This document shows, one piece after another, positions 1 to 64,000 of a stretch of DNA of 64,000 nt. Location: contig CAZSJW010000001.1 of the NCBI GenBank assembly GCA_964607285.1, positions 2,514 through 66,513 on the forward strand. Direction: 5' to 3'. The position numbers were made by a program, and so were the translations under genes. Source of the stretch: an uncultured Pseudomonadales bacterium. GTDB taxonomy: Bacteria > Patescibacteriota > Microgenomatia > UBA1400 > PJMF01. Positions within the stretch are counted from its first letter, which is position 1. Every line of letters begins with the position of its first letter. The notes beneath the pieces were generated by a model. It ran no database searches, was not told where the DNA came from, and was given only the letters and a program-made list of their open reading frames with translations.

Positions 1-639
1 TCTGAAGTCAAAGAGTTTGAAGAGAAAGTTATCCAGATCTCCCGCGTTTCTAAAAAAACCAAGGGTGGAAACAAAGTTGGGTTTTCAGTTCTCATGGTTG
101 TTGGTGACAAAAAAGGCAATGTAGGCGTTGGCCTTGGAAAAGCACAAGATGTACTTTCAGCAATCAAAAAAGGCATTAAGAAAGCCAAAAAGAAGCTAAT
201 TGCAGTGCCGCTAGATGGTACCACCATTCCTTTCAGAGTAGATGTCAAAAAAGGTGCTGGCCGAGTACTTCTGATGCCTGCTCCAAAAGGTTCAGGTGTT
301 ATTGCGGGTGGACCTGTCAGAGCAGTCGTTGAGGCGGCTGGAGTGCGAGATATTTCGAGTAAAATTCTTGGTTCTTCCAATCAAGCATCTAGCGTGTATG
401 CCACATTTGAAGCGCTGAAACAAATTCGCACTATTGTGGAGATGAAAGGTCTAAAACTCAAATCTATTGCCGAAATTGAGGCTGAAGAAGCCAAGGTTGT
501 GCAAGAATTGCAAGAAAAAGCAAAAATGAAGTCTGAAGTGAAACAGGTTGAAGCAGTGAAGAGTGCAGCGGTTGCAAAACCAGCACCTAAAAAATCACTC
601 AACAAAAAAGGAGCTGTTCCAAAAGCAGCTGCTAAGTAA
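1..639 (+). CDS. rpsE: 30S ribosomal protein S5, 5'-truncated at window edge; long K/A/E-rich C-terminal tail
   Basis: Frame 1 reads SEVKEFEEKVIQISRVSKKTKGGNKVGFSVLMVVGDKKGNVGVGLGKA..., the conserved S5 core. The ORF is open from nt 1. There is a ~70-aa lysine/alanine-rich extension after the conserved ...FEALKQIRT end. Confidence 0.9.
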   Translation, partial: SEVKEFEEKVIQISRVSKKTKGGNKVGFSVLMVVGDKKGNVGVGLGKAQDVLSAIKKGIKKAKKKLIAVPLDGTTIPFRVDVKKGAGRVLLMPAPKGSGVIAGGPVRAVVEAAGVRDISSKILGSSNQASSVYATFEALKQIRTIVEMKGLKLKSIAEIEAEEAKVVQELQEKAKMKSEVKQVEAVKSAAVAKPAPKKSLNKKGAVPKAAAK

Positions 640-650
640 GGATACAACTC

Positions 651-1091
651 ATGTCAATTTTATCTAAACTATTTTCTACCACAACCAGAACTATGAAACG
701 ACGTGGTCGCGGAATTGGTTCAGGCAAAGGTGGACATACATCTGGCAGAGGTCAAAAAGGACAAAAATCCCGACAAGGTGCAAATGTGCCACTGTGGTTC
801 GAGGGTGGACAGTTGCCATTGATCAAACGCCTCCCTATGCTTCGTGGTAAGGGATTATTGAAACCACTAAACAAAACAGTGGAAGTTACACTATCTGAGT
901 TGAATGCACTCAATCTAGAAGAAGTTACCGTGGATAGTCTAAAACTCGCGCGGGTTATCGACAAACGTGCAAAAAACGCTAAAATCATTGCTACTGGTTC
1001 TTTGACAAGAGCAGTGAAAGTTACTGGCCTTCGTTCATCTGCTAAAGCAAAAGCAGCGATAGAACAAGCAGGTGGCTCTATACAAGACTGA
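651..1091 (+). CDS. rplO: 50S ribosomal protein L15
   Basis: MSILSKL...KRRGRGIGSGKGGHTSGRGQKGQKSRQG matches the L15 N-terminal signature. It directly follows rpsE with no L30 gene between. Confidence 0.9.
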   Translation: MSILSKLFSTTTRTMKRRGRGIGSGKGGHTSGRGQKGQKSRQGANVPLWFEGGQLPLIKRLPMLRGKGLLKPLNKTVEVTLSELNALNLEEVTVDSLKLARVIDKRAKNAKIIATGSLTRAVKVTGLRSSAKAKAAIEQAGGSIQD

Positions 1092-1127
1092 TAGTACAAA
1101 GCTCAAGGCACTACCTAAGGCTACAGA

Positions 1128-2411
1128 GTGAACAGAATTACAAACCTGTTTAAAACAGTGTTGAAGACGCGCGAACTGCGAAATAAACTGCTATTTACAG
1201 CGGCCATTTTTTTCATATTCCGATTATTTGCACATATCCCAGTCCCGTCTGTAGATGTTCTGCAACTGAGATCATTTCTCCAAGGTAGTCAGTTTTTAAG
1301 TCTACTCAATGTATTTTCAGGTGGTACGCTTCAAAACTTTTCAATTGTAGCTGTGGGGATAAACCCATACATTACCGCCACTATCGTTATGCAGCTTGCG
1401 GCGATGGTCATCCCAAGTCTCAAAGAGATGCAGAAAGATGGTGAAGCTGGCCGAGAGCGTGTCAATCAGTTCTCAAGACTTCTGTCTGTTCCACTGGCTG
1501 TTGGGCAGAGTATTTCTGTGTTAGTGTTGCTACGTTCTCAAGGTTTACTCCTAACCAGTGATCCACTATCAATTGTTGCAATGATATTTAGTTTAGTAGC
1601 GGGAGCTATGATACTCACTTGGCTTGGAGAGCTAGTTTCTCAATATGGTTTGGGAAATGGTATCTCAATGATTTTGCTAGGTGGTATTTTGAGCCAGATC
1701 CCTCAAGCATTTGCACAGATAGCACTAGTTTCCAGCAGTGATCAATTTTTAGTTCTGGCCACGTTTGCCATACTCTTTTTGCTTATCATCGCTATGGTTG
1801 TTTTTATGAACGAGGCTATTAGAAAAGTGACAATACAGTATGCACAGCGGCAGCGTGGGAGTCAGGTCTATGGTGGTCAGCAGACTCACTTGCCTATTAA
1901 GGTAAACGTAGCAGGCGTGATGCCAATAATTTTTGCTGTGTCTATTATGCTAGTACCGTCCTTTATAGCTCGGCTGTTAGTTGCGTCTGGTCAGGATTCT
2001 ATGATCAAGTTTGGTCAGGAATTGACTGTAGCCTTTTCGCAAACTTCTTTGTTATACATCGCAACCTATTTTGTCATTGTTTTTGGCTTCACCTTTTTCT
2101 CAGCACTACTGTTTTTCAATGCAGAAGATATCTCTAAAGAACTCAAGAAGTCGGGTGCGTTCTTGCCAGGGATTCGCCCCGGTGGTGCAACTAAGAAATT
2201 TCTTGAATACATAGTGACACGAGTCACTGTGGCAGGTGCATTGTTTCTGGGTGTGATAGCTGTTATGCCATCACTAGCACAACGATTTACAGACATTGGT
2301 TCATTAGCCGTAAGCGGTACAAGCGTATTAATTGTTGTTTCGGTCATTCTTGAAACCGCCAAGCAGATCGAAAGTATGTTGGTCGAACAAAATTACGATA
2401 AATATCTCTAG
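1128..2411 (+). CDS. secY: Preprotein translocase subunit SecY (GTG start)
   Basis: 427-aa polytopic membrane protein in the canonical position after rplO; SecY-like TM pattern and conserved segments. Confidence 0.92.
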   Translation: MNRITNLFKTVLKTRELRNKLLFTAAIFFIFRLFAHIPVPSVDVLQLRSFLQGSQFLSLLNVFSGGTLQNFSIVAVGINPYITATIVMQLAAMVIPSLKEMQKDGEAGRERVNQFSRLLSVPLAVGQSISVLVLLRSQGLLLTSDPLSIVAMIFSLVAGAMILTWLGELVSQYGLGNGISMILLGGILSQIPQAFAQIALVSSSDQFLVLATFAILFLLIIAMVVFMNEAIRKVTIQYAQRQRGSQVYGGQQTHLPIKVNVAGVMPIIFAVSIMLVPSFIARLLVASGQDSMIKFGQELTVAFSQTSLLYIATYFVIVFGFTFFSALLFFNAEDISKELKKSGAFLPGIRPGGATKKFLEYIVTRVTVAGALFLGVIAVMPSLAQRFTDIGSLAVSGTSVLIVVSVILETAKQIESMLVEQNYDKYL

Positions 2412-2453
2412 TGGCAGTCATAGAGCGGCGAGAGTCGCTACTCAAGGAGTTAT

Positions 2454-2990
2454 ATGAAACTCGTTCTTATCGGTATTCAGGGTGCAGGCAAGTCAACTCA
2501 AGGTAGCCTGCTTTCCGAAAAATACAACATTCCCTATCTTTCATCTGGTCACATCTTTCGTGAGATGGCAAAGGAGAAAACAAAGTTAGGTCGTTGGCTC
2601 AAAGAAACACTAAATTCAGGTGCACTAGTACCTGATGACACCACGTTAGAAGTTGTGCTTACCTATTTGGAGAAGCCTGAGTACGCAGGAGGCTATATTT
2701 TGGATGGTTTTCCTAGGACTGTCCCCCAAGCAGAGGCATTTAATGGTAGCATTGAAAAAGTTGTACTTATTGATGTCTCAGACAAAGAGGCCCTTTGGCG
2801 AATAGCGGGAAGAATTAGTGATCGTGAAGACGAAACACTACAGGCTATCCGAAATAGAATTGAGCTATTTCATGAAATGACTGAGCCAGTCGTCAAGTAC
2901 TACGAAAAAATTGGCAAACTTGCACGCATCAATGGTGAGCAAGAAGTAGATGGTGTGTTTGCTGATATCTGCAAATCTCTAGAAAAATAG
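2454..2990 (+). CDS. adk: Adenylate kinase
   Basis: P-loop GIQGAGKSTQ and LSSGHIFRE; AAGGAG RBS 5 nt upstream; canonical position after secY. Confidence 0.92.
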   Translation: MKLVLIGIQGAGKSTQGSLLSEKYNIPYLSSGHIFREMAKEKTKLGRWLKETLNSGALVPDDTTLEVVLTYLEKPEYAGGYILDGFPRTVPQAEAFNGSIEKVVLIDVSDKEALWRIAGRISDREDETLQAIRNRIELFHEMTEPVVKYYEKIGKLARINGEQEVDGVFADICKSLEK

Positions 2991-3003
2991 GTCCAACAGA
3001 AGT

Positions 3004-3747
3004 ATGACTGACTCTGACACACAAAGAATTGCAGCCATGCGTGAAGGTGGTAAGCGTCTCGGTGTGGTCAAACATAGTCTAGAAGAGTTTACCCAGATTG
3101 GCATGTCTTTTGAGGAAATCGAGGCCGAAGCGCAGCGACTCATAGCTGAGGCTGGAGCTGTTCCAAACTTTTCACTTGTCCCTGGGTACCACTGGGCGAC
3201 ATGTATCATGCGAAATGATGAGCTTTGCCATGGAATACCAAAGGGCAAAACTGTGCGCGATAGTGACGTAGTCACTATCGATGTTGGTCTTTTGCATGAG
3301 GGATTCAATCTTGACACAACCACCACATTTATCGTGGGAAGTGCTGACAAAACTACTGCATCATTTGTAGCTAGAGGCAGAGAGATACTGGACGCAGCAA
3401 TTTTTCAGGCTGTGCTTGGGAACTCTGTCTATGATATTAGCAAGGAGATGGAGCGAGGACTGAATCGGTATGACTATGGAGTGGTATACCAACTCACAGG
3501 TCATGGCATTGGCACTCAGTTGCACATGGAGCCTAGCGTCCCTGTTTTTGCAGATTCATCTAGCAAAAAGCACAAACTTTTCCTAGGTCAGACACTAGCT
3601 ATAGAGGTAATGTACACTGCAGGTTCGCCAGAGTTGGTTGAGGATTCAGACGGTTGGACATATAGAACAAAAGATGGCTCACTTAGCGGCATGTTTGAGG
3701 AGACTGTGCTGGTCACAAAGGATGGGCCAGAAGTTTTGACAAAATAG
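3004..3747 (+). CDS. map: Methionine aminopeptidase type I
   Basis: 247 aa with pita-bread fold motifs (DVVTIDVG, HGIGTQLHMEP, ETVLVT); canonical operon position. Confidence 0.92.
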   Translation: MTDSDTQRIAAMREGGKRLGVVKHSLEEFTQIGMSFEEIEAEAQRLIAEAGAVPNFSLVPGYHWATCIMRNDELCHGIPKGKTVRDSDVVTIDVGLLHEGFNLDTTTTFIVGSADKTTASFVARGREILDAAIFQAVLGNSVYDISKEMERGLNRYDYGVVYQLTGHGIGTQLHMEPSVPVFADSSSKKHKLFLGQTLAIEVMYTAGSPELVEDSDGWTYRTKDGSLSGMFEETVLVTKDGPEVLTK

Positions 3748-3758
3748 GGTATACTACC

Positions 3759-4139
3759 TTGCAATTCACACATGAAGAGAATATGAATATGAACACGGAA
3801 CGCCTAGCTCGTTTTGAATTACCACAACCCCCAAGAGACGAGTGGGTTGCTAGACAGTATGTTAAGTACGGTCTTGGTGTTGATCCGTCACTTGAGAGAA
3901 TTGAGCCAGTTGCTACTGAGCTTCTAGCAAATCTAAGTACAGTATTGATTGGTGCAGAACTTGTACTTGGCAGACGAGTGGATGGTGACGTAAAGAAAGA
4001 GCCTGAGGTGTTGCCTTTACTTTTTGCTCGTGGACTTACTGGAAGAGAACGGTTTGGTTTGCTTTTGATGCTAAGAAGTATTGAAGAAGCAATTGCAGCA
4101 AAGCCTGAGACACAAGTTGACAATGGTACTGAAGAATAA
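3759..4139 (+). CDS. Hypothetical protein inserted between map and infA (TTG start at 3759; ATG alternatives at 3783 and 3789)
   Basis: 126-aa ORF in operon orientation with non-repetitive composition. The overlapping antisense ORF is S-rich and low complexity. No family recognised. Confidence 0.45.
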   Translation: MQFTHEENMNMNTERLARFELPQPPRDEWVARQYVKYGLGVDPSLERIEPVATELLANLSTVLIGAELVLGRRVDGDVKKEPEVLPLLFARGLTGRERFGLLLMLRSIEEAIAAKPETQVDNGTEE

Positions 4140-4229
4140 GTTGTTTTTTTTTGATCAAGCTTCATTTTCGGAATAGAACCTACGCTTCTCACTTTTTCAG
4201 TTCATTTGCTAGCAGTAGTATGCAAAATA

Positions 4230-4238
4230 TGGTATAAT
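4230..4238 (+). promoter_or_regulatory. Candidate extended -10 promoter (TGgTATAAT) immediately upstream of infA
   Basis: TGGTATAAT at 4230-4238 matches TGnTATAAT exactly. The ATG at 4248 is about 10 nt downstream, implying a leaderless or near-leaderless infA mRNA. Confidence 0.35.
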
Positions 4239-4247
4239 ATAGGGTCT

Positions 4248-4577
4248 ATGGGTAAAGTCCAAGACCACAAGCGCTCGGCAAAAGCTAAGCGTCAAGTGGA
4301 CAACACCAGCCAGAAATCAGACCGCGATGATCGCTTCGAGGTCGAAGGTGTGGTGGAGGAGTGTTTGCCCAACACCATGTTCCGAGTCAAGATCACCGAC
4401 TCGACAGTCGAGCAAATGAAAGATCGTGTGCTCCTGGGTACATTAGTAGGCAAGATGCGGTTGTTTCGCATCCGAGTCATGCCTGGTGATCAAGTCAGAG
4501 GTTATGTATCTAAATATGACCTCAATAAGTGTAAAATTACCTTTAGATCAACGAAAAGTGGCTCGCAGTCAATTTAG
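4248..4577 (+). CDS. infA: Translation initiation factor IF-1 with N-terminal extension
   Basis: EVEGVVEECLPNTMFRVKI...GKMRLFRIRVMPGDQVRGYVSKYDLNKCKITFR matches the IF-1 S1-like fold motifs. The track ORF start at 4206 would place the promoter-like element inside the CDS. Confidence 0.82.
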   Translation: MGKVQDHKRSAKAKRQVDNTSQKSDRDDRFEVEGVVEECLPNTMFRVKITDSTVEQMKDRVLLGTLVGKMRLFRIRVMPGDQVRGYVSKYDLNKCKITFRSTKSGSQSI

Positions 4578-4652
4578 TACTTTGCAATTTACCAGATCTG
4601 AGGTATATTTCACTTCTGTCCAAATCCCGCACGGAGCGGAAAGAAAACAATC

Positions 4653-4766
4653 ATGAAAGTAAGATCGTCAGTCAAAAAAATGTGCATTCACTGCAAAATG
4701 ATTAAACGCAGAGGTGTCTTGCGCGTTATTTGCCAAGACCCTAAGCATAAGCAACGTCAAGGATAA
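4653..4766 (+). CDS. rpmJ: 50S ribosomal protein L36
   Basis: 37-aa [40 protein letters not shown] with the C-x2-C...C-x4-H zinc ribbon of L36. It is below the ORF-track length cutoff and in canonical position. Confidence 0.85.
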
Positions 4767-4769
4767 CCT

Positions 4770-5180
4770 ATGCCTCGTATAGTTGGTGTCGACATTCCAG
4801 AACAAAAAAAAGTGTTTTACGCACTGCAGTCTATATTTGGTGTTGGTCCAAAGATTGCAGCAGATATCATTCGTGAGACTCAGATCAATGGTGATAAGCG
4901 CGCTCGTGAGTTGACGACAGATGAAGTAAACCGTATTCAAAGAGTGATTGAGAAGTTTTTAGTTGAAGGTGATCTTCGCCGTGATATTAATGATACTATT
5001 GATCGTTTGAAACGCATTCGCTCATACCGAGGTATGCGCCATGTAGCGCACTTACCAGCTCGTGGACAGAGAACTCGTTCTAACGGACGCACTGCCCGAG
5101 GTGGTGGCCGCCGCAGAACAGTTGGAGCTATGACAAAGGAAATGGCAGCAAAGCTTGACGCAGCCAAGACTACTAAGTAA
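4770..5180 (+). CDS. rpsM: 30S ribosomal protein S13
   Basis: MPRIVGVDIP...GVGPKIAADII...RSYRGMRH signature. Confidence 0.93.
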   Translation: MPRIVGVDIPEQKKVFYALQSIFGVGPKIAADIIRETQINGDKRARELTTDEVNRIQRVIEKFLVEGDLRRDINDTIDRLKRIRSYRGMRHVAHLPARGQRTRSNGRTARGGGRRRTVGAMTKEMAAKLDAAKTTK

Positions 5181-5190
5181 GAAACATCGT

Positions 5191-5589
5191 ATGGCACAAC
5201 AACGCAATAACACCGCACCACAGAAAAAGAATACTCGACTTGTATCTCGAGGCAGATTGTACGTTACCGCTACATTCAACAGTACACTTGCTAGTGTCAC
5301 CGATGAGCAGGGAAATGTACTTTGCTGGTCAACTGCAGGTGAGTCAGGATTTTCTGGTTCTAGAAAATCTACTCCGTATGCAGCAACAATCACTGTGGAG
5401 AACGCAATCAACAAAGCAAAAGCGTATGGTATGAGTCAGATGGACGTGTTCATTAAAGGTCCAGGTCCTGGACGTGATGTTACTCTACGAGTACTTCGCG
5501 CTCAAGGCATGAGAGTGACTATGATCGCAGACATGACTCCAAACCCACACAATGGTACACGGCCACGCAAGGCAAAGCATAACAAGTAA
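5191..5589 (+). CDS. rpsK: 30S ribosomal protein S11
   Basis: MAQQRNN...RKSTPYAA...KGPGPGRD signature. Start taken at ATG 5191 rather than the track's 5155, based on alignment to S11 length. Confidence 0.92.
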   Translation: MAQQRNNTAPQKKNTRLVSRGRLYVTATFNSTLASVTDEQGNVLCWSTAGESGFSGSRKSTPYAATITVENAINKAKAYGMSQMDVFIKGPGPGRDVTLRVLRAQGMRVTMIADMTPNPHNGTRPRKAKHNK

Positions 5590-5603
5590 GTAAGTGAGAA
5601 TAT

Positions 5604-6209
5604 ATGGCACGTTATACAGGACCAAAAAATAGATTAGCTCGCAAAGTGGGTGAAGACTTAGGACTTAAGTCAAACGCGCTTAAAGTTACGCGTCGTCTTA
5701 CTGTCGGCCCTGGTCAACATGGAGCAGCGAATCGCCGCAAGGTTTCTGACTACGGTGTGCAGCTTAAAGAAAAGCAAAAACTAAAGTACTTATATGGAAT
5801 CTTGGAGAAACAGCTTCGTCGTTTGTACGACAAGGCTACAAGTAATCCTACTGCAACTGGTGCAGCTCTCTTGAGTTTGCTTGAGAGAAGACTAGATAAT
5901 GTAGTGTATCGTCTTGGTTGGGCACCAACTCGTGCCTCTGCTAGACAGCTTGTCAACCACGGTCATGTGTTGGTAAATGGCAAGAAACTCGACATTTCTT
6001 CGTATCGAGTGCAGGTCAATGATGTCGTTTCACTCAAAGACTCTGGTTCAAAGATACCAGCAGTAGCAGACAGAATTAAAGATGAGTCTGCCTTACCAGG
6101 TTGGTTGGAGCGAAAGCACACGGTTGGAAAGATAAGTCGTTTACCTGAGAGAACTGACGTAACTGAAGTAATAACAGAACAATTAGTAGTAGAGTATTAC
6201 AGTCGATAG
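5604..6209 (+). CDS. rpsD: 30S ribosomal protein S4
   Basis: MARYTGPKNRLARKVGEDLGLKS...; S4 domain; 201 aa. Confidence 0.93.
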   Translation: MARYTGPKNRLARKVGEDLGLKSNALKVTRRLTVGPGQHGAANRRKVSDYGVQLKEKQKLKYLYGILEKQLRRLYDKATSNPTATGAALLSLLERRLDNVVYRLGWAPTRASARQLVNHGHVLVNGKKLDISSYRVQVNDVVSLKDSGSKIPAVADRIKDESALPGWLERKHTVGKISRLPERTDVTEVITEQLVVEYYSR

Positions 6210-6268
6210 ACTGAATCTGGAAACGGATTTTCCCGCCACCATGGGAAGAGATGAAACAAGGAGAATAT

Positions 6269-7216
6269 ATGGCACTAAATCTAGCACAATACCCAGGAAT
6301 GAACCCTTCATTCCAAATTACCAGTTCCTCTGCAACAGCCAGTAAGGCAAGCATTGCTTTAGAGCCGTTGGAGCAGGGATATGGTCATACGCTCGGCAAC
6401 GCTCTTCGACGGGTGATGTTAAGTTCATTACCAGGAAGTGCTCTTACTGTAGCTAGAATTGCAGGCGCAGATCATCAATTCTCAACAATTGCGGGAATGA
6501 CTGAAGACATATTGGAGCTTACCCTCAACTTAAAGCTAGTTCGCATCAAAGCAACCTCAGCAGCTGAGACGGGCACAATGCGTCTTACCGTAAAAGGACC
6601 CGCAACAGTTACAGCAGCTGACATTGAACCAACAGCTGGTTTCGAAGTAGTAAACGGTGAACAACACATAGCAACCTTGGCAAAAGGAGCTACTTTGGAC
6701 ATAGAGTTAGCAATTGAGTCTGGTGTCGGGTACTCAACAGCAAATGAGCGAGAGTCCGCAGGAATTGGAGAAATAGTACTAGATGCACTGTACTCACCAG
6801 TAGTAAAAGTTTCTTACCAAGTTGAAGCAACTCGTGTGGGCCGAAGAACTGACTACGATAAGCTAGTTCTTGATGTCCAGACTGACGGAAGCATTACTCC
6901 TCTTGAAGCAGTTCAGCAAGCAGCAATGATACTAGTTCGCCAGTTCGACCAAGTAGTTGAACCTGCACTAGTTGAAGAGCCAAAAATGGAAGTTGCACTC
7001 TCCCCAGAGGAAGCTGAAGTGCTTCGTCTGACTGTAGAGGAACTTGACTTACCAACTCGTATTGCAAACGCATTGCGAAAAGGTGGCTTCAAGACTGTTG
7101 GTGACTTAGTTGGTGTTCCTAGAAACACAGTCGCTAAAGTAAAAAACCTCGGTGGCAAAAGTGTAGTTGTGATTGAAGAAGCACTTGCTAAGAAAGGTGT
7201 TGAGCTAGGTAGTTAA
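6269..7216 (+). CDS. rpoA: DNA-directed RNA polymerase subunit alpha
   Basis: LEPLEQGYGHTLGNALRRVMLSS N-terminal domain motif. AAGGAG RBS at 6258-6263 supports ATG 6269; the track ORF starts at 6251. Confidence 0.92.
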   Translation: MALNLAQYPGMNPSFQITSSSATASKASIALEPLEQGYGHTLGNALRRVMLSSLPGSALTVARIAGADHQFSTIAGMTEDILELTLNLKLVRIKATSAAETGTMRLTVKGPATVTAADIEPTAGFEVVNGEQHIATLAKGATLDIELAIESGVGYSTANERESAGIGEIVLDALYSPVVKVSYQVEATRVGRRTDYDKLVLDVQTDGSITPLEAVQQAAMILVRQFDQVVEPALVEEPKMEVALSPEEAEVLRLTVEELDLPTRIANALRKGGFKTVGDLVGVPRNTVAKVKNLGGKSVVVIEEALAKKGVELGS

Positions 7217-7249
7217 GCTACAGCCAACCATTAGGAAAGAAAAAATTGT

Positions 7250-7702
7250 ATGAGACACAGAGTTAAAGTAAACAAGTTTAACCGTGACACCAAGCACAGA
7301 GAGTCTCTTTTCAAGAATCTCGTACGCTCTTTGGTGGAGCATGGTTCGATTACAACCACTGAACCAAAAGCAAAAGAAGTTAAACGTTTGGCTGATCGTT
7401 TGATAGGTAAAGCCAAAACAGATTCAGTACATATGCGTAGACAACTGCACGAGATATTCGGCAAGCGTGATGTGGTAAACACACTAGTGGACAGAATTGC
7501 TCCATTGTTTACGGATAGAGTGTCTGGTTTCACTACTTTGACTGCCGCAGGCACTCGCAGAGGTGATAATACACGAATGGTAGAGATTTCGCTGGTACTC
7601 AAACCCGAAGTTGCAGGGTTGAAAAATCCTTCACCATCGGTGGCAGCAGAAGTCAAGAAAGTGACTGCGAAACCAGCAGCGAAGTCAGTCAAGAAAGCCT
7701 AA
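7250..7702 (+). CDS. rplQ: 50S ribosomal protein L17 with K/A-rich C-terminal tail
   Basis: MRHRVKVNKFNRDTKHRESLFKNLVRSL signature. Confidence 0.93.
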   Translation: MRHRVKVNKFNRDTKHRESLFKNLVRSLVEHGSITTTEPKAKEVKRLADRLIGKAKTDSVHMRRQLHEIFGKRDVVNTLVDRIAPLFTDRVSGFTTLTAAGTRRGDNTRMVEISLVLKPEVAGLKNPSPSVAAEVKKVTAKPAAKSVKKA

Positions 7703-7705
7703 ATA

Positions 7706-8149
7706 ATGCAAAAAACATACATGCAAAAAACAGCTGATGTGACCCGAGGATGGCACTTAGTTGATGCCGAGGATAAAATCCTAGGTGTGGTGGCTACAGA
7801 GATTGCTGTCAAGCTGATGGGTAAAGACAAAAAAGAGTACACACCACATATTGAGAGTGGTGACTATGTAGTTGTGATCAATGCTGCCAAAGTAGCAGTA
7901 ACAGGCAAAAAACGTGATCATAAAATGTATTACCGTCACTCTAACTACCCTGGTGGTTTGCGAGAAAAGACATTTGCTCAGCTCATAGAAACAAAGCCCG
8001 AGGACATTATCACCTTGGCAGTAAAAAATATGTTACCAAAAAACCGACTTCGTGATCCTCGTTTAGCTCGACTCAAAGTCTATGCTGACGACTCACACAA
8101 GCATCAAAGTCAACTCGGTGGTACTACCGAAGCAAGTACAAGCAAGTAA
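7706..8149 (+). CDS. rplM: 50S ribosomal protein L13
   Basis: KTADVTRGWHLVDAEDKILG...; L13 signature. Lies 4 nt after rplQ, so the L13-S9 operon is fused to the alpha operon. Confidence 0.92.
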   Translation: MQKTYMQKTADVTRGWHLVDAEDKILGVVATEIAVKLMGKDKKEYTPHIESGDYVVVINAAKVAVTGKKRDHKMYYRHSNYPGGLREKTFAQLIETKPEDIITLAVKNMLPKNRLRDPRLARLKVYADDSHKHQSQLGGTTEASTSK

Positions 8150-8169
8150 GTTACGCGAAACGAGATAGT

Positions 8170-8685
8170 ATGGCACTCAAGCTTAGTAAGAAAAACACTA
8201 AAGTTCAAAAAGTTGTAAAAAAAGCTACACCAGTAGCGCAAAAATCAACTCGTAGTTCTGGCGCAGTTCGCTCGCAGGTCACGCTCCCAACTGGCCAATA
8301 TACTGAGGGTGTAGGTCGCCGAAAGGTAGCAACTGCTCGTGTTCGTATTTACGAGGGTATGGGTGATTTTGTAGTCAATGGCCGTGTGGTGGGTGAGTAC
8401 TTTGCAACTGTTCCTTCTGCTACTCTTCGATATCTCCAAGCATTTGAAGTAACTGGTACCAAAGGCAAGTTTGCAGTTAGTGCAAAAGTGTCAGGCTCAG
8501 GTCCCTCAGCTCAATTGGATGCAGTCGTACATGGCTTATCTCGTGCGTTAGTAAAGTTCAATGGTGAATACCGTGGTTTGCTTAAAACAGCAGGCCTTCT
8601 GACTCGTGATGACCGCATGAAAGAGACTCGAAAAATCGGTATGGGTGGTAAAGCTCGCCGAAAACGACAGTCACCAAAGCGATAA
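8170..8685 (+). CDS. rpsI: 30S ribosomal protein S9 with K-rich N-terminal extension
   Basis: C-terminal GGKARRKRQSPKR and GRRKVATARVRI motifs. Confidence 0.92.
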   Translation: MALKLSKKNTKVQKVVKKATPVAQKSTRSSGAVRSQVTLPTGQYTEGVGRRKVATARVRIYEGMGDFVVNGRVVGEYFATVPSATLRYLQAFEVTGTKGKFAVSAKVSGSGPSAQLDAVVHGLSRALVKFNGEYRGLLKTAGLLTRDDRMKETRKIGMGGKARRKRQSPKR

Positions 8686-8726
8686 GCTGAATTTATTTTT
8701 ACTTCGATTTTTTTCTTTGGGTCTTG

Positions 8727-9101
8727 CTAACTATTTTTTGTGGGGCTATTTGCATTTTTATAATAATTTGCCAGAAGCGTGAGTGTTGTTATGGTCGCTG
8801 ATGAAAGTGATAAAACAATACTATCTACAGACATCTGCGCTTCCATCAGCCCAGCCGTATGTAGTAAAAAAGTGATGAGCACAATAGCTAATTCTGGAGC
8901 AGTTGCTAACAGTATATTCAGTATCTCTTTGAGTATAGGTAATGGGTCGGTTGTTTTTTCAGAGGCATCCAGCAATTCCTGAACTAGAACTCCTTTTAAT
9001 AAACCAACAAGCATTGCAACAGAAATGGGAAGTTCAGTTAGGGCGGAAGTAGTTTGTTCTGAGGATTGAGTAAGTACTTCTGCAAGTAATGTAGACTGCA
9101 T
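8727..9101 (-). CDS. Hypothetical small hydrophobic protein, last gene of the ABC operon
   Basis: 124-aa ORF co-directional with and 35 nt downstream of the final permease. Hydrophobic; no family recognised. Confidence 0.3.
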   Translation of the reverse strand: MQSTLLAEVLTQSSEQTTSALTELPISVAMLVGLLKGVLVQELLDASEKTTDPLPILKEILNILLATAPELAIVLITFLLHTAGLMEAQMSVDSIVLSLSSATITTLTLLANYYKNANSPTKNS

Positions 9102-9135
9102 GTTTGTTCGTCAATGAGCTATTTTCCAGAGTATA

Positions 9136-9957
9136 TCATCCCCCTGCCCCACTGTATTGTCTCAGAGCAAGTTTCCAAATAATCAAACTAAGACCTAGAA
9201 GTCCAATTCCCGCTAGTACGGTGCCAGCTATTGTGTATACATGGATTGAACCAAGTAGCACAGTTGTTGGAATAGTCACCATAAGTCCCACAGGCATAAC
9301 AAAGTACAGTATAGACCTGAGTGGCTCTTGATACACTGTGACTGGAAACTGTCCAAGCCTGATCAAGTCTCTGTATAACCAAATAACACCATCCACATCA
9401 ACAATAATGATGCCTGCTGCCATAACAAGAATATGCATTCCCAGCGCGATTAGATAGCCATTTGCCAAAAGTAACAGATACCACAAGATGCCGGAGAGTG
9501 ACAGGACAATGTCTAGCTTACTTACGATCCAGAGCGAAACTCCAACAACTGGTAGTAAGAAAAGTGCATCGTTAATATCAGGATGACCCATGAGTGCTCG
9601 AAACAAAGGGCTGATGGGTTTGCTCAGGTAGCTATCAAACCGTCCATCTCGGATTAGCGGGGAAAACATGTAGACACCACGAAATAACACCGCTGTGCTC
9701 ACATCTAAAAATTGATACGTGAGGAAGAATACTACAACTTGATCTGGGCTGTATCCTGCCATGCCTGCTTCTGATTTCCTCAGTACAAATAAAAACACTA
9801 GCATCATACAGAAGCGAACCGTTTTGCCAAAGAAAAATAAAGCGTTCGTCCAAGGAGATATAAATGTTTGTTGGAGTGCGTTGGAAGCAGTTGTGAACCA
9901 AATAAGCCAGTAGGTTTTTAGTCTCCGTAAAGTCATGTTATTGTCCTGCAGCCGCAT
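9136..9957 (-). CDS. ABC-2 family transporter permease (PF06182-like), paralog 6
   Basis: About 6 TM helices and the C-terminal ...RQYSGAGG motif shared by all six paralogs. Confidence 0.72.
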   Translation of the reverse strand: MRLQDNNMTLRRLKTYWLIWFTTASNALQQTFISPWTNALFFFGKTVRFCMMLVFLFVLRKSEAGMAGYSPDQVVVFFLTYQFLDVSTAVLFRGVYMFSPLIRDGRFDSYLSKPISPLFRALMGHPDINDALFLLPVVGVSLWIVSKLDIVLSLSGILWYLLLLANGYLIALGMHILVMAAGIIIVDVDGVIWLYRDLIRLGQFPVTVYQEPLRSILYFVMPVGLMVTIPTTVLLGSIHVYTIAGTVLAGIGLLGLSLIIWKLALRQYSGAGG

Positions 9958-10729
9958 ACTGCTTCATACCACGTCGCCATACGGTACGGATGACTATGGT
10001 GCCTATACAGAGCCAAGCTACAAAAATCACTGTATGTTGGAGCAGTGTGCTTGTGTCTAATTTTCCTAAGAAAAGCTGAGTTTGCACGAATGACAGGTAG
10101 GGCAAAGGAGTGAGAAACAGAATTGTTTGAATAGCTTCAGGTAAAATATCTAGAGGAAATAACTTCCCTGCGGTAAAATCAAGCATAATAAAGAATAGGA
10201 ATCGTGGTGCCCACGTTTCTGGACTCCAAAAGCCAATTGAGCCGAGAAGGGAAAGGATAATACCGTTTAAGTACACCGCACCTAGTGTCCAGAAACCAAA
10301 CAAGAGCAGTGTACTGCCCGAAGGTAGATGCAACGATGGAGTGAACATTGACCATAATAGTACAGACTCAGCAACTAAAAATAAGAAATTTTTAAGTTTG
10401 TCTGCAACCTCTTGGATAAAAAAATACCCAAATATACTCATAGGGCGAATTAGAATAATACTTAACCCTCCAGAATAGATAAACTCTGACATACCATGCA
10501 AACTGCTACTGAGTACAACACTTTGCAGGAGAGAGATAAGAAAAATGTATGTTATGGCACTCTCTTGTGTGTATCCTGCCACAGTAGTATCATTTCCAAG
10601 CAACAATGACCACACCGTGAGTGCCATGAATGTAGCCATGAAATTGCGAAATCGCCATAAGAGAACACTGGTGCGATACACAAAACCATTTTGCCAAGTA
10701 GTTGAGAAAAGTTGCAGGTACTTTTTCAT
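9938..10729 (-). CDS. ABC-2 family transporter permease, paralog 5
   Basis: Polytopic; C-terminal ...MKQYAAAGQ. Confidence 0.72.
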   Translation of the reverse strand: MKKYLQLFSTTWQNGFVYRTSVLLWRFRNFMATFMALTVWSLLLGNDTTVAGYTQESAITYIFLISLLQSVVLSSSLHGMSEFIYSGGLSIILIRPMSIFGYFFIQEVADKLKNFLFLVAESVLLWSMFTPSLHLPSGSTLLLFGFWTLGAVYLNGIILSLLGSIGFWSPETWAPRFLFFIMLDFTAGKLFPLDILPEAIQTILFLTPLPYLSFVQTQLFLGKLDTSTLLQHTVIFVAWLCIGTIVIRTVWRRGMKQYAAAGQ

Positions 10730-10736
10730 TGGCTAC

Positions 10737-11759
10737 TTAGTTTGATTTTGGTTTTTTCGTGCTTTGTTTTTCAAACACCTCACGAATGATTGCTTCAATT
10801 GGTGGTTCCTCAATGTTCACGTCTTGCACTGGTAATTTATTGAGAATTTGCGCAGCAACTTTGGTGGCAGTTGCTCGGGGAACTAGAATGGTTGCCGTAT
10901 ATGCAGATCCATCTTCACTATGTTCTTTGACTTCACCAAACTGTTTGAGAGCAGAGCGAGTTACGGGTTCTGAAAAAGTAAACGACAAAATCTTATTCCG
11001 TGCAAAAGTATCGATGATTTTTTGCAGCTCACCATCAAATATTTTCTGACCACGGTCAATAATGATAGCGCGTTTGCACAGTTCTTTGACGTCTCCCATG
11101 TAGTGGCTGGTCAGGATAATTGTTGATCCAAACTCTTTGTTATACTGTTTTATAAAGTCTCGTAAGGTTTTTTGCATTACCACATCAAGTCCAATGGTTG
11201 GTTCATCCAAAAATAATACTTGTGGGTTATGGAGTAGTGCAGCTATAAGTTCACATTTCATACGTTGGCCTAAAGACAGTTTCCTCACTTGCACATCTAG
11301 AATTTCTGAAACATCTAGAAGGTCAACTAACGTACTCAGTGTTTTTTTGAACTGAGCCTCTGGTATCTCATAAATTGCTTTGTTGAGCAAAAATGTCTCC
11401 ATGGCGGGCAAGTCCCACCATAGTTGATTTTTTTGACCCATCACTAGTGCAAATTGTTTTTGAAATTCTGGTTTGCGATCCCAGGGGTTGTAGCCGAGTA
11501 CATTGACTGAACCTTCAGTCGGATACAGCAAGCCCGAAAGCATTTTGAGTGTTGTAGTTTTTCCCGCACCATTTTGGCCAATGAAACCAACAACTTCACC
11601 AGGTTGAATAGTGAAACTAACATCATCTACCGCTTTGACTTCGTGATACTCTCTATGCCAGAGCGACTTGAATGAACCAAGCAAGCCTGCTTCTTTATGA
11701 TAAACCTTGAAATATTTTTTGAGGTTTTGGATGGAGATGATGGGCGGTGTGTCTGACAT
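10737..11759 (-). CDS. ABC transporter ATP-binding protein
   Basis: Walker A GQNGAGKTTTLKML, signature LSLGQRMK, Walker B LFLDEPTIGLD, H-loop. It is the single ATPase among the six permeases. Confidence 0.92.
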   Translation of the reverse strand: MSDTPPIISIQNLKKYFKVYHKEAGLLGSFKSLWHREYHEVKAVDDVSFTIQPGEVVGFIGQNGAGKTTTLKMLSGLLYPTEGSVNVLGYNPWDRKPEFQKQFALVMGQKNQLWWDLPAMETFLLNKAIYEIPEAQFKKTLSTLVDLLDVSEILDVQVRKLSLGQRMKCELIAALLHNPQVLFLDEPTIGLDVVMQKTLRDFIKQYNKEFGSTIILTSHYMGDVKELCKRAIIIDRGQKIFDGELQKIIDTFARNKILSFTFSEPVTRSALKQFGEVKEHSEDGSAYTATILVPRATATKVAAQILNKLPVQDVNIEEPPIEAIIREVFEKQSTKKPKSN

Positions 11760-11800
11760 ATGAGCTTCCTTGGATATATTGTACAGGATGTGCTAGTGTA

Positions 11801-12592
11801 TTAGGAGCTTACAGATGTATACGCTCTCAGCGCATACTTCCAGGCATATCGATGTAAGACATAAAAAATACAAAGTAAGACACACTCATAGAATACTAGC
11901 TGCCATGGTCTGTGTCCTAGCAGGAACAAGGTGGGGACATAGCCTAAGAATGCTACTGGGACGATAGCAATCAGCACGAACTGGAGTGATCCAGGAAAAA
12001 TGGAAATGGGATACTGTCCTGAGTCACTTGTTTTATCAAACAGTTCTAAAATCTGCTCAGCTCGAGTCATAACAAAGCCGAGTGTGGCGTACGTTGTCAA
12101 TGCAAAGTAGTGTACGAGCAAGCCTAACGAGACGACACAAAGTGCCAGCAGACTATTGGTGAGGCTGAGTTGCTCATGGACTTGTGATGCTTGATGTAGA
12201 AACAGTGCAATACAGAGGCCAAGCAGAGGAAGTTGGGTAAGGTCAGGTTTGCCCCAGGCTATGAAAAAAATAGGAGAAATTGGTTTGGTAAGATACTGGT
12301 CAACAACACCATGTCTGATTCCATCCCACAAGAATGATCGTAGGGCAACTATGTAGAGAATAAAGGCTATTGTGTACATGATGAAACACACACTGAGCAG
12401 CAGGGTGGACTCAGTCCGATTCCAGCTACCAAGTTCAGGTGCACGTTGGTACGCAAGTTGTTGCACCATGAATAACACGCCCATGTAGGCGGGCCCGTGT
12501 AGGAAGTGCACAAATGTATTCAGACGAAACGCAAGCAACACTTGCAGTCTTGTGAGAAATAACAGGTAATAAATATTGAGGTATCTCATCAT
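11801..12592 (-). CDS. ABC-2 family transporter permease, paralog 4
   Basis: Polytopic; C-terminal ...RAYTSVSS. Confidence 0.72.
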   Translation of the reverse strand: MMRYLNIYYLLFLTRLQVLLAFRLNTFVHFLHGPAYMGVLFMVQQLAYQRAPELGSWNRTESTLLLSVCFIMYTIAFILYIVALRSFLWDGIRHGVVDQYLTKPISPIFFIAWGKPDLTQLPLLGLCIALFLHQASQVHEQLSLTNSLLALCVVSLGLLVHYFALTTYATLGFVMTRAEQILELFDKTSDSGQYPISIFPGSLQFVLIAIVPVAFLGYVPTLFLLGHRPWQLVFYECVLLCIFYVLHRYAWKYALRAYTSVSS

Positions 12593-12594
12593 AT

Positions 12595-13377
12595 CTAGAT
12601 TCCAGTTCCCTCATATTCCTGTATGCCCATACGCCAAAGCCATTGATTTCCAATATGCAGTACCACACCCCAGAGTGCTAGGGTACACAGACCGATAAGA
12701 CTTTCCTGTACAGTCAGTGCTCCTTGCAGGAGCCGTATTGGTGTTGAGGCTAAATGGGGGAAGGGTGTGAGAATAAGTATAGATTGTGCCCATTCAGGGA
12801 AGTAGTCAAAGGGTAGTAATAGCCCAGATAAAAAACGAAACAACACCGTCAAACCCCAGCGGACTGCAAAAATTTCAGTAAACCAAAATGCGCACACACT
12901 GATACTGCTGAGCAGTAAAAATGATACATAAAAAATAAGTGGAATATAGAGACTAAATAGTGCAAGTTGCAGTGACTCGGCATGAAATGAAAAACCAAAC
13001 ATATAAGCAAGGGGAACAAATGAAACAGCCTTCAACAGTGTGGCCAGCCCTGACTCGGCACCGATTTTGACCACATAAAACCAGTGTGGTGAAATTGGTT
13101 TAACTAAAAAACGAGATAAACCACCCTGCTTGATGTCTACTTCAATTTCATACGGGTGAAAGTTGCTGAGTGTGTAGAGAATTGCTGCACCAACAAAGTA
13201 GGTGATTGTTTCTGCTCTTGTGTAGCTGGCTGCAGGATTTGACTGCTCTACCGCCAACCATACCAGTGCAGTGAAGACAATCATGAGACTGTACTTTATC
13301 GTACTTAGCAGAAAATTAACCCGATACTCTAATGTATCTTGGATGGCAATTTTGGTAATCAAACCGTACACAGACAT
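12595..13377 (-). CDS. ABC-2 family transporter permease, paralog 3
   Basis: Polytopic; C-terminal ...IQEYEGTGI. Confidence 0.72.
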   Translation of the reverse strand: MSVYGLITKIAIQDTLEYRVNFLLSTIKYSLMIVFTALVWLAVEQSNPAASYTRAETITYFVGAAILYTLSNFHPYEIEVDIKQGGLSRFLVKPISPHWFYVVKIGAESGLATLLKAVSFVPLAYMFGFSFHAESLQLALFSLYIPLIFYVSFLLLSSISVCAFWFTEIFAVRWGLTVLFRFLSGLLLPFDYFPEWAQSILILTPFPHLASTPIRLLQGALTVQESLIGLCTLALWGVVLHIGNQWLWRMGIQEYEGTGI

Positions 13378-13392
13378 ACCAGGTATTGTAAA

Positions 13393-14193
13393 CTAACTCC
13401 CAGCACCCGCGTAGCGCAAGACGGAGTAGTGAAAAAATGTTCGTGCAGCAACAGTACTTACAATAGCAAAGGCCATAAAGTAGAGTAGCCAGTTGAGTTC
13501 CCATCTCCCAAGCAAGACTTCTGCGGGTATAGAACTCAGTAATCCAAATGGGAGTATTACAGTGAAGAGAAGTGCGCCCATTCCTTGATAGATACCACGA
13601 GGAACTTGAAACACTCTGCGTAGTCCTGGAATAATGTCGTTTATATTGTTGAGTCGCTCTACATAAAATGCCATTGTGGAAATTGCAAACCAAGTGTTGT
13701 AAATAATCAGCAGGCTGCATCCTAGTAGTGCAGTGTATGCTGCAATCGTTAGAAGACTTATAGGTACTCCAACTTTTTGTACACTCCACCACAAAATGCC
13801 CGCACCAATAATGAGTCGTGAGATCTGGGAATAGTTATTATCATGAATAGCCAGTAATAGTTGTGGATCCACAGGACGCAGTAAGAAGAGGTCAAAACTG
13901 CCATCAAATATGGATTGCGTGTACACACGCATTATTCTGTTAAAGAACGACCAGGTGAAGGAGTCTAGAATTGTGAATGTTGCTAACAGCACATATAACT
14001 CTGCGGTGTTCCACCCTGCAATAGTACCGTTGACTCGTAGCAGCAAGGCAAAAAAGAAAAAGTTGAACAGTGTCCATAGTATTGAAATAAAGGACCAAAA
14101 ATAAAAATTTGCTCTGTACTCAAACAGCAGCATCAGCCTGAGAGCGCGGAACTTCCAGAACAAATACCAGTAATAACTTACTCGGTTTTGCAT
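13393..14193 (-). CDS. ABC-2 family transporter permease, paralog 2
   Basis: Polytopic; C-terminal ...LRYAGAGS. Confidence 0.72.
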   Translation of the reverse strand: MQNRVSYYWYLFWKFRALRLMLLFEYRANFYFWSFISILWTLFNFFFFALLLRVNGTIAGWNTAELYVLLATFTILDSFTWSFFNRIMRVYTQSIFDGSFDLFLLRPVDPQLLLAIHDNNYSQISRLIIGAGILWWSVQKVGVPISLLTIAAYTALLGCSLLIIYNTWFAISTMAFYVERLNNINDIIPGLRRVFQVPRGIYQGMGALLFTVILPFGLLSSIPAEVLLGRWELNWLLYFMAFAIVSTVAARTFFHYSVLRYAGAGS

Positions 14194-14196
14194 GGG

Positions 14197-15036
14197 TTAT
14201 CCTCCAGATGAAGCGTACTTGCGTACCCCGCTGCGCCAAAGTGCATCCACAGCAACCCCGAGTACCACCATTGTTGCTGCCAACATGAAAAGATCGCTAG
14301 ATTCAAGCACATATCTTCCTTGCAAGACACCTATGGGCACTGCATATAAAAACTTAAACGGGAGGAGGTTCGTGATTGTTCGCAGCCAATCAGGGAGAAA
14401 CTCCAAAGGCATGAGGGTGCCGCTGAGTATGGTGATACCTAGGAGTTTGAAGTGTTCCAGGCCTTGCGCCCCTTCAAACCAAAACGTTAGAAACGTGATC
14501 AGAATGCCAATGGCAAGTTGCATGAGGTATGCCACAAAAACAAGTGCTAGGAAACGGGCGAGAGTAATTAGTGAGATGGGTGGCAATGTAGTTCCTACTA
14601 CTTCTGCTGACCAATATATGAAAATAGAAAAAACTGGCAGAAACATACTGGCGTATAAAAGCTTACCGACTGTCTCACCCAAAACAATATCAGTCAGGTA
14701 GTAGTATGGCTTGGTGAAAAATCGATCAATTTGTCCCAAGCGAATTTCATCAGACCGCCAACCTTCAAAATGCACCTCAGTGAGGTTTGAGAGCAAGGCA
14801 CTGACTAGATAGTACGTGGTGATATCCGCTAACGTGTATCCATTAATGCTATTTTGGTCAGCATACAATTCCTGCCAGATGAGAAACAGGATAGCAAATG
14901 GCAAAAAACTCATGACAATCCAAATGGCCATTTCAGTGCGAAAAACCAAGACACGAGATATTTTGAAACGGACAATATGCAGATATCGCCAGATAGAGGC
15001 TAGAAAGCTGTGCTGAAGCGTACCAATGGCATGCAT
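14197..15036 (-). CDS. ABC-2 family transporter permease, paralog 1
   Basis: Polytopic; C-terminal ...RKYASSGG. Start lies 4 nt after the HU stop. Confidence 0.72.
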   Translation of the reverse strand: MHAIGTLQHSFLASIWRYLHIVRFKISRVLVFRTEMAIWIVMSFLPFAILFLIWQELYADQNSINGYTLADITTYYLVSALLSNLTEVHFEGWRSDEIRLGQIDRFFTKPYYYLTDIVLGETVGKLLYASMFLPVFSIFIYWSAEVVGTTLPPISLITLARFLALVFVAYLMQLAIGILITFLTFWFEGAQGLEHFKLLGITILSGTLMPLEFLPDWLRTITNLLPFKFLYAVPIGVLQGRYVLESSDLFMLAATMVVLGVAVDALWRSGVRKYASSGG

Positions 15037-15040
15037 GGAG

Positions 15041-15316
15041 TTACCATACAGCTTTGCGAAGAGGTTTACCAGCTTTGAAGTTGACTACACGATGAGCTTT
15101 GATAACTTGGCGTTTCTTTTCATCACCAAATGGGACAACTTCTTTGTCATCGACTTCACCAACATACAGAGTGCCAAAGCCTGAGAGCACTACTTTCTCT
15201 CCTTTTTTGAGGGTTCTAGTCATTTCTTCGATTAAGGCATCTATTGCCTCTTCTGCAGCTCGCTTAGTGAGATGAGCTTTTTTTGCGACGATAGCGACCA
15301 ATTGTGATCTTGTCAT
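15041..15316 (-). CDS. hup: HU family DNA-binding protein
   Basis: 91 aa with the GFGTF/RxGRNPxTGE-type arm (VLSGFGTLYVGEV...) typical of HU/IHF. Confidence 0.88.
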   Translation of the reverse strand: MTRSQLVAIVAKKAHLTKRAAEEAIDALIEEMTRTLKKGEKVVLSGFGTLYVGEVDDKEVVPFGDEKKRQVIKAHRVVNFKAGKPLRKAVW

Positions 15317-15416
15317 AGGTGTCCTTTCAGATGCAGTACTAGTTTGAACTATTTGTTAGGTAGAGTACACAGTCTAATATATTAGCCTGCTAAGTCAAGT
15401 AGAAGATGTAGTGCTA

Positions 15417-15800
15417 CTAGAGATACTTGTATCGCCACAATAAAGCGAGGCTGGCACCGAGTGTGTCGTAGCATATGTCACGGGCTGTGGCTGTCCTGCC
15501 AGGTACAAGTGATTGATGGTACTCATCTGAGACAGCGTATACCATGGTCAGTAAAAATGGAATGAGCCATGCAGCGTGTGTTGTAGCATTTGGGTTTGTG
15601 AGGCGATGTGCTCTATGCAGCAAAAGGTATAAGACAGCATACACACCTACATGAGCCATTTTCTTAAAGAAAAACTCATAATTGGATGCTTGAAATGACG
15701 GTAAGGCTTGCTGGGAGGAGAGGAAAAAAATCAATCCTGCCCAACAAACAGGAGGTGCGTAGGCGATAGCCCATTGAAATGTTTGTTGTGCTAGTTTCAT
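15417..15800 (-). CDS. VanZ-like family membrane protein
   Basis: 127 aa with 4 TM segments and a DEYHQSLVPGR motif typical of the VanZ family. Confidence 0.7.
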   Translation of the reverse strand: MKLAQQTFQWAIAYAPPVCWAGLIFFLSSQQALPSFQASNYEFFFKKMAHVGVYAVLYLLLHRAHRLTNPNATTHAAWLIPFLLTMVYAVSDEYHQSLVPGRTATARDICYDTLGASLALLWRYKYL

Positions 15801-16969
15801 GTCGGGTACTTTGGAGGCTGTGTATATAGTACAGTTGCACCACCCATCAGCAAAAATCCACTACCCAGTATAGCACCCAGAACTGCACCTTGTGGGATAT
15901 TCCTTTGTCTATATTCTAGAGTTCGCATAGGTTCTGTATGTGCAGAGGTGGTACTTTCTGTGTACTGTTTGAAAAGTATGGGTAGTGCAAGTGGAGGCTT
16001 TTTTTTCTTTGCAGGGGAAAGTAAGGTTCCAGGTGTTGCGGTTGGTGAAGCTTCTATCGTATGAGTGGAAAGTGAGGGGCTGGGGGAGGGAACTGTTGGG
16101 CTTGCAGCTAGAATTGTAGTTTCTGTCTGCCATTCACCTTCGATCAGTAGCAATGGTTCTCCAATGGTGCATGACGTGTACTTCGCTGAGGCAAGCACGA
16201 CGCCTGAACTAGACAGCACGAATACAGTGTCTCCAGTATTATTGAGCATATCTGCAGTCCACTTGATTGAGCTTTCGGCAAGTGGTGGAAGTGACCCTGT
16301 AGTTTGTCTTTGGTTTTGTTGTTCATCTGTGATACGTATTGTGCTGAGATCAAGTATGGTTGTTCCTGTGTTGGTGATGGTGACGTACTCATCTGTATCT
16401 GTTGCAGGGCAAGGGAAAAGCTCGGATATAGAGATTTTTGCTGGTGACGCCGTAGGTGACGGTGTGGGTAGTAGTATAGGACTTGCACTGGGACTTGATG
16501 TCGGTTGCGGTGTTGGTTCACTCAGCATACTTAGGTATGTGCCAGGACTTGGTTCGCTGATTTGCCAAGTGTTTACTGTTCTGGCCCAACTTTTGGCTTG
16601 TTCACTTGCTGAGTAGCTAAATGAATCTGTGATGTCTATTGCAGGTGTGCGCAAGGTGACCCCATCTGCTGCGTTATTCAATTTTGGGTTTTCAAAGGTG
16701 AATACTTTTGTTTCTCCAGGGTTGAGTGTTATATGCAAGGTGAGTAGCAAACTGGGCGAGCTCAGTTCATCCCAGAGTTCCCAATTGGTTAGGTCTATTG
16801 CTTCTGCATCGGGGTTATGGAGCTCGATCCATTCAGGCTCACCACTTGCTGGGTTTGGATGTAGTTCAGTAATGAGGACAGAGGAAAAAACGGGTTTCGC
16901 TCCTGCTACCAAAGCCCAAGTGTAGAACAGGCAAGTCAACATGAAAAACCGAGATACAAACATCTTCAT
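15797..16969 (-). CDS. Surface protein with two lamin-tail domains, P/T/S-rich linkers and a C-terminal TM anchor
   Basis: N-terminal signal peptide. ITELHPNPASGEPEWIELHNPDAEAIDLTNWEL is the LTD signature, followed by a second LTD (ISELFPCPATDTDEYVTITN...). Linkers PTPQPTSSPSASP and PTVPSPSPS; terminal hydrophobic helix. 4-nt overlap with the downstream vanZ-like gene. Confidence 0.68.
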   Translation of the reverse strand: MKMFVSRFFMLTCLFYTWALVAGAKPVFSSVLITELHPNPASGEPEWIELHNPDAEAIDLTNWELWDELSSPSLLLTLHITLNPGETKVFTFENPKLNNAADGVTLRTPAIDITDSFSYSASEQAKSWARTVNTWQISEPSPGTYLSMLSEPTPQPTSSPSASPILLPTPSPTASPAKISISELFPCPATDTDEYVTITNTGTTILDLSTIRITDEQQNQRQTTGSLPPLAESSIKWTADMLNNTGDTVFVLSSSGVVLASAKYTSCTIGEPLLLIEGEWQTETTILAASPTVPSPSPSLSTHTIEASPTATPGTLLSPAKKKKPPLALPILFKQYTESTTSAHTEPMRTLEYRQRNIPQGAVLGAILGSGFLLMGGATVLYTQPPKYPT

Positions 16970-17021
16970 GTTGTATCACTTGAAACCTACATAACCCGTA
17001 GCTTTTTATGAGCAGAGTGAA

Positions 17022-20000
17022 CTAGGTTGCAGGTGAATTACTCTTAGGTGTTTTTTGTCTTTGTAGTAGCCCTGTGGCAACTAAAAAACTGCAGACTAAC
17101 AGTATCCAGATACCAATAAAGAGTAGTATTTGTGCATCGTGAATAACTATAATTGTAGTTACCCCCTCAGGTATGAACCATCCCTGTGCCCAATTATTGA
17201 CTGTAACTTCTGCTTTGATCTGCTGATGCTTGAGTACGCTTTGGAGAGCACTCCATACAGAAGTACCATCCCAGACATAGGCTCGCCAGCCAGGGTTCCT
17301 TGACTCATTGAGTGACATCACTCCATTTTCACCGTTCAGTTCAACCCAGTATGTACCAGTTCCCCAGCGTTTTATGGTGTTTACTGCCAGATTAGTGCTA
17401 TATAGCTGAGTATTTTTTGGGATAAGGGCAACTTGTGATAACCATTCAAACGAGGCAGGCATGGGTTGTATGGAGATCGCGTTCAACTCGTTTTGTGCTA
17501 GTTCTGTTCCGTACGATCTATTTTCAAAGTGCAGACTGTATTGAGAGATAGCCTGGTTTTTCCAATCAGGCACAGTTACCCACATATCAAACTCTTTGGA
17601 AGTCATAACGTGCTCAAAATCAACGCGGTTAGTGGCTAAGTTCTCCAAGTAGGCACGAATGTTTCGACCTGCATGATTTTTACCTGTAATGCGCAGCAGT
17701 GCAGGCGTTTGATTATTTGCGTGTGGAATGATGAAGCTATCACAGCCCGTTGCGCCACCACTGTTTTCATACAGCACAGAGTTGGCAGTCATAGTTTTAT
17801 TGCGAGAACCCCTATCAAACTCTGTACATGATGCAAACTTTGTTATGTGCAGTGAATCTAGTAAGTTACTGCTAGCAATGGTTGTAAGCACTAAAGTGGG
17901 TTGGTCTTGATCAAGGCGAACACTGGTGGTGGGGAGTTGTAGTTCATTCCAGATTGCAGAAGGTATAGTGGCAGTGTGTAAGTCACTGGACTCAATCAGG
18001 ATATGGGTAGCAGAGGGAGTTGCGATAGCTGTATCGAAGTAGTTGATGGTGATTTCCTCACCGTAGCGCAGCCCAGTTAGCGACACCGCTTGCTCTGAGT
18101 TTGCTTTAAGTTCTATCACTTGCCCGTTTAATTCAATAGTAAGTGCCTCAGGTGAAACAGCAAGTGGAACAGCTACGGATGGGAGTGTCGGGAACTCGAT
18201 ACTGGTATCTCCAGCTAAGACGCGCAGTGGTGTACTGAATGCTATCTTGAGCTCGGCATCTGAGTAAGCCAGTTTTGCAGTTTGGCTAAGATATTGGCCT
18301 TGAGTCAGCGGTGGGAAAGTGAGTTCGTACTGGCCTGAAAGCGTTTCGTGTGCCACAAACGAAGGCCCATTGGATGTGTTTGTGATAGGAATACTCTCTT
18401 GCTGCAAGTTAGCAAAAGGGTAGATGGTGTGTGGGATAGTCTCATCTGCCGTAATGGTATCAGTAGTGAGGAGAGTGCTGGGATCAAATCTAGAGTACAG
18501 AGAGTTTGCAGTGGTGTACGTAGCAGATTGCACCGCACTGACGGGTGCCACGGCAACAGATTTGTTTTGGTACAGGGAAATGCTTCCCAGCGTTCCCACT
18601 TTTTCAACACCAGGTAGCATAGCCAACATGGCTTGCAGTTCTGCCACAAAGAACACCTCTTTATTCGTGTTTGGCAAATATACTGAATCGTCCAGTAGTA
18701 CATGTGCAATGTTGTATTTCTGTAGCAATCTATCTAACTGATCTACATCCTGGTTGTACACCGCTCGCTGCATTTCCAATCGGTAGGTTTCATTAAAGGG
18801 ACTCCAGACGTCAAACGAACGCCCGAGAATAGGCTGATGCATGCCGTACCAGAGAAACCCAGAGCCTGTGTACCCTCTGTGTTCCATCCAACTGTGCATA
18901 TCCCAGCCTGTATAGGTGTAGATGGGAAACACAGCAACTCTCCCATATCTGGGCCGCTTGGCAAAGTACTCCATGACCTCTGTATACTCCTCAGGCAACT
19001 TGACTCGTGCTCCTTGATACAGGAAGTGGCCCTGCATACTTGGCCAGGATAACCAAAGTACGCAGAGTACGCACACTATGCCCGTTGTGTTGCGAGCTCG
19101 CGCTATTGTCTGTTGGGTAAGTCGCCTGGAGAAAAGTTCAAACAGCCCCGATATGCCTACCGCTGCCCAGAGTGATAGAAAAAGACTAGCAGACATAGAA
19201 AGCTTAGAGTAGGGAATTCTAAAGGCTTGATTAAGAATGGGTACAAAGCGAATGGCATCTGAAACATAGGTGAGAGGCCAAGTATCTGTGAGAAGTAGCA
19301 CGAAGGTACAAACAGCCGCGATTGCCAGCCCTGTGGCGGTGGCACTTCTCTTGCTGAGTCGAACTGCTCCCCACCCAACTCCCCATAGGCTGAGCAGGGC
19401 TATACTGTACCCAATCATGCGCACTACGGGTGACTCGAGGTGCTGCTTCCATGGAGTTAAAATTAATTCAAGAGGGCTGCCACTGTCAAATCTAGCTTGG
19501 TCATATGAGTCAAATAAGAACCCTTCAAGCAGAGACACCTCGGCTAAGTTGCCAGTAGCTCTTGTGGTGTAAATAAACTCTGTGGTGGTAATTTGATTAA
19601 GCTTTGCAAACAAGTAGTGATCACCTTGGGTGGCGGTGAAATAGGCAACGGGAGCCAGCCAGTAGGCGTTAGTGGCAAGTACTATCAATACCGCTAAAAG
19701 GCTGGTACGTACGGTCTCCCATCGTTTGGGGTGTATGAAGAACGCTGTACTGGCAGCACAACCTAAAAATAGCCCGTACGTGATAAAGAGTGGCGGAATA
19801 AAGCCAATAATGGAAAGGTAAAGATTGAGTAGGAAGAACACCACGAGTTTCCTGGTGGTTCGGTTTTCCAGTAATCCTACGAAACTCCAGAGTACCCATG
19901 GGAGCACTCCGTACATGACCGCAAAGGGCTCGAGTGCCACGTAAAATGTTTGAACAGTGCCTGGATGAAGTAAGTACAGCAGCGCGCCGATTGTCGCGGC

Positions 20001-20408
20001 CCAGGATTTAGTGTTCTGTTTGAGATTCAGCTGTTCTAGTGTTTGCGCAGTGAGGACGTATGCTCCAAGCACTCCGACTAGCAGCATGAGGTACATAAAT
20101 GCGTAGCGCAGGTACTGCAAAGGTATAAATAAACCAAGCACAGCTTGTGTTACAGCATGAAATAGTTGCGCAGAGTACCCATGCCCGCCAAGTAGTCCCA
20201 GTCCTTGGAAGCTTTGCCAGGCACCAGTTATTGAACGCTCAATGTTGAGTGCAGGGTTAAACTCACTGGCCATAGTATCCCAGCTGAGAAACCAGGTACC
20301 AAGTTCAGTATTAGTTAGGACAATTGCCAACCAGGCAACAAACACTACAACCACGCCCAAGTGTTTACTGAGCAAAGACTGGAATGAGCTTTTTAAGCCG
20401 TGCCACAT
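17022..20408 (-). CDS. Large polytopic membrane protein (1128 aa), possible GT-C superfamily glycosyltransferase (AftD/DUF3367-like) with a big extracytoplasmic domain
   Basis: More than 10 N-terminal TM helices. The first loop (WFLSWDT...NPALNIERSITGAWQ...GHGYSAQLFH) resembles the AftD-type loop. Roughly 600-aa soluble C-terminal region and a final TM helix. The family call is weak. Confidence 0.45.
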   Translation of the reverse strand: MWHGLKSSFQSLLSKHLGVVVVFVAWLAIVLTNTELGTWFLSWDTMASEFNPALNIERSITGAWQSFQGLGLLGGHGYSAQLFHAVTQAVLGLFIPLQYLRYAFMYLMLLVGVLGAYVLTAQTLEQLNLKQNTKSWAATIGALLYLLHPGTVQTFYVALEPFAVMYGVLPWVLWSFVGLLENRTTRKLVVFFLLNLYLSIIGFIPPLFITYGLFLGCAASTAFFIHPKRWETVRTSLLAVLIVLATNAYWLAPVAYFTATQGDHYLFAKLNQITTTEFIYTTRATGNLAEVSLLEGFLFDSYDQARFDSGSPLELILTPWKQHLESPVVRMIGYSIALLSLWGVGWGAVRLSKRSATATGLAIAAVCTFVLLLTDTWPLTYVSDAIRFVPILNQAFRIPYSKLSMSASLFLSLWAAVGISGLFELFSRRLTQQTIARARNTTGIVCVLCVLWLSWPSMQGHFLYQGARVKLPEEYTEVMEYFAKRPRYGRVAVFPIYTYTGWDMHSWMEHRGYTGSGFLWYGMHQPILGRSFDVWSPFNETYRLEMQRAVYNQDVDQLDRLLQKYNIAHVLLDDSVYLPNTNKEVFFVAELQAMLAMLPGVEKVGTLGSISLYQNKSVAVAPVSAVQSATYTTANSLYSRFDPSTLLTTDTITADETIPHTIYPFANLQQESIPITNTSNGPSFVAHETLSGQYELTFPPLTQGQYLSQTAKLAYSDAELKIAFSTPLRVLAGDTSIEFPTLPSVAVPLAVSPEALTIELNGQVIELKANSEQAVSLTGLRYGEEITINYFDTAIATPSATHILIESSDLHTATIPSAIWNELQLPTTSVRLDQDQPTLVLTTIASSNLLDSLHITKFASCTEFDRGSRNKTMTANSVLYENSGGATGCDSFIIPHANNQTPALLRITGKNHAGRNIRAYLENLATNRVDFEHVMTSKEFDMWVTVPDWKNQAISQYSLHFENRSYGTELAQNELNAISIQPMPASFEWLSQVALIPKNTQLYSTNLAVNTIKRWGTGTYWVELNGENGVMSLNESRNPGWRAYVWDGTSVWSALQSVLKHQQIKAEVTVNNWAQGWFIPEGVTTIIVIHDAQILLFIGIWILLVCSFLVATGLLQRQKTPKSNSPAT

Positions 20409-21720
20409 ACTGCCATTCTAGAGTGTTTCTGAGCGGGTTGGAAGTGTAGATGGTAGTGAGCTCTTCTTGCAGGCGCACTTCTGGTGATCGTTGCACAGCG
20501 AGGTCTTTAGCAAGGGCAGCAATTTTTCTGCGTACAGAAACTTTACCCAGTAGTCTGAGGTGCTCTACGAACGAGCGTTTGTTTCGCTTAAAGACCAACT
20601 TGTCTGTAGAGATTGCGTGTTTGGCTAGCAGCTCTTGGATATCACCACTCTGTAAATATGCACCTAAGTCTTTGGAAAGTATGAAGGGTACGCCGTAGGC
20701 AATACCTTCACCCCAGGATGCAGATGCACCAAGGATGCCACGGTATGGTAGTACTGCCATATCTGCAACAGCAAAGTAACGGCTGAGCTCTGCATCAGGA
20801 ATGAAGCCAGTCAGACGAATGTTTTTAGAGTGCACTGCAGCCTGACTGAGTGAGCGGTAGAACTGCTCATAGTGGGTTTTTCCCGTTTGGGATGGGGCTT
20901 TTCCCCCTGCCAAAATAAGATGCAGTTCTGCATCCCCCAACTGATCTGCAGCAATATCTCGAACTGCATTCACCAGCCAATCAACACCTTTGTATCGAGT
21001 CATGAAGCCGAAACAGACTAAGACTAAATCATTTGGTTTGAAACCCATTCTGGCTCTCCAGTAGCGGCGGCCCTTTAGATTTTTTGGGTACACCCAGAGA
21101 GGTGATACAACTAATTTTTGTTGTGCTACATATGGGGAGAGACGTTGGCGCATGCTGTCATCTAGACAAATAATTTGATCAAGACACATACCGAGTACTC
21201 GGTAGTACCAAGGCAAAAGTTTGGTTAGTGCCTGCATAGTTTTGCCAGTCTGCGAACGACCCAAGTGGCGAGCTAGAAAGCCAAAATTTGTGATCACATT
21301 ATGTGCAAAGTAACTGAGGAAGTATCCTGCACTTCTCAGAGCAAGATAAAAAGGAAGGGCAGCGGCCATCTGCAGCATGTTTCCACTGGTGTAAAACTCA
21401 GAGTGGATATGTAAATGTTTTGCTTTATTGAATAGTCTCAATGCTTGGGAGATCTGAAGGTACATTTTAGGAGACGCTGAAAAAACTGGCAGCACTAAGA
21501 CTCTGCCTCGCTCCAGAAGCTGTGGTTTGCGGTCATATTCCTGCTGAACTAAAACCACAAATCGCTGTTTTGTGCTGCGAGCGACAGTGCCAACAGTTTG
21601 CTGGGTGTACTTTGCTACACCATGATATGAGTGGGCAATGTTCTGGTAGGGGTACTTGGAAAGCACCAAGATCGTATCTGGCGAGTTGAATCGCGAAATG
21701 ATCTGTTTTGATAGTTTCAT
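20365..21720 (-). CDS. Glycosyltransferase family 4 (GT-B fold)
   Basis: C-terminal region LPYRGILGASASWGEGIAYGVPFILSKDLGA matches the GT4 E-x7-E region. 451 aa; overlaps the upstream gene by 44 nt. Confidence 0.65.
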   Translation of the reverse strand: MKLSKQIISRFNSPDTILVLSKYPYQNIAHSYHGVAKYTQQTVGTVARSTKQRFVVLVQQEYDRKPQLLERGRVLVLPVFSASPKMYLQISQALRLFNKAKHLHIHSEFYTSGNMLQMAAALPFYLALRSAGYFLSYFAHNVITNFGFLARHLGRSQTGKTMQALTKLLPWYYRVLGMCLDQIICLDDSMRQRLSPYVAQQKLVVSPLWVYPKNLKGRRYWRARMGFKPNDLVLVCFGFMTRYKGVDWLVNAVRDIAADQLGDAELHLILAGGKAPSQTGKTHYEQFYRSLSQAAVHSKNIRLTGFIPDAELSRYFAVADMAVLPYRGILGASASWGEGIAYGVPFILSKDLGAYLQSGDIQELLAKHAISTDKLVFKRNKRSFVEHLRLLGKVSVRRKIAALAKDLAVQRSPEVRLQEELTTIYTSNPLRNTLEWQYVARLKKLIPVFAQ

Positions 21721-21782
21721 GAAGACCTATAATATAACAAAATGGGGGAAAAGTCAAGGAAATTGGCTTGAAATGACTAGCT

Positions 21783-23432
21783 TCAGTCGTCTAACGAATA
21801 TGCTGCGAAAACATCTGTATAGACTGGTGATAGGTTGCCTTTAGGGTCGACAATCCAGAAGCCTCTACATTGATTTGCCTCTGGTTCAGGAACGGAGCAT
21901 TCGTTATCGAGGAGCTGCCAGTAGAAAACAAATGCCGCATGTGCTGCAAGAGCAGCAGCTGTGGCCTCTCTAACTAACTTTTTTGCGTCCTCGGGTGTGT
22001 AAGAACCTGGTCCATGAGGGACGCCTAGTTCACTGATAAACACCTTGGAGTGAGGAAAAGTTACTTGCAAGTACTCGAATGCACGGCTGAAGGCAGTTAA
22101 TCCCGCCTCAAGAATGGTGTCATAAGCAGAGTATCCGATATAGTCTGGTGTAAAGTCGAGTTGTGGAATAACTGCAGTGGCTGCTCTAACCTTCTCATAC
22201 CGAGCATCTTGCACACGGTTCACCTCAACTGAATGAGTAAGTTGTAACTGGGTGTTTGGATTCTGTGACTTGGCATCAGCGATAGCACGATGAATTGTGT
22301 TGAGATACTTGATGGCATTAGCGACTGCAAGCTCTGAAGCATCAAGCTCTCTTGCTGCCCAACCACCCTGAGCCTCAAGCATGTGCCAATCAAGTTCGTT
22401 AGGCGTCTGGATAATTATTTCTTTATCTAGATGACCATAGTTTCTTAGTAAATGTGAGACGAAGTCAAAAAACTCATTGTATGTGGACTGTAATTGCTGT
22501 TCAGTCAGGGGCTGATGAGAAATATTCCAAGCTGTGGCTGATTCTGGTAGTCCTGCTTCGGTAGTCACTACTAGGTGTTTTAGTTGGGGATGTTGGAATA
22601 CCCAGCCGAACTCAGAGGACTGAGCTACATCGAGAATAGTAACGCGCTCTGGGTCACTTGGACAAAAGCCAGTGAATTGATACACCCCATGTGGGTAGCG
22701 CGTCTTGTCAGGATGAGTGCCACAAATTACTCTGGGAGAAATTTCAACCTCTAGGGAAGAAAAGCCAAGCTGTGTAGCCATTTCTACCCCATCTGCGAGA
22801 AACTCTCTGCCAGTTTGTGGGTAAAGACCTGCAATGTGTGATACACCGATGCGCTCGTCTAGGTGCACAAGCTGTGGCTGAACTTCGCGAGTAAACTCGG
22901 CATCTGGTGAGTTGGTAGTTGGTGTTGCTTCGGGATCATGTGCGGTTGCAGGAGTGACTTGAGGTATGGGGGCACCTTCCTTCTTGCGCAGGCAAGCACT
23001 CAGTCCTAATAGCAGCATGCTAACGGTACAGGCAGATGTTTGTGTCAGGAAACGGCGTCTGGAGCGAGCCAGGAGCTTTTTGCGTTCTAAGATTTTTTGT
23101 TGCAGGGTAAGGCGATGTTGAATGGTGAGCAACATACTCCGTTCTACGGGTGTGTACTTTTTGGTTGCTTGGTTTGCAGAGTAAAGCTGCTCTTGAAGGT
23201 AAGATTGCAACAGTTCAAGTACCGAATAGTATTGATCTTTGTTAGCACTCGCGAGCCCGTCGGGAGTGATTGGCAAAAGTTGCTTGGCGCAGTTTATGAC
23301 ATCGGGAAATGAGAGCTTGCCGCTGGAAAGTTTTTGTAAGCTTTGGGGTAAGGTGTTGTTTTTAGCCGTTTCGGGGTGAGGCAGCTCTCGAGGCTGTTGG
23401 ACTGATTGTTCGGTATTTGTATAAAGAACCAT
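21783..23432 (-). CDS. Clan GH-A (GH5-like) glycoside hydrolase, membrane-anchored or TAT lipoprotein
   Basis: IIIQTPNELDWH is consistent with the NEP-type acid/base strand. ISELGV is consistent with the nucleophile strand. SRRRFLTQTSACTVSMLLLGLSAC resembles a twin-arginine signal plus lipobox after a ~100-aa N-terminal region. An alternative start is possible near 23135. Confidence 0.55.
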   Translation of the reverse strand: MVLYTNTEQSVQQPRELPHPETAKNNTLPQSLQKLSSGKLSFPDVINCAKQLLPITPDGLASANKDQYYSVLELLQSYLQEQLYSANQATKKYTPVERSMLLTIQHRLTLQQKILERKKLLARSRRRFLTQTSACTVSMLLLGLSACLRKKEGAPIPQVTPATAHDPEATPTTNSPDAEFTREVQPQLVHLDERIGVSHIAGLYPQTGREFLADGVEMATQLGFSSLEVEISPRVICGTHPDKTRYPHGVYQFTGFCPSDPERVTILDVAQSSEFGWVFQHPQLKHLVVTTEAGLPESATAWNISHQPLTEQQLQSTYNEFFDFVSHLLRNYGHLDKEIIIQTPNELDWHMLEAQGGWAARELDASELAVANAIKYLNTIHRAIADAKSQNPNTQLQLTHSVEVNRVQDARYEKVRAATAVIPQLDFTPDYIGYSAYDTILEAGLTAFSRAFEYLQVTFPHSKVFISELGVPHGPGSYTPEDAKKLVREATAAALAAHAAFVFYWQLLDNECSVPEPEANQCRGFWIVDPKGNLSPVYTDVFAAYSLDD

Positions 23433-23510
23433 GGTGTGGCTGATTATACGGTAAGGTAGTGGGTGTTTGCTGGGTTAGTTTGGTGCATGGAAGAGACTGA
23501 CTTGATACAA

Positions 23511-23540
23511 AAAGCCCCTCTTGGGGGAGGGGCTTTTCGA
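23511..23540 (-). terminator. Rho-independent terminator (bidirectional-type hairpin) downstream of the repeat-protein gene
   Basis: AAAAGCCCCTC-TTGGGG-GAGGGGCTTTT hairpin flanked by A- and T-runs. Confidence 0.6.
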
Positions 23541-23562
23541 TGATTGTTGGTTTTGGGTGGGG

Positions 23563-24132
23563 TTAGGAGGACGGCTCGAACCAGAAGGTGGCACCTGTGT
23601 CCCACCCTCTCGCATAGTAGTCGTTGTAAGCCAGTTGCCAGCTAGGGTGAGTGTTTAGCTCACCTCCAACATCCACAACATGGTTTCCGCTGACATTCGG
23701 ACACGGATTTTCGTTCGGAATTTCTGAGTGAGGAGGCACTGGCCAAGCCACGCCACCTGTGCAGTATCCCGCGGGGGGTTGCATGGGGCCTGAAAACAGT
23801 ATCGGGAGAAAAATCACATTTGTGCCTCCCTGCATAGGCTCGAACCAGAAGGTGGCACCTGTGTCCCACCCTCTCGCATAGTAGTCGTTGTAAGCCAGTT
23901 GCCAGCTAGGGTGAGTGTTTAGCTCACCTCCAACATCCACAACATGGTTTCCGCTGACATTCGGACACGGATTTTCGTTCGGAATTTCTGAGTGAGGAGG
24001 CACTGGCCAAGCCACGCCACCTGTGCAGTATCCCGCGGGGGGGGTCACTGTTCCGCCCTGCCCATGCACAACAAGGGCAGTCAGCAGTGAAAAGAAAAAA
24101 ACAAGCATAGTCATTGTCAACTTGCGTTCCAT
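23563..24132 (-). CDS. Secreted Cys-rich protein made of two identical 88-aa repeats
   Basis: Signal peptide MERKLTMTMLVFFFSLLTALVVHG, then PPAGYCTGGVAWPVPPHSEIPNENPCPNVSGNHVVDVGGELNTHPSWQLAYNDYYARGWDTGATFWFEP twice. GC-richer than the neighbouring genes. Confidence 0.7.
   Translation of the reverse strand: MERKLTMTMLVFFFSLLTALVVHGQGGTVTPPAGYCTGGVAWPVPPHSEIPNENPCPNVSGNHVVDVGGELNTHPSWQLAYNDYYARGWDTGATFWFEPMQGGTNVIFLPILFSGPMQPPAGYCTGGVAWPVPPHSEIPNENPCPNVSGNHVVDVGGELNTHPSWQLAYNDYYARGWDTGATFWFEPSS
23573..24044. repeat. Perfect tandem duplication: two copies of ~206 bp at 264-bp period
   Basis: 23573-23778 is identical to 23837-24042. The copies differ only in a homopolymer G-run (6 G at 23773-23778 versus 8 G at 24037-24044). 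Confidence 0.9.
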
Positions 24133-24527
24133 TCGTATCTACCTCCACTTACACCAGCCATCCCAATCCCCGAAGTGGGGCGGGTAGGCGTGGCGATCGA
24201 GCACTTTTCCAGAGAAAAGAACCCCATCACCACGCCCGAGGCGTGCGTTTGCGGGAGGTGCAACCATAGGAACGAGCCATAGGCAGCACAACTAATTCGA
24301 GTCGCAATATACCACTTGTTAACGAACAATCATCGAGAACTGGAGCGGAATGGTTCAGCAGGCAGCAATTGCCTGGAAACAGTCACGCGCCAGGGTGCCA
24401 ATCACTTGGCAGCGTGTATTATACCCCTATAGACTTATAACGTCAATATTATAGGTTCATACATGCAGTTTGACTCCAGGCTAAATATGATGTAAAATAA
24501 CCAAATAAGTATTGAAATGGAGATTAT

Positions 24528-24791
24528 ATGAAAATTGAAACTATGTCCACACCACTCGCTGCTTTATTTGTAGCTGTAGCTATCGCTGCAACCGCAGGTT
24601 TAGCTTACACTGCTGCTCAACAGCAGATGCGAAACCAAGCTGTGGAGAGTTGTTTCCGCGCTGGTATGGTGGAGTCTGTCCGCGAAGGCGAAGGAGAGAC
24701 TAAAGAGCTAAAAATCACTGAGCCAGTTCGTGAAATCTACACATACTGCTTGCAAGACAAGGGGTATACCTCTGTCATTCAGGGTAAGTAG
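24528..24791 (+). CDS. Hypothetical small exported or membrane protein
   Basis: 87 aa with an N-terminal hydrophobic segment; GGAG RBS 7 nt upstream. Confidence 0.45.
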   Translation: MKIETMSTPLAALFVAVAIAATAGLAYTAAQQQMRNQAVESCFRAGMVESVREGEGETKELKITEPVREIYTYCLQDKGYTSVIQGK

Positions 24792-25708
24792 GTATCCCTG
24801 GGATCTAAAGTCGGATCAGTTTTTTCTAACACCACACTGAAGGGTGATGTCCCGCTGTAGTGTTTTGCGTCCATCATGGCGTATGCTTCTAGTTCGTACC
24901 CAGTAGTTAGATCCATAATTTGCTCGTACAGGGTATTAAATTTGCCTCGGAGGTATCTTAGTGGTAAAGCTAGAACCAAACTGATTGAGATTGCCCCTAA
25001 AGCCGAGGGGTTTGTAAGTGCTTGCTCAGCGATGGCAAAACCTGAGATAAATGCAGCTCCCGTGAAAGCCGCAAAGGTTTTGAGACGAAACTCTAAAATT
25101 CTACGATGAGCCTGTTTCATTTCTTTTGTTGGCCCTTTGACCCTTTGTATTAGATGTTGCCGTTCATGTCTCCACATTGCATCGAGAAGTTGTCGGAAAT
25201 ATTGGGGTTTATATTCCTCTGGTAAGTTTCTAGGAAAAAATAGTCGGTGTGTATGAGGCGTCCCTTTGGTAAACAGTGAATACAGAGATAGAATGTCAAA
25301 CTGCATTTTTGGTTCTGTTAGTAGCAACCGGTGATTCAATTTATCAACTTGATCTGCTGCAGACATTAGTATTGGTACGTCCAACTTTAGAATCTGGTTT
25401 GCGTGTTCAGTATCATTGGACATCACACCAGCTTTAATGCTGCGCACTAGCTCGGATTGATTTGTTTGGCTGCTAATGATCGGTACAAAGGTGTCCGAAA
25501 TCCGTTCCGCTTCAGCCTCTGATAGACCTTGTCGAATTGCTTCTGCTTTGAGGTCTGCTCTCATGCGTGCAGTATCGATTCTGATAATTGCATGTGCTTC
25601 GGAAATCTGTATACCAATCTCGTATACTCGATCCTTCAGGAGCTCAGTCACTTGCTTTTCAGAGATGTGTCGTTGTGTTGAGCCCTCACTTGGATTTTTT
25701 TCTGACAT
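24779..25708 (-). CDS. Hypothetical protein (309 aa) with a C-terminal TM pair; intact copy of a tandem paralog family
   Basis: Contains LDAMWRHERQHL and ELEAYAMMDAKHYSGTSPF segments shared with the downstream frameshifted copy. No family recognised. Confidence 0.55.
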   Translation of the reverse strand: MSEKNPSEGSTQRHISEKQVTELLKDRVYEIGIQISEAHAIIRIDTARMRADLKAEAIRQGLSEAEAERISDTFVPIISSQTNQSELVRSIKAGVMSNDTEHANQILKLDVPILMSAADQVDKLNHRLLLTEPKMQFDILSLYSLFTKGTPHTHRLFFPRNLPEEYKPQYFRQLLDAMWRHERQHLIQRVKGPTKEMKQAHRRILEFRLKTFAAFTGAAFISGFAIAEQALTNPSALGAISISLVLALPLRYLRGKFNTLYEQIMDLTTGYELEAYAMMDAKHYSGTSPFSVVLEKTDPTLDPRDTYLP

Positions 25709-25747
25709 ACTACAATGAGTATACAGGAAACCGTGGTAGTTAGAACT

Positions 25748-26724
25748 TTAACTAAAGTATTTTTTGTGAGGATCCATGTTCGGATCAGCTTTTTCAAGCC
25801 GAACAGTGAATGGTGAGTTGGCTCTGTGGTGTTCTGCAGTCATCATGGCGTAGGCCTCAATTTCTTCGTTACTTAGCAAGTTTAGCGCTCTGTCACTAAT
25901 CATACTCACAAGTATGCTAACTGGCATAGCTAGTCCAATTGAGACGTTTACACTTGGAGGTAGCTGAAGATTCAGCAAAGACAATCCAGTAGAAGCCCAA
26001 GAAAGAAACAAAGCACCTTTAAAGACGGAGCGCATTAGGTTAGCAATTTTACGATGTCTAATATGTGAATCTGTGATTCCCTTATCCTTCTCTGGCTTTA
26101 AGTATTGCACTAAATGCTCACGCTCGTGTCGCCACATCGCATCCAGTGCTTGCTTGATGTACTGAGTTTTCATTTCTGGAGGCAGCGTATCTTTGGGAAA
26201 AACCACACGAACAGAACTTAGTGCATGTTTGCTAAATAAGGAGTGTATGCTGATGATATCAGGACTTACTTTAGCCGAGCGTAGTTGAAATCGATGATTG
26301 AAACGAGTCTCTTTTCAAATGTTTCGAGTATCCCTTCCCAGTCAAATCCGAGCATTGAGCCAAGCTCAGCAACTTTTCTTACGAATGTCCCTTGGTCTTG
26401 CTCATTTTTTCCAGGTCTTCGTCTTTGATTAAAAAGTACAATATTGTCTCTACCAATTATTGGGAAAAAAAGTTTTGCTGCTAGTTCTGCCCTGGGCTCA
26501 GAAACCCCTTGCTGTATAGCATACTCGTAGAGATCCTGGCGCATCTTACCTGTATCTACTGAAATAGTTGCGATGTCATCATCAAAGGGTTGGATAAGCT
26601 CATACACTTGATCTTCACCCAGTTCCAGTAGTTCCTCATCTGTGATTTCCTGAGGTCTGACAGGAGCGATATCTAAAGTATTTGGATGTAAAGTATCTGT
26701 AGAATGTGTCTCATCGTAGTTCAT
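25748..26724 (-). pseudogene. Frameshifted tandem paralog of the 24779-25708 gene (split into two 152-aa ORFs)
   Basis: ORF 26266-26724 aligns to the N-terminal half of the 309-aa paralog. ORF 25748-26206 aligns to its C-terminal half. The downstream frame stays open upstream of its GTG start and reads ...DIISIHSLFSK..., matching DILSLYSLFTK in the intact copy. This indicates a frameshift near 26265-26300. Confidence 0.55.
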
Positions 26725-26841
26725 AGTTGTTTATCCCTATTGTTTGGGAACTATCCAGATACCAGCGTAGCATACGCAACAGAGCTTGAGAAGCCAACAC
26801 TGACTTGCGGAAACGGTGATAAATCAGCATACTGTGAGCAG

Positions 26842-28986
26842 ATGCCCAAATCAGTTCCACAGTTGCTCAGGAAATCACTTAGTTCCCTATTGTTTCACTT
26901 GCCTGTGATTGTGTTGGGCATGTTTTTAGCAGCGTGGTTTACATTCCCTGCTATCACCCAACTGCGAACACACTTCATCGGTGATGGTGGAGATAACTAC
27001 CAGTACGCAGGTTTTCAGTACCTAGTAGCTACTAACATCGATTCTGGCAAGTGGCCGTATGCTGCTTTGCAGAGTTGGTACTATCCAAATGGTTTTGAGT
27101 TTGCTCGTGGGTATGACAGTGTTTTGTCTACACTGGGTGGTGGGTTGTTGGTTTTGTTGACTAGGGATTTAGCCTATAGCTATAACTTAAGCATCCTCTT
27201 CTCCTTCCTTTTCAATTTTTTAGCAGCATACGCGCTGTATTGGAATCTGAGCCGCTCTCGGATGTGGGCAAGTGTGGGTGCGGTGCTGTTTGGTTTCTCG
27301 TTTTATGCACTCGCACGGGCGGGGGGGCATGCGAACTTGTTGCTGATTGGTGGGTTTCCCTTATTCCTTTTGAGTCTGCTGCAGTTGCTACGTAAACAAG
27401 AGTGGCGAGCGGTGCTTCTGTTGGGTTTGGCTAGTATTTTGCTAGTGTTTAGTTCTTTACAGTACGCGCTAATGGCAGTGGCAAGTTTATTGATCGGTAT
27501 ACCACTGGTTGCATTAGTGTATCCAGAAGCAATGGGGGCAGTGCTGTTCAAAAAAATACCAGCTGCGTTTTTGCAGTTAGCGGTCGTAGGATTGTTTGTG
27601 TGTGTGGTGGCTGCACCATTTGTTTGGCCATTTATCCATGCATATCAGGCACAGGATTTTTATCAGCGAGGCGAGTTCGACTTTAGTCCTCGTATGGTGG
27701 ATTTATTGCTGCCAAACCCATATTTTCCTGTTCCCTTGAGTTCGCTATTACCAGTTGTTCCTGGTACGGTGGGGATTGAACAGACGATTGCGCTTGGACC
27801 TGTATTTTTTGTGTTGATTGTTTTTTTGCTGTGGAGGTTTCGCAGGCAGCATGTAGTGGGCTTAGCGGGTTTGGTGCTCACGGTATTTGGCATTTTGGCA
27901 CTAGGCACGCGTAACCCTGAGACAGGCATCATCTTGCCTTACCACTTGCTGAGTTCGGTCTTCCCATTTTCGGCAATTCCTGAGGCTGGTCGGTTTGTGG
28001 TGGTTATGAATGTTGTAGGTGGGGCATTGATTGCATCATATGGCAAGAAGATTTTTCGAGGGCGGGCAGCTCGTGTGTCACTTGGGATGTTTGTCTTAGT
28101 TTTGCTCATTCTTGAACGGTCAAGTTGGGGCAAGTTCTTTCAGCTGCCAGTACCGAGTTTGGGGTTAGCGCAAGCAGTGCAGGCACAACCAGGTGCTGCA
28201 GTCTTGGAGCTGCCACTGTTTGAGCAGCGACAAAGTGTCTCACCTGTGTACTTCCACAAAGCTACCCTCACTGGAGAACCGCACTGGCTGGCGCATACTC
28301 CCCAGGCTATGGCTTTTTTGCAGGGTAATCCTGCGCTGGCGGGGTTGACGTGTTTTGATCGCACGCATTTGACAGGGACGGTGCCAGGGCAAGGTTTGAG
28401 CATTAGCACAGAGGAGCGCGCAGCCTTTTTCAAGTACCTCAAAACTGCAGGTGTTCAAACTGTGGTGATCCGCAGGGATGGAACGCTGTACTGGGATATG
28501 TGTCGTGAAACACTTGCACGGATTGATCAACTTTTCCCACAGTATCTTACTGCTGAAATCACTGCGCAGGGAGCACAGTCAGAGACGCAGATGTTTTGGA
28601 GTGGAGAGGCGTTCACTGGTGGGCTGTACTTCCCAAGTAGTGGAGCTTTAACTATTCATGGCTTTTCCTATATGCCCTATGATGAGCAACCAGAATTGAG
28701 GATTGATGGTCAACAGGTGTCTGCTGAGCAGTGGAGCTATGAAGTTTCAACGCATGAGAGCGGGGAGCGAATGGTCTTTGTTCGTACAGGCGCAGCTGGT
28801 GAGCGACACCAGGTATCTGCTGGAGCTACGCTGGAAACGACTATTGCTAAAACGCCGCAACACCGGGGGGTGCTGACACTTTGGTACACGTATGAGCCAG
28901 TGGGTGCTGAAGAGCTACAGCTACAGGATGGAGTAGTTACAAAAGTGTATGAGGAGTCGGCTGTGGAGGTGTGGCGGATTGAGTGA
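26842..28986 (+). CDS. Large polytopic membrane protein (~715 aa), possible GT-C-like glycosyltransferase
   Basis: About 12 TM helices. Acidic first loop FIGDGGDNYQYAGFQYL...WPYA. Soluble C-terminal domain. The track start at 26704 overlaps the upstream gene; ATG 26842 is preferred. Family assignment is weak. Confidence 0.55.
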   Translation: MPKSVPQLLRKSLSSLLFHLPVIVLGMFLAAWFTFPAITQLRTHFIGDGGDNYQYAGFQYLVATNIDSGKWPYAALQSWYYPNGFEFARGYDSVLSTLGGGLLVLLTRDLAYSYNLSILFSFLFNFLAAYALYWNLSRSRMWASVGAVLFGFSFYALARAGGHANLLLIGGFPLFLLSLLQLLRKQEWRAVLLLGLASILLVFSSLQYALMAVASLLIGIPLVALVYPEAMGAVLFKKIPAAFLQLAVVGLFVCVVAAPFVWPFIHAYQAQDFYQRGEFDFSPRMVDLLLPNPYFPVPLSSLLPVVPGTVGIEQTIALGPVFFVLIVFLLWRFRRQHVVGLAGLVLTVFGILALGTRNPETGIILPYHLLSSVFPFSAIPEAGRFVVVMNVVGGALIASYGKKIFRGRAARVSLGMFVLVLLILERSSWGKFFQLPVPSLGLAQAVQAQPGAAVLELPLFEQRQSVSPVYFHKATLTGEPHWLAHTPQAMAFLQGNPALAGLTCFDRTHLTGTVPGQGLSISTEERAAFFKYLKTAGVQTVVIRRDGTLYWDMCRETLARIDQLFPQYLTAEITAQGAQSETQMFWSGEAFTGGLYFPSSGALTIHGFSYMPYDEQPELRIDGQQVSAEQWSYEVSTHESGERMVFVRTGAAGERHQVSAGATLETTIAKTPQHRGVLTLWYTYEPVGAEELQLQDGVVTKVYEESAVEVWRIE

Positions 28987-29033
28987 GTGTGGTAGTATGT
29001 GATGAGTATAGTGTTTTGTGTAAAGGAGCAGAT

Positions 29034-29261
29034 ATGAACCAGTATAAGGAAATGTATTCAGCAACAATGCAGCGGCATGCTAATATGGTACTCAATGACT
29101 GGCTGATGAACCCAGAAACTCCGTTGGAGAAAATTCAAGAAGAAGAAGGTCAAATTAAATTAGCAATAGCCCGTGTTGAAAGAGGGGAAGTGACTTCTGA
29201 GCACAAAGTTGAGGAGTTGAAGCAGCGGTATACTGCTGTTTTGGGGGTGAATTGGAGTTAG
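29034..29261 (+). CDS. Hypothetical small protein
   Basis: ORF MNQYKEMYS...; charged and helical; translationally adjacent to the preceding gene. Confidence 0.35.
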   Translation: MNQYKEMYSATMQRHANMVLNDWLMNPETPLEKIQEEEGQIKLAIARVERGEVTSEHKVEELKQRYTAVLGVNWS

Positions 29262-29313
29262 CTTTATTGTGTAGACTTGTGTGGCTTTAGCACTCATAGA
29301 TCAGAAATCGTAA

Positions 29314-29397
29314 CAAAAAACCCCCTCATCATTGCTGATGAGGGGGGCTAAACTACGGCTTCTACTGGTGTAGCGAGTGAGCCAGAACTACGAACTT
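29314..29397 (-). ncRNA. Candidate small RNA (~85 nt) with a near-consensus sigma-70-type promoter and intrinsic terminator
   Basis: Minus strand: -35 TTGTCA (plus 29426-29431), 16-nt spacer, -10 TATAAT (plus 29404-29409), then about 85 nt ending in the 29321-29347 hairpin plus T-run. No ORF of reasonable quality. Internal hairpins such as CUAC-ACCA-GUAG. Confidence 0.35.
29321..29347 (-). terminator. Intrinsic terminator; the T-run is on the minus strand
   Basis: CCCCCTCATCA-TTGC-TGATGAGGGGGG hairpin. The plus strand has an A6 run upstream, which is a T6 run after the hairpin on the minus strand. Confidence 0.55.
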
Positions 29398-29512
29398 CTT
29401 AAAATTATACTAAATTTCTATTGCCTGACAATTAGTGAATTCCAGGCTCTAGTCAGTTGTGGAGGCGACCCCGCCATGGCGGGGCAAGCCAGAGTTCGTA
29501 GTTCTGGCTCTA
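29377..29512. repeat. 18-20 bp perfect inverted repeat pair spaced ~100 bp apart, flanking the candidate sRNA promoter (MITE-like or RNA stem)
   Basis: GAGCCAGAACTACGAACT at 29379-29396 is the reverse complement of AGTTCGTAGTTCTGGCTC at 29493-29510. A perfect palindrome CCCCGCCATGGCGGGG lies inside at 29469-29484. Confidence 0.8.
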
Positions 29513-29903
29513 CACCGGTAGCGCCCCCACAGCTGACAGGTGTAGTGTATTTTCTGATCTTTACGCAAACTGTAGCGTTCTTGTTGCAGCAAGTGCTTTT
29601 GTGGCATGCACTGGTGTTTGATCTGTTGCAAACTTTTGGGTTTTCAACTTGGTGGTGATGTTATTACGCGGTTGTAGCAGAGCAGTTTAGCTTACTGGAA
29701 ATTGAAGGGTTGGTTGATAAAACAGTTTAACTAGCGTATGAGCGTTGTAGTTCATTTCAGCTATGATGGACATTTTGTGGTGTGGTGAGAATGTTGAGGA
29801 TTGGGATAAGATTAATAGTGGGTGTATTGGCAAAAAGGGGATTGTGGTGGAGGAAGTAAAGAAAAAGTTGAGATTGTAGAGGTTTTTGAGCATGATGAGG
29901 CAA

Positions 29904-29933
29904 TAAAAAGCCCGTCTTGGGGACGGGCTTTTC
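29904..29933 (-). terminator. Rho-independent terminator after the 29951-30604 gene; near-identical to the 23511 terminator
   Basis: AAAAGCCCGTC-TTGGGG-ACGGGCTTTT, compared with AAAAGCCCCTC-TTGGGG-GAGGGGCTTTT at 23511. Confidence 0.6.
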
Positions 29934-29950
29934 AGTGAGTGTTATGGGGG

Positions 29951-30604
29951 CTACGGTGAGGAAAACAAAGCAATCTTGGTCACGAATTCCTGAAACCAGG
30001 TAGCACAAAGTACATTTCGCGACAAAGCTTGTTCAGCGTATGTCACACAATAACTTGTGCGTTGCTCTGATGTCAGGAGTTGCTCGGCTCGCTGGAATGC
30101 CCATGCGAGGTGTTCTGGCGTGATATAGGACTGGTGCGGGTTCAATCCCGCAGTAGCCAATCCATTCACACTTTCACACTGCACAACGAGGGGGTGACCC
30201 AGGGCCACGTTCCCCTCGTCTAATTTCCAAACGCTTCCGTTGACCCATCCCGTTCGGTCGGCCATAGCATCAACTTCTGCGCGTCCGTTGGCTTGGCACG
30301 CGCTGTGTGCATTTGCTGGGTTGGTCGAGCCGCCCCAGGGGCCGATAACCAGGACAGTGGCGTTTTCCAGGCATTGCCAATTGTCCTTGGTAGATGTGGT
30401 TACACCCGCTCCAGACTCGTTTGTACCCTGGTAAACCAGGGCGTCTTGACCTGTACAAACGCGTTCGGTAAACACCCCAGGTGTTCCTGGGGCGGGGTCA
30501 GGAGACCCCGATTGCGCCTGTGCGGCTGGCGCGACCGGTCCAAGCAGGACAACGGCTAAAATGGCACCCAAAATGAGGCCAAGGACGATTTGATAGCGCT
30601 TCAT
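29951..30604 (-). CDS. Secreted Cys-containing hypothetical protein (GC-rich gene)
   Basis: Start ATG 30604 has AAGGAG 8 nt upstream. Signal peptide MKRYQIVLGLILGAILAVVLLGPVAPAAQA. G/A/P-rich with 8 Cys. The track's longer ORF extends upstream with no support. Confidence 0.6.
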   Translation of the reverse strand: MKRYQIVLGLILGAILAVVLLGPVAPAAQAQSGSPDPAPGTPGVFTERVCTGQDALVYQGTNESGAGVTTSTKDNWQCLENATVLVIGPWGGSTNPANAHSACQANGRAEVDAMADRTGWVNGSVWKLDEGNVALGHPLVVQCESVNGLATAGLNPHQSYITPEHLAWAFQRAEQLLTSEQRTSYCVTYAEQALSRNVLCATWFQEFVTKIALFSSP

Positions 30605-31289
30605 CGTTTTAAACTCCTTACTAGCGCAAACGTTAAATGACCTTTTCGTAGTCATCACGCCTATGCCTCTTTGCCATTTCTGGCAAGTCTGACATAGGAC
30701 CCTGCGCCCAAAGCACCTCGCTCGCTGCAACAAACTTGCAGACGGAACAAAGCCTTTAGCCACACGATCCTATGCCAAACATAGAGACAGTACGCTTTGA
30801 GGAGCACTGTATTTGGTAGCCGATGTGGTTTCCCACATCTTATTCCCACTTTTTAAAGAACAATCACTGGGCAAGGGTTGATGGTAGTCGAACGGCACAC
30901 GAGGTGACGCTCGAGCAGCTATCTAGCTTGCTCTTATCAGCAGTTATGCGAACAATCATTTGGCAGCAATTGCCAATGGTTTTTCGCGGTGAACCACTGG
31001 TATCAAGAAGAAACTTCTTGACACGTGTTTCAGTCCAAACTGGGGGGAGAGAAAGAAAGGGTGGACGGAAACAACTGTCAATAAGTCTGAGAGTCATGTC
31101 GTGCGTGGCCGCAACGTAAGTGCCATCAGGGGTGAAATTGATTCGAGCGATGGCAGAGCTCGAAGCTACATAAGGCATACGTATTACTAGATAGTACTAT
31201 AGCACAATTGGGCAGTGGTGTCAATGTTATGGGACTTTATCTTGTAGAGAATTTTTGTTAGAAAGAGAGTACTTTCTTCGGACACATAC

Positions 31290-32951
31290 ATGCAGTATCA
31301 TAGCTTTATGACAAACTTTGAATGGGAACCTGAGTGGGAAGATGAGGTGGAGCCAACACCTCCTGTTGTAATGACAAAACGACAGTTTTTACTGGATGCA
31401 GTCAGAACTGCAGCAGCAGTGGGTCTAGGTGCTGCTTTTGGTTACCCACTTGGCAGGTATGGGACTACTTCTCAAACGGAGCATCCAGACGCATCGGTAC
31501 CCCCTGTGGCTCAGGTTGATGCTCGTTTACAATCCTCATATCCTGAAACATATAGTTCGTACAAAGAGTATAGCTTTACCCCTCCAGAGAATATGCGGGC
31601 AGTGGCTGGCAATGGCAATTACGCACAGGAGGTGCAGCGCCGAGATCAGACGAACACGAGTGACAAGGGTATGTTTGACTCTGAACTGTTGAATACCCCA
31701 GATGGAGTGCCACATCAGCGCATTTTTTGCGAAGCCAAAAATAGAAAGACGGGGGAAGTAGAACGAGTACTTGTGTTGGATACTGATTGGTTCAGGGGTT
31801 TTCCTATCAGCATACAAAGAGCAAAGGTCTCACCAGACGGACGACTCATGCTGTTTTGGGGGACGCGGACCCTTGCAAGTATTGGTGGTGTGGATACAGT
31901 ACTACCAATACTAGAACCTAGTTCAAGTGATGATACACAGACACAAATCTGTATTGCCATGAAAATTTCTGATGCCCCTGCGCATACTCCTAAATTTACA
32001 ATACTAGGCAGTGATGCTACATATGCGTTTGACTCTCAGGGAGTGATTCATTCGCTAGAGACGACTCAATCATACACCATTGGTTTCTTTGGTGTACCAG
32101 AGCATAGAAATGAAGTAATACCAGCATTTTGTAAGCGGACAGCGCGAGATACTGTTTCTGGGTATTACGATCTTCAGTCTGAAGCGGGGACTACTTTTAC
32201 ATCAAAAGTTCAATTTGCTGAATCATTACTGCAGTCTACTCTGGGAGTTAGCAGTGAGTACAAGTTTGTTGGAGTGAGTACCCAGGTACCCCCAAGGCGA
32301 TTTTATGATCAACGGTTTGCAGTTTCGCCTGATGGGCTCGTTCTTGCAGTGAACACGAGGTCAGTCTTTTTCTTCGACCAGCAAACAGCAAGTTCAAAGT
32401 CGTCAGTGTCTTGTATTAGAAATTTGGGGTCAACTGGGAGCAATTCTGACTTTACCGTTGTGACAGCTTTCGATTACCCTGAAATTTTTGATCTTCGGGG
32501 AGCTGTCCAAGCGCAGGATGTTGAGTTGGTTGGAGTCCTTCCTGATGGAAAGTTTGTAGTTGCGTATGCGGTACAGAGACCGCTAGATGCTATGTACATG
32601 GGCACTGAAGTTCGCGCTTTAGGTGTTGTTACGCCTGTCCCTGTATGGGAACATCCCAATGGGTATACATTATCCTTAATTGTAATAGAAGGTGAAGTAG
32701 ATGCTGTGGTGCAGAAGGCTGGACATTTTGCTTTGACGCTTCGCAGTGGTGAAGTGGCACAGTTTCCAGAGAGTGCACTACAATCAGCACTAAAACCTGG
32801 ATCAATGTATTCGTTACACCCAGAAAAGGGTCCTAGTGCTCTGAAAAAAATTGGATACTTAGGTCTGGTCTTGCCCAGTTCTCCCAGTGAGGAAATGGCT
32901 CCCCCTGTTCCTAGACCTGCACCCAGGCGTTACTGGGAATCAGTAACATAG
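31290..32951 (+). CDS. Hypothetical exported or anchored protein (553 aa)
   Basis: N-terminal acidic segment, then TKRQFLLDAVRTAAAVGLGAAFG hydrophobic signal or anchor. Beta-rich body; no family recognised. Confidence 0.55.
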   Translation: MQYHSFMTNFEWEPEWEDEVEPTPPVVMTKRQFLLDAVRTAAAVGLGAAFGYPLGRYGTTSQTEHPDASVPPVAQVDARLQSSYPETYSSYKEYSFTPPENMRAVAGNGNYAQEVQRRDQTNTSDKGMFDSELLNTPDGVPHQRIFCEAKNRKTGEVERVLVLDTDWFRGFPISIQRAKVSPDGRLMLFWGTRTLASIGGVDTVLPILEPSSSDDTQTQICIAMKISDAPAHTPKFTILGSDATYAFDSQGVIHSLETTQSYTIGFFGVPEHRNEVIPAFCKRTARDTVSGYYDLQSEAGTTFTSKVQFAESLLQSTLGVSSEYKFVGVSTQVPPRRFYDQRFAVSPDGLVLAVNTRSVFFFDQQTASSKSSVSCIRNLGSTGSNSDFTVVTAFDYPEIFDLRGAVQAQDVELVGVLPDGKFVVAYAVQRPLDAMYMGTEVRALGVVTPVPVWEHPNGYTLSLIVIEGEVDAVVQKAGHFALTLRSGEVAQFPESALQSALKPGSMYSLHPEKGPSALKKIGYLGLVLPSSPSEEMAPPVPRPAPRRYWESVT

Positions 32952-32954
32952 CAG

Positions 32955-34391
32955 TTACTCTCTGGTTTCACTTGGTTTGATTAACACACTGCCACCAGCG
33001 GGCATGCCGCCTTGGGCGAGTCGGCAAAGTTTGAGAAACTCTTCTGGAGTTTTGGCATTTCGCAACTCAGATGTATGCTGTGATATGTAGGTAAGTTCTA
33101 GTGCTCGCTGATTTCGGTCAATGTTGTTGAGTGGATGAGAAGGAATTGTGAGCCCAAGTGCTTGCACGATTAATTTGAGTTCTTGAGGAGCGGTACGAAA
33201 ATCGTCCGAGAGTTCCTCATATTCTTGCCATCCAGCGTTCAGCTTGTTGGACAACAGTACTGTCTGCATAGCTTCATCTGCGGTCATGTAGAGTAATTTT
33301 CCTACAATTTTAGGATTATGAGAGTGTTCCACTATCTCTAGGCGAAGAAGTGTCCCATGCGGTTGCAGGGCGTTGTTGTCATGCAACAAGCTGACCGCAA
33401 ATGTGCACTGAGGTTGGGATACGTCATCGGCATCTACTTTGGGTAGTTGTACCACTAGTTCAAGATGGGGCGCATCCACAGGTGTAGCTAAGCTCTCATC
33501 CGCACTTTCTCGTACCAAAAGTTTTTGAGTGAGAAGTTCGCAAAAATGGGCAATAGCACTGAGTCGGTGATGTTCTGCCACCAGATCGTACCCCTTATGC
33601 CAAACTTCATAAATGTTTTGCTGCACTTGATCTAGATCTTTGAGCAGGTTGTGTTGCACGAGGTGGACATACAAGGCTAGAAAGTTTTGTAGAAGCTGGG
33701 GTTCGCCCAGTACAATATTGCTTAATCGGGCATTTGCCTCTTTGTTTGTAACCACAATACAGTCACTTTCCTCAATGCCTTCACCTACACGGATGGAGTA
33801 TCCATAGCCACCTGGTAATGGTTCAAGGTAGGGTTGCTGGAGTTTTGCGTGTTCTAGTTTGGTTGGATCAAGCAAGTACTCTGAGGGGTCCATAAACGGT
33901 GAGTTTCTGTCCCAATCTAACTGGGCAGCCTGCATGAGCTGTGTGTTGAATCGGCGGAGCAGCTTTGCGGGCGAGTACTCGCTAGGTACGTTGCCATATT
34001 GGTTGAGTGCGTGTTTTCTGATTTTTTGCTCATCGCTTTGTGTGAGCAAGTGCGCCAAGATTGTCTGCAACTGATCGGGTTTGCCAGTTCTATACAGATC
34101 AGTTGCTGTCACAAGGTCAACATACATCGTGTAGACCCAAGGGTTTTCTGGAACGGTGACTTCAGATACGAGAGCGATGAGTGCCTGAGGCATAATGGAA
34201 TCAGATAGTTGCAGCACCTCTGTGACCAAGGCTGTGTAGACCTCAGATAGTGGGTAGTTTCTCCAGCGAACGTTTGGGTACAAGATACGCAGTGGTACAG
34301 GTATGACTTGTCGTAGTTCAGTAATGAGTCTCTTGCTCTCTGCTTCGGCTATGCGGTGGAAGAGTCCTTCTGGATTGGTGGATGGGTGCAT
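32955..34391 (-). CDS. Hypothetical cytoplasmic protein (478 aa)
   Basis: Long ORF with no TM segments and no recognised motif; convergent with the previous gene. Confidence 0.55.
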   Translation of the reverse strand: MHPSTNPEGLFHRIAEAESKRLITELRQVIPVPLRILYPNVRWRNYPLSEVYTALVTEVLQLSDSIMPQALIALVSEVTVPENPWVYTMYVDLVTATDLYRTGKPDQLQTILAHLLTQSDEQKIRKHALNQYGNVPSEYSPAKLLRRFNTQLMQAAQLDWDRNSPFMDPSEYLLDPTKLEHAKLQQPYLEPLPGGYGYSIRVGEGIEESDCIVVTNKEANARLSNIVLGEPQLLQNFLALYVHLVQHNLLKDLDQVQQNIYEVWHKGYDLVAEHHRLSAIAHFCELLTQKLLVRESADESLATPVDAPHLELVVQLPKVDADDVSQPQCTFAVSLLHDNNALQPHGTLLRLEIVEHSHNPKIVGKLLYMTADEAMQTVLLSNKLNAGWQEYEELSDDFRTAPQELKLIVQALGLTIPSHPLNNIDRNQRALELTYISQHTSELRNAKTPEEFLKLCRLAQGGMPAGGSVLIKPSETRE

Positions 34392-34459
34392 GTGTAAGAT
34401 TTGTTAAAACTAAACAACCTCCAAGAATGGAGGTTGTTTCATGTTCGTATCAGTAGTAC

Positions 34460-34807
34460 TTAACTCAGTGAGCGTTTTAGTAAAAACGCACCTGCACCAG
34501 AGCCGATGCTGAATACAGCAGCAGCTGAGGTTTGGAAATCGAGAGCTGTGTCCACAGGAGTGTGCTTTTTACCGAGGACTTGGCCTTGGCGGAAAGTAAC
34601 TTTCTGTTTCTGCTCTGCTGATTGCTCACCTTTTGCTTTACATTCGGTTGTCTGACCGTATGCGCCAACCTTACATTCGAGTTCGATAGTTTGGTTTAGC
34701 TTCTGCTCTTGCTCTACAGTGTTGTTTGTAGCCTGGGCTTGGGTGGCAAATCCAGACATCACTAGTGCAGCAGTTGCGATTGCAAATGAGAGTTTTAGTA
34801 TGTTCAT
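34460..34807 (-). CDS. Hypothetical small secreted protein
   Basis: Signal peptide MNILKLSFAIATAALVMSGFATQAQA; 115 aa; K/E/Q-rich. Confidence 0.45.
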   Translation of the reverse strand: MNILKLSFAIATAALVMSGFATQAQATNNTVEQEQKLNQTIELECKVGAYGQTTECKAKGEQSAEQKQKVTFRQGQVLGKKHTPVDTALDFQTSAAAVFSIGSGAGAFLLKRSLS

Positions 34808-34920
34808 AAACGATCCTTTTAGATCTACTTGTATCGAGTAGATGGGATTGTACCGCAAGAATGTCTTATTGTCAATAGTTATAGGGTGTTTTGTGCGGAA
34901 GCGTTACAGATGAGCGTTTA

Positions 34921-36201
34921 TTAGTAATTGACGTGCAAGTAGAAGGTGCTGATGTCTGAGTCTTTGTGCTTTACCTTGACGTATCTGAGTTGGCCTCCTC
35001 CACAAGAAATGCTACCGCGGAATAGCTCACCGTCCTTGACTGCCTTCACCGTGTAGTCTTGAGATTTGCTGGCCATGTCAATGCCCGTATGTGGAGCACC
35101 ACCATAAGCTCGGCGAACACGAGCATAGTACGTCATCCCGTACCCCTGGTTTATTTTTGCAGGATCACTGAGCGGCCACTCCCAGTCTCCGCCGAAACCG
35201 AACGCACCATCTGGGTCATTGTTCCAAGCCGCTGAAATTGGTTTTAGGTATCCTGCAGGGTTATAGTTTACGCCGCCGCGAACAACTTCAAAATGCAAAT
35301 GGGTGCCATTTGAACAAGTTGATGCTCCTACAATAATAGAAGCAATTTTATCTCCTTGGGAGACATTTCCTACTTTAGACTCACTTCCTTTTCCAGCAAT
35401 GATAGATTGGATAGCGTTTAACTCAGCTAAGGTTTTCTCAAGCTCTGCCTGGTACTTTGCTTCGTTGTTGCGGGTTTCGGTAAGAAGAAACTGCTGCTCT
35501 TGTTTTTGTTTCCCTAAGGCTCCGCGCTCCACTTCGAGTTTAGTTTGTTTAGTTTGTACTTCAGTTTGTTTCTTTTCTTTTAAGGCTTTTTGATCGTCAT
35601 ACTCTATGCGTTGGCTTTCAGCTTTACCCATGGCAAGTGCTGTTTGTTGACCCGCTTCTGTGACATACTTATACTGTGAGACTAGATGATTAAATGAACC
35701 TGAGGATGCTAATAAGACTAATGGGGTGGTTTGGGCAGTTTTGTACTGACTGCGAATGCGATCAATCAGCACAGTGCTTAGGCGGTCCAGCGAAACGTTG
35801 AGACCACTGATGCGAGTAGTGAGTTCACGAATTTCTCTCTCCAGTTGCTCAATTTCAGTTTCCAGCTGGTTGATTTCCAGTTGCTGGATAGTGATTTTAC
35901 CGTTGATGATACTAATGGTATTAGTGAGGGTAACCTTTTGTGTTCCTATTTCTTGCAGTTTTGATTGCAAGCAGCTTTTTTTATCATCAATACACCGTAA
36001 GTATTCATCTTCGACCTGCAGGTTTTTATCACAAGCTATGGTGCCACAATCGTCTGCAGCGTACAGGGGGGTAGTACGAATTTGGAAAATAATACCAGCG
36101 CAAACGCCAATAGCGACTATGGCTGTAAAAAATTTGAGAAAAGTAGTGTGCATGCGACAAGCATTACAGTACCAGAAATATGCTGTTTTGTCAGTCCACA
36201 A
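34921..36201 (-). CDS. M23 family metallopeptidase with N-terminal TM and coiled-coil (EnvC-like murein hydrolase activator)
   Basis: C-terminal HxH motif CSNGTHLHFEV. Long coiled-coil (QLEINQLETEIEQLEREIRELT). TM helix after the probable start at 36153. Lies immediately downstream of ftsX. Confidence 0.78.
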   Translation of the reverse strand: MWTDKTAYFWYCNACRMHTTFLKFFTAIVAIGVCAGIIFQIRTTPLYAADDCGTIACDKNLQVEDEYLRCIDDKKSCLQSKLQEIGTQKVTLTNTISIINGKITIQQLEINQLETEIEQLEREIRELTTRISGLNVSLDRLSTVLIDRIRSQYKTAQTTPLVLLASSGSFNHLVSQYKYVTEAGQQTALAMGKAESQRIEYDDQKALKEKKQTEVQTKQTKLEVERGALGKQKQEQQFLLTETRNNEAKYQAELEKTLAELNAIQSIIAGKGSESKVGNVSQGDKIASIIVGASTCSNGTHLHFEVVRGGVNYNPAGYLKPISAAWNNDPDGAFGFGGDWEWPLSDPAKINQGYGMTYYARVRRAYGGAPHTGIDMASKSQDYTVKAVKDGELFRGSISCGGGQLRYVKVKHKDSDISTFYLHVNY

Positions 36202-36216
36202 CTTGAGGAAGTGTCG

Positions 36217-37083
36217 CTATCTGAGATATCTGCGTACTGCTACTAAGCCTGCAATGCCACCTAGTATCATGCCCGCCCCATTGCCAATGCCGATTTGTGT
36301 AGCCAGAAACAAGGGAGGAACAGGGAGTACTGTAATTTCACCCAAAAATTCTTGTATCCATGGTGAGGCATAGAGAAGCATGGTGTACATGAGAGTCCAC
36401 CCCACAAGAGAACCTAGTATGCCGTATAGCATCCCTTCCCACACGAATGGGCTTTGGACATATCCTTTGGTTGCACCAATAATTCTCATGATGGTGATGG
36501 CCCTTCGTTGATTGGCTGCTTTGATTGCAATCAATACCATGACTGTGAGAAAAGAAATAACAGCTAGCACGCCAACAATGGCGAGTCCAATCGCCCGTAT
36601 AGATGAGGTCCAGCGATTGAGTGCGTCCACTATGTCTTGTTGGTACACAACATCTTCAACACCAGGTGTTTTTTCTAGGTCAGCTTTTATTTGAGGCAGA
36701 TCGGCGATTTTCACGGCTGAAACTTCGATGCTGGCGGGCAAAATGTCTGCAGTTACCAGCTCAAGGAGCAGAGGATCGTCTTTATTTTCTGCTTTGTACA
36801 ACTCAAGTGCTTCTTCTTGAGTTACCACTGTTGTGTCCTTCACGTAAGGCTTTTCTTGCATGGATGTGGCAAGTGTTGTGATATCAGTATCAGGTGTTTT
36901 TAGTTCAAAAAAAGCAATGATTTGTGGTCTAGCTTCAAAATACTGCAAGACTACATGTCCCCCCGTTACTACCAGCGAAAAAATATAGGCCACAAAAAAA
37001 GTCAGTGAAACCATCATGATTGAAACTAATGCCTGGTACGGCGTACGACGCATTGTGGTCAGTGCAGTAGACAGTGATTTCAT
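36217..37083 (-). CDS. ftsX: Cell division protein FtsX (ABC-type permease-like)
   Basis: 288 aa; 4 TM segments with a large first periplasmic loop; 4-nt overlap with ftsE. Confidence 0.85.
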   Translation of the reverse strand: MKSLSTALTTMRRTPYQALVSIMMVSLTFFVAYIFSLVVTGGHVVLQYFEARPQIIAFFELKTPDTDITTLATSMQEKPYVKDTTVVTQEEALELYKAENKDDPLLLELVTADILPASIEVSAVKIADLPQIKADLEKTPGVEDVVYQQDIVDALNRWTSSIRAIGLAIVGVLAVISFLTVMVLIAIKAANQRRAITIMRIIGATKGYVQSPFVWEGMLYGILGSLVGWTLMYTMLLYASPWIQEFLGEITVLPVPPLFLATQIGIGNGAGMILGGIAGLVAVRRYLR

Positions 37084-38066
37084 GCCAGCTCCTCGTCATC
37101 TAAGCTCTCTACTTTCACTGTAACAAGAGTACTTTTTTTATCGGGATTTTTATCAGTTGTCTGTTGTTTTTTGTTACTGGATTTTTCTTTTTCTTCGCCT
37201 GACTTTGATTCTTCTTCATGCTCTGCAGACTTCGTGATTTTTTCTTTGGAGTCTGTTGATTCGGATTTTTTGCTACCAAACCAACGTGCAAAGAAGCTAG
37301 GTTTTTTTTCTTTGCTTTCGATCACTTTGCTAGTATCAATCTCTTTTTTCTCTTCAGCCTGAATTAGTTTTTTATTATTGGGAGATTTTGGGGGTTCAGA
37401 TGTATGTGTATCTAGAGTAATTTTACCATCTTCCAGATTGATTCGCCGTTTGTCTGCAAACAATGAAATGATATGCGGGTCGTGTGTAGCAAAAAGAATG
37501 GTAGTACCAAGTTTATTTATGGTGTGTAATAAATGAGCGATGTTGGTGGCGGTATCTCTATCAAGATTGCCTGTTGGTTCATCGGCGCAAATAACAGTAG
37601 GTGCTATTGCCAACGCTCGGGCAATACTAATTCGCTGTGCTTCACCACCAGATAATTGGCGAGGGAACACTTCTGATTTTCCAGTGAGTTGCACCAGTTT
37701 AAGCAAATCTGTCACCCGTTCTTCTATCTCACTTTGTGGCTTACCTATGATGTAGAGGGGAAGCGCAATGTTTTCCCAAACATTGAGTTCAGGTAATAGT
37801 CGGTAGTCTTGAAAGACCACGCCAATTTTACGACGATGGTGGTGAATTTCACGCTCGCGAATATCGGAGAGTGCTTTACCCTGGAACTCGATAGCCCCAC
37901 TTGTGGGTTCATACTCCCTGGTGAGCAGTCTCATGAGTGTAGTTTTGCCACTACCTGAAGGGCCAGTTATGAACACCATTTCACCTGGTTCTATAGAAAA
38001 GGAAACGTCAAAAACACCAGTAGAGTCGGGCAAAAAGGCTTTTGTGACTGAGCTAAACGTTATCAT
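37080..38066 (-). CDS. ftsE: Cell division ATP-binding protein FtsE with a ~110-aa K/E/S-rich C-terminal extension
   Basis: [14 protein letters not shown] Walker [16 protein letters not shown] signature, ADEPTGNLD Walker B. It is followed by a low-complexity tail ([16 protein letters not shown]...[15 protein letters not shown]). Confidence 0.9.
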
Positions 38067-38108
38067 ACGAGCAGGTGTTGATTTCGTTTATCGCTGAGGA
38101 TAAACAGT

Positions 38109-38774
38109 TTACTCTTCGGTTGGTGCTGTACCAGATGGGTTGACCACTTCTACCTTGCCCACATCCATGAGCCAGCCAACTTTTTGGCCTTTGAAAGTTT
38201 CTCCCCATACTTTTACATCCATGCCGACAAGCTTATCCAAGTCTGTTACTGATGAAGTAAGGTACACCGTTTGTGAGTCTCCACCTGGGCGTAAGAGTTT
38301 GTGTGAGCCTTCTCCCGACAATCCACCCGCTTCGAGGTATCCTTCAGCACTGTCTTTAAAGACTTCAGCAGTACTGCCAAACACATCACCAGCTTTGACA
38401 CTATCACCAGCTACTTTTTGCATGGGTGAAGGACCTGTATCTGTGTCTCCCCCACCTGAGCGTGAAGCCGAGAGCTTGTTAGCCCCGAAACCAGTGGCAA
38501 CTCCTGCCACAATGGCTAGGACAGTGAGAACAACTAGTGGTGCTTTGGAGGGTTTTGGCATATGTGCTTCTCTAAATGCAGGGTCAGAAGATTGTTTTGT
38601 AAGGTCATTAGTATCTGACATGTGGGCAAGTGAGTCAACCTGTGAATGTGTGCCTGCTGTGGCAGTATCTACTGGTGTGTTAGTGAGGGATAGTTTGTGC
38701 ATAGCTAGTCTCCGATACTCAGCATCCAGTATAGCATGATGCTGTGTGAACTGTGAGGTCGCAAAATTACACAA
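38109..38774 (-). CDS. Hypothetical membrane-anchored protein between prfB and ftsE
   Basis: TM helix LVVLTVLAIVAGVATGFGA followed by a ~120-aa extracytoplasmic domain; start uncertain. Confidence 0.45.
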   Translation of the reverse strand: MCNFATSQFTQHHAILDAEYRRLAMHKLSLTNTPVDTATAGTHSQVDSLAHMSDTNDLTKQSSDPAFREAHMPKPSKAPLVVLTVLAIVAGVATGFGANKLSASRSGGGDTDTGPSPMQKVAGDSVKAGDVFGSTAEVFKDSAEGYLEAGGLSGEGSHKLLRPGGDSQTVYLTSSVTDLDKLVGMDVKVWGETFKGQKVGWLMDVGKVEVVNPSGTAPTEE

Positions 38775-39953
38775 TTATGGGATATGTTGTAGTTCAGCTT
38801 GAATAAAACCATCCAGATCTCCATCAAGTACAGCATCTGTGTCGGAGCTCTCATGTTCAGTGCGTGTGTCTTTTACCAAATGGTATGGATGGAGTACGTA
38901 GTTTCTGATTTGTGTGCCCCAGCTCGCGTTGGTGTGTTGTCCTTTTTCTTTGCTGAGCTCTGCCTGAACTCTTTGTTCTTCTAACTGGGCTAGTTTTGCT
39001 TTTAGTTTTTTTAGTGCTCGTTCTTTGTTTTGTACTTGGCTACGCTCTTCACGGCAGCGCACTGAAATACCTGTCGGAATGTGGGTGAGTTCTACGGCTG
39101 TATTAACTTTATTTACATTTTGCCCTCCAGCTCCACCTGCACGTGAGAACTGCCAAGACAGGTCACTTTCTTTTAGGTCCACATCGGGTATGTCATCTTC
39201 AACAAGAGGAAGTATTTCTACTAGTGCAAATGAAGTTTGGCGCAGACTATCTGCATTAAAAGGACTCAGTCGTACTAGCCTGTGCGTTCCCGTTTCTCTT
39301 CGCAGGTAGCCGTAGGCATACGGGACAGTAACTTCATACTCTGCGGCTTTTATGCCAGCTTCCTCGCCGCGAGACTCGGAGACAAATGTATATTTCCATC
39401 CTTTACGTTCGAAGTAGCGAACATACATACGCCTCAGCATGTCAGCCCAATCCATGGCCTCAGTACCACCTTGACCCGAGTGAATGGAGACTATGGCTCC
39501 GAAACTGTCAAACTTGCCCGATAAATATTGCTGCAGTTCTAAGCTTGCCAATCGTTTCTCTAGTCGTTTTAGTGCTATTTCAAGCTCTGTTTGCAATTCA
39601 GGTTGTTCATCACTGAGTTCTGCCTGTAGCTCAACAAATGCTTGTACATCAGCAATTAGTTTTTGTGCTTCGCGGTACTGGTTGAGCAGTTCTGTGTCTA
39701 CAGACAACTTGCGCATGTGTGCTTGTGCGTCGGGATTAGACCAAAAATCAGGGAGTAGGGTAGCTTGCTCTTGAGCTGCAATTGATTCTTCCAACGGTTT
39801 GACTAACTCTGGTGTGACTAGTCTTTCAAACTGATCTGTAAGTTTGGCAATTGTGTCGCGAACATCAGGACTCATGGAAGCGATTGTAGCACGAGATGTA
39901 GGTAAAGACTGAGATTCAATTTGCTTATTTGTGTGTGTAAAGCTACAATCCAC
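38775..39953 (-). CDS. prfB: Peptide chain release factor 2, single uninterrupted ORF with no programmed frameshift
   Basis: GGQ motif ([11 protein letters not shown]) and SPF tripeptide (RLSPFNADS), which marks RF2. The likely start is the internal MSPDVRD at 39875. Confidence 0.9.
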
Positions 39954-39986
39954 ACCTGGAACAAATACATCATACTGCGAATAAAT

Positions 39987-40367
39987 ATGTCAAGTAATTT
40001 AATTGAATTAGGGAGCAACAAGACCGAACGGTTGTTTTACCGAGTTGTACATGAGACGGGTTTGGATGTACGTCTTTCAACTTCCATTCGTTCACCAATA
40101 CCAGTAGAAGATAAACATGGGGAAATTAAAAAAACTGTCACCACTCCCGATTTTATTGTCGAGGATACAGTATCGCAAAAATGGATGTATGTTGAAGTCA
40201 CACAGGGCAGCGGGTCGTGGAGCTCAAAAGCCGCGCAAGAAAGAGTTGTGCAAGCTGCAGGAGTAGAGAATTATATTCAATTGACAGGTAGGCAGATAGA
40301 GCAACTGGTGGCGGAAGAAAAGGCAGAGCTAAGAAAACTTCTAATTATCGCTTTTTTTAATTGGTGA
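39987..40367 (+). CDS. Hypothetical protein (126 aa), possible PD-(D/E)xK-like fold
   Basis: ORF starting MSSNLIEL. The segment PDFIVED...YVEVTQG is reminiscent of restriction-endonuclease-like cores; weak. Confidence 0.35.
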
Positions 40368-41991
40368 TTGTGATGGATGTATTGCTAGGTGAGGTTCCCG
40401 ACTGTGGGGTGAAGATAACTGGATACCTGGCAAGCTCGGTATTTTCTGTGTGCACCAAAAATCTAACAGTAGTACTAGTTTGTTCAGGTACTTGGACCAA
40501 CATTCCATATTCTGTGAGCTCAGTTCCCGCATAAGTGGTAACTGTACGGGTAGATTGTGGAGTGGTTGTTGTCCCATCTATCGATACGCTATCGAGTTCC
40601 CAACCTGGTAGCACAAACAGCCGTTGAAAATTGCTGTACACACTGTCTCTAACAGAACTCCCTGTTTGAAGTTGCACATCACTTGGAGTGTTATTGTTTT
40701 GGATTGTCAAATCTACTGTAATTTGTTGAGTATGTTTGGAGATGGTAATGGCTCTACTGATTTCTCTATTAGCTTTATTAATTCCAACATTCGATTCGAT
40801 TAAAAATATTGGATTAGTTTGTGGCACGGTAGTAAGTTCTCCAGTCATCTGTAGCTGCTGTAATGATTCTTGCAGCTGCGAATTACTTGCAAACACTTGA
40901 ATTTCACGCAGCACTACTGCAGATCGAAACACCTGTGCCAACTCTAGCAACTGTTGGTTTGATAACGAGGCAGCACGCAGTTGCACTTGGACGAGCAATT
41001 GTTCGAGCAGATGTTTTTTTTGTATGCTGCCCGCAAAGAACTCTGCTCTTTCTGAACGCAGTGCAGTTCCGATGTTGTCTGCACTTATTTCAGTGGCATA
41101 GTCTGGAAGTTTGATTGGTCCAAGTATGGACATACTGCGTTCTGCAAGTGTGAGGTTTATTGTGGCAACGGTGTGAATATTCAATCGATTTCCCAGAGCA
41201 AAAAACTGTAAAATGTGCTGTGCACTGGTTGGAAAGTCTGGATCCCAGTTGGCATCGGGTAGGCGCAATCCTCGATTGTCACTGAGGTACTCTTTGACTC
41301 CAGGTGGGGCTTCCAGGTATCCAGTAAACTGACCATCCGCATCGTAAATGTCTTCTACAACCCACTCAGACACCTGTGCATCTTTTAGCGTGATCAGTAC
41401 ATACGAACCCATAAAGCCACCAGTTGCTCTTAGCTCGTCAGTGTTTTGTAAGAGGAGAAGTACGTGTCCGTCTGTATCGATAAGTTGATTTATGGCAGCA
41501 AGCGTAGTGGAAACACTCTTCGCAGAGGTTGCTGCATCTGGATAAATGCGTTCAAGTGCCTGAAGTGTACGTGGGTTTTTTTCTAAATTATTGGTCAATG
41601 CTGTTGTGTGCTCTTCCAATTTTTTTAGTTGGTCTTTGACTGGTCTGAAATCTATAGTACCTGTTGTTTGTTGAGCAAATAGTGAAGGTAACTGAGTAGC
41701 AATTTGTGTTGAGTAAATGGCTATTTCTGGTATGAGTCTGAGTGGAGCAAGGACGAAGTTGTCGCCAAGAGCTTTAGGTGCAATCAATCTAGCAAATGGC
41801 AACAGATTTTGAGTAGCTGTATGGATTTTCGAAATGTTTCTCTCATCCACAGCTTGCTGTAGCTGCCAAAGTTGCAAGGTAATATACAGAAAAGCAACTA
41901 GTATGCATGCTAGTAAAACATGTGCGCCATGCTTTACAATTCGGCGCACATGTTGAGCATTATTTGAGTGTAATTGTTGTGATTGTGTCAC
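40357..41991 (-). CDS. DUF4012 domain-containing membrane-anchored protein
   Basis: N-terminal TM (VLLACILVAFLYITL) and the characteristic QNTDELRATGGFMGSYVLITL block. Confidence 0.62.
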   Translation of the reverse strand: MTQSQQLHSNNAQHVRRIVKHGAHVLLACILVAFLYITLQLWQLQQAVDERNISKIHTATQNLLPFARLIAPKALGDNFVLAPLRLIPEIAIYSTQIATQLPSLFAQQTTGTIDFRPVKDQLKKLEEHTTALTNNLEKNPRTLQALERIYPDAATSAKSVSTTLAAINQLIDTDGHVLLLLQNTDELRATGGFMGSYVLITLKDAQVSEWVVEDIYDADGQFTGYLEAPPGVKEYLSDNRGLRLPDANWDPDFPTSAQHILQFFALGNRLNIHTVATINLTLAERSMSILGPIKLPDYATEISADNIGTALRSERAEFFAGSIQKKHLLEQLLVQVQLRAASLSNQQLLELAQVFRSAVVLREIQVFASNSQLQESLQQLQMTGELTTVPQTNPIFLIESNVGINKANREISRAITISKHTQQITVDLTIQNNNTPSDVQLQTGSSVRDSVYSNFQRLFVLPGWELDSVSIDGTTTTPQSTRTVTTYAGTELTEYGMLVQVPEQTSTTVRFLVHTENTELARYPVIFTPQSGTSPSNTSITITN

Positions 41992-42622
41992 CGACAGTAA
42001 TGTTCTCTAACACGTCCATACCAGAAAGTACTTTACCAAATACCGCATGTTTGCCATCTAGCCACGGGGTTGCCTCGTACGTTATGAAAAACTGACTGCC
42101 ACCAGTGTTAGCACCTGCATTTGCCATAGATAGAATACCTGGACCATTGTGGGTAAGGGTAGGGTCAAACTCATCAGCAATTGTGTATCCTGGTCCGCCA
42201 CTGCCCCACATGCCTTGTTTTGTAGCATCTTTTGTCAGCGGATCGCCAACTTGGGCCATAAAATCTGGTATTACTCGGTGGAAAACAATGCCATTGTAGT
42301 ATTTTTCAGATACTAAATTAACAAAGTTGGCTGTGGTGAGGGGTGCTTTATCTCGATACAGCTCTACAGTGATGCTACCTTTGCTTGTTTCGATTACTGC
42401 TTCGGTAGCTGCTATCTCTTTAAAATCTGCAAGTGTTTTCTGTGTCGGCATAGTTGGTTCCTCTTGATTTGCTACTGGATTTGTACTGATTGTATTAGAT
42501 TTTTGAGTACCAAGATCCACGTCATCAGTCGTGGTTTGTGTGGGGAGACACGCACTGAGTACGAGTGAAGCTGTGATCAAGCTGATACCTACTACTAAGG
42601 AGGTTTGGGATCTACTGAGCAT
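41960..42622 (-). CDS. ppiB: Peptidyl-prolyl cis-trans isomerase, cyclophilin type, lipoprotein-like
   Basis: FHRVIPDFMAQVGDP...GGPGY...SMANAG...GSQFFIT...LDGKHAVFGKV cyclophilin core. N-terminal LSAC lipobox-like signal. Confidence 0.88.
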   Translation of the reverse strand: MLSRSQTSLVVGISLITASLVLSACLPTQTTTDDVDLGTQKSNTISTNPVANQEEPTMPTQKTLADFKEIAATEAVIETSKGSITVELYRDKAPLTTANFVNLVSEKYYNGIVFHRVIPDFMAQVGDPLTKDATKQGMWGSGGPGYTIADEFDPTLTHNGPGILSMANAGANTGGSQFFITYEATPWLDGKHAVFGKVLSGMDVLENITVGDTITTITLK

Positions 42623-42655
42623 AGGTCACCATGCTACAATAGATCGGAGGATTTC

Positions 42656-43387
42656 GCAATGAGTTTGACGATCACTTTGTTACACGGTTGGGCGGTAAGT
42701 CCCGAGAATCAGTCCAAGTGGGTACAGTTTCGGGCATGTTTGAAGAGAAAAGGCTTTGATACGCGATTTTTACCAATACCTGGACTTTCTTCACCACTAG
42801 ATACAGCATGGGGTTTACAAGAATATGTACTCTGGTTGCATGCGCAACTTAAACACGGTAAAAAAACCATTTTGTTAGGCCATTCTTTCGGTGGACAAAT
42901 CGTATCACGCTTTGCAGCTTTGTATCCAGAAAAAGTATCCGCAGTTATTTTAATTGATAGCGCTGGAATTCGTGATAGATCTATTGCTGTGGTGATAAAG
43001 AGGAGCGTATTCAAATGTATAGCAACTCTAGGAAAGAAATTGACAAACTCGCCACAACTTCGACACATCATCTACAAATTAGCCCGAGAAAAAGATTACT
43101 TTGAAGCGTCACCAGTGTTGCGTAGGACCATGGCAGCGGTGCTTGCAGATGAAGTTACCTCAGATTTGCCAAAGATTTCGGCACCTACCTGTATCATATG
43201 GGGGGAACACGATCGAGTCACCCCTCCCAAATTGGCTTATCAATTCAACGCCCTCATCCCCAACTCGCAACTACACATCATAACAGGTGCTCGGCACTCT
43301 CCTCAGTTTTCACATCCTACAACTGTTGCTGAGTATATTGTTGCTTTCTTACAAGCTGAGTTTCTTGTGCCTGGAGGCAAATCATGA
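42656..43387 (+). CDS. Alpha/beta hydrolase
   Basis: GHSFGG nucleophile elbow, later Asp and His (GARHSPQ). ATGA overlap with the next gene. Confidence 0.72.
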   Translation, partial: AMSLTITLLHGWAVSPENQSKWVQFRACLKRKGFDTRFLPIPGLSSPLDTAWGLQEYVLWLHAQLKHGKKTILLGHSFGGQIVSRFAALYPEKVSAVILIDSAGIRDRSIAVVIKRSVFKCIATLGKKLTNSPQLRHIIYKLAREKDYFEASPVLRRTMAAVLADEVTSDLPKISAPTCIIWGEHDRVTPPKLAYQFNALIPNSQLHIITGARHSPQFSHPTTVAEYIVAFLQAEFLVPGGKS

Positions 43388-44886
43388 ACTGGTTTGTCAT
43401 ATGTATCGCTACTATCTATGGTATTTCGGCTCTAGTCCGTTTGGTGCGGTGGGTGGCAATTTTACAGCAAAAGGAGTATAGATTTGATAGAGTTCGAGTT
43501 TTTTTATTGTCATCTGAAGGCAATGCAGAATTTCTACGCTTGCTTCCCTCAACTTCAGACTTTTCCAGGACAGGATTCAAGCGTCCAAAGTTGACGCAAA
43601 GAGCCATAGTCTCTGCCTTGCTCAGCTTTGGAGAGTTATTGACTCTAATTTTCACTCCAATTATTTGGTACCTCAGACTGGAGTACGTCGATTCAGTTGG
43701 TGCAATTTTGTTGCTAAGTATCTGGTTACTATTTATTTTAGTGAGTATTCCTTTGCTAGTATTATTGACTGCAGTGCCGACAAGTTTGGTTGCTCAGTAT
43801 CAGACTATGGTCATGTGCCGTTCAGCTGCCAAGCTACTGGACTTTCATACACCTTTAGTGATCGGAATAACAGGGAGTTATGGCAAATCGTCGACAAAAC
43901 AGCTACTAGCTCATGTGTTGAGCAAAAAGTACCGTGTTTTTGCCACACCTCGCTCATTTAATACTCGCTACTCTGTAGCACAAAGTATTGTCATAGGCTA
44001 TAGGGGTGAGGAAATTGTCATTCTAGAGTATGGAGCGTATGGTCCAGGTGAAATTCGCAAACTGGTATCTGACTTACCAGCAAACTGGGCAGTTATTACT
44101 GGCTTTGCACCACAACATTTGGGACTGTTTGGATCAGAGGATGCAATCCTGAGGGCGAAAGCCGAACTACTTGAAGCGTTACCGCCCGATGGTAAGGCAT
44201 TTGTAAATGGTGATGATAGTGGTGTGCAGAGAATTGTTTCTGTAGCTACTATTGAGCCATCTGTGCCTGTTTTGGAGTTTTCGGTTTATTCTGTTCCTGC
44301 TCTCAAGAAGACAAAGCTTTCAAGTAATGGTTCACTGGAGATTCCATATACAGGAAAGCTTATTACAACGAACTTAGTAGGTAAGCATTATGTACAAACT
44401 ATTGCAGGTGTTTGGGCTATTGCTGCTGAGCTAGGTATGAGTGAAAAAAGCATACTTTCTCAACTCAAAAGTTTTGTTCCCACCGATACATTTATGCAAA
44501 GGTATGTGACAAGAAATGCAGTAACAATTCTCGATGATGGTGGTACTAGTAATCCTAGAGGGTTTGCTGCAGCACTAGAAGTTCTGGAGCAACTGGAGTT
44601 CGCTCAAAAAATTCTCATAACTCCAGGCATTGTGGATTTAGGGAATCAGTCCAATTCCATTCATCTAGAACTTGCTAAGCAGGCATGGAGTGTGGGGGTG
44701 AGTGAGGTCTTGTATGTTGGTGAGAATGGCAAAGGCGAGTTTAGTACTGTTTTTAGTCCAAACAGAGTTTTATCTGAACGCTCAGCTGTGCAAACTGCAC
44801 TGACTACAATGCCATCGGGGTCGGTACTGTTGATTGAAGGTAGATTACCTGGCTGGTGTGAGGATATACTCAAACAGCTACTATGA
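43384..44886 (+). CDS. Mur ligase family protein (MurF-like catalytic and C-terminal domains) with a ~150-aa N-terminal membrane domain replacing the usual substrate-binding domain
   Basis: 3-4 TM helices, then P-loop GITGSYGKSSTKQL. EYGAYGPGEIRKL...AVITGFAPQHLGLFGSEDAILRAKAELLEAL...AFVNGDD matches the MurF central-domain pattern. Confidence 0.72.
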   Translation: MNWFVICIATIYGISALVRLVRWVAILQQKEYRFDRVRVFLLSSEGNAEFLRLLPSTSDFSRTGFKRPKLTQRAIVSALLSFGELLTLIFTPIIWYLRLEYVDSVGAILLLSIWLLFILVSIPLLVLLTAVPTSLVAQYQTMVMCRSAAKLLDFHTPLVIGITGSYGKSSTKQLLAHVLSKKYRVFATPRSFNTRYSVAQSIVIGYRGEEIVILEYGAYGPGEIRKLVSDLPANWAVITGFAPQHLGLFGSEDAILRAKAELLEALPPDGKAFVNGDDSGVQRIVSVATIEPSVPVLEFSVYSVPALKKTKLSSNGSLEIPYTGKLITTNLVGKHYVQTIAGVWAIAAELGMSEKSILSQLKSFVPTDTFMQRYVTRNAVTILDDGGTSNPRGFAAALEVLEQLEFAQKILITPGIVDLGNQSNSIHLELAKQAWSVGVSEVLYVGENGKGEFSTVFSPNRVLSERSAVQTALTTMPSGSVLLIEGRLPGWCEDILKQLL

Positions 44887-46157
44887 AACCGATATTCCTA
44901 AGTTTGGGTTCAAACTATTCACTTTCATATGCGTACACTGCGTTACTGCAACTAGTTCGCCCTAACCTGGCAGCACTCGCGCAAGCTGGTCGTGAAATCG
45001 AACAGCTCTTTGGTGGTCGCCCAGTATTTTACTACAAGGGCCGTGATGCTATTGAGCAGGCACTTCTAGCAATTCAACGAAAGCACACTCAAAAACTTAC
45101 AGTCTTTACTCAGGCAGCTAGTTGTTATGCAATTGAGGAAGCGATTACAAGAGCAGGAGCGCAACCAGTCTATGTGGATGTTGGCAAGCACAAGTTGAAC
45201 ATGACAGTAAAAACTTTGGAAGCCACCTATGTGCAGAGTGGTAGACCAAGGAATGCAGTCGTCATAGTGCAACACTTGTTGGGTTATCCTGCAGATATGG
45301 TTAGGCTACAAGAGTGGTGTCAGCAAAACTCTGTGCTTTTAATCGAAGATGTAGCGCAATCGTTTGGTGCACTGTCTAGTGAAAGTGCAATGGTTGGAAC
45401 ATATGGAGATGTTGTTGTTGGTTCATTTGGCCGTGATAAAGTGCTTGATTGTGTCAATGGAGGATTTACATTAGTGCGCAATCAAAAGTGTTCACCTCAA
45501 AGTAAAGAGCTTAAGAACCTTGTGAGTTCACGTCAGTTGTTTCTTAATTTACTGTATCCCGTTGTAACAGTATTAATCAGGAATTTGTATGGTTTTTTTG
45601 GCCTTGGAAGAGTGATCTTTTATATTGCTAAGCAAGTAGGTGTGCTTCGCTCTCCTATTCCATCACCGTTGCCAGTGAGCAGTGCCTTACCTGCGGAGTT
45701 TGGTCAGTTACTGAAAAATCAGATGAGTGATTTGTCCGCACAACTTGCACATCGCAGACAGATTGCACAAATGTACTTCTCACAACTGTCAGCATGGATT
45801 TCGGTACTGCATATTTCGGAGCGCATGTTGACAAAAGCAGCTTGTTTACGGGTCCCAGTGTTTGTTCCAGATGTTCACGCATTCATTCTTTTTTTGAGAT
45901 CCCACAATATTCATGGTAGTGATAGATGGTATAGGTCTGCTGTAGATATGGGCACATTTTCATTTCCCACTGTGTATCAGGCAGGAAGTTGTCCAAATGC
46001 TGAGTTTCTGACTAAGCATCTTTGTAATTTGCCAACACACAGAGCGATCAGTGTGGCTCAGGCTGAGGAATTGGCGCGTCTCACGAGATCATTCTTAAGC
46101 AGACCAGAAGTGCTTCTTTGGTATAAAGAAGCGTTGCAACAGGATATAGCACTATGA
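44883..46157 (+). CDS. DegT/DnrJ/EryC1/StrS-like PLP-dependent enzyme
   Basis: LLIEDVAQSFGA...GDVVVGSFGRDKVL has the DegT-family arrangement, including the putative PLP lysine. ATGA overlaps on both sides. Confidence 0.6.
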   Translation: MKPIFLSLGSNYSLSYAYTALLQLVRPNLAALAQAGREIEQLFGGRPVFYYKGRDAIEQALLAIQRKHTQKLTVFTQAASCYAIEEAITRAGAQPVYVDVGKHKLNMTVKTLEATYVQSGRPRNAVVIVQHLLGYPADMVRLQEWCQQNSVLLIEDVAQSFGALSSESAMVGTYGDVVVGSFGRDKVLDCVNGGFTLVRNQKCSPQSKELKNLVSSRQLFLNLLYPVVTVLIRNLYGFFGLGRVIFYIAKQVGVLRSPIPSPLPVSSALPAEFGQLLKNQMSDLSAQLAHRRQIAQMYFSQLSAWISVLHISERMLTKAACLRVPVFVPDVHAFILFLRSHNIHGSDRWYRSAVDMGTFSFPTVYQAGSCPNAEFLTKHLCNLPTHRAISVAQAEELARLTRSFLSRPEVLLWYKEALQQDIAL

Positions 46158-56380: not shown

Positions 56381-56653
56381 TTAGTCTCGGAGCTCAAAAA
56401 AAAGGCCGTTGATAGTGAGACCGTTGGGATGCACTTGCAGAGTCCCTTTGTTGCCAGATCCAATCTGTTTTGTTCCGACAGATCCATTCTTTTCACCTCC
56501 ACAAAAAATGCTGCCCCCATACGGTAAGTGTTTCTTCAACTCTTTATCTATAATCTTTTGCTCTTCGTACTGCTTTTTATCTTCATTCCAGACGAATACC
56601 TTACTGCGTCCTCCAAACACTATCTCAGCAATTCTGGAACCAAGTTCTCCCAT
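56381..56653 (-). CDS. Hypothetical small protein (90 aa), Gly-rich
   Basis: ORF only; convergent with the previous gene. Confidence 0.35.
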   Translation of the reverse strand: MGELGSRIAEIVFGGRSKVFVWNEDKKQYEEQKIIDKELKKHLPYGGSIFCGGEKNGSVGTKQIGSGNKGTLQVHPNGLTINGLFFELRD

Positions 56654-56804
56654 ATGTATCCTTTAGTATACTATACTACTTACCACTCTTGCAGCACAAT
56701 AATTTCACAAGCAAAAAGTGGTGATTGTATACTCACATGAAATGGACAACTACCACTGCTCATTATGATTAAAGAAATACTTTTTGACATGTATGGGGTG
56801 ATTA

Positions 56805-57407
56805 TTGATATCAGAAACTGATACAATCAAGACAATGCAAGTAAGTAAGCTCAAGCCATGGCAAGTAGTTAGCACGAAGGTAGTCCACACAACTCCTTGG
56901 ATTGAAGTCGTTGAAGATCTTTGTAAAATTGATGCTACTTCTCTGACCTATACATATACTCGCAGAGTAGATGAAGGACCTTTGATTATTGCTGAGGCTG
57001 AGGATAACAAGATTTGGTTGGTTCGGCAGTATAGGCATGCTATCAAAAAAATTATATGGCAGTTTCCTGTAGAAGGAAAACTAGTTGCGGAATCCTGGGA
57101 AGCGGCTGCACAGCGAGGACTTGAGGAAGAACTTGGTTTACACGCTGACAGATTGGTAGAGTTGGGGACATTTTACCCAGACCCTGGTGGTTTGGAGCAA
57201 AAGTATAAGGCCTTTGTTGCTACAGGCCTGCATCCATCAACTGCTCAACACAGCGACCCTAACTTAGACGAAGTTGAACAGCTAGAGGCAGGTTGCTTTT
57301 CTTTGCAAGAAGTTGAGCAGCTGATAACTGAGGGAGAAATCTGTGATAACTGGACACTGTCGGGATTATTTTTGTATCGGCGATACCGTCATTCGCTAGG
57401 ATTGTGA
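56805..57407 (+). CDS. NUDIX hydrolase
   Basis: Nudix box GKLVAESWEAAAQRGLEEELGL (G-x5-E-x7-REuxEExGu). Confidence 0.8.
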   Translation: MISETDTIKTMQVSKLKPWQVVSTKVVHTTPWIEVVEDLCKIDATSLTYTYTRRVDEGPLIIAEAEDNKIWLVRQYRHAIKKIIWQFPVEGKLVAESWEAAAQRGLEEELGLHADRLVELGTFYPDPGGLEQKYKAFVATGLHPSTAQHSDPNLDEVEQLEAGCFSLQEVEQLITEGEICDNWTLSGLFLYRRYRHSLGL

Positions 57408-57413
57408 GTCACT

Positions 57414-57686
57414 ATGAAACCAATCGTTACAAGACCTGGTAGTTTTGGATCGAGAAAAGCTTCAGTGCCACGCCCGTCTTTCGGCCAAGCTCGTGCCGAC
57501 CAGATGCAGCAAAGAATGGACAAAGCATTCAAGGAACGAAGAACTTTGGCAGCAGCACAAATAGGCGCGCAGCAGACTAACAACGAGCCTTTACAACAAG
57601 CACTCGCTGTAAAGGAACGAATGACAGAGCATAAAATTGATCGACTGGTTGCAGAAATGCCAATATCGGGCAAATCAGAAGACTAA
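57414..57686 (+). CDS. Hypothetical small basic protein
   Basis: 90-aa ORF immediately after the NUDIX gene; possible translational coupling. Confidence 0.35.
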   Translation: MKPIVTRPGSFGSRKASVPRPSFGQARADQMQQRMDKAFKERRTLAAAQIGAQQTNNEPLQQALAVKERMTEHKIDRLVAEMPISGKSED

Positions 57687-57742
57687 CATACCCTGTTTTC
57701 TCCAAATGTGCATCGTCACACCAATGGTATACTGGTGAACGT

Positions 57743-58909
57743 ATGTCAGATCAAACTATAAATTGTCCAAAATGTTCGACCGCAATCCCCCTGTCTCAAG
57801 CACTCACGGCACAGCTGGAGTCTCAGTTTGCAAAGCGGTTTGATGAGCAGTTAGTTACTGAAAAACGCAAGCTGTGGGCTCAAGCTATGCAGGCTGCTGA
57901 AAAAAAAGAACTAACGAGCAGAAAGGAGTTGGAAGAGCAACTTAAAGAAAAAGCTCAAAAATTGGAAGCAGCAGAAAAAGCTGAGCTGGAACTCAGAAAA
58001 AAATCGCGTGATATTGAGGAGCGAGAGCGAACATTTGATCTGGAACTGCAGCGAAAGCTTGATGCGGAGCGGACGCAATTGATCTCTAAAGCAAAACAAG
58101 AGGAAGCTACAGAGTTTACCAAAAAACTGATGGAGAAAGATACACAACTTGATAGCATGAAGAAGACAATCGAGGACCTCAAACGTAAGAGTGAGCAGGG
58201 ATCAATGCAAGTGCAGGGTGAGTCACTCGAACAGACATTGAAAGACCTTCTTAAAAATACCTTTCCTGCTGATGAAGTGTCTGATGTACCCACTGGAATA
58301 ACTGGTGCAGATTTAGTGCAACAGGTGCAAGGTAGGGTGGGTGCAAAAGTGGGCACAATTCTTTGGGAGTCCAAAAACACTAAAGCATTTAGTGAAGGTT
58401 GGTTGACAAAGCTAAAACAGGATCAGGGCAAAGTGAATGCTGAGATTGCAGTATTAGTTACGCAAGTCCTGCCGCCAGAAATTGCACCGTTTGGTGTAAA
58501 AAATGGAGTGTGGATAGTGGATGTGCAACATGCTGTACCAGTGGCAAGTATTTTGCGTATGCAGCTGATTGAGTTATTTAAGTTGGCTCGTTCCGTTGAA
58601 GGTCAAGATGAAAAGATGACTCAGTTGTACGGGTACTTAACTGGTCCACAGTTTAAAAATCGTGTTGAGAACATGGTAATTGCCTTCATGTCTATGCAAC
58701 AAGATTTAGCTGCAGAAAAGCGTGCATACCAGAAGCTTTGGGGAAAACGGGAAAAAGAACTGGAAAAATTGCTTGCACACACAGTGGGCATGTATGGTGA
58801 TTTTCAAGGAATTGTCGGTGGCTCACTGCCCACCATTCAGCAACTTGAACTTGCTTCTACTGATATGGACAGTGATCAACCGAGTTTACTTGGTAACGGA
58901 GAACTATAG
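57743..58909 (+). CDS. DUF2130-like protein: N-terminal CxxC zinc ribbon, long coiled-coil, C-terminal globular domain
   Basis: INCPKCSTAIPLSQALTAQLES..., then an E/K-rich coiled-coil of ~150 aa. Family assignment is from memory of the PF09903 architecture. Confidence 0.5.
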   Translation: MSDQTINCPKCSTAIPLSQALTAQLESQFAKRFDEQLVTEKRKLWAQAMQAAEKKELTSRKELEEQLKEKAQKLEAAEKAELELRKKSRDIEERERTFDLELQRKLDAERTQLISKAKQEEATEFTKKLMEKDTQLDSMKKTIEDLKRKSEQGSMQVQGESLEQTLKDLLKNTFPADEVSDVPTGITGADLVQQVQGRVGAKVGTILWESKNTKAFSEGWLTKLKQDQGKVNAEIAVLVTQVLPPEIAPFGVKNGVWIVDVQHAVPVASILRMQLIELFKLARSVEGQDEKMTQLYGYLTGPQFKNRVENMVIAFMSMQQDLAAEKRAYQKLWGKREKELEKLLAHTVGMYGDFQGIVGGSLPTIQQLELASTDMDSDQPSLLGNGEL

Positions 58910-58912
58910 CTG

Positions 58913-61900
58913 ATGTCAAGTAACTTTGCAGCAGAGTATGCCCGTCTCAATGCACAACAGCGGAAAGCTGTGGACACCTTAGAAGGTCCAGTCATGGTGA
59001 TAGCTGGCCCAGGTACTGGAAAGACCCAAGTACTGGCAATGCGAATTGGTCAGTTACTCAAGAAAACTGACATAGAGCCGCGAAACATTTTAGCTTTAAC
59101 GTTCACCGATGCTGCAGCTACGACAATGCGACATCGTTTAGCAACACACATTGGTTCAGCAGCATACAGCGTGCAGATTGCCACGTTCCACTCTTTTTGT
59201 AGCCAGGTGATCGCTGATCACCCCGAGTCATTTCCCTTTGAGCGAGACAGCTTACCACTAACAGAGCTTGAGAGATATGAACTGATAGGTGAGATTTTGA
59301 CAACTGAGCCACTGGAAGAGCTTCGTCCATTGAATAGACCATTGTTCTACAGTAAAGACTGTTTGCGGGCAATTTCTCAATTAAAACGTGAGTATGTATC
59401 TCCTGATGCACTTCGTTCAATGGTTGTTGCCGATCTTGATTTACTAGAACAAGGAATTCCAAAAGCAACAGTTGCACAGCGGCGAATTATTGAAAAACGA
59501 CTAAAAAAGCAGGAAGAACTTGCTCATGTATTTTCAAAGTATGAGGAGCGATTGCGGTCTGCACATAAAATTGATTTTGATGACATGATTAGCTTTGTTG
59601 TCACTGGATTTAAAAATGACCCAATGTTACTGCAGGAGTATCAGGAGCTGATTCACTATATTCTCGTTGATGAGTACCAAGACACAAATTCAGCACAGAA
59701 CGAGATAGTATCTTTGCTTGGTTCATATTGGGGTGAGCAGGCTAATGTATTTGTGGTTGGTGATCCTCATCAGTCAATCTTTCGGTTTCAGGGCGCGTCA
59801 ATGGAAAATATGTTTAGGTTTGCGGTCCAGTACCCAACTGCTGCAGTCGTGACACTGACTGACGGGTACCGTTGTGGGCAGCATATGTATAGTGCTGCAC
59901 ATGCGTTGGTTGCAGCTCAGGATTTACCAATGCCTTTTGAGCTTCAGCCGGGAGTCGCACAGGTACTTACTGATTCACTCTCAACACAGTTGCGCTCACA
60001 GGCAGCAAATCCAGGTATGGTTCGTTCTGTGCAGTTACCGACAAGCACAGCAGAGCAACTCTACATAGGGGAACAAATACAGCAACTTCACTCTGATGGT
60101 GTTCCACTATCACAGATAGCTGTTCTATACAGAACCAATGCAGAAGGCTTAGAGTTAGAGAACGTTCTTGGATCACTTGGTGTTCGCTATCAAATTGAGC
60201 GTGGCTCAAATGCTCTAGAAGTTCCGTTGATTACCCAGATTCTCAGCCTAATTTCTATGCTTTTTCATTTGCGCTCTGCACAAGATAGTGAGGCTTTTAC
60301 TGTGATGTGTTTTGACTGGATTGCAGTAGATAGATTGGCTGTGTATAAACTCACCCGTCAAGCTGCGATTGCTGGCAGATCACTTGTTTCTTTAGCGGAA
60401 CTTTCATGGGATGAGTTTCAATTACAACAAGCACAAGTGGATGTGGCTGAGCACCTTTCTGAAGCAGAGCATAGTTCGGTACACAGTTTAGTTGAGCAGT
60501 GGATTAGGTGGATCACAACTGAGCCAAGCATCCCATTTTCTCATTGGTTTAGTTTGGTACTTGAGCAAACGTCATTGATAGATTGGATTGTTGCCAGACC
60601 ACAGTCGCAAGAACTATTGAACGCTGTGCAAGGCATTTTTTCGCTCATACAAGATTCGGTAGCAAACGATCATTCGTTCAATTTAGGTGACTTCATTGCT
60701 ATGATTGACACTATGCAGGAGCACGGCATCGCAGTTCGTCAGGAAGATGTGCGTACGACAGCAGAAGCTGTGACTCTAAGCACTGCGCATAGTGCCAAGG
60801 GTAAACAGTGGCAGCATGTTTTTATATACAACTGTATTGACTCACATTGGGGAGGATCGAGAAGTGTAGATAAGTTGCCCCTACCAGAGCACATACTCAA
60901 ATATAGCGCTGTTGCAGACAAGTTAGCACAAGCCGAGGCAGATGATAGACGGTTGTTGTATGTTGCTATGACTCGTGCACGTAAGACATTGACCATCACT
61001 TATCCTGCGTTTGTCGTTTCACAAGGCAAACAGAAACCACAGTTGCCAAGTCGTTTTCTATCCCCTTTAGAAGACTATATTCAGTGTGTTTCAAACAAAG
61101 ATGTTACAGAATTTGGTGAAGCTGCTGAAGCAACAATACCTAAATTGCTTTTACCAAATCCAGCTATGTCCACTGCAGAGTCTATAGAAGCTGAACGCAG
61201 CTTTTTCTCGTATCTGGTCAGTACGTTCTCACTGTCTGTTTCAGCACTTAACCATTACTTAGCAGATCCCAAGCAGTTTAGGGATCAGGATTTGCTGCGC
61301 GTGCCTAGCATAAAAGATGCCTATTTTTCGTATGGTTCGGCTATGCACAAAGCCCTAGAACTTTGGCAGCGGCCGAAACTTTCAGGTGGTTTGCCAGCCT
61401 CCTTGCCAGTGGTCATGCAAGAATTTGATCGGGCTTTGGCAAAGGAAGTACTAACTGCTGATGAGTTTACTCGCAGACAAAAAAAGGGTCATCAAGTTTT
61501 GAGTGAATACCTTTCCCATGAAGAGGGTGCCCTTAGCCATGTGTTTAGTATTGAGCGGCGGTTTGGCTCGTTGCGTTCACCCGTATACCTGGATGATATA
61601 CCACTGAAAGGTCGAATTGATCGGATGGACTGGATTGACCAGCAAGCAAGTTTAGTAAGGGTTGTAGATTACAAAACGGGCAAACCAAAAACTGTTGGTC
61701 AAATCATGGCAACTGTAGAGTCGGTAGAACTATCTGAACGAGAGCGGTCATTGCCAGAAACAATTAGAGGCCCGATGATCCGTCAGTTGGTTTTCTATAA
61801 GTTACTTGCAAATTTGGATCCTAGTTTTCAGGGGACAGTCACCCATGGAAGGTTTATTTTTGTTGAACCAAACAAAAGCACTAGGACGCCATTCGTGGTT

Positions 61901-62005
61901 CGTGAGTTTGAGATCACAGACCAAGCTGTTGCCGATCTTAGCGCATTGATAAAAACTATCATGACTGAAGTGAGACAACTAGTTTTTTTAGACAAGGCAT
62001 CCTGA
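58913..62005 (+). CDS. UvrD/PcrA-like SF1 helicase fused to a C-terminal PD-(D/E)xK (RecB-family) nuclease (AddA-like architecture, no AddB partner)
   Basis: Walker A AGPGTGKTQVL; motifs II (VDEYQDTN) and III (VGDPHQSIFRFQGA); nuclease motif GRIDRMD...VVDYKTGK near the C-terminus. 1030 aa. Confidence 0.85.
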   Translation: MSSNFAAEYARLNAQQRKAVDTLEGPVMVIAGPGTGKTQVLAMRIGQLLKKTDIEPRNILALTFTDAAATTMRHRLATHIGSAAYSVQIATFHSFCSQVIADHPESFPFERDSLPLTELERYELIGEILTTEPLEELRPLNRPLFYSKDCLRAISQLKREYVSPDALRSMVVADLDLLEQGIPKATVAQRRIIEKRLKKQEELAHVFSKYEERLRSAHKIDFDDMISFVVTGFKNDPMLLQEYQELIHYILVDEYQDTNSAQNEIVSLLGSYWGEQANVFVVGDPHQSIFRFQGASMENMFRFAVQYPTAAVVTLTDGYRCGQHMYSAAHALVAAQDLPMPFELQPGVAQVLTDSLSTQLRSQAANPGMVRSVQLPTSTAEQLYIGEQIQQLHSDGVPLSQIAVLYRTNAEGLELENVLGSLGVRYQIERGSNALEVPLITQILSLISMLFHLRSAQDSEAFTVMCFDWIAVDRLAVYKLTRQAAIAGRSLVSLAELSWDEFQLQQAQVDVAEHLSEAEHSSVHSLVEQWIRWITTEPSIPFSHWFSLVLEQTSLIDWIVARPQSQELLNAVQGIFSLIQDSVANDHSFNLGDFIAMIDTMQEHGIAVRQEDVRTTAEAVTLSTAHSAKGKQWQHVFIYNCIDSHWGGSRSVDKLPLPEHILKYSAVADKLAQAEADDRRLLYVAMTRARKTLTITYPAFVVSQGKQKPQLPSRFLSPLEDYIQCVSNKDVTEFGEAAEATIPKLLLPNPAMSTAESIEAERSFFSYLVSTFSLSVSALNHYLADPKQFRDQDLLRVPSIKDAYFSYGSAMHKALELWQRPKLSGGLPASLPVVMQEFDRALAKEVLTADEFTRRQKKGHQVLSEYLSHEEGALSHVFSIERRFGSLRSPVYLDDIPLKGRIDRMDWIDQQASLVRVVDYKTGKPKTVGQIMATVESVELSERERSLPETIRGPMIRQLVFYKLLANLDPSFQGTVTHGRFIFVEPNKSTRTPFVVREFEITDQAVADLSALIKTIMTEVRQLVFLDKAS

Positions 62006-62006
62006 C

Positions 62007-63290
62007 ATGCTAGAACTAGACAAACTGCCTCTCAGAGATAAAAAAGTGCTTCGAGACACTATGGAGTTTTTTTTTGTTGAAAACACGGATGTTGTTGCAG
62101 CTATTTTACATGAGTTTTCACTTGCGGATGATGGGTTGGCTGAGTTTAGTGCTAAAGTGGAAGCTTTAGCTCGAAAATTGGTGTTGCTGTTAGGTTCTGA
62201 GCCGCAAGCAATCAAAACAGTTGAGTTTTTGCTTGCGCGAGACCTGAACCTTAGTGATTCAAGGCGAATTATTCTGTACTCCTTTCTGCTATTTTTTACA
62301 GGTGACGTACAGGAGGAAGACTTACCAAGTAGTACTGAAAATATCAACCAGGAATTTGATAAGAAACTATGGTTGTCAGGTTTTTTATCACAGAACAGTC
62401 AATTATCAGTGGCTGAGGTGCGAGTGGTGGAAGCATTTATTGAACATAGAGTAACTGTGAAGGTAATTAATGGAGTCAATGTATTACTGGTTACTGATGA
62501 TCATTCAAACTATGAGACTACGCAAAGAAATGAAAGTGCTTCTCAAGCAGTTGAAATTATACTTGGATCCCAAAACACAAGTGGGGTGCTTGTTGAATAT
62601 TTTCCTCAGGAGTTGAAAGAGAATGCAAGTAAGAATGTGCTTGTAAGAAATGCACTTAAAGGAATGCGTTCAGGTACCTTTGGGGCATTTTTAAAGAAAT
62701 ACCATGATTCTAGGTTTGAGAGTGCTGTTCCATATTTGGACCATGCTAATGCTGTAGGTAAACCAGTGTGGGTCGCTGACACAGCGAATAAAATTACTCA
62801 TGAATTGGCTGAAGTCCCTCTTTTGTACTCGTGGTGGGTTAGTGTTGCAGTGGTCGCATTAGCAGGGTGTCTATCACTGGCTCCATCGTCTCAGGAAATG
62901 CTAGAGGTTGAGAAGCTGCTTGAATTGCTTTCTGTGGCAAGTTCCGCAGCTGGGTATCTAGAACTTTTTTTTAAACCACTGTTTTTCAAATTGGATGACA
63001 TGATGCCCTGGTTTGAAGCTGTTTTTCTACAAGCAGATGATGCGCGACGCATTAGAGTAGCAAGAGCTATTGGTGTCTTGACAGCAGATCAGCAAGTTGG
63101 CTCTACGCTACTTGTGGTGTACCCCGATGCGCATTTGCGGCGAATACGTCACTATCTAGAGCATCCTGAGTTTGCTGCTTGGAAGGACAAAATATACAAA
63201 ACAGTTCTTTTCTGGTTAGATTATGAACTACGCACTTACAGATTCGATGCTCAACAAAACTTGTGGAACAAGAACACTCAAAAATTTTGA
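62007..63290 (+). CDS. Hypothetical protein (427 aa), co-operonic with the helicase-nuclease
   Basis: Starts 2 nt after the helicase stop; mostly soluble with one central hydrophobic segment; no recognised motif. Confidence 0.5.
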   Translation: MLELDKLPLRDKKVLRDTMEFFFVENTDVVAAILHEFSLADDGLAEFSAKVEALARKLVLLLGSEPQAIKTVEFLLARDLNLSDSRRIILYSFLLFFTGDVQEEDLPSSTENINQEFDKKLWLSGFLSQNSQLSVAEVRVVEAFIEHRVTVKVINGVNVLLVTDDHSNYETTQRNESASQAVEIILGSQNTSGVLVEYFPQELKENASKNVLVRNALKGMRSGTFGAFLKKYHDSRFESAVPYLDHANAVGKPVWVADTANKITHELAEVPLLYSWWVSVAVVALAGCLSLAPSSQEMLEVEKLLELLSVASSAAGYLELFFKPLFFKLDDMMPWFEAVFLQADDARRIRVARAIGVLTADQQVGSTLLVVYPDAHLRRIRHYLEHPEFAAWKDKIYKTVLFWLDYELRTYRFDAQQNLWNKNTQKF

Positions 63291-63302
63291 TAAGTAGCTT
63301 TA

Positions 63303-64000
63303 TTATTTCCATCGCTCTGTAGCAAAGTACACAGTGTCTTTGAACTCAGTCGAAACAGGGATACCTGTCCAGTGCGGATACCAGACTGCAAACGTGATTA
63401 AGATCAGAAGTACTAGTGCAACAGAAAGTTTACGCAGCTCAGGGTGTTTAAGCAAAACCCAACTCAAAATAATTGCCATGAGTGGTACAGCAGGGGCGTA
63501 GTGGTAGAAAAACATGATCCGAGGAGAGAGTTGCCAAGGTAGCCAGACGGCAAAGTAACTAGCAATCATCAGACCCATTGGTTGTATTGCTGAGTCCCGT
63601 ATGGCTCGTACTAATCGGGAAGCAGTGATTTGTTTTTTTTGCAACTTCTTTGTTACTTGTTTGAGAAGAGCTAGTGATGAAATTACCACTGCTGCTGCAC
63701 CTGCCCAAAATAGCATCGGATTGCCAAATGCATATATGTCTCCTCGCTTGCCATCTGCATACTGGACATGATACCAAGCTGGCCTCATGTTTGTTACCCA
63801 CTGCCATGGTCTTGACTGATACGGGTGTTCTGCTTTTAAATTTGTTTGGTACCAGTAGATTTGCTTGTGCATGTCAAAAAAATGCTGCAAATCTTTACCC
63901 TGCATGAACATGTGGCTGTAACTAAGTAGATACATTGTGAGAGGAATTATGGCCAAACAGAGAACTCTTGTGAGTATCCACTGCAGCCAGTATCCTGTTT
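63303..64000 (-). CDS. GT39/PMT-like (phospholipid carrier-dependent) glycosyltransferase, C-terminal part; gene continues beyond the window end
   Basis: ...QIYWYQTNLKAEHPYQSRPWQW... matches the conserved C-terminal HPY/PWxW region of the PMT/YkcB family. The frame is open to nt 64000. Confidence 0.55.
   Translation of the reverse strand, partial: TGYWLQWILTRVLCLAIIPLTMYLLSYSHMFMQGKDLQHFFDMHKQIYWYQTNLKAEHPYQSRPWQWVTNMRPAWYHVQYADGKRGDIYAFGNPMLFWAGAAAVVISSLALLKQVTKKLQKKQITASRLVRAIRDSAIQPMGLMIASYFAVWLPWQLSPRIMFFYHYAPAVPLMAIILSWVLLKHPELRKLSVALVLLILITFAVWYPHWTGIPVSTEFKDTVYFATERWK

Follow-up and report, generated by a model that had tools for sequence, protein, structure and literature searches.

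Three permease pairs and one ATPase gene in an operon-like DUF990 exporter locus of a Patescibacteria bacterium

ABC exporters of the DUF990, or EVE, family usually consist of one ATPase and two permeases (PMC5417439; PMC6003355), and homologs of evrABC have already been called in Microgenomatia bins by KEGG-type annotation (PMC10469934). In a 64-kb stretch of DNA from an ultrasmall bacterium of the Patescibacteria, here called the window, the minus strand carries a head-to-tail array at 9136-15036, made up of six intact PF06182 (ABC2_membrane_6/DUF990) permease genes and a single ABC ATPase gene. How could six permeases be served by the product of a single ATPase gene, and what would they form with it? 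The features of the locus are as follows.

15371-15398, minus strand: candidate sigma-70-like promoter, TTGACT-16-TAGACT, 9 of 12 matches, in the 100-nt gap upstream of HU
15041-15316, minus strand: HU-family DNA-binding protein gene (PF00216, E 1.2e-20), first gene of the conserved block
14197-15036, minus strand: P1, type A permease of distal pair 1, 279 aa (PF06182, 70 bits, profile 2-229 of 229)
13393-14193, minus strand: P2, type B permease of distal pair 1, 266 aa (PF06182, 149.5 bits)
12595-13377, minus strand: P3, type A permease of proximal pair 2, 260 aa (PF06182, 46 bits, and PF01061, 36.7 bits)
11801-12592, minus strand: P4, type B permease of proximal pair 2, 263 aa (PF06182, 109 bits)
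10737-11759, minus strand: ABC ATPase (NBD), 340 aa (PF00005, E 7e-28)
9938-10729, minus strand: P5, type A permease of the core downstream pair, 263 aa (PF06182)
9136-9957, minus strand: P6, type B permease of the core downstream pair, 273 aa from the first ATG (PF06182)
8727-9101, minus strand: small ORF, 124 aa, an ORF only, with no Pfam match

The ORF positions and the strand given in the initial annotation were exactly reproduced, and the 4-nt gap that it reported between HU and P1 was correct on re-measurement. From P1 to P5 the gaps are 3, 15, 2, 41 and 7 nt, and P5 and P6 then overlap by 20 nt; the public annotation starts P6 at 9936, giving 266 aa.

By its domain content, the operon-like block encodes an ABC exporter of the DUF990/PF06182 type, in the family of the viologen exporter EvrABC (TC 3.A.1.141). 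All six permeases scored 46-150 bits against PF06182 (gathering cut-off 22), with nearly the whole profile covered, and PF06182 was the best family for each; secondary PF01061 matches were weak and occurred in P1 (28.5 bits) and P3 only. An ABC-2-type exporter locus with six permeases and a single ATPase, as initially described, is therefore upheld by full-length profile matches for all six and by an ABC_tran match for the middle gene. Two marks of an EVE system were found: the DUF990 domain is present in every permease of the window, and here, as in 80 related loci, two different DUF990 permease genes accompany one ATPase gene.

The six permeases are three A+B pairs, P1/P2, P3/P4 and P5/P6, and not six equal paralogs. 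Type A (P1, P3, P5) and type B (P2, P4, P6) alternate along the array, blastp giving E values of about 1e-10 to 1e-22 for A-A and B-B comparisons and about 1e-7 or weaker for A-B comparisons. P1 matched P3 at 8e-22, P5 at 1.5e-14 and the B types at 6e-7 or weaker; P3 matched P5 at 4e-22 and P1 at 8e-22; P2 matched P6 at 1e-13 and P4 at 6e-10; and P4 matched P6 at 3e-16. Paralog identity within the array is 20-30%, and the A and B profiles can still be aligned end to end (hhalign probability 97%). This pairwise comparison had been proposed in the initial annotation, which spoke of six diverged paralogs; the copies are indeed diverged, but they are not equivalent, since blastp splits them into two alternating subtypes. 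The same annotation took one or two permeases as the family norm. Two is normal, the A+B pair being the usual DUF990 complement; what is unusual is that three such pairs go with one ATPase, rather than the number of six permeases as such.

The comparison set consisted of 80 related Patescibacteria loci, mostly from Microgenomates, in 80 different assemblies, none of which gave two loci. The recurrent order is HU - n x (A B) - ATPase - (A B), with a total of one to four pairs, and the window array is (A B)(A B)-ATPase-(A B), directly downstream of the HU gene. With N for the ATPase, the architectures among the 53 complete loci were ABNAB (28), NAB (11) and ABABNAB (9, and 2 more with one gene apparently split), the rarer forms being ABABN, ABN and ANAB, one each. 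Six permeases are not the upper limit; a four-pair total occurs in one locus, L045 of Amesbacteria, which is ABABABNAB. The A-B alternation was never broken by a true AA or BB in the 80 loci: of two apparent 'AA' strings, that of L001, the closest six-gene locus, is one gene split, the split of its P1 being a masked N run and not a frameshift, and that of L058 is presumably one split gene too. Permeases were present or missing as A-B pairs in all complete loci except the single ANAB locus, and one pair with the ATPase is a common stand-alone state. In loci with a single upstream pair, that pair is either P1/P2-like or P3/P4-like, so that either accessory pair can be missing independently of the other. 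P3-like genes (n=19, 18 from related loci and P3 of the window) always lie directly upstream of a P4-like gene, and the sizes of the partner orthogroups agree (19 P3-like, 20 P4-like).

Truncated copies and an assembly artefact, the two doubts raised in the initial annotation, were both looked for and neither was found; the copies are intact and without DNA repeats. A pseudogene array is ruled out by the full-length profile coverage of all six and by intact orthologs at saturated dS. Recent duplication or a collapsed repeat is ruled out too, as the paralogs are only 20-30% identical and the array has no DNA repeat of 20 nt or longer save one chance 21-mer. Conservation in relatives, a further check suggested at the outset, excludes an assembly artefact: at least 10 other assemblies keep the same six-permease order with one-to-one orthologs, those of P1, for example, lying at the same position in L002-L004, L006, L007, L016 and others.

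Judged by sequence distance, the pair duplications are old and the copies have been maintained. Distances of 1.4-3 substitutions per site separate the paralogs of a locus, every one of which is nearer to its orthologs in other genomes; as to the order of duplication, the A types and the B types give incongruent distance patterns. Because dS was saturated even against the nearest relatives, dN only is given and omega is stated as far below 1. Against the closest relatives the permeases had a dN of 0.17-0.28, with all six intact; P2 and its L002 ortholog, for instance, are 72% identical (dN 0.19, dS saturated). The accessory pairs evolve faster than the core P5/P6 pair, and P4 is the fastest copy, its orthologs being about 65% identical in the closest relatives L001 and L002 and 22-36% identical in L003, L004, L006, L007 and L016, and intact in each.

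The ATPase, with a dN of 0.057-0.083 in the same comparison, is the most constrained gene of the block, and such strong constraint fits a subunit that has to match several partners. It is 75-93% identical to its orthologs across Patescibacteria, and 60-90% identical across candidate phyla. In the translation Walker A (GQNGAGKTT), the signature (LSLGQ), Walker B (LFLDEPT) and the H-loop His are all intact, and the protein has an N-terminal insertion, while its C-terminus is extended by about 85 aa; a profile search found no recognisable Wzt-type carbohydrate-binding domain. The best NCBIfam model was the DrrA subfamily (202 bits, below its 312-bit cut-off), and the best PDB sequence matches were the NBDs of ABCA3, ABCA4, ABCA7 and ABCA1 (E 1e-45 to 1e-36), with Rv1218c and NosF next in rank. 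By these matches the NBD is of the ABCA/DrrA-like lineage.

We propose, with a probability of roughly 60%, that the ATPase acts as a homodimer shared by three A/B membrane dimers, which are alternatives to one another and differ in specificity. The homodimer would dock on any one of them, so that seven genes would yield three separate exporters of the form (NBD)2-A-B. The ancestral core transporter would be P5/P6, and P1/P2 and P3/P4 would be old accessory modules with other cargo specificity. Gene counts near the locus and synteny, within 64 kb of this genome, suggest that the ATPase is probably shared; from their deep divergence, the pairs may differ in specificity.

The type V TMD fold comprises an N-terminal interface helix and six TM helices, with TM5 and TM6 separated by short helices, and is not domain-swapped. 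These features were found in the permeases tested, and AlphaFold models of P5 and P6 have an N-terminal helix and six long helices, backing the layout of about six TM segments given at first. Both permease subtypes are accordingly modelled with the type V (ABC-2) exporter fold. ABCG5/G8 was among the fold matches, and a PDB profile search for a solved structure of the family by sequence gave chance matches only (E >1). By analogy, the fold and the NBD type point to an amphipathic, lipid-like or lipid-linked/polymeric cargo taken from the cytoplasmic membrane. At six positions, one and the same residue predominates across all six orthogroups, in at least 85% of the 293 sequences: G98, L104 and P107, which make up the G-x5-L-x2-P of the TM2-TM3 cytoplasmic loop, P198, P215, and a C-terminal Tyr. 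The Tyr stands six residues from the C-terminus in all six window permeases and is the majority residue (88-99%) in the six orthogroups of the 293 related permeases. The longer C-terminal ending Y-x-(S/A/G)-(A/G/S)-G-(G/S/Q), initially assigned to all six, holds in four; P3 (YEGTGI) and P4 (YTSVSS) are off pattern, and only the Tyr is common to all. Docking would probably use the cytoplasmic elements most alike among the paralogs, namely the TM2-TM3 loop and the C-terminal tail with the Tyr.

The three pairs might instead be isoforms with one substrate class in common, set apart by their kinetics, their regulation or how well they resist interference from host or phage. A region-by-region test of conservation, in which TM5 and TM2 agreed least between groups, found few clear specificity-determining positions, its signal being weak, and the faster evolution of the accessory pairs is as expected of partly redundant or arms-race-exposed copies. 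Identities of 20-30% under long purifying selection, however, exceed the usual need of isoform tuning, and no internal promoters or terminators that might serve separate regulation stand out in a scan of the block, although that evidence is weak. We regard isoforms as unlikely. The sharing of fold and cytoplasmic motif by all A and all B permeases, and their probable co-expression from one block, would also suit combinatorial dimers, any A joining any B in up to nine combinations on the shared ATPase. Against this, A and B genes are adjacent, are present or absent together and have matching orthogroup sizes, which suggests that each A co-evolves with its neighbouring B; L055, with its solitary upstream A permease, is one locus and too little to decide. 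Free mixing is thus a distinctly unlikely arrangement.

It is very improbable that P1-P4 are energised by an ATPase encoded outside the window, with the local ATPase serving P5/P6 only. The contig runs to at least 318 kb, of which the window covers 64 kb, and the window has one other ABC ATPase, at 37080-38087, which is unrelated; both facts leave room for another motor. But the ATPase gene is flanked by pairs 2 and 3 within the array, and the existence of ABN and ABABN loci indicates that upstream pairs can be the sole partners of the array ATPase. Moreover, no second EvrA-like ATPase was found within 10 kb of any of the 80 loci or elsewhere in the 64-kb window, and a second EvrA-like locus was found in 0 of the 80 assemblies. 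A single hetero-oligomeric exporter built from all six permeases and several ATPase copies would agree with the tight packing of the genes (gaps of 2-41 nt and one overlap) and with a gene order kept in at least 10 genomes, but is hardly credible, since pairs present or missing as units across genomes, together with widespread one-pair loci, favour a battery on one motor. The initial annotation had offered both readings; the battery sharing a motor is retained, at the level of A/B heterodimers, and the six-subunit machine is given up.

Three separate exporters on one ATPase would probably be expressed from a single transcript with HU. In 63 of the 80 related loci HU is the next gene upstream of the transporter block (median gap 50 nt), and by this spacing and synteny co-transcription of HU and the seven transporter genes is plausible. 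A Shine-Dalgarno-like GAAAGGA precedes the HU start, and the interval from HU to P1 showed no terminator-like site in the scan. The region had fewer promoter-like sites than its shuffles, so the candidate promoter is to be taken as a consensus match only. The ppGpp riboswitch controls some Firmicutes DUF990 operons; at Rfam gathering thresholds no RNA element, this riboswitch included, was found in the locus, and the only match in the window was a tRNA at 52097-52170.

The gene order first reported, four permeases, the ATPase, two permeases and then a small hydrophobic ORF, is correct for the transporter genes, but the small ORF falls outside the system. It is ruled out as a transporter subunit, being an orphan without conservation, Pfam match or Shine-Dalgarno-like sequence. 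No homolog was found in the 80 related loci (tblastn best E 7.8), it is a singleton cluster in a 15-billion-protein collection, and its space is missing in the closest relatives, the P6 stop abutting rpsI in L002 and the gap being 40 nt in L001. On the other side, a GT1 glycosyltransferase and a 1128-aa membrane protein are encoded 2-6 kb upstream, with homologs in 2 and 14 related loci, respectively. The neighbouring envelope genes (VanZ, an LTD protein, the large membrane protein and GT1) keep their synteny in a subset of loci only.

In Patescibacteria of the Microgenomates group, few membrane functions near the ribosomal protein cluster are as well conserved as this system. If one NBD dimer does serve several type V modules, exporters would join importers and ECF transporters, so far the only known users of this principle, and a bacterium with a tiny genome would diversify its transport cheaply. 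More tentatively, and with real doubt, the array may be the first exporter-type 'multitask NBD', one unusually conserved ATPase dimer working with up to four type V A/B modules, possibly with mixed A/B dimers. On that reading, genome-reduced Microgenomates would have a modular surface-export toolkit made from very few genes, for cargo such as lipid-like compounds or glycoconjugates used in host-cell contact. The locus is also a natural set of matched TMD pairs for studies of NBD-TMD docking specificity.

DUF990/EVE exporters are widespread, and to our knowledge EvrABC, defined by a xenobiotic phenotype, is their sole characterised member. Export of viologens or quaternary ammonium compounds is a phenotype known for Synechocystis only (Prosecka et al. 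2009, as cited in PMC10469934). EvrABC of Synechocystis PCC 6803 and the window locus have permeases of the same Pfam family and the same unit of one ATPase and two different DUF990 permeases, the family labels being PF06182, COG4586 for the ATPase, and COG3694 and COG4587 for the permeases. In contrast to EvrABC, the window locus has the two-permease unit three times (one to four times in relatives) around one ATPase gene, and the block is joined to HU by synteny. The permeases of KpsMT, Wzm-Wzt and TarGH are homodimers from one gene, and have only 8-14% sequence identity to those of the window. The locus lacks the homodimeric PF01061 permeases of these glycopolymer exporters, PF06182 being the best family for all six of its permeases and each unit having two diverged genes. 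LanFEG, YbhFSR and ABCG5/G8 likewise pair two diverged TMD paralogs on ABC-2/type V NBDs, but each of these systems has only one such pair, and their Pfam families are different.

Type I importers offer established cases of one NBD that serves several TMD pairs (PMC7658222, PMC4519317). The logic proposed here from genes is like that of MsiK, MsmK and MsmX, in which one ATPase energises several membrane modules. Shared ECF group II modules likewise provide one motor for several membrane modules. Both kinds of system are importers with unrelated TMD folds, and the gene for the ATPase that they share usually lies away from the permease operons. The modules of the window, unlike those of the multitask importers, are predicted type V exporter-fold heterodimers in a single array with the ATPase in the middle, and for an exporter this layout, with the membrane unit multiplied to one to four heterodimer pairs around one motor gene, is new.

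Translation of the window gave nine consecutive ORFs on the minus strand, running from 15316 to 8727:

15041-15316, minus strand: HU, 91 aa
14197-15036, minus strand: permease P1, 279 aa, PF06182
13393-14193, minus strand: permease P2, 266 aa, PF06182
12595-13377, minus strand: permease P3, 260 aa, PF06182
11801-12592, minus strand: permease P4, 263 aa, PF06182
10737-11759, minus strand: ABC ATPase, 340 aa, ABC_tran
9938-10729, minus strand: permease P5, 263 aa, PF06182
9136-9957, minus strand: permease P6, 273 aa, PF06182
8727-9101, minus strand: small ORF, 124 aa

The spacings from HU to the small ORF are, in order, 4, 3, 15, 2, 41, 7, -20 and 34 nt. Pfam searches identified the first gene as HU and the middle gene as an ABC_tran ATPase, and all six permeases matched PF06182 (ABC2_membrane_6, formerly DUF990) at 46-150 bits (cut-off 22 bits), with the profile covered almost fully. 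Because ORF positions and Pfam domains agree, the gene order proposed in the initial annotation is correct, as is its placement of HU 4 nt upstream of the permeases. The translated ATPase has a Walker A motif (GQNGAGKTT), a signature motif (LSLGQ), a Walker B motif with the catalytic Glu (LFLDEPT) and the H-loop His.

The annotation had further described six permease paralogs; six genes there are, but they are not equal copies. Pairwise blastp sorted them into two subtypes that alternate along the array. P1, P3 and P5 (subtype A) matched one another at E values of 1e-14 to 1e-22, with 25-30% identity, and P2, P4 and P6 (subtype B) at 1e-10 to 1e-16, while matches between A and B reached 1e-7 or weaker. 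The Pfam scores alternate likewise (70, 150, 46 and 109 bits for P1-P4; 55 and 113 for P5 and P6). The array is thus (A B)(A B)-NBD-(A B), i.e., three A/B pairs. Profiles made from 78-80 orthologs each of P5 and P6 aligned over their full length (hhalign probability 97%, E 2.5e-11), and A and B are therefore old paralogs of one fold.

AlphaFold2 models made from alignments of orthologs were confident for P6 (pLDDT 92) and P5 (84.6). Each has an N-terminal helix and six long helices, in keeping with the roughly six-TM layout first proposed; the TM2-TM3 loop is rich in helices too, and short ones lie between TM5 and TM6. Sequence-profile searches found no solved structure for the permeases; fold matches of the models include ABCG2, Cdr1, ABCH, ABCA3/4, PmtD, NosY and CcmB. 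Structural neighbours of the permeases transport lipid-linked glycopolymers, lipids and amphipathic compounds. The closest sequence relatives of the NBD are the NBDs of ABCA3, ABCA4, ABCA7 and ABCA1, along with DrrA-like proteins. The locus is a DUF990-family ABC system, and the modelled permease fold is the type V exporter fold.

ATPase homologs number in the thousands; identity is 74-100% for the best 120, which, where the source is named, come from Patescibacteria, Microgenomates, Pacebacteria or Woesebacteria. A scan using one genome per species gave 80 related loci in 80 different assemblies, the named ones including Woese-, Ames-, Chisholm-, Shapiro-, Levy-, Davies-, Beckwith-, Gottesman- and Kerfeldbacteria. 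Records titled 'Vitreimonas sp.', 'Candidatus Bathyarchaeia archaeon' or 'uncultured Pseudomonadales/Gammaproteobacteria' also carry the typical Patescibacteria block (L016, L057 and many CAZ*/CAY* loci); they are probably mis-binned or mislabelled. All ORFs of the 80 loci were mapped to the window's proteins and the architectures then classified; nowhere was the A-B alternation broken.

Architectures of the 53 loci with both borders visible (A, B, permease subtypes; N, ATPase)
ABNAB: 28/53 loci
NAB: 11/53 loci
ABABNAB, the window layout: 9/53 loci, and 2 more with one gene apparently split
ABABN: 1/53 loci
ABN: 1/53 loci
ANAB: 1/53 loci

The window's array is thus conserved in related genomes, a check that the initial annotation had proposed, and the number of pairs among relatives runs from one to four. 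The largest array seen, ABABABNAB in Candidatus Amesbacteria GW2011_GWC1_47_15 (L045, LCNU01000001.1, 5130-12278), has three pairs upstream of one ATPase and one downstream, eight permease genes in all, the last cut by the contig end. Distance clustering split each subtype into three orthogroups that keep to one position each: P1-like and P2-like genes form the distal upstream pair, P3-like and P4-like genes (19 and 20 members) the pair adjoining the ATPase, and P5-like and P6-like genes, found in 65-67 loci, the downstream core pair. A single upstream pair may be of either the P1/P2 or the P3/P4 type, and each accessory pair can therefore be missing on its own. Variants were also seen. At L028 (JBDTME010000001.1, 1963-9201) the P1-like gene lies beside HU, about 7 kb from its P2-like partner, and about ten ORFs, some on either strand, lie in between; the gap looks like an insertion splitting a pair. 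At L061 (8523-11051) and L074 (4738-7291) the sole permeases seen are one pair downstream of the ATPase, closest to P1 and P2 of the window, and no HU was seen. L078 (Kerfeldbacteria) and L079, both at 6633-10990, have two pairs upstream of the ATPase and none downstream.

The array is neither an assembly artefact, such as a collapsed repeat, nor a set of decaying pseudogenes. Apart from one chance 21-mer, direct DNA repeats are absent from the region, and every gene is intact in comparison with the two closest loci, L001 and L002, despite synonymous sites that are already saturated. Identity of the window ATPase to its orthologs is 92-93% for L002 and about 88% for L001. Against these loci each permease has a dN of 0.17-0.28, and the ATPase, which evolves more slowly than any other gene of the block, one of 0.057-0.083. 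Among the pairs, the core pair is the slowest. What looks like a split in the P1 of L001 is a stretch of masked N, not a frameshift. Paralogs within a locus are 1.4-3 substitutions per site apart, farther than orthologs in other genomes (0.5-1.7), a pattern repeated in each of six multi-pair loci, and the duplications are therefore ancient. In sum, three ancient A/B pairs, all kept, accompany one ATPase gene.

Among 293 permeases of the six orthogroups, there are six positions (numbering of P6, 266 residues) at which all orthogroups share one majority residue, present in at least 85% of each group's sequences: G98, L104, P107, P198, P215 and Y261. The last is the Tyr of the C-terminal pattern first ascribed to all six permeases; the full pattern occurs in only four of the six. 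The orthogroup consensuses agree best in the C-tail and least in TM5, TM3 and TM2, and a region-by-region test gave few clear specificity positions, which we treat as suggestive only.

HU lies directly upstream of the transporter in 63 of the 80 loci (median gap 50 nt). Co-transcription of HU with the transporter genes is plausible: the gap is 4 nt, the adjacency is conserved, a weak promoter-like site precedes HU, and no terminator is predicted between HU and P1. Upstream of HU lie:

15417-15800, minus strand: VanZ-like protein
15797-16969, minus strand: Lamin-tail-domain (LTD) protein with Pro/Ser/Thr-rich linkers
17022-20408, minus strand: polytopic membrane protein, 1128 aa, no Pfam match
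20365-21720, minus strand: GT1 glycosyltransferase

The order membrane protein - LTD - VanZ - HU is kept in many relatives (LTD in 29, VanZ in 29 and the large membrane protein in 14 loci), and in closer relatives the block from the large membrane protein to the transporter converges on rpsI-rplM-rplQ-rpoA. Six consecutive ORFs at 21783-28986 (549, 189, 309, 152, 152 and 760 aa) had no Pfam match at E <= 0.001, and a single tRNA (52097-52170) was the sole Rfam match of the window.

The small ORF at 8727-9101, initially taken as the end of the locus, is not part of the system: although a gene in the public record, it forms a singleton cluster with no Pfam match, no Shine-Dalgarno-like sequence was found, and none of the 80 loci has a counterpart. 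It lies in a spacer of about 450 nt (8686-9135) that separates the P6 stop from the convergent stop of rpsI; L001 and L002 have 0-40 nt here. Rfam found nothing in the spacer, which may be what is left of an insertion, or a gene specific to this lineage.

We propose that the functional unit would be (NBD)2 with one A and one B, and that one ATPase would energise every pair encoded beside it, as gene counts and synteny suggest. Sharing is favoured because one-pair loci are common, loci with upstream pairs only exist, and a second cognate ATPase is absent within 10 kb at all 80 loci and from the rest of the window. No assembly among the 80 gave a second locus in the scan. The ABC ATPase ORF at 37080-38087 (minus strand) is unrelated (62 bits to the locus ATPase). 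The most economical reading, since 20-30% identity has been kept under selection, is that the three pairs would differ in cargo specificity; that they are isoforms for one cargo is possible. Another ATPase may lie elsewhere in this genome, of which our view is 64 kb. Mixed A/B combinations on the shared ATPase are improbable, as partners are strictly adjacent and lost jointly. A single machine of six permeases, one of two readings first offered, is unlikely because pair number varies; the other, a battery sharing one motor, is favoured here in the form of A/B pairs.

Type I importers are an established case of NBD sharing (PMC7658222, PMC4519317); for this exporter, gene counts and synteny suggest it. 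As cited in PMC10469934, the only characterised relative, EvrABC of Synechocystis PCC 6803, is a viologen exporter (Prosecka et al. 2009); evrABC homologs in Microgenomatia are mentioned there in passing. We found no literature description of pair multiplication, of one-to-four variation or of conserved HU linkage. The family is already known, and pair multiplication is apparently a new variant; the comparative pattern is solid, and function and complex composition are what we infer from sequence. [quoted passage not shown] Because one ATPase with two different permeases is the standard of this family, the odd feature of the locus is not six permeases as such but three such pairs beside one ATPase.

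Follow-up and report, generated by a model that had tools for sequence, protein, structure and literature searches.

A two-module secreted-type protein of a Patescibacteria bacterium, with modules probably made identical by recent gene conversion

Introduction

Surface proteins with tandem repeats are familiar from Gram-positive cocci. They include the alpha C and Rib proteins of Streptococcus agalactiae, Esp of Enterococcus, and Bap and SasG of Staphylococcus, and their repeats are identical at the DNA level. The gene described here, which lies in a 64,000-nt stretch of DNA (the window), resembles them in three ways. It is predicted to encode a protein of a secreted type and holds in-frame, nucleotide-identical repeats. 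Its intragenic repeats are closer to each other than to orthologous ones, which is the pattern of concerted evolution. Finally, its perfect direct repeats would permit recA-type loss or gain of a unit in frame. Unlike those proteins, the window protein has two copies with a unique linker between them that carries a conserved motif, and it has neither LPXTG nor any other recognised anchor. Its domain matches no Pfam family or PDB fold, and its host belongs to the CPR.

Homopolymeric-tract contingency genes are a second point of comparison. Examples are pilC, hmbR, and hpuA of Neisseria and the poly-G genes of Campylobacter (PMC5084427, PMC2831843). Like these, the window gene has a G/C tract of eight near its 5' end, where frameshifts truncate the product. 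Unlike these, it shows no length polymorphism in the two assemblies compared here or in four samples of an ortholog (all consensus sequences). Also, the window has no excess of such tracts, and Pro-Pro codons in a GC3-rich gene explain the tract of eight. A third comparison, with envelope-glycan clusters of the GT4 and DUF6541 type, concerns the neighbors of the gene and is taken up with them.

Results

Host of the window and layout of the gene

The window starts with a ribosomal-protein/secY/rpoA operon. Its SecY is 91% and 84% identical to those of two wastewater or freshwater metagenome-assembled genomes (MAGs), and about 70% identical to those of 'Candidatus Pacebacteria', Microgenomates, and Patescibacteria MAGs (NCBI phylum Minisyncoccota). 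Therefore, the host is a CPR bacterium (Patescibacteria, Microgenomates-'Pacebacteria' group). A related MAG was derived from SRP286056, which covers wastewater and river water from Poland.

A repeat finder returned two direct repeats of 206 nt that are 100% identical, with starts 264 nt apart (Table 1). A previous reading of the window from its letters alone (the sequence-only reading) had reported two identical segments of about 206 bp, and the coordinates are the same. It had also called them a perfect 264-bp tandem duplication, of which only the 264-nt spacing holds. The layout is 206 + 58 + 206 nt, so that the repeated part of the 264-nt unit is just 206 nt long and the 58-nt spacer is unique, with no second copy. 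Periodic sequence amounts to 470 nt, versus 528 nt for a full 264-nt tandem. Tandem Repeats Finder made no report at this locus, which is uninformative because there are fewer than two copies of the period. A perfect match of 206 nt cannot arise by chance.

TABLE 1 Features of the module gene and its surroundings, in window coordinates
Feature	Coordinates	Strand	Basis or remark
1,128-aa polytopic membrane protein	17022..20408	-	At least 7 N-terminal TM-like segments and one C-terminal; homologs in L001, L042, L043, L045
GT4-family glycosyltransferase	20365..21720	-	Pfam Glyco_trans_1_4 and Glycos_transf_1; homologs beside the module gene in L001, L042, L044, L045
Intrinsic terminator hairpin GCCCCTC-CCCCAA-GAGGGGC, then T run	23505..23533	-	Sequence; kept in L001
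3' UTR arm AACCAACAATCATCGAAAA, just before the terminator	23534..23552	-	19 nt, 89% complementary to the arm in the leader; kept in L001
Repeat copy 2 = module 2, residues 119-187	23573..23778	-	Repeat finder; bounds from jackhmmer
C6 tract, CAA CCC CCC = Gln-Pro-Pro, start of module 2	23773..23778 (G6 on +)	-	Sequence
Spacer; codes for linker MQGGTNVIFLPILFSGPMQ, which carries the (Y/F)(L/F)P motif conserved in the family	23779..23836	-	Alignment of 12 family segments
Repeat copy 1 = module 1, residues 31-99	23837..24042	-	100% identical to copy 2; module bounds from jackhmmer
C8 tract in mRNA, ACC CCC CCC = Thr-Pro-Pro, codons 30-32	24037..24044 (G8 on +)	-	Sequence
Codons 1-30: signal-peptide-like N-terminus MERKLTMTMLVFFFSLLTALVVHG, then QGGTVT	24043..24132	-	Translation
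Structured 5' leader of ~280 nt, including anti-SD segment ACCUCC	24133..24411	-	Conservation versus L001, folding
Shine-Dalgarno (SD) sequence GGAGG, 9 nt 5' of ATG	24142..24146	-	Read in sequence
Invariant leader block: 21-nt box TGATTGTTCGTTAACAAGTGG and 5' inverted-repeat arm TTCTCGATGATTGTTCGTT (24321-24339)	24312..24339	-	Box identical in L001-L004, L041; inverted repeat from repeat finder
Sigma-70-like promoter TTGACG-17 nt-TATAAT	24418..24446	-	11/12 consensus positions; TTGACT-17-TATAAT in ortholog locus L001
87-aa small membrane protein, divergent	24528..24791	+	72% identical to L001_86; 72-aa homologs in L044, L045

Both repeat copies lie within one uninterrupted open reading frame (ORF), 23563-24132 (minus strand), which encodes 189 aa. 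The repeat period of 264 nt is 88 codons and is therefore in frame. As far as can be read from sequence, the ORF has what is expected of a real gene that is expressed on its own: an SD sequence, a signal-like N-terminus, and a terminator. A hydrophobic segment covers residues 4-25 of the 189-aa protein, and the N-termini of all relatives are comparable. The previous description of the protein as secreted fits this segment and the family pattern, on which the prediction of secretion rests. The description as Cys-rich, with 8 Cys per protein, was in error; the translation has 4 Cys, two per module.

The gene was also said to be GC-richer than its surroundings, and it is. GC content is 0.542 in the gene and 0.443 in the whole window; GC3 is 0.553 in the gene, compared with 0.38-0.48 in neighboring genes. 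At each of the six family loci, the GC excess of the module gene over its flanks is 8-20 points and extends to third codon positions. Candidate causes are amino acid composition together with codon bias, or GC-biased conversion. Horizontal transfer is an unlikely source because the same 8- to 20-point excess is common to all six loci, including those of diverged orthologs.

Module family and predicted fold

An HMMER scan of 1.84 billion cluster representatives gave 13 matches. We defined the true relatives by iterating the module profile (jackhmmer) over these matches, and there were 12, with 2-7 modules each. The other match, P0015 (1,758 aa), was not recovered by the module profile and is a false positive of the scan. 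None of the 12 relatives is a single-module protein. Modules are about 62-71 aa long across the family (69 aa in the window protein), with the consensus xPxGFCxGxxxWxxxxxxxxPxxPxCxxGxxxVDVxGxxxxxxxxxxAxxxLxxxGxxGTxWFxP. Two Cys are invariant or nearly so, and we infer that they form one disulfide.

Other searches returned little. When 5.8 billion proteins were searched by word index, the 189-aa protein retrieved only itself, and an alignment of 47 modules retrieved nothing. The exact 189-aa protein has no encoding contig on record, and a scan of genome contigs with this single protein found no relative. It matched nothing in Pfam or NCBIfam, and none of the 47 modules matched Pfam. The module family is rare and undescribed.

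Structure prediction of the module had been suggested along with the sequence-only reading, and it gave a confident AF2 model of the single module (pLDDT 97.7, pTM 0.85). In this model, the module is predicted to be a small beta-beta-beta-alpha-beta domain. No counterpart was found in the PDB, either with a module sequence profile (best E = 0.38) or by a Foldseek comparison of the model (best E = 0.3 to 1.3). The model likewise had no fold match in the viral collection BFVD (best Foldseek E = 0.73).

The linker between the modules is also a family feature. Across 12 module-linker-module segments of the family, P110 is invariant and L109 is nearly so. Exactly one FLP-type linker is present in 11 of the 12 true relatives, and P0004 has none. 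The motif reads VIFLPIL in the window protein and LYLPLV, IYLPLM, LFLPLM, IFLPLI, TFLPAI, or LWLPII in relatives. In a two-module model, the linker has a pLDDT below 50. Our guesses are that the motif is a processing or recognition site, or else a relic of an internal signal peptide left after gene fusion. A literature search for FLP/YLPLV-type motifs found nothing relevant.

Origin of the identical modules

The two modules of the window protein are 100% identical, which is true of no relative; within-protein module identity is 27-68% in all of them. P0005 is a syntenic ortholog that has the same length (189 aa), is 40% identical to the window protein, and has the same order of parts: signal peptide, module, 18-aa FLP linker (19 aa in the window protein), and module. 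Its two modules have diverged, with 61% of residues and 58% of nucleotides identical and 26 synonymous codon differences. Because the ortholog shares the layout and has diverged modules, the two-module layout predates the split of the two species.

We compared modules within and between these species. Either P0005 module has 42-45% identity to the window module, so that identity within a gene (100% in the window, 61% in P0005) exceeds identity between species, as in concerted evolution. The control pair P0014/P0016 shows positional orthology instead: M1-M1 is 60% and M2-M2 is 62% identical, versus 38-41% within each protein. Furthermore, the homogenised tract in the window gene is flanked by older sequence that was not homogenised, namely the signal-peptide region and the linker with its invariant Pro. 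The comparison covers consensus assemblies of the two species of this sub-clade in databases, with one genome and one Logan run for the window species.

The sequence-only reading had offered a very recent duplication or gene conversion. We favor conversion acting on a gene that already had two modules. The layout of signal peptide, 69-aa module, 19-aa FLP linker, and second 69-aa module is old. Very recently, a non-reciprocal recombination within the gene (gene conversion) would have overwritten one module with the other over at least 206 nt. It would have spared the signal-peptide region and the conserved linker.

The layout of the ortholog weighs against a new duplication, in which a single-module gene would recently have doubled a 264-bp unit, leaving the spacer as junction sequence. 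Such an event would give perfectly identical copies with an in-frame period (264 nt, 88 codons), as found, and the start of the spacer product, MQGGTNV, faintly resembles by eye the GQGGTVT that precedes module 1. However, it predicts 528 periodic nt rather than 470 and a second copy of the spacer, which does not exist. The spacer also encodes a motif with an invariant Pro across the 12 family segments, and the syntenic ortholog is equal in length and layout, with linkers that differ by one residue. We consider a new tandem duplication very unlikely. Conceivably, each lineage could also have duplicated its module anew and kept the linker.

Whichever module was the donor in a conversion, the resulting perfect 206-nt direct repeats, 88 codons apart, would allow a module to be lost or gained in frame. 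If they recombined, 88 codons would be deleted or added, and the in-frame products would be 101 or 277 aa long (computed). This accords with the 2-7 modules found across the family. We would expect variation in module number through the direct repeats to be a likelier source of variation than slippage at the C tracts described below.

Independent evidence for the repeat

The window comes from a MAG, and a 206-nt exact repeat is longer than common k-mer sizes, so that the copy number (two versus more) is the inference of the assembler. An artefact would mean that non-identical modules, or a single module, had been mis-threaded or collapsed into two identical copies. Data from a different assembler bear on this. 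The exact 309-aa neighbor protein was found on a Logan contig (L005) from SRR12762285, which covers the promoter, the leader, the start codon, and the C8 tract and ends at position 24013. This is exactly 30 nt into the repeat, or k-1 for k = 31. Therefore, in the de Bruijn graph, the 30-mer in the repeat has two upstream contexts in the reads. The stop point independently supports a real, exact repeat. In addition, the two-module architecture agrees with that of the ortholog and the family, and the ORF is intact and in frame. An assembly artefact is highly improbable.

C tracts at the module starts

The sequence-only reading had noted that the copies differ in a homopolymer and had interpreted this as a slipped-strand contingency locus. 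The difference exists: there are eight C's, within Thr-Pro-Pro codons, at the start of module 1 and six at the start of module 2. However, slippage is not its origin. Both tracts share six C's, which belong to the repeat itself and make up its Pro-Pro codons CCC CCC. The tracts differ in length because the preceding codon is ACC (Thr) at copy 1 and CAA (Gln) at copy 2.

In a contingency locus, the C8 tract just past the signal peptide would slip in replication and toggle the secreted protein ON and OFF. Some features of the tract would suit this. In Neisseria, G/C tracts shorter than 7 are weak candidates for phase variation (PMC5084427), and C8 is in the range of lengths at which slippage is considered (G/C tracts of 7-8 or more; PMC5084427). 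The tract covers codons 30-32 of a secreted-protein gene, so its position is also suitable for a switch, where a change of +1 or -1 truncates the product. We computed that C7, C9, C6, and C10 variants (changes of -1, +1, -2, and +2) all give truncated products of 68-71 aa. CCC CCC is a rare way to encode Pro-Pro in this genome; in 38 background ORFs, only 18% of Pro codons are CCC, and CCCCCC accounts for none of 20 Pro-Pro dicodons. The ortholog likewise has C7 at a Pro-Pro site at a module start.

Against this, the tract is what composition would give. G/C runs of at least 8 occur once in the 64 kb versus 0.29 expected under a first-order Markov model, and 25% of simulations had at least one (P = 0.25). 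Only two runs of at least 7 were observed, versus 1.4 expected under the same model. Long G/C tracts are not over-represented in the window relative to its composition, and C8 is unremarkable. Nor did its length vary between the consensus assemblies compared. The window and the independent Logan contig both have C8, and that contig passes through the tract without a branch, which makes C8 the majority allele. The C7 and C6 tracts of P0005 are in frame in four separate samples (consensus assemblies).

The position of the longest tract also differs between species. In the ortholog, the module-start sites have C5 at module 1 and C7 at module 2, so that the longest tract is at module 2 there and at module 1 in the window protein. 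More distant relatives that were examined have C5 or shorter. A long tract that shifts between modules is as composition predicts for a GC3-rich gene with a conserved Pro-Pro, and is unlike a conserved switch. A literature search for phase variation in Patescibacteria found nothing relevant. We conclude that the contingency-locus claim is unsupported, given an unremarkable C8 tract, conserved Pro-Pro codons, and equal tract length in the Logan assembly; phase variation by this tract would be feasible in mechanism but is quite unlikely. Both tracts appear instead to be by-products of CCC-CCC Pro-Pro codons at a conserved module start, together with the codon that precedes them.

Structured leader and pairing between the mRNA ends

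The intergenic region upstream of the module gene is 395 nt long and holds the promoter and the leader of about 280 nt. In a comparison with L001, conservation is far higher in the leader than in the CDS, and invariant blocks in the leader reach 33 nt. It is not coding, because a 2-nt indel shifts every ORF in the leader while nucleotide conservation goes on. Folding z-scores of the two leaders were -4.3 and -4.0. RNAalifold predicted 70 pairs, of which 6 have compensatory double changes and none is broken. In the 5' GNRA hairpin, for example, UGCCAA-GUGA-UUGGCA corresponds to GGCUUA-GAAA-UAGGCC. The ACCUCC segment is predicted to pair with the SD sequence in each single-sequence fold.

When the whole mRNA is folded (z = -4.8), the arm in the leader and its complement in the 3' UTR pair with each other in both the minimum free energy and the centroid structures, and their complementarity is kept in L001. 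The leader with its 5'-3' UTR pairing could be a new cis-regulatory RNA. The covariation on which this hypothesis rests is thin, because two species carry the elements in searchable collections. Rfam had no match to the leader at the gathering threshold (the window had one tRNA only) and nothing credible at E <= 5 in 23450-24550. A metagenome scan with a 22-nt leader block found just another copy of the L001 species.

The 21-nt box, as TGATTGTTCKTTAAMAAGTGG, recurs at 30846-30866, which makes two occurrences in the window versus 0.01 expected. This second copy is in the long leader of another GC-rich secreted-protein gene (29951-30604, minus strand) that has a similar promoter and terminator.

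We also considered DNA inversion at the 19-nt inverted repeats as another kind of switch. This is unlikely: the nearest recombinase gene is at 52116-53831, the orientation is the same in five of five ortholog assemblies, and the same box is unpaired in the second leader.

Gene neighborhood

The module gene has a consistent set of neighbors. In six of six loci with flanking sequence, it is beside some or all of a GT4 gene, a gene for a membrane protein of about 1,060-1,130 aa, and a gene for a 72- to 87-aa membrane protein. The GT4 homologs are 31-79% identical between loci. The order in the syntenic locus L001 is an 86-aa gene, the module gene, GT4, a gene of about 310 aa, an 1,118-aa gene, and an LTD gene. 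For the 87-aa neighbor in the window, a single homolog cluster was found.

This arrangement is like that of envelope-glycan clusters of the GT4 and DUF6541 type, in that the module gene adjoins GT4 and a polytopic protein of about 1,100 aa in all six loci. Unlike in such clusters, the 1,128-aa protein of the window is itself below every Pfam threshold; one homolog, in L045, matches PF20176 (DUF6541). A literature search for DUF6541 found nothing relevant.

In L042, there are three tandem module-protein paralogs. One of these combines a stalk rich in Pro and Thr with a C-terminal TM segment and an RRRRRR tail, a predicted architecture that indicates surface display. The module protein of the window is probably secreted or at the cell surface. 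The conserved neighbors suggest that it may belong to a system for glycosylation or assembly of the cell envelope, as a component or partner or else as its substrate.

Discussion

The best overall explanation of this locus is that it probably encodes a secreted or cell-surface two-module protein of a Patescibacteria bacterium, that its modules were made identical by recent intragenic gene conversion, and that its C tracts are by-products. Concerted evolution of repeats in exported proteins is already well known, and the window repeat is an ordinary instance of it. The locus is a clean case of concerted evolution within a CPR secreted-protein gene.

For most CPR/Patescibacteria genes, the function is not known, and attachment to the host is presumed to be the task of their surface proteins. 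The module family adds to these a compact, confidently modeled domain that has no Pfam entry or PDB counterpart. Its conserved link to GT4 and a DUF6541-like protein gives a clue to the targets or partners of those two proteins. The domain family, the GT4/DUF6541 neighborhood, and the structured leader merit follow-up, rather than the idea of phase variation.

A broader reading, which we offer tentatively and think rather unlikely, is that these elements belong to an undescribed, tightly regulated surface system of the CPR. A disulfide-stabilised domain of about 65 aa would serve a GT4/DUF6541-like machine. It would be expressed under a riboswitch-like leader that sequesters the SD sequence, with 3' UTR pairing that closes the mRNA. 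Diversification would come by gene conversion, by module gain and loss, and possibly by C-tract slippage. If this is true, then the system would bear on how episymbiotic CPR cells vary their surface.

A candidate regulatory leader and its sequence elements

The module gene (a 189-amino-acid ORF with two identical modules and a linker) is preceded by a leader of about 280 nt, which begins 3' of a near-consensus promoter. When the window was compared with L001, the syntenic ortholog locus of a second species, the leader was conserved far more strongly than the coding sequence downstream. Its predicted folding had a z score of about -4, and its pairs included six compensatory changes and no broken ones. 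An anti-SD segment is also present within it. There was no match for the leader in Rfam. We consider it a candidate for a new cis-regulatory RNA.

The leader and the 3' UTR share a 19-nt inverted repeat, which the ortholog also keeps. Its arms paired with each other when the complete 907-nt mRNA was folded, in the MFE and the centroid structure alike. The repeat could close the mRNA 5' to 3', or it could serve as a shared box for protein binding. An inversion of DNA at the repeat was judged unlikely.

Another GC-rich locus (GC 0.53) in the window carries a promoter (TAACATTGAC...) resembling that of the module gene, a leader of about 590 nt with the same 21-nt box as the module gene's leader, and a terminator near-identical to that of the module gene. 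The window contains two copies of this box, versus 0.01 expected. This locus encodes a 217-amino-acid secreted protein with several cysteines, for which no family match was found. In two distant relatives, the motif CAGCTCTTTAACAATC lies upstream of genes of the conserved cluster described below. The core AACAATC (reverse complement of GATTGTT) is common to this motif, the window's leader box, and the 3' UTR arm. The motif may represent a shared regulatory site.

Features of the module gene, its surroundings, and related loci
Feature	Position	Strand
Module gene	window 23563-24132	minus
Module gene, relatives	L001 954-1523; L042 440-976; L043 503-1207; L044 458-1384; L045 6001-7689	
5' leader	window 24133-24411; L001 696-953	minus (window)
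Inverted repeat, leader arm	24321-24339	
Inverted repeat, 3' UTR arm (just upstream of terminator)	23534-23552	
Second GC-rich locus	29951-31235	minus
21-nt box, second locus	30846-30866	
CAGCTCTTTAACAATC	L042 ~40-60; L045 ~5880-5900	
Conserved cluster (with module gene)	window 15797-21720 and 24528-24791; also L001, L042, L044, L045	
549-aa orphan (between module gene and GT4)	21783-23432	minus
309-aa protein	24779-25708	minus
152-aa ORFs	25748-26206; 26266-26724	minus
Large serine recombinase abutting tRNA-Pro(GGG)	52097-53831	

Gene neighborhood and composition

Cluster members are a small membrane protein (72 to 87 amino acids), a GT4 glycosyltransferase, and a polytopic membrane protein of about 1,100 amino acids (DUF6541-like in L045), joined in the window and L001 by a lamin-tail-domain protein. 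L001 also has a homolog of the 309-amino-acid protein beside the cluster (27% identity). This protein has a HERQH (HExxH-like) motif and a C-terminal transmembrane segment, and may be a membrane metalloprotease. Two adjacent ORFs resemble its C-terminal and N-terminal halves (39 to 40% identity); the pair appears to be a paralog that was split or duplicated. The orphan protein is absent from the L001 locus and had no match in Pfam or PDB sequences. By eye, its NELDW and ISELG motifs are reminiscent of clan GH-A glycoside hydrolases.

Elsewhere in the window, a tRNA-Pro(GGG) directly adjoins a 571-amino-acid large serine recombinase (Resolvase and Recombinase domains). This site may mark the border of an integrated element.

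The GC content of the module gene was 8 to 20 points above its flanks in all six loci. Third codon positions were also GC-richer in the five loci with GC3 computed (0.72 versus 0.36 to 0.51 in L001). This excess may reflect composition together with codon bias, GC-biased gene conversion, or selection linked to expression.

Follow-up and report, generated by a model that had tools for sequence, protein, structure and literature searches.

What is encoded by a short stretch of non-coding DNA, in the genome of an uncultured member of the Patescibacteria, in which a promoter and a terminator on the same strand are combined with a pair of inverted repeats? A sequence-only reading of the window (the whole stretch of 64,000 nucleotides of DNA analyzed here) had proposed a candidate small RNA (sRNA) and, for the repeats around it, either a MITE-like element carrying an outward promoter or a long-range RNA stem in read-through transcripts. 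Of these, the candidate sRNA stands as a prediction from sequence and the MITE alternative is left without support. Based on the evidence presented below we propose that the locus is a credible but unconfirmed candidate sRNA gene, and we judge it rather probable that an RNA is made from its minus strand. What such an RNA might do is a more tentative matter, for which we consider an antisense switch acting on the tail of a convergent operon alongside several alternatives.

A predicted minus-strand small RNA

The predicted RNA is defined by the following features:

29404..29431, minus strand: sigma-70-type promoter with an 11/12 match to the consensus, located in the 96-bp segment between the arms of a foldback
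29315..29346, minus strand: intrinsic terminator with an 11-bp stem (29346-29336 / 29331-29321), a 4-nt GCAA loop and a T6 run (29320-29315)
29315..29397, minus strand: predicted ~83-nt non-coding RNA (5' AGUUCGUAGUUCUGGCUC...), delimited by this promoter and terminator

The promoter, which had already been recognized in the sequence-only reading, consists of a -35 box TTGTCA (29431-29426) and a -10 box TATAAT (29409-29404) separated by a 16-nt spacer. Sites matching at least 11 of the 12 consensus positions occur four times in the 64-kb window, against 1.43 expected from shuffles; each of the remaining three lies 5' of a minus-strand gene, and one of them is conserved 5' of the orthologue in a relative (L021), which suggests that canonical promoters of this kind are used by the organism. 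Weaker promoter-like and terminator-like matches are found at shuffle frequency genome-wide. The strong hairpin and T6 run, likewise correctly described earlier, constitute the top-ranked terminator-like site in each of three 20-kb scans (~60 kb), scans in which intrinsic terminators showed no overall enrichment in this genome. In the ~60 kb neither the promoter nor the terminator has a stronger counterpart. Seven of the 11 base pairs of the terminator stem are G-C, and the hairpin by itself has a predicted energy of -22 kcal/mol. The plus-strand side of the hairpin lacks a U-tract, so the convergent operon is not expected to stop there. By arithmetic from the density of such promoters in the window, the 150 nt upstream of this terminator would contain an 11/12 match on the same strand with a chance of ~0.002.

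The start of the RNA was placed 7-8 nt past the -10 box (~29396-29398) and its 3' end at the T6 run (~29315), which gives ~83 nt in place of the ~85 nt of the earlier reading; no plausible ORF was found within it. Its predicted fold has a minimum free energy of -28.3 kcal/mol (z -3.1), with the 5' ~13 nt unpaired. As in a typical intergenic sRNA gene, the predicted promoter and intrinsic terminator lie on one strand with no ORF. A covariance-model scan against Rfam (4227 models), which had been suggested as a check, recovered no family match to the element either at gathering thresholds or with E-values up to 10, the best local scores of 16-25 bits (versus thresholds of 39-100) all being due to the terminator hairpin. 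Likewise, RNAduplex comparisons with 60 translation-initiation regions returned no trans target, the best value (-38) being equivalent to the shuffled-query mean (-37). The candidate thus shares with promoter/terminator-paired intergenic sRNA genes the near-consensus sigma-70 promoter, the Rho-independent terminator 50-80 nt downstream, the intergenic location, the lack of an ORF and the single-stranded 5' end; it differs from them in lacking conservation in relatives, an Rfam family and an identifiable trans target, and in that its 5' 18-30 nt are mirrored upstream of its own promoter. Overall, the sRNA prediction is reasonable.

The promoter lies in the loop of a foldback

The mirrored sequence is part of a larger structure, the components of which are as follows:

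29357..29396, no strand: left arm A (core 29379-29396, bulge 29374-29378, outer block 29362-29373, GGC 29357-29359)
29493..29525, no strand: right arm A' (core 29493-29510, outer block 29510-29521, GCC 29523-25)
29469..29484, no strand: perfect 16-bp palindrome CCCCGCCATGGCGGGG, ~80 bp upstream of the start site
29453..29468, no strand: segment B, containing GGAGG (29461-29465) and pairing with B'
29522..29560, plus strand: segments B' (29522-29537) and X3 (29536-29545), and a U-rich tract (29546-29560)
29476..29658, plus strand: 60-aa ORF (MAGQARVRSSGSTPVAPPQLTGVVYFLIF...WW), with GGAGG-N10-ATG; status uncertain

At the center of the foldback is a perfect inverted repeat (29379-29396 / 29493-29510); the complementarity to 29493-29510 noted earlier is indeed perfect (100%), and extends over 18 nt rather than the 20 nt first given. 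Nowhere in the window do perfectly matching arms up to 1.5 kb apart reach a greater length, and the 18-mer of the arm occurs three times at up to 3 mismatches versus 0.03 expected. Moving outward, the repeat continues through a 5-nt bulge into 12-nt arms (29362-29373 / 29510-29521, 11/12 paired) and then GGC/GCC, making up a foldback of 169 bp (29357-29525) with a ~33-bp imperfect stem and a folding energy of ~-102 kcal/mol (z ~-9) on either strand. The inner 18 bp of the arms are identical, whereas the outer 16 bp are alike at only ~11/16 positions. The stem has one informative imperfect pair, read as a G-U wobble on the plus strand and as a C-A mismatch on the minus strand, which weakly favors a stem in plus-strand RNA.

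The predicted RNA opens with the 18 nt that make up the core of the left arm, its predicted start (29396-29398) falling on the inner edge of this arm, and the 96-bp inter-arm segment houses both the promoter and the palindrome. The latter, reported earlier as lying between the repeats, is free of mismatches and occurs once in the window; a 6-bp hairpin is made from it in all of the folds, and it includes the ATG of the 60-aa ORF. Constrained folds further revealed B and B' as a 14/16 inverted repeat that is formable only when A:A' is open. In another alternative pairing, the outer half of A' joins X3 in a hairpin of -14.5 kcal/mol that is followed by UGUAUUUUCUGAUCUUU, which in these models amounts to a weak terminator-like alternative on the plus strand. 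A 10-bp repeat farther out (29298-29307 / 29551-29560) is at chance level, with ~0.4 such pairs expected in 900 bp.

Genomic context and comparison with relatives

An independent assembly (L043, GCA_020049755.1, 1476 bp) carries the same sequence across 29327-30802 with one difference, which excludes an assembly artefact. This sole difference, a T>G change at 29495 in the right arm A', breaks a pair and is uncompensated in the left arm. Upstream on the minus strand lies a gene for a 217-aa secreted protein, the true start of which is at 30604 and which is furnished with a terminator of its own:

29901..29937, minus strand: own terminator of the 217-aa secreted-protein gene

As this gene has its own terminator, that of the element is best explained as serving the internal promoter. 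Converging on the element from the other side is a plus-strand operon of genes encoding 760-aa and 92-aa proteins. The 92-aa gene ends at 29261 and has coding-like codon usage; no homologues of it were found outside this organism, and no plus-strand terminator was detected between it and the element. FtsEX, PrfB, DUF4012 and a large number of proteins in which no Pfam domain is recognized are also encoded in the window, a gene content in keeping with the Patescibacteria.

In the nearest relative (L021/L022) the corresponding orthologues of 710 aa and 213 aa (49% and 53% identical to the window proteins, the latter figure being that of the flanking secreted protein) are convergent and abut at a distance of 112 bp, and the element is absent from this syntenic site. 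Since the flanking orthologues abut in this relative, the 92-aa gene together with the 690-bp spacer constitutes a lineage-specific insert of ~0.9 kb. Searches of the relatives' loci with nhmmer, blastn and a covariance model recovered no homologue of the element; the covariance model of the 87-nt unit matched itself, a partial plus-strand mirror (29491-29558, 22 bits) and unrelated terminators. BLAST searches with the 689-bp spacer against phage and plasmid collections yielded no match. Part of the spacer (29650-29900) is almost G-free on the minus strand, with a GC skew of up to +0.9.

The arms resemble the gene for ribosomal protein S9

The sequence of the arms recurs in the organism's own rpsI gene:

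8224..8273, plus strand: rpsI (S9) codons 19-35, with the sequence common to both arms

Two exact in-frame 13-mers, GCTACACCAGTAG and TCGTAGTTCTGGC (codons 19-31, 8224-8262), are common to both arms and rpsI, and two such clustered matches arose in 1 of 20,000 shuffles (p ~5e-5). Beyond these, the resemblance to rpsI continues differently in the two arms: the right one retains CTACACCgGTAGCGC, and the left arm, including its 'bulge', reads ...GGCTCAC-TCGCT where rpsI has GGCGCAGTTCGCT. The reading frame (RSSG, TPVA) is preserved in the arms. Hence, judging from these matches, the arms probably descend from an rpsI-like fragment. The rpsI stretch in question is a variable linker that is present in relatives and is not conserved at the DNA level. 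The S9 protein itself has an N-terminal extension of ~45 residues, common to hundreds of matches, several of them from Patescibacteria.

A possible antisense-driven structural switch

We tentatively favor the interpretation that the locus is a lineage-specific, single-copy sRNA gene, which is cis-antisense to the tail of the convergent operon and which would function, in its full form, as an antisense switch; we hold this with less than full conviction, and regard it as somewhat short of probable. It is based on sequence motifs, their statistical rarity, the geometry of the locus, its alternative folds, its single-copy status and its absence from relatives, from which we infer the synthesis of the RNA, the plus-strand read-through and the whole regulatory consequence.

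In this model, RNA polymerase would initiate at ~29397 on the minus strand, from the near-consensus promoter in the loop of the 169-bp foldback, and would halt ~83 nt further on at the strong intrinsic terminator. Plus-strand read-through transcripts are likely, given that no terminator intervenes between the 92-aa gene and the element, and on the same grounds transcripts of the operon (the 760-aa and 92-aa genes) would cross the sRNA gene in antisense; because they would do so, the sRNA would be a cis-antisense RNA to the 3' tail of the operon. In this tail the two arms would lock as the ~33-bp A:A' stem. A long-range stem in read-through transcripts had been raised as one possibility in the sequence-only reading, and our predictions are in line with it: in the fold of the plus-strand RNA, A:A' has a probability of ~1.0 when free, and as modeled any such transcripts would be physically bound to form it. 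Once the sRNA had paired with arm A, A' would be released and may join B/B' and X3 in a new fold, the end of which is right at the U-rich tract. Consistent with this, blocking 29315-29397 in silico gave B:B' (29453-68 / 29522-37) and a closing helix that ends at 29546, directly preceding UAUUUUCU / UAUUUUCUGAUCUUU (the U-rich tract); the simple A':X3 hairpin is not the minimum-energy fold. The outcome would be an antisense-driven structural switch of the RnaG/pT181 type, resulting in termination or processing, to which transcriptional interference from the strong convergent promoter would be added.

Antisense-induced transcription attenuation has precedents in RnaG/icsA of Shigella and the countertranscripts of pT181/pIP501 (PMC2879508). 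The present locus shares with these systems a strong opposite-strand promoter inside another transcript, a short RNA that ends at a terminator and can pair with one side of a long intramolecular stem, the appearance (here in silico) of a hairpin beside a U-tract when that side is blocked, and a convergent layout that permits transcriptional interference (PMC2879508). It differs from them in that the sense RNA corresponds to a 3' tail, not to a 5' leader, with no evident downstream gene, and in that the alternative terminator is weak and multi-branched, the whole arrangement being recognized here through sequence and folding. That this plus-strand terminator is weak, non-canonical and unreported by the terminator scan counts against the switch. 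Furthermore, there is no credible plus-strand gene downstream to regulate, the region 29560-29900 containing only short, doubtful ORFs. The lack of conservation in relatives and the uncompensated T>G change at 29495 are likewise to be counted against this interpretation; the lack of other copies and of conservation in related genomes, as we find it, makes up one half of what the sequence-only reading had said would tell against its proposal.

Alternative interpretations

Instead of being part of a switch, the arms could be relic repeats of a solo or decayed Correia-type MITE-like foldback with an outward promoter, the RNA being a by-product that happens to meet a terminator; we consider this unlikely. 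The element has the form expected of a MITE, in that a short non-coding sequence is enclosed by terminal inverted repeats (169 bp, with ~33-bp imperfect repeats) and a promoter reads out across one arm, and it is located in the ~0.9-kb lineage-specific insert. The Correia repeat enclosed elements and other bacterial MITEs are similarly foldbacks of ~100-170 bp with terminal inverted repeats and an outward promoter, and produce a long dsRNA stem if transcribed through (PMC2649163, PMC10969869); Correia elements are known to create promoters at their ends, and their hairpins are cleaved by RNase III (PMC2649163). Unlike them, the present element is single-copy and lacks both a target-site duplication and a related IS, and the likeness of its arms is to rpsI, a gene of the host, and not to known IS ends.

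The search for further copies of the repeat that had been recommended bears most directly on this interpretation. No second copy was found in the 64-kb window or in ~160 kb of relatives' loci (those with an 87-90% identical S9, or the syntenic region). The exact 18-mer had 20 single matches in 596 Gb of genomes (against ~17 expected by arithmetic) and 16 in a metagenome collection, none of them with a paired arm, and there were no matches in viral contigs. The sole locus with two matches (L001) proved to be an unrelated ~330-bp tandem duplication, and a cluster of 21-nt matches in Atopobiaceae is single-site and unrelated. As some bacterial MITE families are represented by one copy per genome (PMC10969869), this result does no more than weaken the MITE interpretation. 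In addition, neither pair of candidate boundaries (...CTAAACTAC/GGC and GCC/CCCACAGC, or ...GGCTT/CTAC and GTAG/CGCCC) is flanked by a direct repeat that could represent a target-site duplication, and the contrast between the identical inner 18 bp of the arms and their ~11/16 outer parts is more suggestive of constraint or homogenisation than of uniform decay. On the sequence evidence a mobile element is not supported, and the ~136-bp MITE-like element originally outlined gives way to a foldback of 169 bp.

A further interpretation, which we regard as distinctly unlikely, is that the locus has no function, and that promoter-like and terminator-like motifs and a recent inverted duplication coincide in the decaying DNA of the insert. 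It would account for the presence of the element in one organism alone and its lack of conservation, for the resemblance of the flanking spacer (29560-29900) to compositionally odd junk, and for the shuffle-like frequency of the weaker motif matches across the genome. It accounts less well for the rare conjunction, in 215 bp, of the best inverted repeat and the top-ranked terminator with a promoter matching at 11/12, the start site being at the arm edge, or for the perfect preservation of the inner arms next to diverged outer parts. A 690-bp spacer would, moreover, be unusual in a streamlined Patescibacteria genome.

The promoter might alternatively belong to an invertible cassette, the 96 bp bounded by the identical 18-bp arms being turned around by a site-specific recombinase; to this we attach a slight probability. 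In the present orientation the promoter would drive the 83-nt RNA, and the GGAGG-ATG start would read rightwards into the 60-aa hydrophobic ORF. In the flipped orientation transcription from the promoter would run into A' and the weak terminator on the right, and the start codon would be fused in frame to ...VRSSGSLATPVEAVV and a stop (21 aa) just before the left terminator. Several features are in keeping with such an arrangement: the perfect 18-bp arms enclose the promoter and the palindrome together with the Shine-Dalgarno sequence and the ATG, the arms are identical and their extensions diverged, a hairpin and a T-rich tract are found on both outward sides, the reading frame is open through both arms, and the neighboring genes encode secreted or surface proteins. 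A serine recombinase is also present in the window. Partial intragenic invertons have been described (PMC10028968), and fimS, the Bacteroides polysaccharide promoters and the C. difficile switches similarly have a promoter within inverted repeats, for which the identical 18-bp arms seen here are of typical length (PMC11602134, PMC10028968), and adjoin secreted-protein genes. Against this, the same orientation is seen in both available assemblies, with L043 assembling straight through both arms, whereas the established switches are distinguished by an adjacent invertase and a clear ON-state gene; here neither orientation places the promoter before a credible gene. Many inverted-repeat-flanked promoters are, in fact, not invertons (PMC11602134).

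A Pfam scan of the ~37 larger ORFs among the 69 candidate ORFs of the window identified as the only recombinase a 571-aa large serine recombinase (52116-53831), which is encoded 23 kb away beside a tRNA, a setting more typical of integrases than of invertases, the latter being able to act in trans as well. The 96-bp segment is, finally, very short compared with the known switches, and short for inversion as such. We consider the inverton improbable and unsupported.

It is also improbable, in our estimation, that the real gene of the locus is the 60-aa hydrophobic protein, either as an orphan small membrane protein or as a type-I-toxin-like peptide, with the sRNA as its divergent partner and with its ribosome-binding site masked by B:B'. 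The ORF is preceded by GGAGG-N10-ATG and followed by a ~30-residue hydrophobic stretch, and it is annotated as a gene in the NCBI assembly GCA_020049755.1. Yet it has no homologue apart from itself in 1.84 billion representatives, and the 93/60-aa ORF has none outside this organism. Its codon score is ambiguous: at 0.037 it is above 98% of all non-coding frames, but below 96% of true coding chunks, and 17% of the non-coding frames free of stops score as high or higher. On the plus strand, a TATACT -10 box (29406-29411) that overlaps the -10 box of the sRNA could serve the ORF but is not accompanied by a -35 box. In folds of an mRNA without arm A, B:B' is predicted to sequester the Shine-Dalgarno sequence.

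Divergent sRNAs are known from type I toxin-antitoxin loci such as tisB/istR-1, zorO/orzO and shoB/ohsC, in which, as here, a small hydrophobic ORF lies beside a divergent short RNA with which it shares an element (18 nt in the present case). This element is inverted in the DNA of the present locus and the two units are divergent, so the 18 nt would be present in identical, not complementary, form in both the sRNA and the mRNA, which rules out the pairing logic of tisB/istR and zorO/orzO, and with it the usual type I toxin-antitoxin logic; complementarity would arise only if the mRNA of the 60-aa ORF starts upstream of 29315. The ORF also differs from those toxins in lacking homology support and in its ambiguous codon usage. 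The small protein is, in short, improbable and unsupported. Among other identities that we rejected, a retron ncRNA is at odds with the position of the promoter between rather than upstream of the repeats and with the lack of a Pfam reverse-transcriptase domain in the neighboring proteins; for 6S-like RNAs, tracrRNAs and single-strand origins, either the defining partner gene is lacking or the promoter is wrongly placed.

Lastly, part of the organism's own rpsI could have been duplicated in inverted orientation to form the foldback, giving rise to an antisense or sponge circuit directed at the ribosomal protein, an origin from the target gene that would recall that of plant miRNA genes. An RNA reading inward through an arm, be it the plus-strand tail of the convergent operon or a minus-strand read-through, would carry two 13-nt perfect antisense blocks to S9 codons 19-31, and the 83-nt RNA, as a sense copy, would be a decoy or sponge for that antisense. 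The plus-strand arm is in fact the best rpsI duplex partner among ~6400 windows (-41 kcal/mol versus a mean of -21); the promoter-driven RNA bears the sense copy, only the inward-reading RNAs being antisense to the S9 mRNA, and we consider such a circuit very improbable.

Implications for regulatory RNAs in Patescibacteria

As a single unconserved locus in an uncultured organism, the candidate is of moderate-to-low priority as a lead. To our knowledge, the regulatory RNAs of the Patescibacteria (CPR) have been little studied, and an sRNA that is transcribed from a canonical promoter and ended by a canonical terminator, both its own, would, if validated, be a useful anchor for the biology of regulatory RNAs in this group. 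Its architecture is unusual, with a promoter in the loop of a 33-bp foldback, a start site at the arm edge and arms related to rpsI. If these arms are functional, the locus could represent a compact antisense switch, a minimal inverton or the birth of an sRNA from a fragment of a host gene.

Lineage-specific insert around the foldback element

The foldback, a 169-bp inverted-repeat element housing the candidate minus-strand sRNA, lies in a 690-bp spacer that follows an orphan 92-aa gene. Gene and spacer (28983-29900) are missing in L021, the locus of the nearest relative (3586-3698), where 112 bp separate the orthologues of the two flanking genes; hence, the two together constitute a lineage-specific insert of ~0.9 kb. 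Within it, a ~250-nt tract (29650-29900), immediately downstream of the terminator of the minus-strand 217-aa secreted-protein gene, is nearly G-free on the minus strand, with a plus-strand GC skew reaching +0.9. Its composition is reminiscent of decayed DNA or of a Rho-loading (rut) region, C-rich and G-poor.

Two exact 13-mers, GCTACACCAGTAG and TCGTAGTTCTGGC, occur in each foldback arm as well as in codons 19-35 of rpsI (8224-8273, plus strand), in frame and with their order swapped (p ~5e-5 in a shuffle test). The same rpsI stretch showed no conservation in the rpsI DNA of relatives. The arms probably descended from an rpsI-like fragment.

The loop of the 16-bp palindrome between the arms holds the ATG of a small ORF:

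29476-29658, plus strand: 60-aa hydrophobic ORF, with GGAGG-N10-ATG, annotated in the independent second assembly GCA_020049755.1

No homologues of this ORF were found, and its codon usage is ambiguous. Furthermore, a plus-strand TATACT hexamer (29406-29411) overlaps the minus-strand -10 box TATAAT (29404-29409) and could form a bidirectional -10 pair with it (29404-29411 in all); a plus-strand -35 box for TATACT is absent.

Duplications and a recombinase locus elsewhere in the window

A 206-nt stretch occurs twice in direct orientation within a 189-aa secreted-protein gene (23573-24042 for the pair); the copies are 100% identical, lie 264 nt apart and represent a recent internal duplication. 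A paralogous gene pair lies at 24779-25708 and 25748-26206. A further locus combines a recombinase gene with a tRNA gene:

52097-53831 (with tRNA): 571-aa large serine recombinase gene, Resolvase and Recombinase domains

The 3' end of the recombinase gene overlaps the tRNA gene (52097-52170) and a bidirectional hairpin is found nearby (53880-53906); this locus probably marks one boundary of an integrated element.

Minus-strand promoters and a candidate conserved leader

All four promoter matches of at least 11/12 in the window fall on the minus strand at 24-35 kb (24418-34875), a block of higher G+C content (0.45-0.50 vs 0.41-0.44), and three lie upstream of genes for small secreted proteins devoid of Pfam domains. 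The 217-aa gene possesses a long putative leader:

30604-31224, minus strand: leader region of the 217-aa secreted-protein gene (L021 counterpart 4339-4794), conserved block 30845-30884

Near-consensus promoters are situated ~590 nt 5' of its ATG and ~420 nt upstream of its L021 orthologue. Although the two proteins are only 53% identical, their leaders contain a nearly identical ~40-nt block (CATCAACCCTTGCCCrGTGATTGTTC...). Neither leader matched Rfam, and we posit the shared leader as a candidate conserved cis-regulatory leader RNA.
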